A DNA stretch of 64,000 nt from Eledone cirrhosa (taxonomy: Eukaryota): positions 20,026,001 through 20,090,000 of the forward strand of contig OZ024744.1 of NCBI GenBank assembly GCA_964016885.1, in the 5' to 3' direction. The notes beneath the pieces are model-generated. The model was not told the DNA's origin, searched no databases, and saw only the letters and a list, made by a program, of their open reading frames with translations. Positions 1 to 64,000 of this stretch are shown piece by piece. The stretch's first letter is position 1; each line of letters starts with the position of its first letter. The position numbers and the translations under genes were made by a program.

Positions 1-1170
1 AAAACTGCAGCACACCACCCCACACGACGCAACACCACACTACACGACACTACACCACACTCACTACACTACTCTACACCACACCACCCTAGACTACACC
101 ACACCACACCATATCACAATACACTACACCACTCCACACAAAATCACATTACACTACACCACACTACACCACACTAAACTACACTACACTACACCACACT
201 ACACCACACTACACCGCACCACACTATACTACACCACGCTACACCACACCACATCACACCACCTCATACCCCACTGCACTACACCACACCGTACTACACT
301 ACATTACACCACACTACACCACACTACACCACACTACACCACACCACACAACACTACAACACACCACACCACACCACACACCACGCTACACCACACCACA
401 TCACACCACCTCATACCCCACTACACTACACCACACCACACAACACTACATTACACCGCACAACACTACACCACACGACACCACACACCACACTACACCA
501 CACCTAACACCACACCACACCATACTTCACTACACTACACCTCACTACACCACACAACACCACACCACACGACACCACATTACACCGCACCACACTACAG
601 TACACTACACCACACTATACTACACCCCGCTACACCACACCACATCACACCACCTCATACCCCAATACACCACACTTAACCACATTACACCCCACCGCAC
701 TACACCACACTACACCACACTACACTACACTATACCACACTATACCACACCACACTACATCACACCTCACTACACTACATTACACTACACTACACCACAC
801 CACACCACACTACACCTCACTACACCACACTACACCATACCACACTGCACTACACTACACTACACCACACTACACCACACTACACCACACTACTCCACAC
901 CACGCCGCACAGCACTACACCACGCTCCACCATACTACACTACACCACACTACATTACATTACACCACACTTCACCACACTACACCACACCACACTACAG
1001 CACAACATACTTCACGACACTACAACGCACTACACCACACTGCACTACACTACCCTACACCACACTACACCACACTACACCACACTACACAACATTACAC
1101 CACGCTACACTATACTACACCACACTACACTACACCAACTACACCGTATACCTCACCACACCATACACAT
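1..1170. repeat. degenerate pentanucleotide satellite (CACAC/CTACA)n
   Basis: Continuous accac/actac units over about 1.2 kb; not TTAGGG telomeric repeat. Confidence 0.9.
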
Positions 1171-1309
1171 TCATTCATACCCATAAAACAGATATGACGC
1201 TATTAGAAGAAAAGAAAAGAACAGAAAAGAAGAGAAAGTAAAAATATGTCAAATGTTAAAGAAACAAAACAAAGGAAGCAAATTAAGAAAAGCCACCATA
1301 AATAGAATT

Positions 1310-2176
1310 AAGACAACAACAATTCTTATAACAACAATAACAACAACAATAACAACAACAATAACAACAACAATAACTATAACAGCAATAACAACAACAA
1401 TTAATTATTATAACAATAACTATAACAGCAATAACAACAACAATAACAACAACAATAATAACAATAGCAACAGCAACAATAACAATAATGAAAATAATGA
1501 TAATGATATTGATAATGATATTAATGATAATGATATTAATGATAATGATATTAATGATAAAGCCCTAGATGATATTACGATCCCCAAACTAACCATTATG
1601 TATGTATGTATGTATGTATGTATGTATGTATGTATGTATGTATGTATGTATGTATGTATGTATGTATGTATGCATATATGTATGTATGTATATATGTATG
1701 TATGTATGCATATATGTATGTATGTATGCATGTATGTATGTATATATGAATGTATGTATGTATGCATATATGTATGTATGTATATATGTATGTATGTATA
1801 TATGAATGTATGTATGTATATATGTATGTATATATGTATGCATGTATGTATGTATATATGTATGTATGTATATATGTATATATGTATGTATGTGTATATG
1901 TATGTATGTATGTATATATGTATATATGTATGCATGTATGCATGTATGTATGTATGTATATATATATATGTGTGTGTGTGTGTGTATATGTAGGTATGTA
2001 TGTATGTATGTATCTATATATGTATGTTATGTATGTATATATGTATGTATAGTGAATGTATGAGTGTATGCATGTTATGTATGTGTTATGTGCGTTTGTA
2101 CGTACGCATGTATGTATAACATCATCAACAACAACACCAATAACAACAAGAACAACAAAACAACAACAACAACAAC

Positions 2177-2216
<40 letters not shown>

Positions 2217-2225
2217 GCAATAATA
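1310..2225. repeat. compound microsatellite (AAC/AAT)n-(TATG)n-(AAC)n(AAT)n
   Basis: Directly visible; explains the ORFs at 1253-2063. Confidence 0.95.
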
Positions 2226-2463
2226 AGTAGCAACGAGTACATAGCTACATACTCATCGTCCTATAACACTGTAAAACACTCAAATGTATTAGCATCGAGC
2301 GGAAGCTGTCCGACTCAGTTTCCGCTCCGTTTGGGGAACGCCACCACCCTATCGAACTATCCAAAGCTAGCATGTACTAAAAAGAAAAATCAGACAATGA
2401 ATTTCTTTCTATTTTATTATTTTTTATCATGACAAGACTGTTTTTTATGTTCTTATTTTAATT

Positions 2464-2499
<36 letters not shown>

Positions 2500-2963
2500 G
2501 TACACACACACACATACACACACACACACATATATATATATTCTTTTAGACCACCAATCCTATACATAGGTGCATTTGAAGATGGTGGCAGTGGTGGTAG
2601 TTGTATTGGTAATAGTTGTTGTTGTAGTTGTTGTTGATGTGACGTTGATGTTAGTTAAGAGTTGGTCTTGTTGCTGATACAAGAGACTTGGATTATTCAT
2701 TAACCGTCAGTGGTTTACACTTTCTTTCTTTGTCTTCTCATTTTTTACTTGTTTTATTCTATTTTATTTATGATACCTCCCTTCAAATCAATAGATGTGT
2801 ACGAGAGGAAAAAATAGACTAGAGTATATCATACCCTTTCTTTATTTACTACATTACATAGCAGGATTGTAAAATATTTGGATGTACCTACCCTATGTAC
2901 CTATTAATGGATGTACACTCCCGCGAACCACAACGCCTACACACACATATACAACACGCGTAC

Positions 2964-3055
<92 letters not shown>

Positions 3056-3067
3056 CGCGTATATATG

Positions 3068-3122
<55 letters not shown>

Positions 3123-3239
3123 TGTGTGTATATGTGTGGACAAACATCTGTAAAAATGCAATTATGTATGAGTATCTACAAATATATACATACATGTATA
3201 AATACATTTTCGAACTTCTATTTTTCTATCTACTTTTTC

Positions 3240-3370
3240 TTGCGAGAAAAACCACAAACCTTCCATCTCAATTCTATTTTTTAAAAGCATAAGAACTGTG
3301 AAACCGGTAAAGGAAATAAATATATATTCTTAAAAAGACTCCAGTTGCATTTTCGATTTCCTTTCCTTAT
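3240..3370 (+). mobile_element. Penelope-like element terminus with degenerate hammerhead motif
   Basis: Homologous to 53410-53555 (+) and 60705-60818 (-); contains gcat-aagaa-ctgt-GAAA-CCGG-TA-aag. Confidence 0.55.
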
Positions 3371-3383
3371 ATATATATGTATA

Positions 3384-3479
<96 letters not shown>

Positions 3480-3594
3480 AGTAGAGAGAGAGTGTGTGTG
3501 TGTGTTTGAGAGAGAAAGAGAGAGAGAGTGAGAGAGGGGAAAAGAGAGAAATAGTTGATCAGGAGAGAATAATAAGGTCTGTAGTACCACTCTA

Positions 3595-3700
3595 GTGCTG
3601 ACAAAGAGGAAGGACATTGGGGAGCAGATCGAGACTGGAGTCGGGTCCATAACTCCTATTTGTCACCTTGAGTCAATCCTCTGCGAAACGCGCGTAACAG
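3595..3700 (+). ncRNA. hammerhead-ribozyme-like motif with long stem II insertion
   Basis: CTGACAA, AGAGGA...TCCTCT stem, GAAA-CGCGCG-TA; core is non-canonical and stem I weak. Confidence 0.4.
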
Positions 3701-3756
3701 GTCAATACGCAATGAATAGTTTTCATGTGTAAATGAAACTTCCACGTTTTTTCTAT

Positions 3757-3838
<82 letters not shown>

Positions 3839-3919
3839 TTTAACTGGAGTTCTTTTCTGTCCTTTCGTAGCAAAGCTGTTCCCTACTTATATATGTATAT
3901 ATGTGTGTGTGCGTGTGTG

Positions 3920-4320
3920 TGCCAAAGGAAGGCTATATGACGCTTGTATGAAGTGCGATACTGCATTGGAAGGGAAACATGGGAAGTAACTGCAGAGGAC
4001 ATGCGTAGACTGGAAAGAACTGAAGCAAGCATGCTTCGTTGGATGTGCCATGTAAATGTGAGAGATGGGCAGATCTTGGATGAACTGAGAAAGCATCCAA
4101 AGTGGTGTGCTGGATAGACTGCACTGGTACAGACATGTGACGTGTATGGATGATAATTGCTGGGTGAAAAGTGCCAAGAAATCCCATTGGAAAGAAGCTA
4201 CAGTAAAGGTAGACCAAGAAAGACCTCGGCAGAGGTGGTGAAGGTGATCTCAAATAACTGAGACTCAGAGAGGAGATGACGAAGAAATGTGGCAAGTGGA
4301 GGGCTGGTGTGCTGAAAATG
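3920..4320 (+). mobile_element. RTE-clade LINE 3' fragment (degenerate)
   Basis: Manual translation gives KGRLYDAC...RLERTEASMLRWMC...RLHWY.HV...GRPRKT, typical of the RTE ORF C-terminus. Confidence 0.7.
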
Positions 4321-4334
4321 ACTCGTCAAATTTT

Positions 4335-4430
4335 CTATCGATCTGTTTGATAGATAAATAGGTAGATAAATAGACAAATAAATAGACATACAGGTAAATA
4401 GAGAGATAGATAGATAGGTAGATAGATATA
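4335..4430. repeat. (GATA)n microsatellite, distal flank of Tx1 array 1
   Basis: gataga tagata repeats abut the 3' end of Tx1 copy A. Confidence 0.85.
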
Positions 4431-4647
4431 TTTCTTTATTAGCCACAAGGGCGCACAATAAAAGGGGACAAAACAAAGACATACAATCGTGCAAAAAATA
4501 TAAAACAAACAATTATAACAATCGAAATCCCCAATAGGGGGGAAGCTCCACAAATGGGTTGTTTATTACCCCGTCAATAGAACAACCGTCAACTTCAGGA
4601 GTGTGTTGTGCAAGTGCTCCTTTCTTCCTTTTGCTCAATTATTCAAC

Positions 4648-7600
4648 CTACAGGCTTATAAACAGAGAAGGCTCAATCACTCGGGCCATTTTTGCCACAT
4701 TCACCCACCTTTCAGTAAATTTACTGGGGTGCAGTGCCCCTCTCTCCACTCTGATTCTCCTTCTAAAATGGTATCTAAAGAAGAGAATGAGTTGTCCGGA
4801 GAGAAAGGCATCTGTCCTCAGTCCTCTCAATCTCGTCCACCATATAACCTCTTTCACCATAGCCACTATACAGAGGAAACCGCCCCTCTTTCGTTTTTGA
4901 AAGGAGTTGGTGGTTTGATTCTTACTATGGACTCGGCAGTCAACTGGATTTGTCCCATACGCGACAGCAGCTGTTCTGCCTAGTTCCAAAGGTCGGTTAC
5001 GCCCGGGCAGTATACAATTGCGTGCAGGACGGTTCAATGTCCTGCGCGCATCTTGAACACGTGCTCTTGGAAAGATCCCTGCCGGGGCGTCGGTGCCTGT
5101 AGATCTTGGTCACGAACTGGTAGAGCTCCTCGGTAGCACTGCCAGGCCAGGGAACTCTGGAAGTTATCCATGGGTCTCGGGCGGAAAGTCCTACCAAACA
5201 GATTGGTGAGTTCGTCGTCTTCGACACCTAGAGTCTCTCCGAGCACGTCGTCGCCCTTGTAACGTACAATCCCTCTATAGAATGTCGAAGTGGAGTCTGC
5301 ACTGATTGCCGTGCCCGCTTGACAGAGGATGTGAGCGCCTGAGCGCATTCAATGTGCCAGGCGCCCATCTTCTTCGGTCTTCACTTGACCCAGGACTGCA
5401 GCTCCGTCAGCGAGACAAGTTGCGGGAAGGCCTGTCTCACAAACGGTGCCCACACCGGTTGGGGGTCGGTGAGGAATACCCGTAGATGCCGAACCAGACC
5501 CCGAGCAATTTCACCGGTCCGTCCGTCCAGCGTCCGACGACGCTCTCGGACGGCATTGGTTTGCCTCTCCACGTTCCGAGTTACAAACCGACGGACTTGT
5601 CCGGGTTCAATTTTGCTCATGTGAGCCTGCAGTAAGTTGCCGATCGCACCGATTTCGGAGGCTTCCGACACCATCACCGTCATATCGTCGGCATAACTCG
5701 ACGCCGCTTTCCGCAGTCCCGGTTCCAACTGAATGCCCTGCAGCAGCTCCAGCTTCCGCAGTAGTGGCTCTAGAGTCAGTACGTACAGAACAGAGGAGAG
5801 AGGGCATCCTTGTCGTATGGAACGCGTGATTGCGAAGGCTCCGATAGGTAGCCGTTCACCTTGAACATCGAGCAGATGTTGGTGTGCATTGCGGCGATCC
5901 AGCCTCTGAAGACGGGTCCGAAACCGGCCGCCTTGAGAACCGCTTCCAAGTATCGATTGTCGATCCTATCGAACGCCTTAGACGGATCTAAATTGATCAG
6001 AGCCTAACCAAAGCCGGGTTTACACCCCACCCTCTCTGTGATGTATCGCATGAGGTGGAGGTTGTCGTTTATGGACGTGATCGGGATTGCGCACGTTTGT
6101 GCTTTCCCTACCAGGTTCTCGACGACAAGCGCCAACCTCGTTGCCAACACCTTGGCCAAAATCTTTAACTCTGGTTTGAGCAGAGTCATGGGCCTAAAGT
6201 TGCTTAATTCGTCCCCCTTGTTCTCGTCTTTCCTGATCAGTGTTACTACACCCCTGCTTGGAGAACTGGGAATGCTGCCGTTCCACTGCCAGATAACATG
6301 TCCGGCATGACTATGTAAAACTCATAGGGTAGACCATCTAGACCGGGAGATTTTCGTTTCCCGCAGCGGCCCAGAGCGTCCCATATCTCAGTGGCTGTGA
6401 TCTGTCTTTCGCAGAACTCGGCGTCCATGCTCGAGAGACGCGGCAGGCAGTCGAGGTATGAACCGAAGTCCATTTCCCCGTTCGACGCACTACCAGTCTG
6501 CCCGAACAGTTGCGCCAAATGACGCTGAAAAACCGCGCACATCCGCATGGGCTCAAGTAGCACACGTCCGTTTTGGTCTTTCAAAGACCGAATCGTGGAC
6601 TTCTTGCCAATTTTTGCCTCTGCCACTCGGGCCCAGCTAACAGCTTTCGCCCCCTCGTTTCCTAGAGCACGTGATTTAATTCTGACCACGCATCTTTCGT
6701 GTTTCGCGTTGAAGAACTGTTCCAGTGCCGTTCTCGTTGCTAGCACTCTAGCTACGTCGCCACTCCTAAGCGCCTCCTCTACCTTGGCTACTAGTTCCGT
6801 TTCTGTTTTGTTTCTCTCTAAGGCTAACTCTCTGCTAAAATCTATCGACTCTACTCTAATTGCTTTCTTGAGGGAGTACCACCTTCTGTTGTTGACGATG
6901 GCTCCCGTCAATTGTTGCTTAACTACGCTACTTATCCGTTCACTGTAGGCTTTACGTGTCGGTAGCGATACGTTCAGCTTCCAGTATCCAGGTCCTTGTC
7001 TATGTATTCTATCACGGTTGACTATGCAGATGACTAGTTTGTGGTCTGAATAGGCAACCATGTGCATTTGTGGACAGCTTAACATCTTGTCCTTCTCTCT
7101 AATGAAAAACCTATCTTAATGCGATCTAGATGTCCCGCTACGGTTTGCCCACGTCCACTGTGGTGCAGTCGGGAAATCTAGTCGATATCTATCAGCCAGT
7201 TGGAATTGGCCGATTAGATTTTTGAGGCTGTTGCATGCTCATCTACTGGGACATGCTCCCACATAGTCCTATCGTGCATCTAGGATACGATTCCAGTCCC
7301 CCACTAAAAAGTAAGGAGCGAGACGTTCCCAGAAAAGACTAGACGCTTAAAGAAATCTGGCCACGATTGGGATTGCCCGGTTGGGGCATAAACGGCCACC
7401 AGTCTGAAGGCTCCACCTCCAATACTGTTCACGTCTAGGACTACCAGTCTACCCTCCGGGTCTAAGTGTACTTGCTGTACTTCGACGTCCAGGTTTTTCT
7501 GAAACATGACAGCCACTCCACCTGCACCTCCTGGCTGACAGAGAGATGCGTAGATCTCAAAGTCATTGAAGATGGGCGTTAGTTGCTGCCTGTTGTGGAT

Positions 7601-7723
7601 CCTGGACTCGGTGATGGCTATCACATCCATACTGTGTGACCTAAGGTCATTTAAAAGTTGGCCCTGTTTCCAGGGCATCCCTAGGACACGCACATTCATG
7701 CTTCCAACTCATAAATTAGCCAT
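4648..7723 (-). pseudogene. Tx1 A ORF2 (APE endonuclease-RT), disrupted
   Basis: Fragments MNVRVLG..VIAITESR, YSDHK, GYWKLN, KSPGLDGLPYEFY, SYADD, CSRCAQ; multiple stops and frameshifts. Confidence 0.88.
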
Positions 7724-7765
7724 GTTGGTGGAGAAGAGTTGGCGAAAAAGGACGAAAAGATGCAC

Positions 7766-9837
7766 TTACCCTTTCGTTTCCTGGAGATCGGGTTGTTCAA
7801 TCTCCATTTGGGTGCTGGAGGTGTTGGGTGGGATGGGGAAACAATTTAGCAGGACGCGGTTGACGAGTTTCTGGCAGGGGTTGCCCACGTCCTGCGAAAA
7901 TTTATTCTGCAGGTCACCATATAAACCTTATAAGTTTAAGGTGTGGAGACGAATCCGCCTTCACAAAAGTTTTACCCTCGGTTTCCACGTTAGTGTTTTG
8001 GGAGATGACCTCCATTAAATCTTTGTTGTTGGTGTTGACGTATGCGTATTGTCTGTGTTTTTGTTGTGTTGTTTTTGTTTCTTGTTCGTTCGGAGATTTC
8101 TTTTTATTGTGGGTGATTGTGTTTGGGGTGGTGTTGGTTTTGCTGGTAGGGGGATGTTTGACTGTGGTGTTGTTTGTGTTGTTGTTTGTGTTGTTGTTTG
8201 TGTTGTTGTTTGTGTCTGTGGTTCTGTGTTGGTGTTGGTGATTGGAATTTTGGGGGTTTTGTGGTGTTTCTTTTTTTGTTTTTTGGATTCCCGAGGCTCT
8301 CCTTCTTCTTCACTTAAAGAAGGAGAAGCAGCCTCATCTGTTGTTGAATAATCATCGTCAGGAGTGTGGGGTAGGAGTTTGTTGTGTGGTGGTGGTGTTT
8401 CGGTGTGTGTATTTGTGGTAGTGTTGGATGGAGTGGGATGGGGTGGGCTGTGTTCTCAGGGGTGTTGTCTGTGTTTTTTCTGTTGTTGTTGGTTGAATGG
8501 CTGTTTGTTTTGGTGTGTTTGCTTGTTTCCTGTGTTGTTGTAGTGGTTCTGGTTGTTTTGGTGTTGGTGTTGGTAACAGTGTTGTCTTTTGGATTGTTTT
8601 GTTTGAGCGTGTTTGTAAAGGGCAGGAGGTCTTTAGAGGTGTGGTGCTATTACAACGAAGGCAATGTGGTTTTGTCCTTCAACCGAAATGCTTATGTGGC
8701 TGTTGTTGTCCACCAGCACTTTTTCGGGTATTTTGGAGATTCTCTCCGGGCTCATTTGCACCAGAATCTCCAAATTTGTACCAGACCACGTGTGTCTGGT
8801 TGACTTTCTAATGGAGAGAATGGTGTATTTTCTCTCCACTAAAAATCGTGTTAATATCCCCCAAATATTAATATTTGGTGATATGTTTGTAATTCTGATT
8901 TTGTGTGTCCTTTTTCCCAGGTATGTAGGGAAAAAGGTGTATTTTTTGACAGTATTGGCGTCACTGAGTATCTTTGTGCAAGGGTCTCGCTTTTGAGGTG
9001 TACCGAAATACTCCCGTACTGTTTGGCCCTCTTCATAAAATCAATGTTTGGCAATATCTCCTTCAAGGTTGCCTCAATTTCCCCTTGACTGAGAAATGCT
9101 GGTCGTTTTGTTTCATTTGAAACAGTTCTGAAGGTAATTGTCCTTCGCAATATTTCCAGTCGAATTTCTGGGGGTGAGTTTATCTGAAATCCAACGTTTT
9201 CACCGAAAGTGATACACTCCTTTGCTTCAGAGAGCATCTGTTTAGCATTGGAGATATTGAGATCCTTGAACTCTTGTGTCTTGATGACTGTTTGAGCACA
9301 AGTTATTTTTTTGGTGTTGTTGTTATTGTGGTTGTTGTGGTTGTCGGTTTTTCCGTTTGTAGTTGTGTCAATAGTTTTATTTTCTGTTGTTTTTTTTGTT
9401 GTTTTGGTGTCTGTTGTACACTGTGTGGTTAAATCTTGTTTTTATTTTTGTTGTCCATATTGGCTTCCATGGTGACGCCAATACATGCGGAGTTTGAGGT
9501 AACGTTATTATTATTTGTGACTGTTTCTGTAAAAGTTATTTTTTTTTGTGTTGTTGTTATTGTTGTTGTGGTTGTCGGTTTTTCCGTTTGTAGTATGTCT
9601 ATTGTTTCATTTTGTGTGGTTTTTTATGTCTGTTGTAAGCTGTGTTATGTGTGTTGTAAGCTGTCCATCTTGTAAGTTACATTTTTCGGCTTCTTGGCAA
9701 AACAAAACTTTGTTGTCACTATTTGTCTCTATAACGACACCTATGTAGGCAGAAATTGCGGCAACTTTACTCTCTGCATTTCTCTCTCTACTTTCTTCGT
9801 CAGCGTTCGGTAGCGTTCCTTCTACTAAGCTAGCCAT
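7766..9837 (-). pseudogene. Tx1 A ORF1, disrupted
   Basis: RRTITFRT..RAKQYGSISVHLKS homologous to the ORF1 at 38586-39995; degenerate zinc knuckle; Thr/Asn/Gln-rich linkers. Confidence 0.8.
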
Positions 9838-10284
9838 TATCGATAGCAAAAATGTTAAATTTTTTGCAAATTTTTCAGATAAAATGTCCGCCCGTGTGGG
9901 GCAAAAACTGAGATTGCCACTCAGCTGACAATTCAGCCTGGGTGTTAATCTATCAAACAATATAAATTTTCACACAATAAATTCTGTTTTTGTATAGAAA
10001 ATTTTACAAAATCTTACCGACGATCTATTGCACGTCTGGTCGATACATAGATAAATTCTTTTATTAGCCACAAGGGCACAAAAGAAGGGGACAAATACAA
10101 ATGGGGAGTTTACATGCAGGTATATGAAAATAAAACTATTAATACAATAACAAATAACAATTGAAATCCCCAATAGGGGGGAGGCGTTACACAGGGTTGT
10201 AACACCCCGAACAAATGTACAACCCTTATCTCTAGGAGCACCAAGAGTGAGTACTCCCTTCCTCTATTCCGCTTTTTCCTCAAC

Positions 10285-13200
10285 CTACAGGCTTATATAG
10301 AGAGAAGGCCCAACCACTCGGGCCATCTTTGCCACATTCACCCACCTTTTATAAAATTTGCTGGGTACAGCACCTCTCTCTCCATCCTGATTCTTCTTCC
10401 AAAATGATATTTGAAAAAACGAATCAGTTGCTCGCCGGAGAGGAAGGTGTCTGACCTCAGCCCTTTTAACCTCGTCCACCATATAACCTCTTTCACCATA
10501 GCCATAACACATATCAAAACCGCCCCTCCCTCGTTTTTGAAGGAGGGTGGCGGTTTGATCATGACAATGGACTCGGTGGTCAACTGGATTCGTCCCACCC
10601 GCGACAATAGTCGTTCTACATAGCCCACAGGTCGGTAACGCCCAAATGCGTGTGCCACGGTCTCCTCGTCGCGCACGCATCTCGGACAGATCTTTTTCGA
10701 AGGGTCCCCTGTAGAGCTTGTCTTGAACTGGTAGAGCTCCTCGTTAGCACTGCCAGGCCAGGGACTTTTGGAAGTTGTCCATTGGTCCCGGGCGGAAGGT
10801 CCTACCGAACAGACTGGCCAGTTCGTCCAAAGTATCTACGAACGTGTCGTCGCACTTGCTGCGGACCAACGCTCTATAGAATGTCGAAGTGGAGTCTCCA
10901 CTGATCGGCAGGTCCGTTTGTCAGAGGACTGAGCGCCTGAGCACATTCGATGTGCCAGTCGCTCATTTTCCTCGGTCTTTGCTTGACCCAAGACTACAGC
11001 TCGGTCAGCGAGACGAGTCGTGGGAAGGCTCGCCTCACGAAGGGGCCCACACCGGTTGTCTAGTGAGGAATACGTGGAGGTGCCGCAGCCTGAGCGCGTG
11101 TTTGCGCATCGTCAGCCACAGCATCCCCAGCCCTCCGTTTGAAGGGTGTTGGCACCAGATGGATCTTCTCACCAAAGGAACCCCTTTCTTCCAAAGGAAT
11201 TGGAAGAGCGCGCGCTCCATTTTGGTGAGCGTTTTGGCTGGACAAGGCACAACGGCCAAGCGGTAGTAGATGACGGTCGCTATAAAAGTGTTCGCCACCT
11301 TCGCTCGACCTTTCAAGGATAGTTTGCACTCGGCCCACTTCTGGGTGAGGGCAAACACCTTGGCCGTCACCTCGTTCCAGTTCTTCTCCAACTGGGGGTC
11401 TGGACCAAACCAGACCCCGAGCAGCTTTACCGGTCCTTCCGTCCACCGTCCGACGACGTCATCGGAAGGCATCGGTTTGCCTCTCCACGTTCCGAGTTGC
11501 AAACCGACGGATTTGTCCCGGTTCCGCTTCGCTCCTGTGAACCTTTCGTATTCCTCCAGTAAGGTGCCTATCTCCCCGAGGTGCTCGACACCATTACTGT
11601 CACCTCGTCGGCGTAGGCCGACGCCGCTTTTCGCAGTCCCGTTTCCAGAGGGATGCCCTGCAATAGCTCCAACTTCCGCAGTATTGGCTCGAGAGTCAAC
11701 ACGTAGAGAAGGGAGGAGAGAGGGCATCCCTGTCGGATGGATCGCGTGATATGGAACGGCTCCGAGAGGTAGCCGTTCACCTTGACGCTTGAGCAGATGT
11801 TGCTGTTGTGCATTGCAGCAATCCAGCCCCTGAACACGGGACCGAAGCCTGCCGCCTCGAGCACCGGATCCAGGTAACGATGGTCAACCCTATCGAAAGC
11901 CTTAGACTGATCCAAGTTGATCAGGGCCCCACCGAAGCCGGATTTCCACCCTACCCTCTCTATGATGTATTATCGCATATGGTGGAGGTTGTCGTGTATG
12001 GACCTGGTCGGGATTGCGCATGTCTGCGCTTCTCACACCAGGATTTCGACGACAAGCGCCAGCCTCTTTGCCAACACCTTGGCCAAAATCTGTAACTCTG
12101 TGTTGAACAGAGTTATGGGCCGGAAGTTGCCTATGTCATCCCCTTTGTTATCGTCCTTCTTGACTAACGCGATTACGCCCTTGGTCACAGAACTGGGAAT
12201 TCTCCCGTTCTGCTTCTAGTTGCAGTAGACCGCTTCCAGGAGACCGGAGAACAAGTCCGGCATTGCTACGTAAAATTCGTAGGATAGACCGTCGAGACCT
12301 GGAGATTTGCGTTTGCCGCATTGGCTCAGCACGTACCCTATCTCAGCGGCCGAAATCAGCCTTTCGCAGAACTTCGCCTCGCTGTCCGAGAGTTGCGGTA
12401 GGCCGTCGAGGTATGATACGAAATCCATAGCCCTCCTGGCTCGCCGCCCTGCCCGAACAGTTGAGCAAAGTGCCGCTGAAAGGCCGCGCACATTTACTTC
12501 GGCTTACGTATCACGTGTCCGTCTTGGTCCTTCAAAGACCAAATCTTGGACTTGTTGCCACTTTTCGCCTCCATCACTCGGGCCCAGTTAACAGCTTTCG
12601 CTCCCTCGTTTCCTAGAGCACGTATTTTGCTTATGACAACGCAGCCTTCATGCTTTGCGTCGAAGAACTGGTCCAAGGCCGTTCTCGTCGCTAGCACGCT
12701 GGCTACGTTGCCACTCCTAAGTGCCTCTTCTACATTATCTACGAGTTCCTTTTCGGTCTTATTTCTATTTAACACTAATTCTTTACTAAAACCTATCGAA
12801 TCGAATCTAACTGCCCTCTGTTGTTGACAATGGCCCCCGTCAAGTGCTGCTTAACTAAAGTGCTAATCCGTTTACTGTAGGCTTTGCATGTCGGTAACGA
12901 CAAGTTCAGCTTCCAGTAGCCAGGTTCCTGTCTATGGTTTTGTCAAGGTTGACTAAGCAGGTCACTAATTTGTGATCTGAATAGGCAACCATGAACATTT
13001 GTGGACAGCTTAACATGTCCCTATCCTTCTTTCTAACTAGAACCCTGTCTAGGTACGATCTAGATGTTCCGCTACGATTACTCCACGTCCACAGTGGCAC
13101 AGTCAGAAAATCTAGTCCATATCTATCGGCCAGAGTCAAATCAGCCGATTAACTGTTTGAGGCTGTTACAGCCCCTTCTATCGGGACATGCTCCCACATA

Positions 13201-13667
13201 GTCCCAACGTGCCTCTATGATTCCATTCCAGTCCCCCACGAACATCAGGGAGCGGAACGTTCCCAGAAAAGTCTCTAGACGTTTGAAGAAGTCTGGCCGC
13301 GGTGTCCCGGATGGGGCATATTCGGCCACCAGCCTGAAGGCTCCACCTTCACTACCGTCAACGTCTAGGACCACCAGCCGACTCTCCGGGTCCAGATGTA
13401 CCATCTGTGTTACGAGGTCCAGGTGTTTCCGCAGCAAAACGGCAACCCCACCCCCACCTCCCGGCTGACAGGGAGATGCGTAGATCTCAAAGTCGTCGAA
13501 GATGGGGGTCAGTTGTCGCTCGCTGTCGATCCTGAACTCGCAAATGGCTACTACATTCATACTGTGTGACCTGAGGTCGTTTAAGAGTTTGCCCTGTTGC
13601 CAGGGCGTACATTCACACGTCCAACCAGGCCGTGTACATTCACACATCCAACTCTTATATTGGCCAT
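10285..13667 (-). pseudogene. Tx1 B ORF2, disrupted
   Basis: APE (GDWNG, SDHK) and RT motifs spread over several frames in the ORF track. Confidence 0.88.
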
Positions 13668-13707
13668 GTTGGTGTTGAAAAGTTAAAAGAAGAGGAAAAG
13701 AAATCAC

Positions 13708-15181
13708 TCACCTCTTCGTTTCCTGCGGACCAGGCTGCACAATTTCCATGGGGGTGTTGGGGGGGTTGTTTGGTGGTGTGGTGGTCTCTGGCGGGGTGGG
13801 GACGGAGATATTTAGTGGGTAGGAGGTGTCATGTGGGGTTGAGGTGGGGAAACATTTCAAAAGGACGCGGTTATAGGGTTTGACGCAGGGGTTGCCTACG
13901 TCGTTAGGAAATTCTTCTTTTAACTGTTTATGTGTGTCCATGGAGATTCAAATCATTTTAAGGTTAGGATTCTCCGCAGAGTGTGTAAAAGTTTTCCTTC
14001 GGTCTCCACCGAAGGGTTTTTATATATGGTGTCTGTTAAAGTGTTATTGTTAGTATTTATGTAGGTGTAACATTTTTGTTGTGTTGTGTTGTTTTTTTTT
14101 CTGTGGTTCTTGTGTGTTTTTACGTTTTGTAGTAGGTGTTTTGTTTTCAGGAGAGGGTGTTTGTGTTTGTGCTGTTTGCGTCACTTGTATTGGTGTTTGT
14201 GTGTTTGTTGCATTTTTATTTGTGTTATGTCTTTTCTTTTTTCTTTTTACTGGTCGGAAAGGCTCTCCCTCATCGTAACTGGGTGACGATGATTAGGCCT
14301 CATCCGTGTTGTTGGGTAGGGGTACATTTTGAGAAGCTGTTATGTGTGTGGGTGTTTCTGGAGTTGTTTTAGGTGGGGAGGGGTTGGGTGGGACCGTGTT
14401 TGCAGTTTGGTTTGTTTTGTGTGTTGTTGTTGTTGTGGTGGTGGTTGTGTTGTTCTGTTGGGTGTCGGCAGTAGTGCCTTTTTTTACTGCAGTTAATTGA
14501 GGACAGGAAGCCCTCAGGTGACCACTGCTTAAACAGTGGTACATGAAGGCCGCCTACCCTCAACAGATATGTTTATGTAGGAATTTCCATCCAGAGGCAT
14601 ACGTTGTGGTATTCTACCTATCCGTTCTGGTCTCATTTGGACCAGAACTTCTAAGCTTGTACCGTTGAGTATGCCCCTGGAGCACTTTCCTACCGAAATT
14701 ACTGTATCTTCATCAACATTCTCCGGCATTAGAGATGTCAATCTGTATTTTGAACAGTTTGTGCAAACGAGACCTTTTTATCCTCGTTTGTGGAGTTGTT
14801 CTTGTTGGTGTTGTTGTCATTAATGTTGCTGCTGTTGGTGTTGTTGTCATCATTGTTGCTGTTGTTGTTGTTGTCATTGTTGTCGTTATTGTTGTTGTTG
14901 TTGTTTTTGTAGTTCTCAATTGCTTGATCTGTGTTTGCTGAAATCATTTGTGATGTGTTTTCGTTCATAGCATTGTTGTTATTGTTGTTGCTGGTGCCGC
15001 TGGTTGTGTTATTTTGGTTTGTTGCCATGGCAACATCAAGTTGTCGGTCAGCGGGTGGAGAAAATCCTTCTTCTGGCTGACCTTTGTCTTTGATATCTGC
15101 TACTATGATAGTGGCAGGGGGAAGCTGTAATCACATCCTCCCTTTTCCTCCTTCGAATGTTGGTGAAGAAGCTTCAGCCAT
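13708..15181 (-). pseudogene. Tx1 B ORF1, disrupted
   Basis: Asn-rich N-terminus, SFAQTV motif, knuckle YHCLSSGHLRASC, C-terminal FPNDVGNP. Confidence 0.78.
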
Positions 15182-15432
15182 TTTTTTTTAAATGTTAGCT
15201 TTTCCCCAAAAAACTTTTTATGTACTATTTCGCCTAAAGACGTAGAATATTTTGAGAGACTGACCAGATCAAAATTTGACCTGGCAGTCCCTCTACAAGT
15301 TGATATAACAAGGAAGGTTCACAGTTATGAATTTCTATAGAAATTTAGGCAAGTTACCCAGCAAGTTTCACGCATGTGTCCAAATAGATAGATAAATAGA
15401 TAAATACATATATAGATAGATAGATAGATACA

Positions 15433-16176
15433 TTTCTTTATTAGCCACAAGGGCACAAAAGAAGGGGACAAATACAAATGGGGAGTTTACATAGGAGGGA
15501 GGCGTTACACAGGGGTTGTACACACCCCGAAAAAATGTACAACCCTCATCTCCAGGAGCACCAAGAATGAATACTTGCTTCGTCGCTTCCTCTTTTTCCT
15601 CAACTTACAGGCTTATATATAGAGAAGGCCCAACCACCCGGGTCATCTTTGCCACATTCACCCACCTTTTATAAAATTTGCTGGGGTACAGCACCTCTCT
15701 CTCCATCCTGGTTCTTCTTCCACAATGATATTTGAAATAACGAATCAGTTGTTTGCCGGAGAGAATGGTGTCTGACCTCAGCCCTTTTAACCTCGCCCAC
15801 AATATAACCTCTTTCACCATAGTCATAACACATAGGAAAACCGCCTCTCCCTCGATGTTGAAGGAGGGTGGCGGTTTGATCATGACAATGGACTCGGTGG
15901 TCAACTGGATTGGTCCCACCCGCGACAATAGTCGTTCTACATAGCCCCACAGGTCGGTAATGCCCGGATAGTGTACAAATGCGTGCGCGACGGTTTCCTC
16001 GTCGCGCACGCATCTCAGACAGATCTTTTTTTAAGGGTCTCTGCCCGGGCGCCCGTGTCTTGAACTGGTAGAGCTCCTCGGTAGCACTGCCAGGCTCGGG
16101 ACTTTTGGAAGTTGTCCATTGTTCCCGGGCGGAAGGTCCTACCGAACAGACTGGCCAGTTCATCCTCCTCTACGCA
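15433..16176 (-). mobile_element. Tx1 copy C (5'-truncated, B-like subfamily)
   Basis: ORF2 C-terminus EETVAHAF..RWVNVAKM..YISL plus 3' UTR close to copy B; (GATA)n on both sides. Confidence 0.9.
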
Positions 16177-16191
16177 TAGATATATATATAT

Positions 16192-16222
<31 letters not shown>

Positions 16223-16256
16223 TATATATATATAGATAGATAGATAGATAGATATA

Positions 16257-16346
16257 TTTCTTTATTAGCCACAGGGGCACAAAAGAAGGGGACAAATACA
16301 AAGGGGGAAGTTTACATACAATAAAAACGTGTAAAATGTTATCACA

Positions 16347-16347
<1 letters not shown>
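16257..16347 (-). mobile_element. Tx1 copy D (about 90-bp 3' tip)
   Basis: TGTCCCCTTCTTTTGTGCCCCTGTGGCTAATAAAGAAA terminus between two (GATA)n tracts. Confidence 0.8.
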
Positions 16348-16396
<49 letters not shown>

Positions 16397-16423
16397 TTAT
16401 AGATAGATAGATAGATAGATACG

Positions 16424-17382
16424 TTTCTTTATTTGCCAGAAGGGATCCCAAGAAATGGGACATTACAAGATGTTAATGCGGGGTTTTACATAAAAATTGT
16501 ATAACTTTAACATTAATAAATTAAAATAAACTATATATAAAATACAATAACAATAGAAGTACCCGATAGGGGGAACGTTACTGCGGGGTTGTTGTACACC
16601 TCGTAGATAGAACAACCCTCAATACAAAGAGAACGTTTTGTAGGTGGTTCCCGTCTTCCCTCTGTTTGTCTTCTTCAACCTACAGGTTTATATACAGAGA
16701 TGGCCCATTCACTCGGGCCATTTTCGTCACATTCACCCACCTTTCAGCGACTTTACTGGGGTGTAGCACCTCTCTCTCCACTCTTACCTGCCTTCTGTAG
16801 TGGTACTTAAAGAAGGGGACGAGTTGTTGTCCGGAGAGAAGGGTGTTTGCCCTCAGTCCTTTTAACCTTGTCCACCACATTACCTCTTCCGCCATAGCCA
16901 CCAGACAGAGGAAAACCGCCTCTCCTTCATTCTTAAATGAAGGCGGCGGGGTGGTCCTCATGATCTACTCGGCTGACAAACAATTTGTCCCACACGTGAC
17001 AGTAGCTGTTCGACATAGTTCCACAGGTTGGTCACCCTTGGGTACTGTAGAGTTGCATGCAGAACGGTTTCAATGTCCTGCTCGCATCTTGGACAGATCC
17101 TTTTGGAAAGATCCCTGCCAGGGCGTCCGTGCCTGTAGATTTTGTCTCGAACTGGTAGAGCTCCTCGGTAGCCAGGCCAGGGACCTCTGGAAGTTATACA
17201 TAGGTCCTGGATGGAAAGTCCTCGCCATCAGACTTCTCAGCTCATCCTCCTCGATGCTTATAGTTACCCCGAGAATGTCGTTGGACATATCCTCCACTAA
17301 TCGCTTATAGAATACTGACGTGGAGTTTCCGCTGATTGTCGTTTCCGCTTAGTAGAGGGCTGTGAGCGCCTCAGCGCCCTCA
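16424..17382 (-). mobile_element. Tx1 copy E (5'-truncated, divergent subfamily)
   Basis: ORF2 C-terminus (16680-16961, 17070-17297); ends CCCTTCTGGCAAATAAAGAAA; (GATA)n on both sides. Confidence 0.88.
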
Positions 17383-17554
17383 GATAAGTAGATAGATAGA
17401 TAGATAGATAGATAGATATATAGATAGATCGACAGGTATATAGATAGATAGGTCGTTGTAGATATACATACAGAGAGAAATCGTGAGAGTCATTAATTGA
17501 TTTCCATTAATAGATACATGTTTATGTAATTACACATATATATCTGTGTTTATT

Positions 17555-17604
<50 letters not shown>

Positions 17605-17739
17605 TGTGTGTATGTATATATCCAACTCTTTGTATGGATTTCTTTTGGTTTTTATGAGACTATTAACTTATACACTACAGCAGATATAATAGTATTTTAT
17701 TGCACGGCAGAGAGCAGTAAATACAATACACAATTGATA

Positions 17740-17760
17740 GATAGTAGTAGTAGCAGCAGC

Positions 17761-17838
<78 letters not shown>

Positions 17839-17870
17839 GGTAGTAGTAGTAGTAGATGTGGTGGTGGTGG
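17740..17870. repeat. (AGT)n/(GGT)n microsatellite
   Basis: Directly visible. Confidence 0.9.
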
Positions 17871-18174
17871 TTAGACGTGGGGGGGTGTGGTTTACTGTTA
17901 TTTTTATAAATTGGGTTACACTGAGGTTCAGCAGTGTGGGGTGGTTGAAAGTGAGGGTTGTTCTCGGCGTAATTCCAACTCAGAACGTAAAAGTGCTGAC
18001 AAGAATGATAGAAACCATTTCGTTCGACGCTCTACCGATTCTGCAATTCTACAATTATCAGGAAATCACTGATGTCTGTAGAAGGTAAAACACAAACAAC
18101 ATAAACAAACGGTGGGCTATTTATTTGAAATTGTATGGAGTCATAATTCCCGACGGAGCTGTAGGACACTTGTA

Positions 18175-18585
18175 GGGCTGCGGTAGTACCTCGATATGGC
18201 GTGGTATGTTGGTGGTTGGGCCGTGGTAGTGTTGTGGTAAGGTTGTGGTAGGGCCGTGGTAGGGCTGCGATAGTACCTCGATATGGCCGTGGTAGGATGG
18301 TGGTAGGGCGGTGGTAGGGCCGAGGTAGGGCGATGGTAGGGTGGTGATAGTGTTGTGGTAGGGTGGTGGTAGGGCTCTGGTAAGGCGGTGGTAGGGTGGT
18401 GGTAGGGTGGTGGTAGGGCCGTGGTAGGGCCGAGGTAGGGCCGTGGTAGGGCTGTGGTAGGGCGTTGGTAGGGTGGTGGTTGGGCGTTGGTAGTATCTCG
18501 AGAGGGCCGCTGTAAGGTTATTGTAGGACCTCGATAATGCCACGGTAGTGCCGAGGTAGTGCCGTTGTAGGGCCGCTGTAGTTAT
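18175..18585. repeat. 11-bp minisatellite, consensus GTGGTAGGGCC
   Basis: Dozens of degenerate 11-nt units; explains ORF 18121-18594. Confidence 0.85.
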
Positions 18586-18797
18586 ATACAGCATTTCTTG
18601 AGCATTGTAAACCTGGTGGAGACAATCCCCTATCCAGGTCTGACCGTAACTGACCTCTAGTGTTGTAGCACCGGCCTGATCAGGCCTCGGGCTCGAAACA
18701 GAATTTAGACATTTAAATATATATTTACGTTGGGTAAAAGGGTAATATCAACAAAACAATAAATAGAGCAAATTAAATGTATACTAAAAGGTTCGTG

Positions 18798-19085
18798 TGG
18801 AGGAACGTGGCTTAGCGGTTAGAGTGTTCGACTCATGAGTTCGATTCCCAGCGAGGTGTTGATTCCTTGAGCAAGGCACTTTATTTAACGTTGCTCCACT
18901 CCATTTAGGTGGTAAAATGAGTTGTACTTGTAATTCGTGGAACCAGTCACGTAACACAGTGTCGCGCTGAATCTCCCTGGGGATTGTGTTATGGGTACAT
19001 GTGTCTGTGGAATGTTACGACACTTACACGTTATTTTTACGAGCAGTTCTGTTGTTCATCAAACAACTGGAATTCTCACCGACAG
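18798..19085 (+). mobile_element. tRNA-derived SINE, family 2 (CORE-like centre)
   Basis: A box TGGCTTAGCGG, B box GTTCGATTCC, then TCCTTGAGCAAGGCACTT; second copy near 23690-23940. Confidence 0.7.
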
Positions 19086-19093
19086 AACACCAG

Positions 19094-19138
<45 letters not shown>

Positions 19139-20668
19139 CCAACAGAACAGCTATATAGAAGAGAGGGAATCTATCGACAACATCCCATATCTCATTCGCT
19201 TACCGAGTCTGGGTTGGGGGGCTGGAGTCTTCGACAAATCGGACCGAGTAAACAATGTTTCCATTGATCTTTCCATTACTGATACTGTCTACTAGTCACA
19301 ACTCCTGGCAGAACAACGTGAAATAAAGACATAACACATTGTTCAAGGAATCGAACTCGTAACCACACGATTGCGAATCCAATTCTCTATCCACTAAGCC
19401 AGGGGCCGCCTACACTCTATAGTAATATGAAAGGAGCCAAAACATGATTCGGGGCCACTCATAGCATGATTCGACCCACGTGACACAAATCAAACCTCTC
19501 ATCATAGGGAAGTGCATTAGCTCAATTGTGTTTTTAATATCCGCCAACAATTACCAGACATTTTACAATACAAGAGAGGTTGACACGTCCTTGACAAAAA
19601 CATTCTTTCAACCCTATTTACGGCAGGTTTTCTACAGTTAGATGCCCTTCCTATCATCTTACAGGTTGAACTGGGTGCATTTTTCATGATACACAACTGG
19701 AGGGTCCTTGCTATTCCCAACGTTTGAATCCTTGATTTTTAGAATGTCAGCTGTAAAAGACAGCAACCTACCTGGTGTTGGTGTCACGATAGATTGCAAT
19801 CAGTGCAGGTAAAGTAGGTAGGCAAGATGCAGGCTACTGGCCTAACAGAGAGGTCAGTAGGTAGACAAGATGCAGGCCACTGGCCTAACAGGGAGGTCAG
19901 TAGCTCTGGTTGAGTACTAACTTCTTCTGTGACCACCAATTTTTAAACTTGGCTAACAGGGAAACCGGACATTAAATGCCGCTACTGTTGCTTCTGATGG
20001 TGACGATGATGATGATGATGATGATGGTGTTGATGGTGATGGTGGTGATGATGGTGATGATGGTGATGATAGTGATCATTATGACCTATATTTCATAAAA
20101 TTGCCATGAAAGGAGGAACAGTACCACCATTTCTAAACTTAGCTCTCTTAATGTGGTTGTGGTGGAAATTGATGAAGTTTTGTTCTGAAACGAAGAGTTC
20201 TGTGCCATAGTCCATCTTCACCACTTCCTCCATCACAGCTTTCAGTTCTTCCTCGTCAAAAGAAGACGTAGATTCGATCTTCACAAGAAGCCCGGCCGAC
20301 ATCCATATCTGTCCCTTACCTGATTGCAGCTCTTATACGTAAATCCACAGATCAGCAGTGCACGGGTTTTAAACCAGTGCGTACTGGGGGGTTTTGTCTC
20401 ACGTCATACATTTCAAAGACATCCATACCTGATAAAATACATCCGTGGAATACTCGGGTAAAGCACTTTTAGGGATTCTCTATAATGCTCATGTCAAAGT
20501 CCTCCCGAAGATACATACATAGTGCTGACCGATTGTAAGAATTTCTCTCAGGCTATCATTACTATTATTGTCTACAAACCCTCCATATATGAACCTTCCA
20601 GCGGCAGCCGATGGTAGTCACCGATTGATAACATTCCAGATGCCAAAAGAATAATTATTAATAATAAT

Positions 20669-21105
20669 AGTTTCTGGTTTAGACACAAGACCAAAATAGA
20701 GGGGAGGGGAAAGTCGATTAAATCAACCTCAGTGTGTTACTGGTACTTTATTTTATCGACATTGTACGGATGAACGACAAGCTAACCTGGGCTGGATTTG
20801 AACTCAGAACGTAAAGGAACGTAATTATATGTTGTAAAGCTGTTGTCCGACGCTCTACTGATTCTGCCCATCCACCGCCCTTTAATGATTGTTTCTGATT
20901 TAGGCACAAGGTCAACAATTTTGGGGCAGGGGAAAGTTGATAGTATCAACCCCAGTGTATTATTGGTACATTATTTTATCGACCCCGTAAGGATGAAAGG
21001 GTAAGCTATCCTCGGTGAAATTTGAACTCAAAACGTAAATGGTTGTAACTCTATGCCGGGTAGCATGGTGACCAACGATCTACCGATTCTGCCAATCCAC
21101 TGCCG
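20669..21105 (-). mobile_element. two tandem copies of tRNA-derived SINE family 1 (Deu/Nin-domain-like)
   Basis: Each has GGCAGAATC(A/G)GTAGA A box, GAGTTCAAAT B box and the TTTCATCCTTACGGGGTCGATAAAAT..GTACCA centre (degenerate in one copy). Confidence 0.8.
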
Positions 21106-21159
21106 TAACCTCAGTAATAACATTATAAAAATGATAATGATAAAACAGTGATAGCAATT

Positions 21160-22248
21160 AAAGTGACGATGGTGATGATGGCGGTAATGATGGCGGTAAT
21201 GGTGGTGATGGTTGTTGTGATGATGGTGGTTGTGGTGGTGGTGTTGGTGGTGGTGATGGTGAAGGCGATGATGGTGGTGGTGGTTATGGTGGTGTCTGTG
21301 GTGGTGGTGGTGATGGTGAAGGTGATGATGGTGGTGGTGGCGATGGTGGTGGTGGTGGTGATGGTGGTGATGGTGGTGATGGTGTTGATGATGATGATGA
21401 TGGTGGTGGTGATGATGATGATGGTTGTGGTGATGATGGTGGTGGTGGTGGAGGTGGAGGTGGTGGTGAAGGTGGTGGTGGTAGTAGTCGTGGTGGTAAT
21501 AGTTGTGGTGGTGAAGGTGGTGGTGGTGGTGGTTGTGGTGGTGGTGGTGGTGATGGTGAAGGTGGTGGTGGTAGTAGTTGTGGTGGTGGTGGTAGTGATA
21601 GTGGTGGTGGTGGTAGTAGTTGTGGTGGTGATGGTGGTGATGGTGGTGGTGGTGGTGGTGGTGGTTATGGTGGTGATGATGGTGGTGGTGTTGTTGTTGT
21701 TGGTGGCGGAGGTCGTGGTGGTGGTGCTGGTGGTGATGATGTGGGTGATTTTGGAGTGTGATGTAAGAGTGTCAGATAGTTGCTACCAGTGGTGATGGTG
21801 ATGCTGTTGGTGATGATAGGATGTGCTGTAACAGTGTCAGGCAGTGCTGCTACTGCTGCTGCTGCTACTACTGCTGCTGCTGCTAGTGGTGTTGCTGCTG
21901 CTGCTGCTAGTGGTGCTGCTGCTGCTGCTTTTCAATGATGCATGCATGTATGGATGTATATATATATATATATATATATGTTTATATATATATATGTATA
22001 TTTATATGTATGCATGTATGTATGTATGTATATACATATATGTATGTATATATATACATATTTGTATGTATATATATACACATATGTATGTATGCATGTA
22101 TATTTATATGTATGTATGTATATATGCATGTATATATATATATATATATGTATGTATATATGTATATATGTATCTTTATACATATATATGTATGTATATA
22201 TGTATATTTATACGTATATATGTATGTATGAATGCAAGTATGTATGTA

Positions 22249-22305
<57 letters not shown>

Positions 22306-22325
22306 ATGTAAATATGTATATGTGC
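21160..22325. repeat. (GGT/GAT)n, (CTG)n and (TA/TATG)n microsatellites
   Basis: Directly visible; source of poly-V, poly-L and YI/CV ORFs. Confidence 0.92.
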
Positions 22326-22545
22326 GTGTAGGTACAACAGTGCAATGTTTGCATAGAACAGAATTGATTTTTGTCCAGCAGTGTTTATGAGGTCGAATCT
22401 CACCGGAAGTAGCGCATCCGGTGATTTAAGTGGAATCTCTGGTTAAATGGTACAGGTGTTCGATTTAACATTTGGGATCTTTTACTGGCGAAATGGAAAT
22501 AAATAAAATATATAACAAAATAAAGGCAAATTCAAAACAAAGAAA

Positions 22546-22613
<68 letters not shown>

Positions 22614-23149
22614 GTAATAATAATAATAATAATAATAGTTGAGAATGTTGAGGTTGCTACGTTTAGTAAAGAGTGGGGTGGGGGGTGTTTAAAATATTAG
22701 ATTTATGTTAATTATAATAAAGTATTGTGGCGTTGATAACAATAACAACAACAACAACAGCAGCAGCAGCAGCAGAAACAATGTCAGGGCAAACATCTTA
22801 ATAACAATAACAACAACAACAACAACAACAACAACAGCAATAGCAACAAGATCGGGAGTGACTAGGATAATATTTATAAATAATACTAATAATAAAGATT
22901 ACTTTTATATTAATAATTACAACAATAACAATAATGGTAATTGTTATATATATATATAAACATGTGTGTATGTGTGTGTGTGACAAACTCCGATCCAGTC
23001 GTTACAAGTCCAATTCTATTCAAGTTCTTACACGATGTTCCCATCTCAACCAACGATATACACACATCTTCATTACAGTCGCTGGTTTCATCTAGAAATA
23101 ATAGGAATATAATCACTGGCCAGGATTGGGCTAGAGTTGAATGGTATTG

Positions 23150-23600
23150 CTGATGGTGGTGGTGGTGTTGTTGTTGTTGGTGTTGGTGGTGGTAGTGGTG
23201 GTGGCGGTGGTGATGGCGGTGGGGGTGGTGGTGATGGCGGCATTGATGGTGGTGGTGGTGTAGGTAGTGGTGGTGATGTTAGTGGTGGTGATGGTGATGG
23301 TGATGGTGGTGATGTTGGTAGTGGTTGTGTTTGATGTGATGATGGGGATGATGGTTGTGCTGGTTGTGGTGATAGTAGTAGTGTTTGTGGTGATGGTTGT
23401 GCTGGCGGTGGTATTGGTAGTAGTTGTGGTGTTGATGTTGGTAGTGGTGATGGCTGGGTTGGTCTTGGTAGTAGTTGAGGTGTAGGCGGTAGTGTTTGTA
23501 GTGTTGGTGGTGGTGATAGTTGTGGCATTAATTGTGATGGTGATAGTGTAGAAGATGGCAATGATGGTGTTAATACTTCCAGTGTTGTGGTTGTTGTTCA
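23150..23600. repeat. degenerate (GGT/GTT/GAT)n tract
   Basis: Directly visible. Confidence 0.88.
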
Positions 23601-23689
23601 AAGGCCCCAGGTTGCCGATTGAATTTCCTTATGGCCCAGCAGATCTCTCTTGCCGGTTGTATTTTCTCTACGTGAAACTGAGGTATGAA

Positions 23690-23940
23690 AGTGGGTGGCT
23701 TAATGGTTAAAGTTTTGCGACTCACTATCGTGAAGTCGTGTTTGATTCTCAGTGGTTTGTTCTGGCTTGTGAAAACATATTAATTTGACGTTGCTCCACT
23801 CCATTCTGAATTAAATCCCCAGGTTTGTGCCTCAGTGTGTCACGCTGAATATCCCTGAAACCTACCTTAAAGCTATACACGTTAATTTCACCCGCAGGCT
23901 GTCCCGTTAGTTGAACCATAGGAACACGTATTTCATTCCA
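23690..23940 (+). mobile_element. tRNA-derived SINE family 2, degenerate copy
   Basis: GTGGCTTAATGGTTA head; ACGTTGCTCCACTCCAT and GCTGAAT.TCCCTG shared with 18798-19085. Confidence 0.6.
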
Positions 23941-24129
23941 TTCCATGTTGAAGGCCTGACTGCAGGTTCAGTAATAGTTGTCACAGTAGTGACATGCAAG
24001 GTAGACATGTCCAGAGAGTCACAATTATGGTACATCTATACTCAATAAAGAGAGTGGCTCCTTCGATTCCTGCGATGTTGTGGCTATTTCTATGTGAAGA
24101 TGTTCTTACTTAGAATTTTTAAGCTAATC

Positions 24130-24377
24130 AGCCCGGTGCTTATACCTGTTTCCGTTGCATAAAGCGACTGAGAGTACAAGACTTTCCCCTGGACAGGACG
24201 CCAGTCCATCACAGGTTTAAACCACCATCTATTGCTGGTACTCATTTTTAGCTGAGTTTACTGGAGCAACCTGAAATATTTTGCTCAAGAACACCACACA
24301 CAATCCAGTCCAAGAATCGAGCCCACAACATTATGATTGTATGCTCAACAACCTTACCACTAGGCAACGAGCCTCCA
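24130..24377 (-). mobile_element. tRNA-derived SINE family 3
   Basis: Minus-strand head GTTGCCTAGTGGTAAGG...GCTCGATTC; body cccctggacaggacgccagtccatcacagg shared with 30520-30790. Confidence 0.65.
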
Positions 24378-25147
24378 TATATGTATCTAGGAGTTTATAC
24401 GTGGTTTGTCGTGTAGTGACAAGAAATGTGGAAATTGAAACCAACTGCAGCAACAAACTGTATGGCTCGCATGTCCAAACAGTCGTTCATATTCAGTGCT
24501 TATTTTATTTTATTTGAGTAGTTTGTTTGTGGATGAGGTATAAGTACAACCATTTGCAATGCATTATACGCTGTGTTATTTTATTGTTAATTCTACTTTC
24601 TTGAGAAGAGCTTTGGAGGTACAAATATGATTGACACATTCATTGATGGTTTGAACCTATTGTTAATACACTATTGTTGCTGTTCATTTTTATTGGTCTA
24701 ATGTTGTACTTATGATTGCACTGTGGGTTTTATATCGTTTTACCTTTCATGTCACTTGTGAATTTTGTAGTGAAATTGTATGTATGTTAGAGATTTTATA
24801 AATATTGCTGCTTCAATCAATAATTATGATATAAGAACTTCTAAAAATGTCAGCAATAATCAAGCAATTGCGACCGTTGATTTATTTCGAATTCAAATAA
24901 TTTGGGAATTCCAATAAAATTTGAGCCAATTTTGAAGATTAGATTTCAACGGTAAATATCAAATAATTAACGGATTACATGGCAGGGGATCTACAATAGG
25001 ATTTCATACGTGTTTAAAGAGGTTGTTTCAAATTTCCTGTCGGGTTTTTACAATGTACGGCTGCGTTGATAAAACCAATGTTAAGTTCTGGAGGCTTAAA
25101 GATTCAGACAATATATATATATATATATCGTTAAAGATGGTTTAGTA

Positions 25148-25460
25148 CAGGGGTGTGCAAACATATTCCATTGGCGGGCCATTTTGAACATTGGAACAAC
25201 TATTAGGGCCATTCCTATTTATTAAGCACTATTCCAAAGATCCACCACAACTTCTTTCCATAATATGGAGCTGGGAAATTATAACACACATAACCTATCA
25301 GTGAAGCCCTTTAGTATAGGACAACTAACAGATGTATTACGGTTACGAAAAATATTCTAAATAGGCCTACAAGGTAAAAATTAAAAACGGTCATCGGAGG
25401 TCACTCTGACTGGTCTGGCGGGTCGGATTGTGGCCCGCGGGTCGCTTGTACATGCCCCTG
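25148..25460. mobile_element. non-autonomous hAT (Charlie-like) DNA transposon / MITE
   Basis: Termini CAGGGG...CCCCTG, subterminal GCGGGCC/GGCCCGCGGG motifs, imperfect 8-bp flanks gtttagta/gtttaatt. Confidence 0.7.
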
Positions 25461-25856
25461 GTTTAATTGATTAAAACATGATATTCTTATTAATATGCCA
25501 TGTCATTATGATAAAGAAAAAAACAAAAAAAACATGCCATTGGATTTGATTTCACCACGCCGCAACTAAAGGAAGTGTCTTCTATCATAGCCTCGCCTTG
25601 TGAATGAGATTTGGTAGCCATAGAGTAACCAATTAGATTGACTGACAATGTTCTTGAGTTGTAGACTTAATCTGACACCCAGTTGAACACAAACAACTGT
25701 ATCATTGGCTACATTTAGATAATCCAGAAAGACTCGTCAGATTTGTTGTTGTTGTTGTTGTTCTTCTTCTTCTTCTTCTTCTAACCACATGTCCATAGGT
25801 AATATTAGAGCTATGATATTTCAATTCGGAATTTCAAGAAACTTGCTTCCCTACAA

Positions 25857-26062
25857 TTGTTTCTACTATAGACACAAGGCCCGCAGTTTGAAGGGCAGGG
25901 GAAAGTTGATTAAATCGACCCAGTGCATTACCGGTACTTTGTTTTATCGACTCCGTAAAGATGAAAAGTAAAGCTTGACTTCATCGGGATTTGAACTCAG
26001 ACCATAAAAGGCCGCGAAGCATGTTGTCCGACGCTCTACTGATTCTGCCAATCTACCTCTCC
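25857..26062 (-). mobile_element. SINE family 1 copy
   Basis: Same A/B boxes, centre and GGCCTTGTG...AGAAAC tail. Confidence 0.8.
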
Positions 26063-26704
26063 ATATAATATTGTAAATTTTCTTTGCTCTTTTTATCAAC
26101 AATCTTGGTCCGTCGCTGCTCTCATACTTAACTTTCTCACCATTCAAAACAGAATACTTTGACATTATCCATTATTAAGATGTTTCCGCTGCCAACATGC
26201 CCCCGCCGCGGCCGCAGCCGCCGCCGCCGCCTACTCGTCGCTTGCTGCTCAAAATGTCCGTCCATTCGTCACTCGTTGTCTCCCGTCAGTTGTCTATTCT
26301 ATCCTGTTAATTGTTACGTATATTACAACGACGAATGACTTGAACATTTCACGGTCAACTGACCAGCTTGACTTACTCATTTTCACTCCTCGCGCCACTC
26401 AACTTTTTCTTTTATTTTCTTATATATATTTCTTTATTTTTATAGTTTCTTATTTATTGGCATTTGTCGTTGTTGTTTTTGTTTTGTTGGGTTTTTTTTT
26501 TTTTTAACAGCTGAAGATTGAAGAAGAAGAAGAAGAAGAAGAAGAAGAAGAAGAAGAAGAAGAAGAAGAAGAAGAAGAAGAAGAAGAATAGAGGAAATGG
26601 CAGACAGAAGGAGGTCACTATTTCTGATGTTGACATGCGATAAATGAATTAATGAATTAATGGGTTAAGGTAGTTACCTGACTGATGTTATCTGGTTAAC
26701 GAGG

Positions 26705-26940
26705 ACCACCAACACCACCACCAACACCACCACCACCACCACCACTACCACCACCAACAACAACACCACCACCACCACCAACACTACTAACACCACCACC
26801 ACTACAACCACTACCACCACCACCATCACCAACACTTCTAAACCCCACCCCCCATCACCACCACCGCCACCACCACTACCACCACCATCAACAACACCAC
26901 CACCACCACCACCGCCACCATCACCACCACCACCACTACC

Positions 26941-26972
<32 letters not shown>

Positions 26973-27253
26973 CACCACCACCACCACTACTAACCACCAA
27001 CACAATCACAACAACCATCACCAACACCACCAACACTAACACAAATAACACGACCAACACCAACACCACCACCAACAGCACCAGCAACACCAACACCACT
27101 ACCGCCACCACCACCACCACCACTACCACCATCACCACTACCACCACCACCACTACCACCACCACCACCACCACCAACACCACCACCACCACAAACACCA
27201 ACACTACTATCACCACCACCACTACCACCACCACCACCACCACCACCACCACC

Positions 27254-27285
<32 letters not shown>

Positions 27286-27990
27286 CAACACCACCAACAC
27301 CACCACCACAACCAACTCCAACACTACCACCACCACCACCATCACTAGTACCACCACCACAACCACCACCGACACCACCACCACCGCCAGCAACACCAAC
27401 AACACCAACACCACCACCAACAACACCAACAACACCAACACCACCAACACCACCGACACCACCACCACCAACACCACCAACAACACCAACACCACCACCA
27501 ACACCACCACCAATAGCACCAACAACACCAACACCACCATCACCACCACCACCACCACCACCACCACCACCACCAACATTACTAACACCACCACCAAAAG
27601 CACCACCACCAACACTACTAACACTACCACCACCAATACCAACACCACTAACACCACCACCACCAAAACTGCCACCAAAACCACCACCACCAAAACCATC
27701 ACCATCAACATCACCACCACCACCACCACCACCACCACCACCACTACTAACACCACCACCATCAAAACCACCACCACAAACCACCACCACCACCACCACC
27801 ACTACCACCACCACCAACACCACCACTACCACCACCACCTCAACTACCACCACCACCACCACCATCACCACTAACGCGATCATCACCACCACCAACACCA
27901 TCATCACTAACACCATCACCATCACCATCACCATTACTAACACCACTACCCCCACACCACCAACGCCATCACAACAACCATCACAACTAC
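26705..27990. repeat. long degenerate (ACC/AAC)n tract
   Basis: About 1.3 kb; explains poly-V and poly-G ORFs 26674-28099. Confidence 0.92.
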
Positions 27991-28344
27991 TGCCTCCGGC
28001 CCACATCTCCTTGGATCGGATCCCGGCCATATCTCCTGTGTCCCCTTCTGCTGACATTTCGCCATTTGGATACCAGAGGTTTATTGTGTATTTAAACAAA
28101 ATGGAGATTTTGTTGACAGGATCTTGTTGGAACTCTTTCTTTCTAACTTATATTTAAGCACTTTCTTGAGTCTGGAAAGCACAACGTTGGTAGTTATGGT
28201 TACAATGACACGTCAACAGTAACATCGGCTTCGCCGCTAACACAACAAATCACGACTTACTCAGAGTTACTTCCCTTAACCTGCGTTAAAATACATACAC
28301 CATGTCTATGAAGCGGTATGGAGGAAGTTGTTACATAACATATA

Positions 28345-28532
28345 ACTGTTTCTACTTTTGGCACAAGGCCAGCAATAAACCAGTGTATTACTGGTACTTT
28401 ATTTTATCGACCCCGTAAGGATGAAAGGCAAAGTTAACCTCGGCGGGATTTGAACTCAGAACGTAAAGGGACGTAACTGTGCTAGAAAGCATGGCGTCCG
28501 GTCCTCTACCGATACTGCCAATCTACCACCGC
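28345..28532 (-). mobile_element. SINE family 1 copy with 15-bp target-site duplication
   Basis: Flanked by ttgttacataacatataac on both sides (about 28328-28346 and 28535-28553). Confidence 0.85.
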
Positions 28533-28677
28533 CTTGTTACATAACATATAACATTGGTACATAATACACTAATTTGTGTGACAGACGGAAAAAAAGGTTG
28601 ATATTATATTATAGACCTCGTAGTAAACATGTTCTCAACCGTACAAGATGGTTGAATGTAGTGGCATGGTAAAAATA

Positions 28678-28862
28678 ATTGTTTCTACTTTTGGCACAAG
28701 GCCAGCAATTAAACAGTACATTACTGGTACTTTATTTTATCGATCACGTAAGGATGAAAGGCAAAGTCAACCTCGGCGGAGATTTGAACTCAGATCATAA
28801 AGAGCCGTAACTCTTTGCTGCAAAGCATTGCGTCCTACTCTCTACCGATACTGCCAATCCAC
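28678..28862 (-). mobile_element. SINE family 1 copy
   Basis: Same consensus; aaaaataat repeated on both flanks. Confidence 0.8.
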
Positions 28863-30519
28863 AAAAATAATATACAGTGAAACGTTAGATTACACGCAAT
28901 CTTTTTTTACCTCTTTCTCTTACCCTCACTTCCTTTGTCTCTTACTCCCACTTCCTCTTACTCCCACTTTCTCTTTACCTAGCTATCTGTTTCACTCTCT
29001 CATTCTCTCTTTCTCTATGTGTCAGTATGTATCCTCCTCTTCCTATCCCTCTCAGTTTCCACTGCTCTCTCTCTTTCTCCATTTCTCCCCTTCTCTTTCT
29101 AACCCTTTCAGTTCCCATGTCTCTCTCTCTCACTTTATCTCTATCTCTCTCGGTCTCTCTCTTTCTCCCACCAGTCTTTGTTTCTATGTCTTCCCTCAAC
29201 CTCTGTCTTTTACTTAATCCCTGGGCTTACAGAATAGTAACCACATCCAAAATGTCTTTACTTTCCACACGCTTAATTAACTAAGCATAAATCAATAATG
29301 TCCTACATTGACACAATCCCATAAATCACTAACCGAGGTAGGAATAGCAGCCAAATCTACCCCCAAATCAAAATATCCAGTCCAATCCAGGGCCTTCTCA
29401 CTCCTGTTCGAGTAACCCCTCCCTGGTTGACTTCCACCACGTTATGTCAGGGGTGTAGCTGTACTCACCACGCTTGGTCAATTGTGGGATGGTGGAACTA
29501 TTTAATCCATAGTTGGGGGGTGGGGGGTGGGGGTGGATGGAGTTCATCTACCCTTTTAACAACTCTTGTTCTTTGTGCTGCTGTGCTTCCATTCAACTTC
29601 CTTATCAGTCCAGGGTCTGGTGGGGGAGCCGGTTTACTCACCAACCACTCGACCATGAAGCAGGTTGTATTAGGTTACATGGTCTCAATAGCAGGCAGAA
29701 GTCTGACGTGACCAATCTATACAGTTTTAAATATAGAAAGATACATTAAAGAATGCGATCCATAATATATAAAACGTCTGTATGATCATGACTGAAACTC
29801 TTTTGATCATAGGTCAGTACTGATCTGGGTCACTTTTGACCATGGTCAATGTTCAACAAGATTTAAATAACATAATTTGGGATGATGATGGATCTTGAAT
29901 GAGATCTACCGATTTACTAGAAATATTAACTGAATCTTCTTCAAAACCCATTCAAATGTATTATAAAAGTACAAATTAGACAATGTATTGGTGTATTTAG
30001 GAAAAAGGCCGCAGTGGTCATGATGGGAATACATTTGTCATATATCTGATCATTAAGAGATCAAACAATAACATTGTTTATTGATTTAAGGTAGACATTT
30101 GAAGCTACACAGATCTATAGTTTCTCTAGCCTAGCCTGAAACAATATTGGAATGGATCTCCGTCGGATTTCGATGTGAGTCTTCCCCTTGTTCGATCAAC
30201 GAAACAGCCTGCTCATGAAATTTATATGAAGTGGCTGAGCGTTCCATGGACTCGTGTAGCCTTAATGTAATTCTTAAGGATATCTAGCGCTGGCTGACAA
30301 ATTGTGTGAACTTATTGTGGGGAGACTTGTTAGAATCACTAACCTCTAACTAATACGTAACGCAGTATAAATATACGCAATATATGTTAGGTGGGGGTAA
30401 GTAAACCTACACTACTTTCACTTATTTTATTTGATTTTTACGGTAATTGATCTCAGAATGGTTAAAGCCTGAGTTTAAATTTGCGAGATTTAAACTCAGA
30501 ATGTAAAGTTAATGTTTTT

Positions 30520-30790
30520 CTCTAGCCCAGAGGCTCATCAAACCGGAACCTATCCTGGTTTAATGTGGAGTTAAACGAAACAGAGTACATACGATCCCTC
30601 CTGGACGCAACGCTAGTCCATCGCAAATGTAACCTTCAGCTGATGCGGGCACACATTTGCAACTAAATAAATTAGAGTGACGTTAAATGTAACGCCATAG
30701 TTTAAGACACAACGAGTCAGCTGGTCTTGGAATCGAATCCACTTAATTACGCTTCCTGAGCTGAACATCTTAACCATTAAGCCAGGCACC
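30520..30790 (-). mobile_element. SINE family 3, degenerate copy
   Basis: Homology to 24130-24377. Confidence 0.55.
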
Positions 30791-31304
30791 TTCTCTCTAA
30801 GTAAAGGAATGTAGGTAAGTACTGTGAGGAATGTTAATGAAACCTCCGCCTAGTCTCACATCTACGTCCTTTCTTCTCTAATAAGCAGCCATGTCAAGAG
30901 TCTGACCAGTTAATCATAGCATTGATCGCGAACTTTTAGCAACATCAGTAAGATTTGAATAATTGCGTATGTGATCTGAAGGTTTGAAAATATATTTCCT
31001 TATTATAATAATTAACATTTAATCTTGTCATTAATTAATTCCATTAATTAGCTATTCGTTTGTTAATTAATAACATATTTTCACAGTAGTCTAATGTGAA
31101 CTGCTACAATCGCTTTATATTTATGCCTTCATTTGCATTATTTATGCAAGAGGGTCGGGTGAAATAGGCTGACTAGGAAGGATTGTTGCTAGTGCTGTGA
31201 AATCTTACATGTATTAATTTCAACTCTTATTATTGATAACTGAATTGTTTGTTTCCGTGGACTATATTGAAAAATAAACCAGTCGACCCTCGTATTTTCA
31301 CCAG

Positions 31305-31760
31305 GGCAGTGGACTGGTTGTGTCGGTAGAGCGTCGGACAACATGCTTTGAAGCATATAGTTACGTCCCTTTACGTTCTGAGTTCAAATCCAGCCGAGGT
31401 TAGCTTTGCCTTTCATCCTTACAGGGTCAATAAAATAAAGTATCAGTAACACACTGGGGTCGATTAAATCGACTTTCCCCTCTCCAACAAAATATTTGCC
31501 CCGCCCCTAAATCAGAAACTGTTATTTATGTATATTCATATTTAAAAGGTACCAAATTGGTAGTCGTTAGTTCCAACAAAATGCATTGTGACATTTATTC
31601 CCGCTCTTTAAATACTCAGTTCAAATCCATCCCAGGCCAACTTTGCATCTCATCCTTCTGTAATCGATTAATTTAGTACCAGACATGTACTAGAATCGAT
31701 TAATCTATTTTCAATTCCCAGCCCACTAAAATTCTTGATCAAGAACCTAAATTAGAAACG
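31305..31760 (+). mobile_element. two tandem SINE family 1 copies (second older)
   Basis: GTCGGTAGAGCG..GAGTTCAAATCC..TTTCATCCTTAC..AGAAAC, repeated at 31555-31760. Confidence 0.75.
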
Positions 31761-33039
31761 CTATTTATAATGTACAGCTCAAACTTTTCTCTCTGGTTTT
31801 GAGATATAAAAACATTAAATTAAATTCCAGAACCAGTTTTTTCTGCGATGTGATGGTTTAACTAAATTATTTCTGGGTGGAACGGAAGACCGTGTCCGCT
31901 AAAATAGATGAGAAACAATTTTTCTCCTGGATACGATGTTAATCACTTGCAGTTAATTATGGAGTGTTCTTTTATATGTTTCTGGATATTATCAGTACTA
32001 CTGAGACAATATCCCTAAAGCATGACTGTAATTGTGTGTGTGTGTGAGAGAGAGAAAGAGAGAGAGAGATAGTTGAGAGAGAGAGATATGTGTGTGTGTG
32101 TGTGCGTGTGTGAGAGAAAGAGAGGGAGTGTGTGTGTGAGTGTGCGTGTGTGTGTGAATGTGTATGTATGTGGATTTGTGCATGTAAGTATGTGTTGTTA
32201 ACTTTAATCACTTGGTTAACCTTTAACGTCCTGTACCACCTGAAACTGCACTAATAAGACATTCTTGAATCACATAAAGCAGTAGTATGATTGCATAATG
32301 TTGCTGATTTTCACAGCGATCTGTTCATTAGTAAAGGCATTATATACATTTGAATTAACAAACCTGTTTTTAAGATATTTTTCTGCTAAATCATTATAAA
32401 ATGTTAAAGATTATTTGACATCATAACACTTCTCTGCAATAGAATTGATCTACCAACAACTATGTAAAGTCGTTAGAACGTCAGATTTAATGTTCTGTGA
32501 TATTCAAGCTGCCGTTACCATGAATTCAATTTTACAAAGTATCAGGGGTTAACCAGCAGCGACACTAAGAATGTAAAGGACTAAATTCGGTTAAACCCGA
32601 ATTGTAGGTGTGTATAGTAAGCCTTAGAGAAAACGAGGTGGTAGTTTCATTTTTTTAAATGGAATTAAGTGTATACAAGATACAAATCTGTTGCCCATGG
32701 ATAGGACACCAGTCTTTCTGAGATAAGATTTCCATATGATCTTACTGAAACCTATTACTTCTGACAATTGCTGTGAATTGCGATATGCAATATTAATGAA
32801 ACATCAATATACAATGGAATCGAAATGTCATTTACCATATCCTTTCGACTATTTTGCTTTTACTGTGGTAAATGCCCGTGATGCTGTGCACTTGACTCCT
32901 GATAGAGTTGTAGGGATGATGTCGTGATATACGGCATGTCCCGGGTATTTATACCCGGTGGAGACCATCCCTTTCTAGCTTGAGAAAAACCGATTTTTTT
33001 TCCCAGAGAAAGAAAGAGAGAAATAGAGATAGACAAAGA

Positions 33040-33200
33040 ACCGATCCTCAGTATTAGACTGGTACTTTATTTATTGATCTCGAAACAATGAAAGACAAAC
33101 TTCATTTGAACTGAGCAGGATTTGAACTCAGAGCACAGAGAGCCTGAACGATTATTATAAAGCATTATATCAGACGTTCTAACGGATCTACCAGTACGAA
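33040..33200 (-). mobile_element. SINE family 1, degenerate copy
   Basis: ctggtactttattttattgatc...ggatttgaactcag. Confidence 0.6.
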
Positions 33201-34164
33201 AGTGAAAGTTAGTTTGTGTGTATTTTTGGAAAGGTCAGCGTGACCTTTTTATGGAGGAAGTGCTTCAGTTTTATCACGTGATTTCAGATAAAGTCAACCA
33301 TTTTCCAATCAAATATAACTAATAATTATAAGCCCTTCCTGAGACCAATAGAGAAATATAAGAAGAACTTTAAAACATAAAACCTTAAATTTATGTGCCC
33401 TTTCAGAAATATCATTATACTCCTCTGGTGATAATGAAGCTTGTAGTAACAGTTACAATATGTCTGGCTGACGAGATCGAATGAGAAATAAACGTGTCTG
33501 GAGTTGCTGTCCTGTTTCTATGTCGAACGTCTCATATGTATCTTTCCAACGACTTGTTTTAAAGTGTCGTGCAATCTCGGCTCAATATTATGCAATACTC
33601 TAAGACTATGTGCTCCTCCTTTGACATTTCTGAATATCAACTATTTACAAGTTATTGTTCCTATTATTGTTCAGCCTAAGCTCAATTAGGTTTGTGTTGA
33701 TCAATGATCAAATAAATGTTAACCATAACTAACCCGGTTTTTTTGTTCAGTCATAGTGTATACCGGATTACGTTGTTCAATGTGCCCGAAGTTTTAAGAC
33801 AGTAGAGTGTAGTTTAAGGGAGATGTGCCTGTTATTTCTAGCAGACTTGGAAACCGCATGGAGGCTGGCCTGTGCGCTACGCTGATGAATACTTTCACAA
33901 AACATGTCGGCGTTAATGTTTTCTTGCATTCTTTATCTCGTGTCCTTGAGTTCTGAGTAGGCATTCTACCGAGCACATCTTTGCCTTCCACTCTTTCGTG
34001 AGTCGATAGATAAAATATTAATCTAAGGTAGACTGGCAGAATCATTAGACACGTTGGTCTGAATGATGCATGGCGGTACTTGTTCCAGTTACTTGCGTTG
34101 GGAGTTGAAATCCCCTCGTGGCATATACGTTTGTTACGTCACCCAGTTTAACACCACCACTTAC

Positions 34165-34311
34165 CTGGCACTTCTGTGCCAATAGCGGAGTTCACTTGAG
34201 GCAGGTCGGGTTTCGGTTTGAGAACACATTCCTCTCTCCCTTCCTTCTTCCCTCCGTCTCACCAGTCTTGGAAGCCATGAAAAGCAGCATGCGCGCTGCC
34301 CTTTCTCCTGA
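34165..34311 (-). other. candidate spliced host exon (coding status unknown)
   Basis: Long polypyrimidine tract plus TAG acceptor, perfect CAG|GTAAGT donor, 147 nt, one open frame (QEKGQRACC...YWHRSA). Confidence 0.45.
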
Positions 34312-34610
34312 CTAAGCGATAATAGAAGAGAGAAAGAAAAACCGAAAATACAGACAATTTCATCACACCTCACATTTGTTTTTAAAAATAACATCTGGCT
34401 TTGGGACTATACAAAGAAATTCGAAATTTCCCAACAACACATATGGCGAAAATCAGGGCGAATTTTATTTGCTTTTTTTAATCTTTTACCAAATCCAGTC
34501 ATTAGACTGAGGTGATACTGGGGCATCGCCTTGATTCAAGATTGGCACATCATTTATCGATCTTTTCCTATCGAATTGCTGACCAGAGATTAAGTCACAA
34601 ACGAAAACAG

Positions 34611-34666
<56 letters not shown>

Positions 34667-34834
34667 GAAAGCAAAAGGGATATTTAATTTGTTGGTAATT
34701 CATAATAAATGTTTATAACTGATTCGAAGCACTCGATAGGTTTTCTGGAGTATAATATTCAATGATATTAAATAAATGAAAACTATATTTATAAAACCAT
34801 ATTTATTCTATTATATATATTTCAGAAAAATGCA

Positions 34835-35520
34835 ATCTTTCTTTCAGGAATACAGAAAGATTGCATTTAGTGAACATATCGCCAATTGTGCCCACAACCA
34901 ACATCCAAACTTTAAAATTTTCCCCATTTACAAATTCATAGACAACGCTTCTTTCATCCAACGTACCAATAAGGAAACATATTTCATTAATAAATTTCAA
35001 CCCCTACTTATAGCTCTAAAAATCGGACCAATCTAAAACTGCAACAAACAATCAAACATTTACAAGAGTTACCTCCATCACACCCTACCTAATCCTTTTT
35101 CTTAAATAAATTAAATATCATCCAGCAATAATTGCTTCCCCCTGCATATTAACTCTCTAAAAAGGGAAATCATATCAAACCATTTGCCTCCATCACGGAA
35201 TCATGGATCAACTAAGCACTCTTGCTATATTAACACACTTTGATCTGCTTAACTTCAATGACTTTGCTTGTAAATAACATTAATTTTTCTTCTCCATTGA
35301 CTTTTTATGTCCCACATTATGCACGTTCTTTTTCCTTTTTCTTTTTTCTTTTCACTTCTTAAACCTTGTTTGTAAATAACATTATTCTTTCTGCACCTTC
35401 TGTTTAACATGTGCGACACCACACTATCATTTGATAAATCACTATCATTTGATAATGCATAAAAATGCTGAAACCGGTAATAGACAATAATTAAATATAT
35501 AAATAGCTAAATAAATGTCA
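34835..35520 (+). mobile_element. Penelope-like element 3' fragment (GIY-YIG tail plus hammerhead)
   Basis: SEHIANCAHN..FKIFPIYKF..RTNKETYFINKFQPLL resembles the PLE GIY-YIG C-terminus; downstream TTGATAA-tGCAT-AAAA-ATGCt-GAAA-CCGG-TA at 35449-35479. Confidence 0.7.
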
Positions 35521-35680
35521 TTGTTAAATAATAACTAAATCAACTAATACCTTAACACTTAACACAACGTAAAACATTTCGTTTTAATCATTTTCTAATC
35601 CAGAAAAAAGAGAGAGAGAAACAAAAAAGGAGAAAAAAAAGGTTTCTTCCTAATAACCGTCTCTTTCTCCCTGTTTTCAC

Positions 35681-35742
<62 letters not shown>

Positions 35743-36061
35743 ACAGTGAGTATATACGTGAATATATTTATTTATATCCATTATATTTTTTGGGGTGTTT
35801 TCTTTTTGTTTAAAACGGTTATTTTCTTGTAATGTTCTGGTTAGGTGCATCCATTGGATCCTAGGCCCGTCATTGGTCATTCTATCGGCTTGTTTGTGTC
35901 TGGCTGGGAAACATTTGTAATAATAAATCTCATATATATCATCTCTACTTTGTTTTTATTATATAAACTCTGCTCTGTATTGAGTGCTGACATTGCTAAT
36001 CTGACTGGTTTTCTCCGGACTTACTGAACAGTTTTCATCGGACTTACTGAAACGTTTGCAC

Positions 36062-36099
<38 letters not shown>

Positions 36100-36118
36100 G
36101 TGTGTGTGTGCATTTAGA

Positions 36119-36216
<98 letters not shown>

Positions 36217-36235
36217 CGTATGTGTGTGTGTGTGG

Positions 36236-36268
<33 letters not shown>

Positions 36269-36344
36269 CATTTATATATATAGATATAACTTCCATATCT
36301 TTGATAGGTTTCAGCCAGTTTTGACCTAGACCATGTTTAACTCA

Positions 36345-36570
36345 ATAGCACCGACGAGCCATTGATTACAGAGTCGGGCTAGATCGATACAGATCAATAG
36401 CGAAACGCGCGTCACCAACCAATAAACGTAATGAAGGAGAAACCATTCATCCTTGTATTATTATAATACACTCTGTCTAGCTCTACACCTCGATACCGAC
36501 GTGAACTTAAACATCGAGTGCTCACCCTGGTGAACCTACAGTAACTCCGCGTTACACTCCCTGGATATAT
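36345..36570 (+). mobile_element. solo PLE pseudo-LTR with hammerhead-like motif
   Basis: Homologous to 57401-57640; CCGACGA-GCCATTGAT...ATCAATAGC-GAAA-CGCGCG-TC. Confidence 0.65.
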
Positions 36571-36752
36571 ATATATAAAACATGAGAAGAAAGAGGAATA
36601 CTGGTTGCACATGGGTTACATATTATAAAATTAGTCCCTCGTCAGTGATTTGCCAACCATCATTGGTATTTCATCGCATTAAAAATCATATACCTCAGGT
36701 TGGTGCGAGCAATAACTAAAAAAAGCTATTGGGACAAGTGAGTCGCGTAAAG

Positions 36753-36819
<67 letters not shown>

Positions 36820-37145
36820 ACTGCCTCAGATTCTCTACACGTATCTATGTATGTTTCGAATATGGCTTTTCATGTTAGCACTATATCGACCACACCATCC
36901 TTATATAGACACTTACTCACCACCACCACCACCATCATATTCTGTACTTATATGCTCACTTACCTTTATTTGTTCATATTTTTATTATTTTTCCATTTTC
37001 ATACTTTCTTATTGTATCTTTTTTCTTATTTTTACATTTTACATCTGTAACTTCTTTACCTATGTATCATATATATTATTATTGCTGTTATTGTTTTGAT
37101 TCTTCACTATTTCTCTATATATATTACGCCATGTATGAATTCTTT

Positions 37146-37256
37146 GTATTCTGAGGATTTGATCGGAGGTAAATAATGTATTGGAGATCGAGTGGCGCAA
37201 CTTCGAGCGATTAGCGGTCTTTAGACTGACCCGATCAATAAAACAATTGTTAATAC
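37146..37256 (+). ncRNA. type I hammerhead-like motif with about 65-nt stem II insertion
   Basis: GTATT-CTGAGGA-tTTGATCGG...CCGATCAAt-AAAA-CAATTG-TT-AATAC: stems I and II pair, stem III is palindromic, GAAA box mutated to AAAA. Confidence 0.6.
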
Positions 37257-37332
37257 CTGAAATAAAGCCCCTTGTTGTACAGCCGACCATGTTACTCTTC
37301 GATCTTTCACTATATATATATTATTATTATTG

Positions 37333-37525
37333 GCAGTATCGGTAGAGGGTTGGACGCCATGTTTTCTAGCATAGCTACGTCCATTTACAGTCTGAGCTCA
37401 AATCACGCCGAGTTTAACTTTGCCTTTCATCCTTACGGGGTCGATAAAATAAAGTACCAGTAATGTACTGGGTAATTGCTGGCCTTGTGCCAAAAGGAGA
37501 AACAATTATTATTATCATTATAATT
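37333..37525 (+). mobile_element. SINE family 1 copy with (ATT)n tail
   Basis: GGCAGTATCGGTAGAG..TTTCATCCTTACGGGGTCGATAAAAT..GGCCTTGTGCCAAAAGGAGAAAC-aattattatt. Confidence 0.8.
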
Positions 37526-37526
37526 A

Positions 37527-37890
37527 TTAGGAAAATGAGGGTAGAGAGGGAAGTGCTCTCTTCCCAGCATTTTGTTGAAAGATGGGTGAGAGAGGCAAGA
37601 ATGGCCCGAGTGAATGGGCCTACTCTGAGTATGTGTCTGTAAATTAAAGGTGGAAAACTGGGAGAGGGCACTTGCCCTGGTGGTCAGGGTCACTGTGGCT
37701 TTTTAATGGGCTTTCTCCACGAATATCCCTCGGAAGTCTCCCCCTATTGGGGAATTTTTTCATTGTTCTATTATTACATCCTCTGTTTCTTGTTTTTTAC
37801 ACGCAGAAATGCCCATTTGTACCGCCCTGTATTGTCCTGTACTGTCCTTCATGTCTACTCTATGTAGACCCTTGTGGTTAATACAGAAAG
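37527..37890 (+). mobile_element. Tx1 copy F (5'-truncated, same subfamily as H)
   Basis: Closely matches 49165-49530; flanked by (ATT)n. Confidence 0.88.
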
Positions 37891-38133
37891 CATTATAATT
37901 ATAATTATTATTATTATTATTATTGTTCTGTTCGGACGTCTTTTTGACTCGCTCCCAGTAAGTCGCTTTATTTGCCTGTTAAAATTATTTGTTGTTAAAT
38001 ATTTCTTGTTGTGTAAGGGATATAAGCCCTTAGAGTTTGCCCTGTGAAGGGGAAAGTATAATATTTGGGCCTTTTGGCCCAAATATTTGAACTTTTTTTT
38101 ACATGTTAACAAATTTACGGAGAAAAAAATAAC

Positions 38134-39995
38134 ATGGCTGAGCCACGCCCCCCAGCGATATTTCTGCTGTCGTGCCACAACGACGTAGAAGTTGAGAGGA
38201 GCGCTACAGCGAAATTAACACACATTGATAACACAAACACCACCACAAACAAGGTAAACAAAGACACCGATGATACCAATGAGAACTCTAATTTTGAAAA
38301 AAATGACAGTAACAGCGACAACGAAAATACAGATAACAAAAAAAAAAAAATAACAAAGGCAACAACAATATCAACACCACTAACATGAAAACAAATAGTG
38401 ACAACACCAACAGAAACAATACCAACTGCACCGAGAACAACGGTGGCAACAAAGACAACAATGATAACAGCGACAGTGATAACCAGAACACCAACAAGAA
38501 CAACGACAACGACAACAACACCCCCAACAAAAACAAGAAGAACACTTTCGCTGCGACAGCAGCAAAAAAGAGGCCATGATTCAACATGGACCTCTCAAAC
38601 AAACATGAAAAGTTGGCCCAGGCATGGAAGCTCATAAAGCAAGAGCAAACCTGGGCCAACTTAACTGTCCCGGTAGAAGCTATTGAGGCAGTGGAGCGCA
38701 GAACGGTGCATTATAGATGCATCTCAGCACAAACAAAAAGGGCAGCTTTAATCCCACAAGAAGATGTCGAAGTCGCGCTGAGGTGCATCAGAGAAGACAC
38801 CGAATACATAGAGAGGGGCAGACAGTACGGCACCATTTCGGTGTTGTTCAAGTCAGATGCCCTCGCTATGAAACACGCTATGACTCCTTGCAAAACCAGC
38901 AAGATCATGATGTACCCCTCCCACATGGGAAAAAGAACGGCCCGTCTCCGCATTCCCAGAATCCCACAAGGACTTGACCTGTGGTGGCTTCTGGGATGTG
39001 TGATTGTGGAGGGGACGGATACCGTCCCTATAGAAGTGACCAGAACGGCCAGAGAGGACTGGTCCGGGGTTGACCTGGAGATCCTTCTCCAGATCAGGCC
39101 CGAGAATGTGAAGACAATCCCGGACCACATCCGCCTTCAGAATGGGACGGTCATTCACATTATGACCGAAGGCGAAAGGCCACAGTGTTTTGTTTGTGGG
39201 GAAAAAACCCATTTGCGAGCCTTCTGCCCTCAACTGCTGAAAAAGGCAAGGGGTCGAAACGCTCCACTGCTGCCGACGCCGGGGCGAGGACCACAACCAA
39301 CACCAGCACCGGCAAAACCACCAACAACAACACCAATAGAAAGACCACCCCCAACATTGAGCACCCAGGAGGGAAACGAGGAAAGCTGTCAAATTCCCCC
39401 TCCCCCCAAAAGTACACACACCAATAAAACCATATACATACATACAGACACACTTACAGACACAGACCCCTCATCTACCAGTAGTGAAGATGAGGGAAAA
39501 CCAAAATCCCCCAAAATACAAAAAAGGAAACACAAAAAGAAAAAAAACCCTCAACAAAGCACAAAATCACCCACATTAAAAAACGCAGACACCACCCACG
39601 CAAACATCTCTCAAATAACACCAACATCAACACCACCATCACCATCACCACCACAGCCATGCAAACAAATAAAATCACACCAACAAAACATACAAAACTT
39701 CGTGGTGCTCGTCAGGAGGGCCAAGAAGGAACTGATGGCCCTCGTAGCACGAAATGAAAATATACAAAAAGAGGGGGAAAGTTTTAAATCGAGCACATTT
39801 CGCGTGCCGGAAGATTTGGTTCTGGTGCGAATGTCGCTCGACATATTCAAAGAAATACGAGACAGCTTTCCTCGGGACGTGGGAACCCCGAACGTAAAAC
39901 CCACTTCAAGACTTTTAAAGGGGTTCCCAAAAGAAACCCCACTAACTATGGAAGTCGAACAACCCGACCTTCACAAGACCCCGGAAGGTAAGTAA
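38134..39995 (+). pseudogene. Tx1 G ORF1 (gag-like, single CCHC knuckle), frameshifted N-terminus
   Basis: 469-aa open part 38586-39995 with CFVCGEKTHLRAFC; Asn-rich N-terminus in other frames. Confidence 0.85.
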
Positions 39996-40026
39996 ACCTT
40001 CCTCTCTCTCTGTTTAACCTGCCAAC

Positions 40027-43000
40027 ATGGCCGTATTAAGAGTAGGATGTTTAAATGTTCGAAGCCTGGGATCGTCCTGGAAGCAGGGTCACCTGCTCAA
40101 CGACCTGAGGTCTATAGAAATGGATGTAATTGCAGCCAGCGAGACCAGGATTTCCGACACGCGCGCACTAGCTCCCATTTTCGACGACTATCAGATCTTT
40201 GCATCTGTTAGCCAGCTGGGAATGGGAGGCGGGGTGGCAGTGCTGTTTAGGAAAGGCCTGGATCTCGAGGTAAGGTCGATATTCCGGGACCCGGACGGGA
40301 AGTTGGTGGTCCTGGACGTGAACAATAATGAAGGTGGTGTCTTTAGACTGGTGGTAGTCTATGCCCCTACTGAGGCAGGACGGCCGGACTTCTATAGACG
40401 CCTGGAAGCCTTTCTGGGTACGTCTCGCCCTTTACTGTTAGCAGGGGACTGGAACGGCATCTTAGACGCACGCTGGGACTGTGTGGGAGTATCCGATAGG
40501 AGCGGGGGGTGTAAAAGCCTCAAGAACCTGATCAGCCAGTTCCAACTGTCTGACAGGTACCGACTAGATTTCCATAATGCGCCTGTGTGGATCTGGCCTA
40601 ACCGCATAGGGTCATCTAGATCGTATATCGACAGGATATTCATTAGGAAAATAAACAGAAATAGTGTAAGCTGTCCACGTTTTGAAACGGTCGCCTATTC
40701 AGATCACAAGTTTGTGATCTGTATGGTCGGCCTAGATAAGACGCGTAGGTTAGGACCTGGTTACTGGTAGCTAAACATGTCATTTCCGGCACGTAAGGCT
40801 TACAGGGACCAGGTCAACAATTTAGTTAAGAAAAAGTTGACAGGGGGCGTCGTCAACAATAGATGGTGGGGGGGGGGGGCTCTCAAATGAGAGATTACAG
40901 TAATGTCGATAGAGTTTAGCAAAGAAGTAGCATTAGAGAAAAATAGCAAGGAGGGAGAGTTGGTAGATAAGTTAGACGAGGCTATTGGTAGTGGCATTGC
41001 AACTGATGTGCTAGCGGCGAGAATGGCATTATACCATTTCTTCAATGCGAAACACGAAGGTTGCATGGTCAGAGCTAAGGCGCGTGCTCGGAGAAACGAG
41101 GGAACCAAAGCTGTTCGATGGGCCCGCGTGGCAGAGGCGCATCGTGGTAATAAAAGGACGATTCGGTCTTTGACGGACCGAGACGGGCTCGAACTGAGCG
41201 ATTCCAAGAGGATGTGTGACGGCTTTCGCCAACATTTTGCTCGGCTGTTCGGGGGAAGTTGAGTCAGAGATGGTGGCGGACTTCAGTCCCTACCTCGATG
41301 GCTTGCGCAACTCTCGACGGCTGACGCTGGGCGCTGCGAAAGGCCAATTACTTCAGCCGAGATTCAGGATGCCCTTGTAGGCTTCATGAGGCGCAAGTCA
41401 CCCGGTTTGGATGGTCTGCCCTACGAGCTTTACGTAAATATGCCAGACTTGTTCTCCAATCTCCTCGAAGCCCTCTACTGCAACTGGCAGCAAAACGGGA
41501 GTATTCCCAGTTATGTGAGACGTGGCGTAGTGACGCTGATAAGCAAAGACGAGAACAAGAGGGAGACATTAGACAATTTCACGTCCATAACTCTGCTCAA
41601 CACAGAGTTTAAGATTTTGGCCAGGGTGTTAGCGAAGAGGTTGGCGCTTGTCGTCGGGGATTTGGTTGGGGAGGCGCAACTTTGCGCAATCCCAACCAGG
41701 TTCATACACGACAACCTCCACCTAATGCGATACATCATAGAGAGGGTAGGGTTTAAACCTGGCTTCGGTGGGGTTCTGATCAATTCAGATCAATCGAAAG
41801 CATTCGATAGAATCGACCATCGGTACCTGGAGGCTGTACTCAAGGCGGCTGGCTTCGGCCCCGTCTTCAGAAGCTGGATCGCTGCAATGCACAGTGGCAC
41901 CTGCTCGACTGTCAAAATTAATGGCCACCCCTCGGAACTGTTTCAGGTCTCCCGATCGGTCCGTCAAGGATGCCCTCTCTCCTCCCTTCTGTACGTATTG
42001 ACTCTCGAGCCTTTACTGCGGAAGCTGGAGCTGTTGCAGGGCATCCCGCTCGAACCGGGACGCGGAAAGTCTGTGTCGGCTTATGTGGACGACATCACCG
42101 TGATGGTGTCGGACACCTCAGAAATCGAGGTGGTCGGCAACTTATTGGAGGAATATGAAAGGTTGACGGGAGCAAAACTTAACCCGGAAAAGTCAGTGGG
42201 CTTGCAACTCTGCACTTGAGAGGCAAGTCCATGCCGTCCAACAGCGTCGTTAGGCGCTGGACGGACGGACCGATAAAGTTTCTAGGGGTTTGGTTCGGTG
42301 GATAAGAATTGGGACGAGGTGACGGGCAGGGTAGTCAGTCTCACCCAGAAATGGGCTGGGATGAAGCTATCACTGAAAGATCGGAGGTGGCGAACGCGTA
42401 CATCGCGTCCGTCTTCTACTACCGTCTGACTGTCGTCCCTTGCCTCCGTTCGCGCCTGGCCATCTTGGAGCGGCTCCTCTTCAAATTCTTGTGGAGGGGT
42501 CAGGTTCCGCTGGTGAGGCGGTCCATCTGCTGCCAGCATCCTCTACGTGGAGGGCTGGGCATGCCGTGGCTAATGATGCGCAGGCACGCGCTGAGGCTGC
42601 GGCATCTCCAGATATTCTGCCTAAACGGTGAAGAGGTGTGGTCGCCGTTTGTCAGACGGGCCTTTCTGCAGCTCGTTTCTTTGACTGAGTTGCAGTCCTG
42701 GGTCAAGAAGAGACCGAGACTGGGTGACTGGCATTTGGAATGTTGCCAGGCACTCACTGCCCTCTACCAGGCGGGCAATGCGGTCAGTGTAACTTCCACT
42801 CTCGAGTTCTATAGCGGATTAGTGGTGGGCAAGTGCGATGACGCACTCGAAGAAGCTCTGGGAGTCAACGAAGTCGAACTATCCAGTCTGTACCGGAGGA
42901 CTTTCGAGCCGGAGACGATGGATAATTTCCAAAAATCTCTCGCTTGGCAGTGCCACCGGGGGGCACTGCCGGGTGGAGATAAACTCTACAGGCACCGAAG

Positions 43001-43433
43001 TGCTGTCAGACGGACCTGTTCGAGATGCGCGCAGAGCGACGAAACCGTTCTGCATGCACTCGTCCAGTGTCCGTGCATTACTGACTTGTGGAATTATGTT
43101 GAACAGCTGTTGTCGCGTGTAGAACGGATCCGGCTATCGGCCGAGTCCATAGTGAAGATCGACCCGCCGCCTTCTTTTGGCCAGGAAGGGCAGGCAATTT
43201 TCCTCTGTCTGGTGGCAGTAGCGAAAGAGGTTGTATGGTGAACGAGGTTGAAAGGACTGAAGAGAAACACTTTTCTCTTCGGCCAATCCCTCATCAACTT
43301 TTTCAAGTTTCACTTGGAAAGGAAGGTGAGGGTGGAGAGAGAAGTGCTGCTCCCCAGTACATTTGCTGAAAGGTGGGTGAATGTGGCGAGAATGGCCCGT
43401 GTGAGTGGGCCTACTCTGGTCATGCGGCTGTAG
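40027..43433 (+). pseudogene. Tx1 G ORF2 (APE-RT-CCHC), disrupted
   Basis: CLNVRSL, SETR, GDWNG, SDHK; KAFDRIDH, RQGCPLS, YVDD; CSRCAQSDETVLHALVQC. Confidence 0.92.
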
Positions 43434-43847
43434 GTAGGTAAATTTGAAGAGGAGAGGGGTGCCCTTCCAGGGGCTCTCGAAGCGTCGGGTCGTTCAGGAC
43501 TGGTGGGATACCTGAGCGAACCCTGAATTTTTTCTTGTAATTTTCTTTTTACTTTATTGTTACTTTGTTATTGTTACTTTGTTTATTCATATTGTTTACT
43601 CGATTTTCCTGTAAAACCCCACTGTCCCAGTCTTTTGTATTGTCCCCTATATGTCGGCCCTTGTGGCCAATAAATGAAATCGTTATTTTCAGTTATTTAA
43701 AATTGCCATTCATAGAACATTTTTATTGTTAACTGTATATAAGTGCACATACATTGTTATCTGAAAAGGACACCCAAAAAGATTGGGGTCTTGAGCCCCA
43801 AATTTAAACATTTATAATTATCAAAACAATTTTTTCTTTGAAAAATT

Positions 43848-45818
43848 ATGGCTGACTCAGAGTCACTCCTTTCTCACAAACTAACACCTCACACCGACAC
43901 CACCATTGTAAATGTTACTACGTTTGCCAACACTAAAAAAAATATAAGCAGTAGTAATATTTTAAATTTGTCTCAGGCAGACATTAATTTCCCGCCATTA
44001 CCGATGACTGCAGGTGTTAAAGCCGCCCCCTCCCACCGCGACAACCTCCTTCCCCAACCACGACCCCCATCACCACCACCACCACCACCACCGCGACAAC
44101 AGAAACAAAAGGAAAAAAATAAATTAACTCGTGATATCGAAATGAATTCAACCATAATGAACTCTTCCACACCGAACACCACTGACGCCACCACCACCAC
44201 AACTGAAACTAAAATTAATAATAACAAAAATAACGATAACAACAACAGCAACACGTGACATTAAGAAAACCACCCTGAGTTTTGCCAGACTAGCAAAAAC
44301 GTGCGAAGTATTTCAGGTAACTCAGGAGGAATTAGAAGAGGCCAAAAAATGGTAAAGAAAGATGGGTACAGGGTCAGCCCTCCCCCACACACACCTAATA
44401 AAATGGAGCATCGGCGCCTATGCACCGTGTCTTATCGAACAATTAATATGAAATCCCGCCGAGTGGAACGGGAATCCGAGTCCCAAATCCAAAAAGCTTT
44501 GGGACATGTGTGGGCCAAAAAAACCCACATCAGACGTGGGCAGAAATATGGAACCGTGGACGTGTTCTTTGAAACACAACAGGAGGCTAGAAAACACTCC
44601 ATGGCCCCATTAAGTAGTGACGACTTCACACTCGTCCCAAGCTATTTTGGCCAGAGACTCGTAAAGATCAGGGTCACCCACGTTCCACCGGCCATCGAAA
44701 TTCCTTGGCTAATAGCTGCCGTCCTCGCTGGCATCGAAGCCAACACCAAGATAATCGAAATAGCGAAAGAAAAGCAGGTGAACTGGTCCGGATCTGGGAT
44801 GGAGCTCCTGATCCAAGCGGACCAAAAAAGCATTGAGGAGATCCCAGAGGTAACAGAGCTCACTGACGGCAGCCACCTCACCGTAATCGTCGAGGGCAGA
44901 AGGCCTAGGTTTTTCGGTTGTGATGAAGGAACCCACCTAAGGGCTTTCTGCCCTCAGGCTAAAATGTTGAGGCCACCCCTCTTACCCACCCCAGTGACTC
45001 AACCATCAACACCACCAGCAGCACAAATGGCAGCAACAACTGTAGCTGCAACAGCAGAAGCAACTGTAACAGCAACAACCCCAGCAACAGTAGGAAAACC
45101 AACACCACCACCACCCAACGCGCCAGATCTTGCACCAGCGCCATCCACCACGCCCCAACCAAAACCAACGCCCGTGGAGGATTTTCCACTCCTCGACCTA
45201 TCGCAACTGGAGACAGATTGTGACGACGAGGAGTGGGAAACGGTATCAGGAAAAAAAAAAAAAAGATAAAGAAGCCAAAAAAGAAAAAAATCCTCCCCCC
45301 CTCCAAAAACAAAATACAGAGGGAAACAAATAAACTATCAAACAAAAAAGTTAGGACAGGCATGCCACCATCCACACCAGCATCACCAACCCCATCACCC
45401 CAAACACCAACAGCATCACCATCATTAACCCCAACACCACCATCACCTACACCACAAAAGTCACCAAAATGCGAAACAAACAAACCCACAACAAACGCAA
45501 ACAAAACAAAACTACCAAAACGATACACACTACACAGCATTAAATTTGAACAACCAATTATTACACTACATCCAACACAACACCAGCATCACAGAAAAAG
45601 ACCACACAACAACCCAAAAGTTCACACCACCTCCACACATACAAATCACTTGCATCACACAAAAAAGGTACATGACACTAAAACAAAAATTCCCCAAAGA
45701 CATCGGAGACTTCCGACAAGCACTCTCCAGGAGGATTTATAACGACATCCTTCCTGAGGAGGCCACAAGCAGTGAAAAGGATGGAGAAACCGTACTTCCT
45801 CTACGAGAAGTAAGGTGA
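43848..45818 (+). pseudogene. Tx1 H ORF1, disrupted
   Basis: RRGQKYGTVDVFF, VEGRRPRFFGCDEGTHLRAFC, C-terminal FPKDIGD. Confidence 0.82.
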
Positions 45819-45852
45819 GTGGTCTTTCCCATCTTTTCCACTCCATTTCAAC

Positions 45853-48800
45853 ATGACCTCACTCAGAATAGGCAGCATAAATGCGCGTGGCTTGGGGTCA
45901 TCATTTAAGCAGGACCACCTGCTCAACGACCTCAGGTCACTAAACATAGATGTAGTGGCCATCAGCGAGACCAGAATCTCCGAAGCGTGGGCTTTCGCAC
46001 CGATCTTCGGCGGCTACGATGTGTACGCATCCCCAGCCGTCCGGGATCGGGGGGGGGGGAGGGAGTTGCTGTGCTTTTTAGGAGATGTTTGGATCTTGCC
46101 ATACGAGCCATCTTCCTGGACCCAGAAGGTAAGTTGGTGGTGCTGGAAGTGACCAGCGGAGACGGGAAAGCTTTCAGGTTAGTGGACGTCTATGCCCCGA
46201 CAGGAGCAGGGCGGCCTGATTTCTTCCGGCGTCTGGAGACCTTTCTTGAAACGTCCAGCTCTTTAGTGTTAGTGGGCAACTGGAACGGGATCTTAGATAC
46301 ACACTGGGACTGTGTGGGATTAGTGGATAGGGGCGGAAGGTGCAAAAGTCTCACCAACCTGATCAGGCGTTTTGAACTGTCTGACAGGTACCGATTGTAT
46401 TTCCCGAATGTGCCAATGTGGACTTGGACAAATCGTATTGGGTCATCCAGATCATATCTAGATAGAGTATTTTGGAGGGAAATAGATAGATCTAGCATAG
46501 GCTGTCCACAATTCAAGATAGTCAGCTACACGGACCACAAATTCGTGATCTGTGTGCTTGACTTAGATAAGCTTCATAGACAAGGACCCGGCTACTGGAA
46601 GGTAAACGCGTCCTTACCAGCGCGCAAGGCCTACAGAGACCGGATTAGCGAACTAGTTAAGCGAGCGTTGACGGGAGCTATCGACCTCAACAAGTGGTGG
46701 TTTGCTCTGAAAAGAGCAATTAGAATAGAGTCCATTAGGTTTAGTAAGGCTTTAGCAATAGAGAAAAATAGAGCAGAGGGAGAATTAGTTAGAAAATTAG
46801 ACAAGGCGCTTAGCAAAGTCATCGCGACCGACGTGCTTGCGGCGAAATTGGCCCTTGACCAATTTTTCAATGCAAAGCACGAAGGCTGCATTGTCAGAGC
46901 TAGGGTGCACGCTCTCAGACACGAGGGGACGAAAGCCGTTCAATGGGCCCGAGTGGCGGAGGCGCGTCGTGGCAACAAAGCCACGATCCGGTCTTTGGAG
47001 GACCACGACGGGCGCATCCTACTCGATCCCAGGCAAATGTGAGAAGCTTTTCAGCGACACTTCGCACAGCTTTTTTCGAGGGCAGCGGCGGGCCGGATAC
47101 AGGGATGGATTTTGTGTCTACCTCGACGGACTGCGCGGCTCTCGGCGACTGAGGCGGAGTGTTGCGAAAAGCCGATAACAGCCGCTGAAGTACGGGAGGC
47201 AATGACTGGCTACACAAGGGGTAAATCGCCTGGCTTGGATGGTCTGCCCTATGAACTCTACGTTCAAATGCCAGACTTGTTCGGAGGCCTCTTGGCGGAC
47301 GTCTACTGCAACTGGCAACAGAACGGGAGAATTCCCAGCTCTGTGAGCCGAGGAGCGGTGGCGCTGCTGAGAAAGGATCCGAACAAGGAGGATAATATAG
47401 ATCATTTTAGGCCCATAACTCTGCTAAACACAGAGTTCAAGATTTTGGCCAAGGTGTTAGCAAAGAGGTTGGCGCTTGTCGTTGGTGGTCTGGTGGGAGA
47501 GGCGCAGACATGCGCCATTCCCGACAGATCCATCCACGACAACCTCCACCTCATGCGATACATCGTAGAGAGGGTAGCTAGGGAACCTGGCACGGGTGGG
47601 TCTTTGATCAATTTAGATCAGTCGAAAGCTTTCGATAGGGTCGACTTTCGTTACCTAGCGGCAGTCCTGAGGGCGGCTGGCTTTGGGCCCGTCTTCAGAG
47701 GCTGGATCGCTGCCATGCACAGCGACATCTGCTCTGTGGTGAGAGTGAACGGTCACCTTTCGGAACCGTTCAACATCATGCGCTCGGTCCGCAAAGCATG
47801 TCCTCTCTCGTCCCTCTTGTACGTATTGACTCTCGAGCTATTACTGCACAAACTGGAGACGTTGAGTGGCGTTCCGCGCGAACTAGGATGCGGAAGATCC
47901 CTGTCACCATATGCGAACGATGTCACCGTAGTGGTGTCGAACGCCAAACACATCAAGGCGATCGGCACTACACTAAGAGAATACGAAGCGGTGACAGGAG
48001 CAATGATCAACCAGGAATAGTCAGTGGGCCTGCAGCTTGGCACCTGGAGAGGCAGGTCCATACCGTCCAATAGCGTCGTCGGGCGCTGGACGGATGGACC
48101 GGTTAAATTGCTAGGGATCTGGTTCGGTCCGGACCTCCAGACGGACAAAAACTGGGACGAGGTGACGAGCAGGGTGGCTTCTCTCACCCAGAAATGGGCG
48201 GAGAGGAAGCTATCCCTGAACGGTCGAGCGGAGGTGGCTAACACGTACATCGCGTCCGTCATCTACTACCTCCTGACCGTCGTACCTTGTCCTAAGCCCC
48301 GCCTGACTGCGCTGGAGCGTTTGCTCTTTCGCTTTTTGTGGAAGGGACGCGCTACGATGGTCAGGCGGTCCATCTGCTGTCAACACCCGCTACGTGGAGG
48401 GCTGGGCATGCCATGGCTGATGATGAGCAGACACGCGCTCAAGCTACGACATCTCCACCTCTTTCTCGACGTCTATCAGGTGTGGTCGCCGTTTGCTAGA
48501 CACATCTTTCCCCAGCTCGTCTCCTTGACGGAGCTGCAGTCCAGGGTCAAGCAAAGACCGAGAGGGAACGCTTAGAGACTGGAATGTCTTCAGGCACTCA
48601 CAGCCCTCGACCAATCAGGCAATGTGATCGGTGGAAACTCCACCTTGGCGTTATATAGGGGAATAGTGGAGGGGAAGAGCATCGACGTACTTGGAGAAAC
48701 ACTATGCGTCGACGAAAATCAACTAGCCAATCTCTTCGGAAGGACTTTCGGGCCGGGGCCTATGGACAACTTCCAGAAATCCCTGGCCTGGCAGTGCTAC

Positions 48801-49282
48801 CGATGAGCTTTGACAGTTCGGGATAAAATCTACAGGCGTGGAGGTGCCGTCACCCGGGCATGTCCGAGATGCGCGCAGGGCGACGAAACCGTCCTGCACG
48901 CACTCGTCCAGTGTCTGAGCATTGCTGACTTGTGGGTTTATGTCGAACACCTGCTGTCACGTGTAGGACGGATCGAGCTATCAGCTGAGTCCATCGTGAG
49001 GATTGCCCCGCCCTCTTCCTTTAACCGGGAAGGGCAGGCAATTTTTATCTGTCTGGTGGCCATGGCGAAAGAGATAGTATGGTGGACACGTTTGAAAGGG
49101 CTGAAGACGAGCACTTACCTCTTCAATGATGCCCTGATTAACTTTTTCAAATTTCATTTGAAAAGTAATATCAGGATAGAGAGGGAAGTGCTCTCTTCCC
49201 AGCATTTTGCTGAAAGATGGGTGAGGGAAGCAAGTATGGGCCGTGTGAATGGGCCGGGCCTACTCTGAGTATGCGTCTGTAA
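45853..49282 (+). pseudogene. Tx1 H ORF2, disrupted
   Basis: SINARGL, GNWNG, TDHK, KAFDRVD, YAND, CPRCAQGDETVLHALVQC. Confidence 0.92.
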
Positions 49283-49574
49283 ATTAAAGGTGGAAAACTG
49301 GGAGAGGGCACTTGCCCTGGTGGTCAGTGTCACTGTGGCCTTTTAATGGGCTTTCCCCATAAATGGCTCTCGGAAGTCTCCCCTCTATTGGGGAAATTTT
49401 CATTCTTATTTTTTATTACATCCTCCGTTTTTTTTTACACGCAGAAATGCCCATTTGTACCGTCCTGTATTGTCCTGTACAGTCCTTAATTTCTACTTCA
49501 CATAAACCCTTGTGGTTAATAAAGAAAACATTATTATTATTATTAGAATTATTATTATTACTATTATTATTATT

Positions 49575-52500
49575 CTGTTGATGTTGGAGGAAGACGAAGG
49601 AAATTGACAATAACCAACTGGACGAAAGAATTAAATAGAACTGTCAGGAAATGTTTACCCGAAGAGTAACCTCAAGGAAAAAGAATTGGAACGAGATTGG
49701 TCTATTTAAATTAGATGAACGAAAATTGGCCGGGCTGGCTCTGGTAATAATAACTAATTGATGTATAAGCGAGCTGTAACTTGAGGAACTGAGCAGAGAG
49801 ATTAAGTTGGAAATGGAGGGTGGAGTATGTCAGGCAAGCGAGCCAGTGGGAAATGAAGGTGAAGTGGTTGAGAGACCTGAGGAAGCACCCGAAGCAGACA
49901 ATGATCTGAATGCTGAAATAAATAACATCTGGAACAAAGATAGGGCCATTGAGGAAATTAATGCTGACGGGCTAGGACAAGATTTGGTTGATATCTTGAA
50001 CTTAGTGGTAGATGAAATGAACAATGATAGTGAGAAACCTATGAACCTAAGATTTGTAGACAGGAAAAAGTTAAAAGAAACAACAGCTAAGGTAAACAAA
50101 GTCATCCCATACCTTGAGTGGAGGAACCTTCACCAATGCAACAATATCCTCAAAGCAACCGCAAATGCGGTGAGGAAATTACTTGGCATAAAAACGAGAG
50201 GAAACAACAAACAAGACAGATCAGAACCTTGGTGGAAGAAACGACTGAATGGTCAAATCAGGGAAATGAGAAAAGACATTGGAAAGCTTGAGCCCCTACT
50301 GAATGGGACACTACAAAACATAGACAGTAAAGATAGATTGGAAATAAAATACAAAACTAGGGGGAAAAAGCTAAATATTATCATAGAGGAACTGAAGCAA
50401 CGCATTGTAGCAAAGAGTGCAAAGGTTAGGCGGTATGAGAGCAGAGTCAGTCAGTATAGGCAGAACCGCATGTTTGACAACAACCAGAAGATGTTGTTTG
50501 GACAGCTTGAAGGGAAAGAAAGAAGCAACGACTTGGTCCCTGAGGCGGAACAGACTAAGACAATCTGGAGAGGAATATGGGAGCAGGATGTTGAATATAA
50601 TAGTCAGGCAGTGTAGATTGAGACAGTTCAAAAGGAGATTAGTAAACAGGCACATCAACAACCTGATTTGAGTATCACAGTAGAAACTCTTAAAGGACAG
50701 GAAAAAAACTAACCAACTGGAAATCACCAGGCCCAGATGGTGTGCAAGGGTATTGGATTAAAAACATAACATCCCTCCACCCGAAACTGACAACCATGTT
50801 CAATGACTGCTTGATGTCGGGTGAAGTACCACAGTGGTTGACTAAAGGTACCACAGTTCTGGTAATGAAAGACCGAATCAAGGGTAATGATGTTACCAAC
50901 TATAGACCTATCACATGTCTGTCCGTAATGTGGAAACTGTTGCCAGGCATTGTGTCTGAGGAAATCTACCATCACCTCCACACAAACAACTTGCTACCGG
51001 ACGAACAGAAAGGATACCGAAAGAAGTCCCGTGGTACAAAAGACCAGCTACTTATTGATAAGATGGTAATGAGGAATTGCAAGAGGTGGAGAATCCTTGG
51101 GAGGCGTGAAGATCAAGAGAGTTATCTTCCAAGGAGATAGTTTGTCCCCTCTGCTGTTTGTCCTGGCCCTGGTACCCTTGACCGTTATATTGCGAAAAGT
51201 GAGAGTAGGAAACAAGTTGGAAAAAGGAGAGCTTACCATCAACCACCTCCTCTTCATGGACGATCTTAAACTCTTTGGGAAGAGTGAGGAGTTGGATGTA
51301 CTTGTCGACACTGTCCGTATTTTCAGCAATGATATATGTATGGAAGTTGGTTTTAATAAGTGTGGAATCCTAGTGATGAAGAGCCGTAAAGTGAGCAGAA
51401 GCAACGGAATCCAGGTACCAACAGGTGAGATGATAAAGGAAATTGACACTGAGGAGTAATACAAATATTTAGGTGTTCTGGAGGCAGATGACATGAAGAA
51501 CAAAAAATGAAGGAATTGATAAGATCTGAGTACATAAGGAGAGTAAGGAGCGTATTAAAATCACATCTAAATAGTAGGAATGCCATAAGTGCAGTCAATT
51601 CCCGAGTTGTGTCTATTATTAGGTACAGTGCGGGATTTCTGAAATGGAATGTTGCTGAAGAAAAAGAAATGGATAGGAAGACTAGGAAGCTATTGACTAA
51701 CTACAACATGATCCACAAGAGGAGTGATGTCGATAGACTCTACCTAAGGAGATCTGAGGGGTGAAGAGGTCTTATCAGCATAGAGGACTGTGCTCAGATG
51801 GAGAAAAACAACCTACACAAATAGGTGACTGATAGTAGAGAGGCAATGATAAAATTGTACTGAAGGAGAAGACAATAGAGCAGGGGATGTCCAAGGAGGA
51901 AATAACAACGAGGAATAAGAGCAACCTTCTTGAAAAATCCCTTCATAGTACCTTCTTTAAGAAAACTAAATTTAGAGATCCACAGACATGGAACGGGTTA
52001 AAAAGCGGAGACCTTAAAAAAGCTACAGACGGAATGCTAATGGCTGCCCCAGAGCAGGCCCTCAAAACGAATGTGGGTGAAACACCATATTTACAAGGAG
52101 GAGGCTAGCTCACTGTGTAGGATCTGTGGAGAGAGAGAGGAGACTGTGGCTCACATTGTATCCGAGTGTAAACACCTAGCCCAGACTAACTATAAAGGTT
52201 GGAGACATGATTTAATGGGCAGGGTGATCCACTGGCACCTATGCAATGTAAACAATTTACCACATTCTGAGAAGTGGTATGAGTATAAGCCAGAGGCGGT
52301 GATAGAAAACGATCAGGTGAAGGTGCTATGGGATTTTAGGATACAGACGGACAAGAAACTGGAACACAATAGAACTGACCTGGTGGTTTGGGACAAGGAA
52401 AAAAGGTCGTGCCTGATTGTAGATGTAGCCTGCACATTTGACACGGGAGTGCAAGAAAAGGAGAGGGAGAAAATTAACCGATACCAGGACTTAACGCGGG

Positions 52501-52765
52501 AGGTAAAAAGGATTTGGAACTGCCATGAAATCAGGGACGTCCCGATTGTCATAGGCGCACTAGGTACTATCTCAAAAGGTTTCCAAGGATGGTTAAATAA
52601 GATTAGACCAACCCCGCTTTTTGGAACACTTCAAAAGGCATGCTTGCTGGGAACAGCAAGAACCCTCCGATACGTTCTGAATATCTGACGCTGCAGGTAG
52701 CGGCTTTATATTCCTTTCAACAAACTTTCCAGTTAAATAACATCAATGACTGAGACCCAAAGAAA
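49575..52765 (+). mobile_element. R4/Dong-clade RLE non-LTR retrotransposon (defective, internal RT deletion)
   Basis: PWWKKRL, KSPGPDG, NYRPITCL, QGDSLSP, LFMDD, CRICGEREETVAHIVSEC, RHD, WDFRIQTD..HNRTDLVV restriction-like endonuclease; (AAT)n tail. Confidence 0.88.
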
Positions 52766-52830
52766 AATAATAATAATAATGGGACGAGTTTCATTGAACT
52801 AGTAACACAACAGTTAGTTCACCATACCAG

Positions 52831-53167
52831 AACAATTCTCCCCATCCCATTTCTCTTGGCCATCATCTTTTGTTTTGCACAAAATTCTCTAAAACGATAC
52901 AAAATAAATTCCCAAATACGGGCGCGAAATCTAACGAACATGTTCACGTGGCAGTCATAATTTCATTTATAACAAATCAAATTACATTTCAGCACATCAG
53001 TCATACTCAGAACAACTCTCTCCATCCCTTTTTCTTGACCATTATCTTTGTCTGGCACAAAATTCTCTAAAGGGCTATAAAAAAATTCCAAAATACGGTA
53101 GCGAAATTTAATGTACTTGTTCACCTGACAATCATAATTTTATTTCTAACCAATCAAATTACATTTA
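52831..53167. repeat. two degenerate direct repeats, period about 180 bp
   Basis: gcacaaaattctctaaa...aatcaaattacattt occurs twice. Confidence 0.7.
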
Positions 53168-53446
53168 ACAAAAGAAAACTGGCACGAAAGCTGATGCTTA
53201 TTCACGTGACTGCATCAACCAACCAAACTTCACTTATATATGAAAAAACAACCTGACCCCCCACCCTTTGTTTGAAGAACTTTGTAACGTGAACTGGCGC
53301 GAAGTTTATTATACTTATTCACCAACTAATCAAATTACTTCTCTAAAAACTGGCATTTCGAACCACTTTTCTCCATATAAAACAGAAGAAACATTCAAAG
53401 ACCAACTAGATGTGAGAAAAACCACAGACCCTCCATCTCAACTCTA

Positions 53447-53482
53447 CTTTTGAAAAGCAGAAGAACTGCGAAACCGGTAAAG
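53447..53482 (+). ncRNA. minimal type I hammerhead ribozyme motif (U3-A8 core variant) in a PLE terminus
   Basis: CTT-TTGAAAA-GCAG-aagaa-CTGC-GAAA-CCGG-TA-AAG. Confidence 0.65.
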
Positions 53483-53636
53483 GAACCAAATAAATATATA
53501 TATGAAAAAAAAAGACTCCAGTTGCATTTTCGACTTTATCTTTTTTCCTTATAATTTCACTCGTGTAGGATACCTCGGTTATTTTTCATTTTGTAAAAAA
53601 AACCTCACTTTCTATTATATATATATATATATATAT

Positions 53637-54502
53637 AATACATTATAAAGAAAGAAGAAACATTAGATATACCATACCCAAATTCCTTTATTAGTCCTCG
53701 ACGACGTAGTTTCGTGGCATATTATGCAAAAACACTACGTCACAGAGATATAGTATATTTGTGAGGTTTGTCGACTTATCGAGAGGATACCTCATTAAGA
53801 GTGCCAAAACACATCCGTAGGATGAGGTTGGTACCACAAATTCAGGGATATATGTGGATATATTAATGTATATGTATGTGTCCGCATGTATCTGTGTATT
53901 TCTTTATATTGTTTATAACTTCCTATGGTAGAGTAACCATTGAAATGTAGTGACTGCTGGAAAGCTATCATTACTCATACTTCTCGCTATCCGAGCCATC
54001 TCTTCTACGGCTTTGATATAAATACCCCCGCCGCCTTTTGTGGCATTTTTTTCTTGGTTGTAAGAGGCTTAGCTCTGTTTCTTGACCGCTATATCACGTG
54101 ATTGACTCCCCCTCCGCCTTTCGGGATTATATCTCGCGTCCTACGGATGTGTTTTGAAACTCTAAATGAGGTATCCTCTTGATAAGTCGGCAAACCTCAC
54201 AAGGATACTATATCTCTGTGATGTAGTGTTTTGGCATAATATACCACGAAACTACGTAGTCGAGGAGTAATGGAGGAATGTGTGTATGGTATATCTTATT
54301 AATTATATCTAATGTTTCTTCTTTCTTTATAATGTATTCTATAGCTCTGAAACTTAATCAATCTAATCCATTCGGATTATTTTGTCCCAGTTATTCATAG
54401 AGCAACAACGGTTGAGGTTGGCACCACAAATTTAGGGATATATGTGAATTTATTCATGTATATGTATGTGTCCGCATGTATCTGTGTATTTCTTTATATT
54501 GT
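53637..54502. mobile_element. PLE-like relic with about 185-bp inverted repeats and about 90-bp direct repeats
   Basis: 53637-53822 is the reverse complement of 54138-54338; 53823-53912 repeats at 54413-54502; GAAA-CTACGTAG-TC-GAG in both arms. Confidence 0.6.
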
Positions 54503-54595
54503 ATATATATATATATATATATATATCGAACCAACGTAAGTGTGTGTGTCTGTATGTAAGTATTTTTTATATATATGTGCGTATATATGTATACG

Positions 54596-54660
<65 letters not shown>

Positions 54661-54934
54661 ATATATATGTGTATGTATGTATGTATATGTGTATATGTGT
54701 ATGTTTATGTATACGTCTGTGTACGTGTATGTGTGCATATCTGTATGTGTGTGTGTGTGTATGTGTGTATGTGTATGTCTATATGTACAACACCATCTCC
54801 ATTGGCTCTCACCTTCCCTCTATCTTTGTTCTACGCCACCCCCACCGATACTCCCCCACTCTCTCTATATATATCCACACGCGCGCATGTACATACATGT
54901 GTGTATATATGCATATGTGTATATATGCATATAT

Positions 54935-56546
54935 ATGATCTTCTCAGCTAGACAGCTCCAGGAGAAGTGCACGGAAAAAGGCTTGGATCTGTATCAGGTT
55001 TTTGTCGATCTGACAAAAGCTTTCGATACTGTTAACAGAGATGCATTATGGAAGGTTCTCCAGAAACTTGGTTGCCCTGATAAGTTCCTTGCTTTAGTTA
55101 GGTCTTTCCATGACGACATGAAGGCTTGGGTTAATGTCGGGGGTAACATGTCGGAGCATATCTCAGTAAAAAATGGAGTGAAACGGGGAAATTCCAGCAC
55201 CGACCCTGTTTGCCATATACTTTGCAATGGTTTTCTGTATTGCATTCAGGAATTGCGGGCATGGTGTTTACATCCGATATCGAACCTCAGGCAGCATATT
55301 TAACACCAGGCGCTTTGCTGCGAAGACAAAAATATTTACATCAATCACAAGAGACCTCTTGTATGCAGATGATTGCGATCTTTTAGCGCACACAGAGAGT
55401 GATATGCAGCACATTTTGAATGCATTTTCTGACGCTTGCACTGTCCTAGGATTGACTGTCAGTCTCAAGAAAACCGTCGTCATGTACCAACCTGCCCCTG
55501 GTAAGCAGTACACTGAACCAAACATCTATGTGTATGGCAAACGACTTGGAGTGGTTGATAAGTTTGTCTACCTGGGAAGCAACCTTGACGGCAACCTTGA
55601 CGGTGAAATCTCACTTAGGATTAGGAAAGCAAGTGATGCTTTCGGAAAGCTAGAAAGGCGACTCTGCGGTCGGCGAGACATATGCAGGAGGACAAAGGTA
55701 AAGGTGTACAGGGCATGTGTGCTCTCTTGTCTTCTTTATGCCTGCGACACCTGGGTCACATATCGACACCACCTTAAGCAATTGGAGCGCTTCTATCAGA
55801 TGTGTCTCAGATGGATCCATGGCGTTCACTGGAGGGACCACATCAGTGATGTCCAGATTTTGGAAAGCTCTATGTGTGACAGTATAGAAGCTCTTGTGCT
55901 TAAGCAACGACTCCGTTGGAGTGGTCACCTTGCCAGGATGAAGGATTCTAGAATACCAAAACAACTCTTTTATGGAGAGTTGGTTAAAGGAAAACGACCG
56001 CCACATAAACCAAAAAAGAGGTATAAGGATTCCTTAAAAGCCTCTCTGAAAGACGCTAACATCTCTGCTGATACATGGGAAAATGTTGCTGCTGATCGTA
56101 ATAACTGGAGAAAGACTGTATATGAGGGAAAAGTTGCCTTTGAGGCATCTCGAATCGCATACAAGAAAGTAAAGCGGGATGTGAGGAACGGCATTGCTGT
56201 TGCACTACCAGACGGCGAGGGTCCTCCTATGGTGCTGACATGCAGCGTATGTGCGAGACTCTGCCTAAGCAAAGCTGGACTCGAAAGTCATCTTCGCAGT
56301 CATAAAGTAAGACCAGTGGTTGACTACCAGGCTGCTGTTGGAGATGCTACTCATCATGCTTGCCAAACATGTGGTAGAGAATGTAAATCAGCAGGAGGGC
56401 TCAAGCGACATGCAAAAGTACACGAACTCCGAACCACAGCCGACTATTCCCAGTGAATGTTTTGGTTGCCGACTCTGTGCAAGACATTTTAGATCATTGG
56501 CTGGGCTAAAAAGGCACATTCGATCGCAGCGCTGTTAGTTGCTATC

Positions 56547-56578
<32 letters not shown>

Positions 56579-56735
56579 GCTTATGCGTGTGCGTGTGTGT
56601 GTATATATATATGTATATGTATATTATTATTGTTGTTGTCGTTATTATTATTGTTGTTATTGTTATTATTATTATTATTGTTATTAATGTATGTGTGTGT
56701 GTATATGTGTGTGAGTGTGTGTGTGTGTGTATGTG

Positions 56736-56766
<31 letters not shown>

Positions 56767-56855
56767 CTTTTTTTTTATTTTTATTTTATTTTTCTTTATT
56801 TTTTTTTTTCTCCTCGTGCAATGGCCATACTCGATAACGAGGGGGCAGCCATCAT
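54935..56855 (+). mobile_element. RTE-clade LINE, 5'-truncated, with C-terminal C2H2 fingers
   Basis: MIFSARQLQEKC, FVDLTKAFDTVNR, LLYADD, FVYLGS, LRWSGHLARM; RTE-like 3' terminus near 56810-56855 after a microsatellite block. Confidence 0.88.
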
Positions 56856-56964
56856 ATATATGTATGTGTGGATCTATGTGGGCGCGTGTATGTGTGTGTA
56901 TATAAGTGTGTACGTATGTATATATATCAGTCTATATGCGCATGTATATATATATATATATACA

Positions 56965-57640
56965 ACGTATTTGTCAGACTAAGAGTGTCTAGATATGTAT
57001 CTCCCCATGGACTCCACACCACCAACACATCCACCACACCACCACAAACGCCACTACCATAAACAACAACACGACAACCACACCCAAACACGCCAACCCG
57101 TCTACCGAGAACCCACTACCCCCACAACACAGCCCATCCCAGTCAGCGACCGTCACCAACATCTTATCATCACATCCACCCCCACATACGCTAGAGGCCA
57201 GAGTCAATCCGCCACCACTACACCACAGCCCATCGCAGCCAACGACCGTCACCAAGATCTCACCATCACATCCACCCCAACATACACTACAGGCCAGTAC
57301 ATCCCTTTTAACCTTCTCACCAATCAAAACAACTCATATTGTCAAAATCTTCTGTCTTTACCACATAGCATGTATTTCATTTTCTTATAGCATTTTAAAG
57401 GGTCCGTCGAGCTGCCGATCATTGAGTCGGCTAGGATCGATACAGATCGAACATTGAGCTGATCAGTGGCGAAACGCGCGTCACCAACCAGTAAATGTAA
57501 TGAAGGAGTAACCAATCGTCCTTGTTATCCATTCAATATATTACAGTCTGTATAGCTCTACACCTCATCAGAGAAGTGAACCTAAACATCGAGTGCTCTC
57601 CCGAGTGAACCTACAGTAACTCCAAGTTACACCCCCTGGA
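56965..57640 (+). mobile_element. PLE 3' segment / pseudo-LTR upstream of long PLE
   Basis: SPHGL GIY-YIG-like tail, 96-bp tandem duplication, hammerhead-like GGT-CCGTCGA-GCTGCCGATCA...TGATCAGTGGC-GAAA-CGCGCG-TC-ACC at 57401-57485. Confidence 0.6.
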
Positions 57641-57667
57641 TATATATATATATACAGACACACACAC

Positions 57668-57797
<130 letters not shown>

Positions 57798-57911
57798 CAA
57801 CATTGAGGACCGAGTAAGTTATATTACCGATATAAAAGACAGAAGCGAGAAGCGAAAACCAACCAAACAGTGAGTGTGTTCTGTTATTAATTCTGGCAAT
57901 ATTACACAAAT

Positions 57912-60705
57912 ATGACCCTCCCCAAGTATAACAATATTTGTTTCGACACACGATTTCATATAACAAACCTCGCAAAACTAATTCATCGCCGCTATGGCAT
58001 TAGCTTCTGCCAAGCTGAAAGGTTATTGAAAGATACTGTTTTCTTTTATATAAAAACTACAATAACAACAGAACAAATCCGCTTCTTAAAACACTGTGTT
58101 TCCTCCAAAACATACACAACAAACATATCAAAACAAGTAAATAATTTATTATTGAACAAAACACAAGCTGAACGACTAAAACACACAATAACAGTTAATA
58201 TGAAAAGAACAACATACACAAAAGTCAACGAACTTTACAGACAGAAACGCATTAACGGTAAGTAAATCCGAAATCTCACCACACCAAACGAGAGGGATAA
58301 CTTCATGAGCGTCATCCGACGTGAAACGAAATACGCCCGAAACGAATGCTATAGGCATTTCAAGGAGAAATTAGAATGGATGAATAAGAAAAAACTACAA
58401 GAAAGGAAAATAGAATATTCTCAAAAATACCCAGATAACATCAACAATATTCGTATGACTGATGTAAAACTACCGGAAGAATTTACCAATGACCACACAG
58501 TAAATATTTATGGGAACACTTTAATCAGTGAACAAGAACAACAAATCCTGCGGCTACCACCAAAATTTGCCATCTACAAAAAGATTAACCCTATGGAATG
58601 CAAAACGGAGCTGGAAAAGTGTTTCACAAAAATACGTTGGAATGCAAAGGTAAACAACAACAATAACGGTAGTAGTAATATAAACAATAACTCTGGGTAT
58701 AGAAATAACAGCCATAACCATAACAATGGCAGGAAAGTGAGAAATAGTGATAATGGTAATAATACTAGCGATAGACAGAACAACAACAACCACAATAATA
58801 ATAATAATAGAAACATTAACCACAGACACAGCAGCAGCGACCACAGTAGTAATAACGATAACAATACGAACAACAACAACAATAACCACAGTGGTAATAA
58901 TGGAAATAGTACATGTAGCAACATCAATGACAGACACAACAAAAACAAGAAACATAATAAAAGTAACAACCACAATGGTAGAAATAACAGTAACAACAAC
59001 AATAACGGTGAAGTAAACAACAATACATCTAGCAATCATAACAATAATAATAATGCTAATGATAGAAACAACAACAACAACAACCATAATAACAATAATA
59101 GCAACACACACAACTATGACGATAGATATAATGACAACCCCTTAGAGAAACTATTTTTCAACACAGCTAACAAAACATATAAGATGGGTAATATCTATCC
59201 TACGAGGTTATCCTTTAATAAAAGAGTTTGCATACCACAACAAATAGATGACGAGACAGAGGCACAGTTCACCATAGCTAGAAATAAGATTAGACAAATA
59301 GTAGACCGGTATACTAAGAGACAGAGCAGACCAGAGGCCCAACAACCTGGGAGGAAACCTGTAGAAGGCTTGGTTAGCCTCAAGCAGCGCACAAGGGATG
59401 GTGAGGTAGTATGTCTACCCACGGATAAGTCTGGTAGGATGTCAATAGATAGCATGCCGAACTACATCAAGGCTATGCAACCCCACACCACCAACACGAG
59501 CGAAATTGCACAACAAACACACGATGGGAGAGAGAAAATCCTCAACGCTCACATGATGATGTGGACTGACATCCTAAAGCCAAGCAGAAGCACTTCTAAC
59601 AACTTCCAGGCGTCTAACAATGGCATACCACCCTTGTATGGGCTCCTCGAAGACCACAAGACAGTCGACGCCCCGACAACAGGACCACCAACAAGACCCG
59701 TATGCGGAGCTAATATAGCTAGTAACTACAGGATCTCCTACTTCCTCTCAATGGTTATACGACCTATAATCAAGATGTCCCCAGATGTATGTGACAGTAC
59801 AGAGGACCTCCTCAGCAGAATCAGTGAGTGCAACAAAAACAGGAACTTATCCAACTGCATAATAGGCAGCATGGATGTGGTGTCACTGTACCCATCCATT
59901 AACATTGATTTTGCTGTGAAAAGATGTGAGGAAATGATCATTGAGAGTGAGGTGGAGTTCTGCGACGTCGACACAGACGAACTGGGCCTCCTACTTAGAC
60001 TTACCTACGATACTGACTACCTAGACAGCCATGACCTTAGACGTTTCTGCCCTAGTAGACCTATAAGAGGTAGAACCCCCACCATAACCTCAATGGCAAA
60101 AAAGAGACTCCCATGGGAAGGTGGATTGGGTGGACCAAAGCTATACGGACCCCCAAAACAATGATCAGGTAAGAAAAATGGTCTCATATGCAATAGGGGC
60201 TAGTATCATAACTACCCTAAAGGGCCACATATTTAGGTTCAACGAGAAGATCTACACCCAAAATGAGGGAGCAGCTATCGGCGTCAGCATAGCTGGTGAT
60301 GTTGCCAACCTTTTCATGGTATGGTGGGAAAGGAGACTTAAAGATCTCCTTAATGAGAGCTCCATAGACCTCATCATGTACTCTCGTTATGTAGACGATA
60401 TCAATATAGTTATAAGAACACCCCCACTAGAGAGCACTAACAAATTTGATTTAGAGCGTAGCACGATGGAAAGCATCCAGCAGGTAGCTAATTCCATACA
60501 CCAGAGTATAACTGTAACTATTGACTTCCCTTCCAAACACCCTAACAATAGACTACCTGTATTAGACACAGATCTCTGGATTAACACTCTACACGAGGGA
60601 GCCCAAATTCTCCACTCACACTATACTAAACCCATGGCCTCCAAATACCTGATACTCAAATACTCAATGTCCAGTAGTGCTAAGTTTAATATTCTGCACG
60701 AGTGA
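57912..60705 (+). pseudogene. Penelope-like element reverse transcriptase ORF (in-frame stop, frameshift, 3' truncated)
   Basis: LRLPPKFA, PTDKSG, PLYGLLEDHK, TRPVC, SMDVVSLYPSI, GAAIG, YSRYVDD, LPVLD, YTKP; stop at 58263-58265 is in frame; no GIY-YIG domain seen. Confidence 0.88.
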
Positions 60706-60818
60706 AACTATAAGGAAAAAAGATGAAATCGAAAATGCAACTGGAGTCTTTTTTTTTTTTTTTTTAATATATATATTTATTTGGTAGCTTTATCGGTTTC
60801 GCAGTGCTTCTGCTTTTG
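60705..60818 (-). mobile_element. PLE terminus (same family as 3240 and 53410)
   Basis: Reverse complement of aaaagcagaag.actgcgaaaccg.taaag...gactccagttgcattttcga. Confidence 0.65.
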
Positions 60819-61008
60819 ATTAATAAAAAGGCCTCGGGCGCACCCGAACTACACCGATGTCCTGTAATTCAGCACCGAAACATCGGTTTGGGATACATTT
60901 ACAGCTGACGATGGAAACTCCTTTCTTCCTTTCTCCTCCTATTCCGTCCTAACCACTATTCTAAACCTTGTTTTTAGTAACCACACATCTCCTTTCGTTT
61001 CATAACTT

Positions 61009-61260
<252 letters not shown>

Positions 61261-61403
61261 AAATAGGAGGAAGAGAGGTAGTGACAGAGAATGAGTGAGT
61301 GAAGGGTGAGGAAGAGGCTAACAGAGACAGAGACTGCTAGAAAGGGTAAAGATACATAGAACGAAAAAGACGGTGTAGCAGCAGAGGAAAAAAATGTGTA
61401 AAT

Positions 61404-61769
61404 ATGATAATAAGGGCGCTGCGGAGTTGCAATCCCGTTAGACCTGTGCGAAATTCCTTCCTTGCTCACATTTCAACCAGGTTTGATGGTCTTTATTCTC
61501 TCGTTCACGATTTCACCGAACTTAAATTCATAGAAATCTAGGACTTGTCTCCTTCTTCCTCACTTTCTGTTGCTTCACCATTTTGTTTGTTTACCCTCGT
61601 GTCCCCTTTATTTACGTGTCCCAACGACTTTTTTTAGCCTTGCTCGCACCAACCGGAGGTATATGGTCTTTAAAGCGATGAAATGCCTATGATAGTTAGA
61701 AGATCACTGATGAAGGACAAACTTTTTTTATATGTAACCCATTTGCAACTCCGCAGCGCCCTTATTATC

Positions 61770-61771
<2 letters not shown>
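61404..61771. mobile_element. MITE-like element with perfect 29-bp inverted repeats
   Basis: ATGATAATAAGGGCGCTGCGGAGTTGCAA at 61404-61432 and its exact reverse complement at 61743-61771; right half homologous to 36600-36745. Confidence 0.6.
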
Positions 61772-61813
<42 letters not shown>

Positions 61814-62059
61814 AAATAAAGATAAATTAAATGAATTTAATCTAAATCGAAATTGTGGGTGTCATGTCATAATGGCATACGCCATATCACCTGGAAATAA
61901 GCTCAAAGATAAATCCGAGCATTTTATAATAACTAGAAATTGATTAACATATAAATATACATGAATAATCACAGGAGATAATTTGTACACGCGTGTAACG
62001 ACGCATAGCTAGTTTGGGTAATAATTAAATTTATACCTCTCTTCATTCACTCTTTGTTT

Positions 62060-63786
<1,727 letters not shown>

Positions 63787-63787
63787 G

Positions 63788-63841
<54 letters not shown>

Positions 63842-63889
63842 ATATATATACATATATATATATTTAATATTACTATTATTATTGTTTTT

Positions 63890-63925
63890 CTTGATGTCAG
63901 CCCTTGTGGCCAATATAGAAATCAT
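63890..63925 (+). mobile_element. Tx1 3' tip (G-like)
   Basis: atgtcagcccttgtggccaatatagaaatc matches G terminus atgtcggcccttgtggccaataaatgaaatc; sits after an (ATT)n run. Confidence 0.65.
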
Positions 63926-64000
63926 GATTATCATTAGTCTTGCTTATTATTAGTCTTGCTTAATATTAGTCTTGCTATTGTGCACTTCTACGCGACCTTA

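Follow-up and report, generated by a model that had tools for sequence, protein, structure and literature searches.

The window analysed here, 64,000 nt of Eledone cirrhosa contig OZ024744.1 (positions 20,026,001 to 20,090,000), contains four long LINE copies, G and H on the plus strand and A and B on the minus strand. Copy G (37925..43683) is full-length and decayed, with a leader, a frameshifted ORF1 whose last open piece spans 38586-39995, an ORF2 with endonuclease, RT and zf-RVT domains, and a 3' UTR, and it sits in (ATT)n. It is followed by copy H (43684..49527), which has a truncated leader and an ORF2 ending in a TAA (49280-49282) without AG. The sequence-only reading had taken the four as copies of one Tx1 element; judged by their sequences, with 66-82% ORF2 protein identity, they are members of four separate, abundant Tx1-like LINE families. 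ORF2 matches PF03372, PF00078 and PF13966 (AP-type endonuclease, RT and C-terminal zinc-binding region), and its best solved relative is human L1 ORF2p (E 4.5e-50; R2, E 6e-22). This domain set, with a separate upstream ORF1 carrying a zinc knuckle, is that of the L1 group of non-LTR retrotransposons. Intact ORF1 proteins have 596-700 aa, and a gag-like zinc knuckle, CxxCxxxGHxxxxC, aligns between ORF1 of family B and that of the outgroup element described below. ORF1 has no match in Pfam and no relative at E 0.001 among 568 database candidates, and Rfam gave 0 matches in 6 loci.

The 5' and 3' ends of the full-length copies inspected by eye adjoin (ATT)n, (ATCT)n or satellite, in agreement with a Tx1-like target preference. 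The Tx1 label is that of the sequence-only reading, and we presume it to be right; no named Tx1 reference was among the database matches. Kibi and Koshi, microsatellite-targeting Tx1 elements (Kojima 2015, PMC4494074), likewise have two ORFs with AP endonuclease and RT and lie in simple repeats and tandem arrays, whereas our elements target (ATT)n, (ATCT)n and a 59-bp satellite. A splice signal is not mentioned in the portion of that account available to us.

At the end of ORF1, each of the four copies carries a sequence resembling a 5' splice site. In copy G it reads AAG|GTAAGT (39988..39993, plus strand, phase 1) and overlaps the ORF1 stop (39993-39995), and a pyrimidine-rich spacer (39996..40026) leads to the ORF2 ATG at 40027. 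The corresponding sites are AAG|GTGAGT in H (45815..45820, plus strand, phase 2; stop 45816-45818, ORF2 ATG 45853), AGG|GTAAGT in A (7764..7769, minus strand, phase 2; ORF2 ATG 7723) and GAG|GTGAGT in B (13706..13711, minus strand, phase 2; ORF2 ATG 13667); the family of H typically has GTAAGT here, as opposed to the GTGAGT of the window copy. These positions, the stop overlap in G and H, the deviating phase of G, and pyrimidine-rich spacers ending in CAAC-ATG (31, 34, 42 and 40 nt after the stop in G, H, A and B, respectively) were all as described in the sequence-only reading. Its statement that the spacer lacks AG is true of the four window copies but not of the families, since B, J, G2 and N have a spacer AG; typical B copies carry a CAG 7 nt before the ORF2 ATG, which window copy B has lost. 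Similarly, the ORF1 tails, described as not alignable, are so only in H, whereas G, A and B all end in ME[IV]..QP.. and are related by tblastn (E 3e-7 and 2e-4).

Absence of the motif from other subfamilies would have counted against it, and the outcome was in its favour: all 17 lineages examined in this genome have G|GTRRGT where ORF1 ends. In the fetched loci, the 62 nt upstream of ORF2 contain the motif for 185 of 199 starts, a set in which some copies are counted twice and most were picked by family queries, versus 14 of 330 control windows inside ORF2. A donor-blind ORF2-start pattern returned 9,996 genomic matches, with GTRRGT in 93 of the first 100 listed (counted by eye). The base before the motif, which the search expression did not demand, is G in 17/17 lineages, and the one preceding it is A in 15/17; position +8 agrees in only 6/17. 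Among 66 four-fold sites compared across 15 of the lineages (a tree with a length of 3.2 substitutions per site), only 8 are invariant. Spacer length also differs among the in-genome lineages (25 to 52 nt), with the motif kept. Its variants, GTAAGT, GTGAGT and GTAGGT, with one GTAATT, are all donor-compatible.

The donor is in phase 2 in 12 lineages, in phase 1 in G1, G2, N, B1 and I, which fall at no fewer than three separate places on the tree, and in phase 0 in M. The distance from donor to stop ranges from -4 to +37 nt, and that from donor to ORF2 start from 13 to 52 nt. Since the ORF1 stop at the motif may be TAA, TGA or TAG, the donor occurs in three phases, and family M reads ORF1 through it, the stop codon is not what is being kept. 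The suggestion that protein coding does not constrain the site is thus borne out, also by the outgroup, where the stop lies upstream of the donor, and the comparison supports the ORF1-end motif as a conserved RNA-level signal, and not as a constraint on protein or stop codon. The site is the best, tied-best or second-best sense-strand match to U1 in all 8 whole elements compared (the best in copy G), and in all 8 it scores 7-8.5 of 9 against the consensus of U2-type 5' splice sites.

In the outgroup element, which comes from another animal and has 40-41% ORF2 identity, all 42 loci carry AAG|GTAAGT where ORF1 ends. There the ORF1 stop lies one base before the donor, and the spacer has 13 nt to the ATG and no pyrimidine run. 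The comparison extends to this one outgroup only: searches for more returned 0/214 and 0/103 candidate metagenome-contig stretches and 0/83 and 0/15 viral contigs, the only match among 243 genomes in the order of G001 was G001 itself, and the outgroup endonuclease, searched against the Eledone genome of the window, returned only the same clade.

Donor-like sites are also frequent in the 5' leaders, where the hexamer is present in 14 of 19 leader types against 1.4 expected. In the window, G has CA|GTAAGT (37958..37963, plus strand) about 34 nt into the element, A has TCG|GTAAGA (10012..10017, minus strand), one base off the tested hexamer, and B an imperfect TGG|GTAACT (15352..15357, minus strand). 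In this genome, leader and ORF1-end sites are paired, with U- or Y-rich sequence after each. A conserved acceptor in the 5' UTR was considered and rejected: a hairpin AG ranks top in A, B1, F and M but is missing in C, L, E and window copy A. A conserved third donor at the ORF2 end was likewise dropped, being strong only in G and the outgroup.

Candidate acceptors are found at the end of ORF2. In G, the stop (TAG 43431-43433) lies in a YAG|G followed by GTAGGT (43429..43439, plus strand; rank 22 of 395 AG), and the stops of A (TAG 4650-4648) and B (TAG 10287-10285) lie in CTGTAG|G (4647..4653 and 10284..10290, both minus strand). YAG|G occurs at the ORF2 end in 16 of 17 tabulated lineages (YAG|T in family I), a tally in which one of the 16 was read through a single-copy change and from which H1 and H2, with a TAA stop and no acceptor candidate there, were left out. 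By a rough score these candidates rank 3-47 of about 380 AG, and 42 of 394 in the outgroup, and their pyrimidine run and TAG double as ORF2 codons. A stop in the ORF1 frame follows within three codons of the YAG in 12/17 lineages (permutation mean 8.5, P = 0.05, by a statistic that ignores kinship), and splicing to this acceptor would add at least 27 codons to ORF1 in 5/17. Resorting to other upstream AGs to rescue the skipping of ORF2 was discarded, as it leaves too many free choices.

To be copied, a transcript that lacks ORF2 would depend on assistance in trans. Whole-genome pattern searches for retrotransposed spliced copies found no precise junction; the seven matches (A donor 1, H/H2 donor 4, G/N donor 2; none for the B spacer acceptor, C donor, A leader and M leader) were small indels or a short isolated fragment. 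The patterns pass the named candidate junctions, but only about one third to one half of arbitrary ones. No joint at a donor was seen among the joints listed (15 of 925 on copy G, 15 of 50 on family N), and the three sequencing runs behave as DNA contigs, with even cover and single-copy joints near depth 10. In human L1, spliced copies amount to ~2% of full-length elements, according to the part of the study seen (PMC5860796).

Family M, which is young and intact, has an ORF2 without AUG, with ATA where its sister families have ATG, and its ORF2 start overlaps the ORF1 stop. In SART1 and mammalian L1, ORF2 likewise follows ORF1 across an overlap or short spacer and is translated by termination-reinitiation (PMC5972666); a splice-donor motif is not described as part of these mechanisms in the sections of that source available to us, and neither is the ATA of family M shared with them.

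In our view the ORF1-end motif is very likely a selected U1 site, read by the U1 snRNP. What U1 would do there is a more tentative matter, and our best guess, to which we give somewhat less than an even chance, is that part of the RNA has ORF2 spliced out, giving an mRNA for ORF1 only; of the three roles put forward in the sequence-only reading, this one stays the most plausible. ORF2 would be removed as an intron from some transcripts with ORF1 kept whole, by joining the donor to an acceptor located at the ORF2 stop or past it, the YAG|G in most lineages and a site in the 3' UTR in H-type and outgroup elements. The spliced mRNA may supply excess ORF1 protein, and the unspliced RNA would be the template for copying and would also serve for ORF2 translation, with ribosomes reinitiating across the spacer. 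It is not evident why an ORF1-only message would be needed, as a bicistronic LINE RNA already favours ORF1.

We consider it somewhat less likely that U1 binds without splicing, either preventing premature 3' end formation on the full-length RNA or holding this RNA in the nucleus and limiting expression. The overlap with the stop would then arise because only the spacer is free of coding constraint and the consensus itself contains a stop triplet. Such a role fits the lack of a conserved strong acceptor, the pairing of leader and ORF1-end sites with their U- or Y-rich flanks, the 1-7 poly(A) hexamers in the ORF1 regions, and the failure to find spliced retrocopies, leader donors included, although RNAs spliced there would be copied in cis; splicing-independent effects of U1 are on record in the parts seen of two studies (PMC5580714, PMC4380460). 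However, there is little to protect, as the 3.5 kb past the ORF1-end site, including ORF2, hold 0-2 AATAAA/ATTAAA hexamers, none shared within 1 kb, which weakens the protection from premature polyadenylation that the sequence-only reading had offered, and nuclear retention would hinder translation in cis. We give little credence to a third use of U1, in which an intron running from the leader donor ends with the spacer and its removal yields an ORF2-only mRNA, and in which the ORF1-end site, as a rival donor or a silencer, makes such splicing infrequent. Leader donors are common, B, N, G2 and J have a pyrimidine run and YAG directly before the ORF2 ATG, and the spacer acceptor scores highest within the whole element in N and shares first place in B1, but 12/17 lineages have no AG from donor to ATG, the short outgroup spacer has no pyrimidine run, and the genome pattern search found no copy joined at the family-B acceptor.

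That the hexamer is read by a factor other than U1, as a termination-reinitiation signal or by a DNA- or RNA-binding protein, is similarly improbable: it does sit where ribosomes stop and restart, the overlapping, AUG-less ORF2 start of family M points to reinitiation, and SART1 and L1 use this process, yet both the tolerated variants and the AG ahead of GT agree with U1 pairing, the hexamer recurs in leaders, where no ribosome terminates, and its distances to stop and ORF2 start both vary. An ancestral stop-codon context inherited by chance is very unlikely. The in-genome lineages share one common ancestor and are not independent gains, the donor hexamer contains a stop triplet, and there is a single outgroup; against this, the motif was kept while neutral sites turned over and the spacer changed length, also where the stop is no longer within it, and it is found again in an element with 40% ORF2 identity and in unrelated leaders. 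Least probable of all is an in-frame fusion of ORF1 and ORF2 by excision of the spacer as a tiny intron. Splicing to the first AG past the ATG, or to the spacer CAG in B2/B3, would preserve the frame in phase-2 lineages, but B1, G2, N and M have this first AG in another frame, the intron would have only 34-42 nt in B, C, D and E, and in the outgroup ORF1 stops before the donor and 13 nt lead to the ATG. Moreover, the phase differs between sister lineages that share an AG (B1 versus B2/B3, I versus H), which contradicts such a fusion as a general rule and, likewise, the earlier idea of joining ORF1 to a fixed downstream frame.

For the preferred reading, skipping of ORF2 as an intron, there is a precedent in another retrotransposon class, as far as the sections seen of the report on the Arabidopsis Ty1/copia element EVD go (Oberlin et al. 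2017, PMC5580714). The EVD shGAG RNA likewise uses a conserved 5' donor near the end of the structural gene, which sets structural versus catalytic output: splicing gives an RNA for structural protein only, and U1 bound to unspliced transcripts shifts the balance to the full-length form. As an LTR element, EVD has a single gag-pol frame, and its intron is short with a poly(A) site close by, whereas here the donor lies on the ORF1 end of a bicistronic non-LTR LINE and its splicing is predicted. We found no EVD-type arrangement, neither a consistent short intron nor, among the 10 elements compared, a common AATAAA/ATTAAA in the first 1 kb downstream of the donor (G alone has one, at +663). Human L1, the namesake of the L1 group, likewise contains internal splice donors, one of them in the 5' UTR; in what was available to us of that work (SpIREs; Larson et al. 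2018, PMC5860796), its splicing is harmful and lineage-labile, occurs within the 5' UTR or from 5' UTR to ORF1, and leaves spliced copies in the genome. In contrast, the donor described here is at the ORF1 end and conserved across lineages, and spliced copies were not found in the genome pattern searches. With less assurance than for ORF2 skipping itself, we suggest that a widespread Tx1-like group may run a retrovirus-like splicing programme, with donors after the leader and at the ORF1 end, the RT gene as intron, and only the unspliced RNA copied.

The meaning of the donor extends beyond these families. In the usual view of LINEs, their bicistronic RNAs stay unspliced, and splicing is an accident fatal to the element. 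Conservation of a donor across neutral turnover and 60% ORF2 divergence suggests that this Tx1-like group recruits U1 on purpose. The site would offer a six-base, mutable handle on how LINEs set their ORF1:ORF2 ratio, and, with roughly 10,000 or more such sites in the genome, these elements could feed strong donors into host transcripts.

G and H, on the plus strand, and A and B, on the minus strand, are two-ORF LINEs in a decayed state, carrying endonuclease, RT and zf-RVT domains; human L1 ORF2p is their nearest solved structure, and their nearest named protein relatives come from Argonauta hians and Octopus sinensis. In the 3.0 Gb genome searched, each copy represents a separate abundant family (86-100% identity in 150 of 150 scored matches per query), and intact ORF2s are numerous in the families of H, A and B. 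The label Tx1 is a probable one, based on domain layout and target preference rather than on a tree including reference elements. Family C targets a ~59-bp satellite, not a microsatellite, and lies in long tandem arrays (L172:300-737 and 6385-6700), and the other families target (ATT)n or (ATCT)n. Family N (L298, L299) is young and highly intact, with many 1150-codon ORF2 frames and arrays of 5,840-bp period. The 5' and 3' modules are swapped between families, and the leaders (the region preceding ORF1) of A and B differ from those of their families' intact copies. The 3' UTRs in the window share two hairpins, for example at 4600-4430 (minus strand) and 43434-43683, and carry a conserved AATAAA motif at their end, with no poly(A) tail. 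Other decayed LINE classes in the window, labelled by domain search and by eye, comprise an RT with C2H2 fingers (55227-56456), a Penelope-like RT region (58305-60705) and a further RT fragment (49813-52688).

The donor-like hexamer that the sequence-only reading had placed at the ORF1 end is present in all four copies (G, 39988-39993; H, 45815-45820; A, 7769-7764; B, 13711-13706). A donor-blind pattern for the ORF2 start gave 9,996 genomic matches, a minimum figure because the pattern's first letter leaves out some families, against 3 for the reversed pattern. Among the first 100 listed starts, which lie within the opening 34 Mb of a single contig, an eye count found GTRRGT shortly upstream in 93, GTAATT in one and a mutated or deleted motif in six; in the fetched loci the motif accompanied 185 of 199 ORF2 starts versus 14 of 330 control windows. 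Taking one chosen copy per lineage, it occurs in 17 of 17 lineages, 25-52 nt upstream of ORF2, the invariance of the GT..GT core being partly by construction because the search expression demanded it (GTAATT was admitted once seen in lineage J). At unforced positions, -1 is G in 17/17 and -2 is A in 15/17, and position +8 agrees in just 6/17.

The stop codon at the motif is TAA, TGA or TAG, depending on the lineage. The difference in donor phase reported for G holds, with phase 1 in G1 and G2, as also in N, B1 and I, versus phase 2 in twelve lineages (J and K being read from one or two decayed copies); phase 1 arises at three separate tree positions, N being absent from the tree and grouped with G on its ORF1 tail. 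In family M the donor is in phase 0 and ORF1 continues for 12 codons beyond it. Comparison across lineages thus shows that the predicted donor, rather than the stop codon, is the conserved feature, and that a donor-consensus sequence is maintained at the ORF1 end irrespective of frame and stop. Two earlier statements did not survive: the tails of ORF1 in G, A and B can in fact be aligned, and an AG-free spacer between the ORFs is not general, as typical B copies carry a CAG that was lost from window copy B. In family N, a CAG ends one base ahead of the ORF2 ATG.

Family M (L304, L305, L308, L309) is very young, with 372 exact-pattern copies; its ORF1 of 625 aa and its ORF2 of 1145 aa are both intact. 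Its ORF2 start lacks an AUG, an ATA overlapping the ORF1 stop TAG; the earliest Met in this frame comes at codon 35, and upstream the frame stays open for about 20 codons back into ORF1. On these predicted frames, ORF2 must begin at ATA, via reinitiation, or via a -1 shift.

A scan of prokaryote genome records retrieved a related element as tandem arrays in one record, CAXXMW01, a bacterial genome record many of whose contigs consist of such arrays (L226-L267), with unrelated 5' ends exchanged on one ORF2; these are most likely co-assembled eukaryote DNA from host contamination. Other scans, including metagenome and viral contigs, gave no further outgroup, so that the comparison has one. At 40-41% identity in ORF2 and 24-29% in ORF1 over about 200 aa, this outgroup has AAG|GTAAGT at the ORF1 end in 42 of 42 loci, with the ORF1 stop one base upstream, the ATG 13 nt downstream and no pyrimidine run in the spacer. 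Of at least five 5' end types listed for it, three have GTAAGT in the leader; a further donor lies 15 nt past the ORF2 stop, and its 3' UTR contains a site resembling an acceptor. Family H (45809-45822) and the outgroup (L238:5982-5995) have in common a tandem double donor of 14 nt at the ORF1 end, in different reading frames.

It is highly probable that U1 reads the ORF1-end donor. Ranked by U1 match among some 300 sense-strand GTs, this site comes first, shares first place or comes second in all 8 elements; antisense strands carry sites of equal score. Some other, non-U1 signal in the motif seems improbable. A neutral relic is more improbable still: of 66 four-fold sites only 8 have stayed invariant, with mean pairwise identity 0.61 and tree length 3.2 (15 lineages, J and L being omitted because their endonucleases are truncated), and spacer length varies freely among lineages. 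That the spacer is a fusion intron is the least credible proposal.

A second donor-like hexamer falls within the first 95 nt in 14 of 19 leader types versus 1.4 expected from shuffles, the independent cases being fewer since some leaders are related, and its exact form is missing from H1, H2, I and copies A and B. Splicing from leader to ORF2, with the ORF1-end site as competitor, is about as improbable as a non-U1 signal. Spliced LINE RNA can return to the genome as copies, according to PMC5860796; seven whole-genome pattern searches, run on the donors of A, C, H/H2 and G/N, the spacer acceptor of B and the leaders of A and M, returned 7 matches, none with a precise splice junction. This absence counts more against frequent leader splicing, and weighs little against skipping of ORF2, because the skipped product would have no ORF2 in cis. 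Many unrelated leaders also have, 5-20 nt in from the 5' end, a word similar to RGACGT (window 37925-37965; L126, L185, L187, L189) and reminiscent of a downstream promoter element; the flanking microsatellite might be where transcription begins.

ORF2 skipping ranks first, if tentatively, because the predicted donor lies within a few codons of the ORF1 end, so that a splice would preserve ORF1. YAG|G occurs at the ORF2 end in most lineages, and if the donor were joined to it, ORF1 would meet a stop after no more than 3 codons in 12 of 17 lineages (permutation P = 0.05, uncorrected for kinship; H1 and H2 omitted for lack of an AG there). The acceptor candidate ranks only 3-47 of about 380 on our own rough score, and poly(A) hexamers are almost absent from ORF2. 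A somewhat less favoured possibility, ranked second, is that U1 acts at the site independently of splicing.

The mode of action would be like that of the EVD copia system (PMC5580714); these LINEs are not a member of that type of system, as they have neither the short intron nor the proximal poly(A) site found there. Human L1 splicing is described as a dead end (PMC5860796), unlike the ORF1-end donor. A conserved donor at the Tx1 ORF1 end is described neither in the full-text-searchable literature, a scope mostly outside subscription papers and Repbase Reports, nor in the consulted parts of PMC4494074, PMC1636488, PMC5972666 and PMC4380460; it is apparently previously undescribed, an earlier mention being possible. 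Our comparisons indicate that the ORF1-end motif is a real, selected cis-signal. With ORF2 skipping, its use would yield an ORF1-only mRNA in which the splice keeps ORF1 complete, an outcome that would be cleanest in the outgroup.
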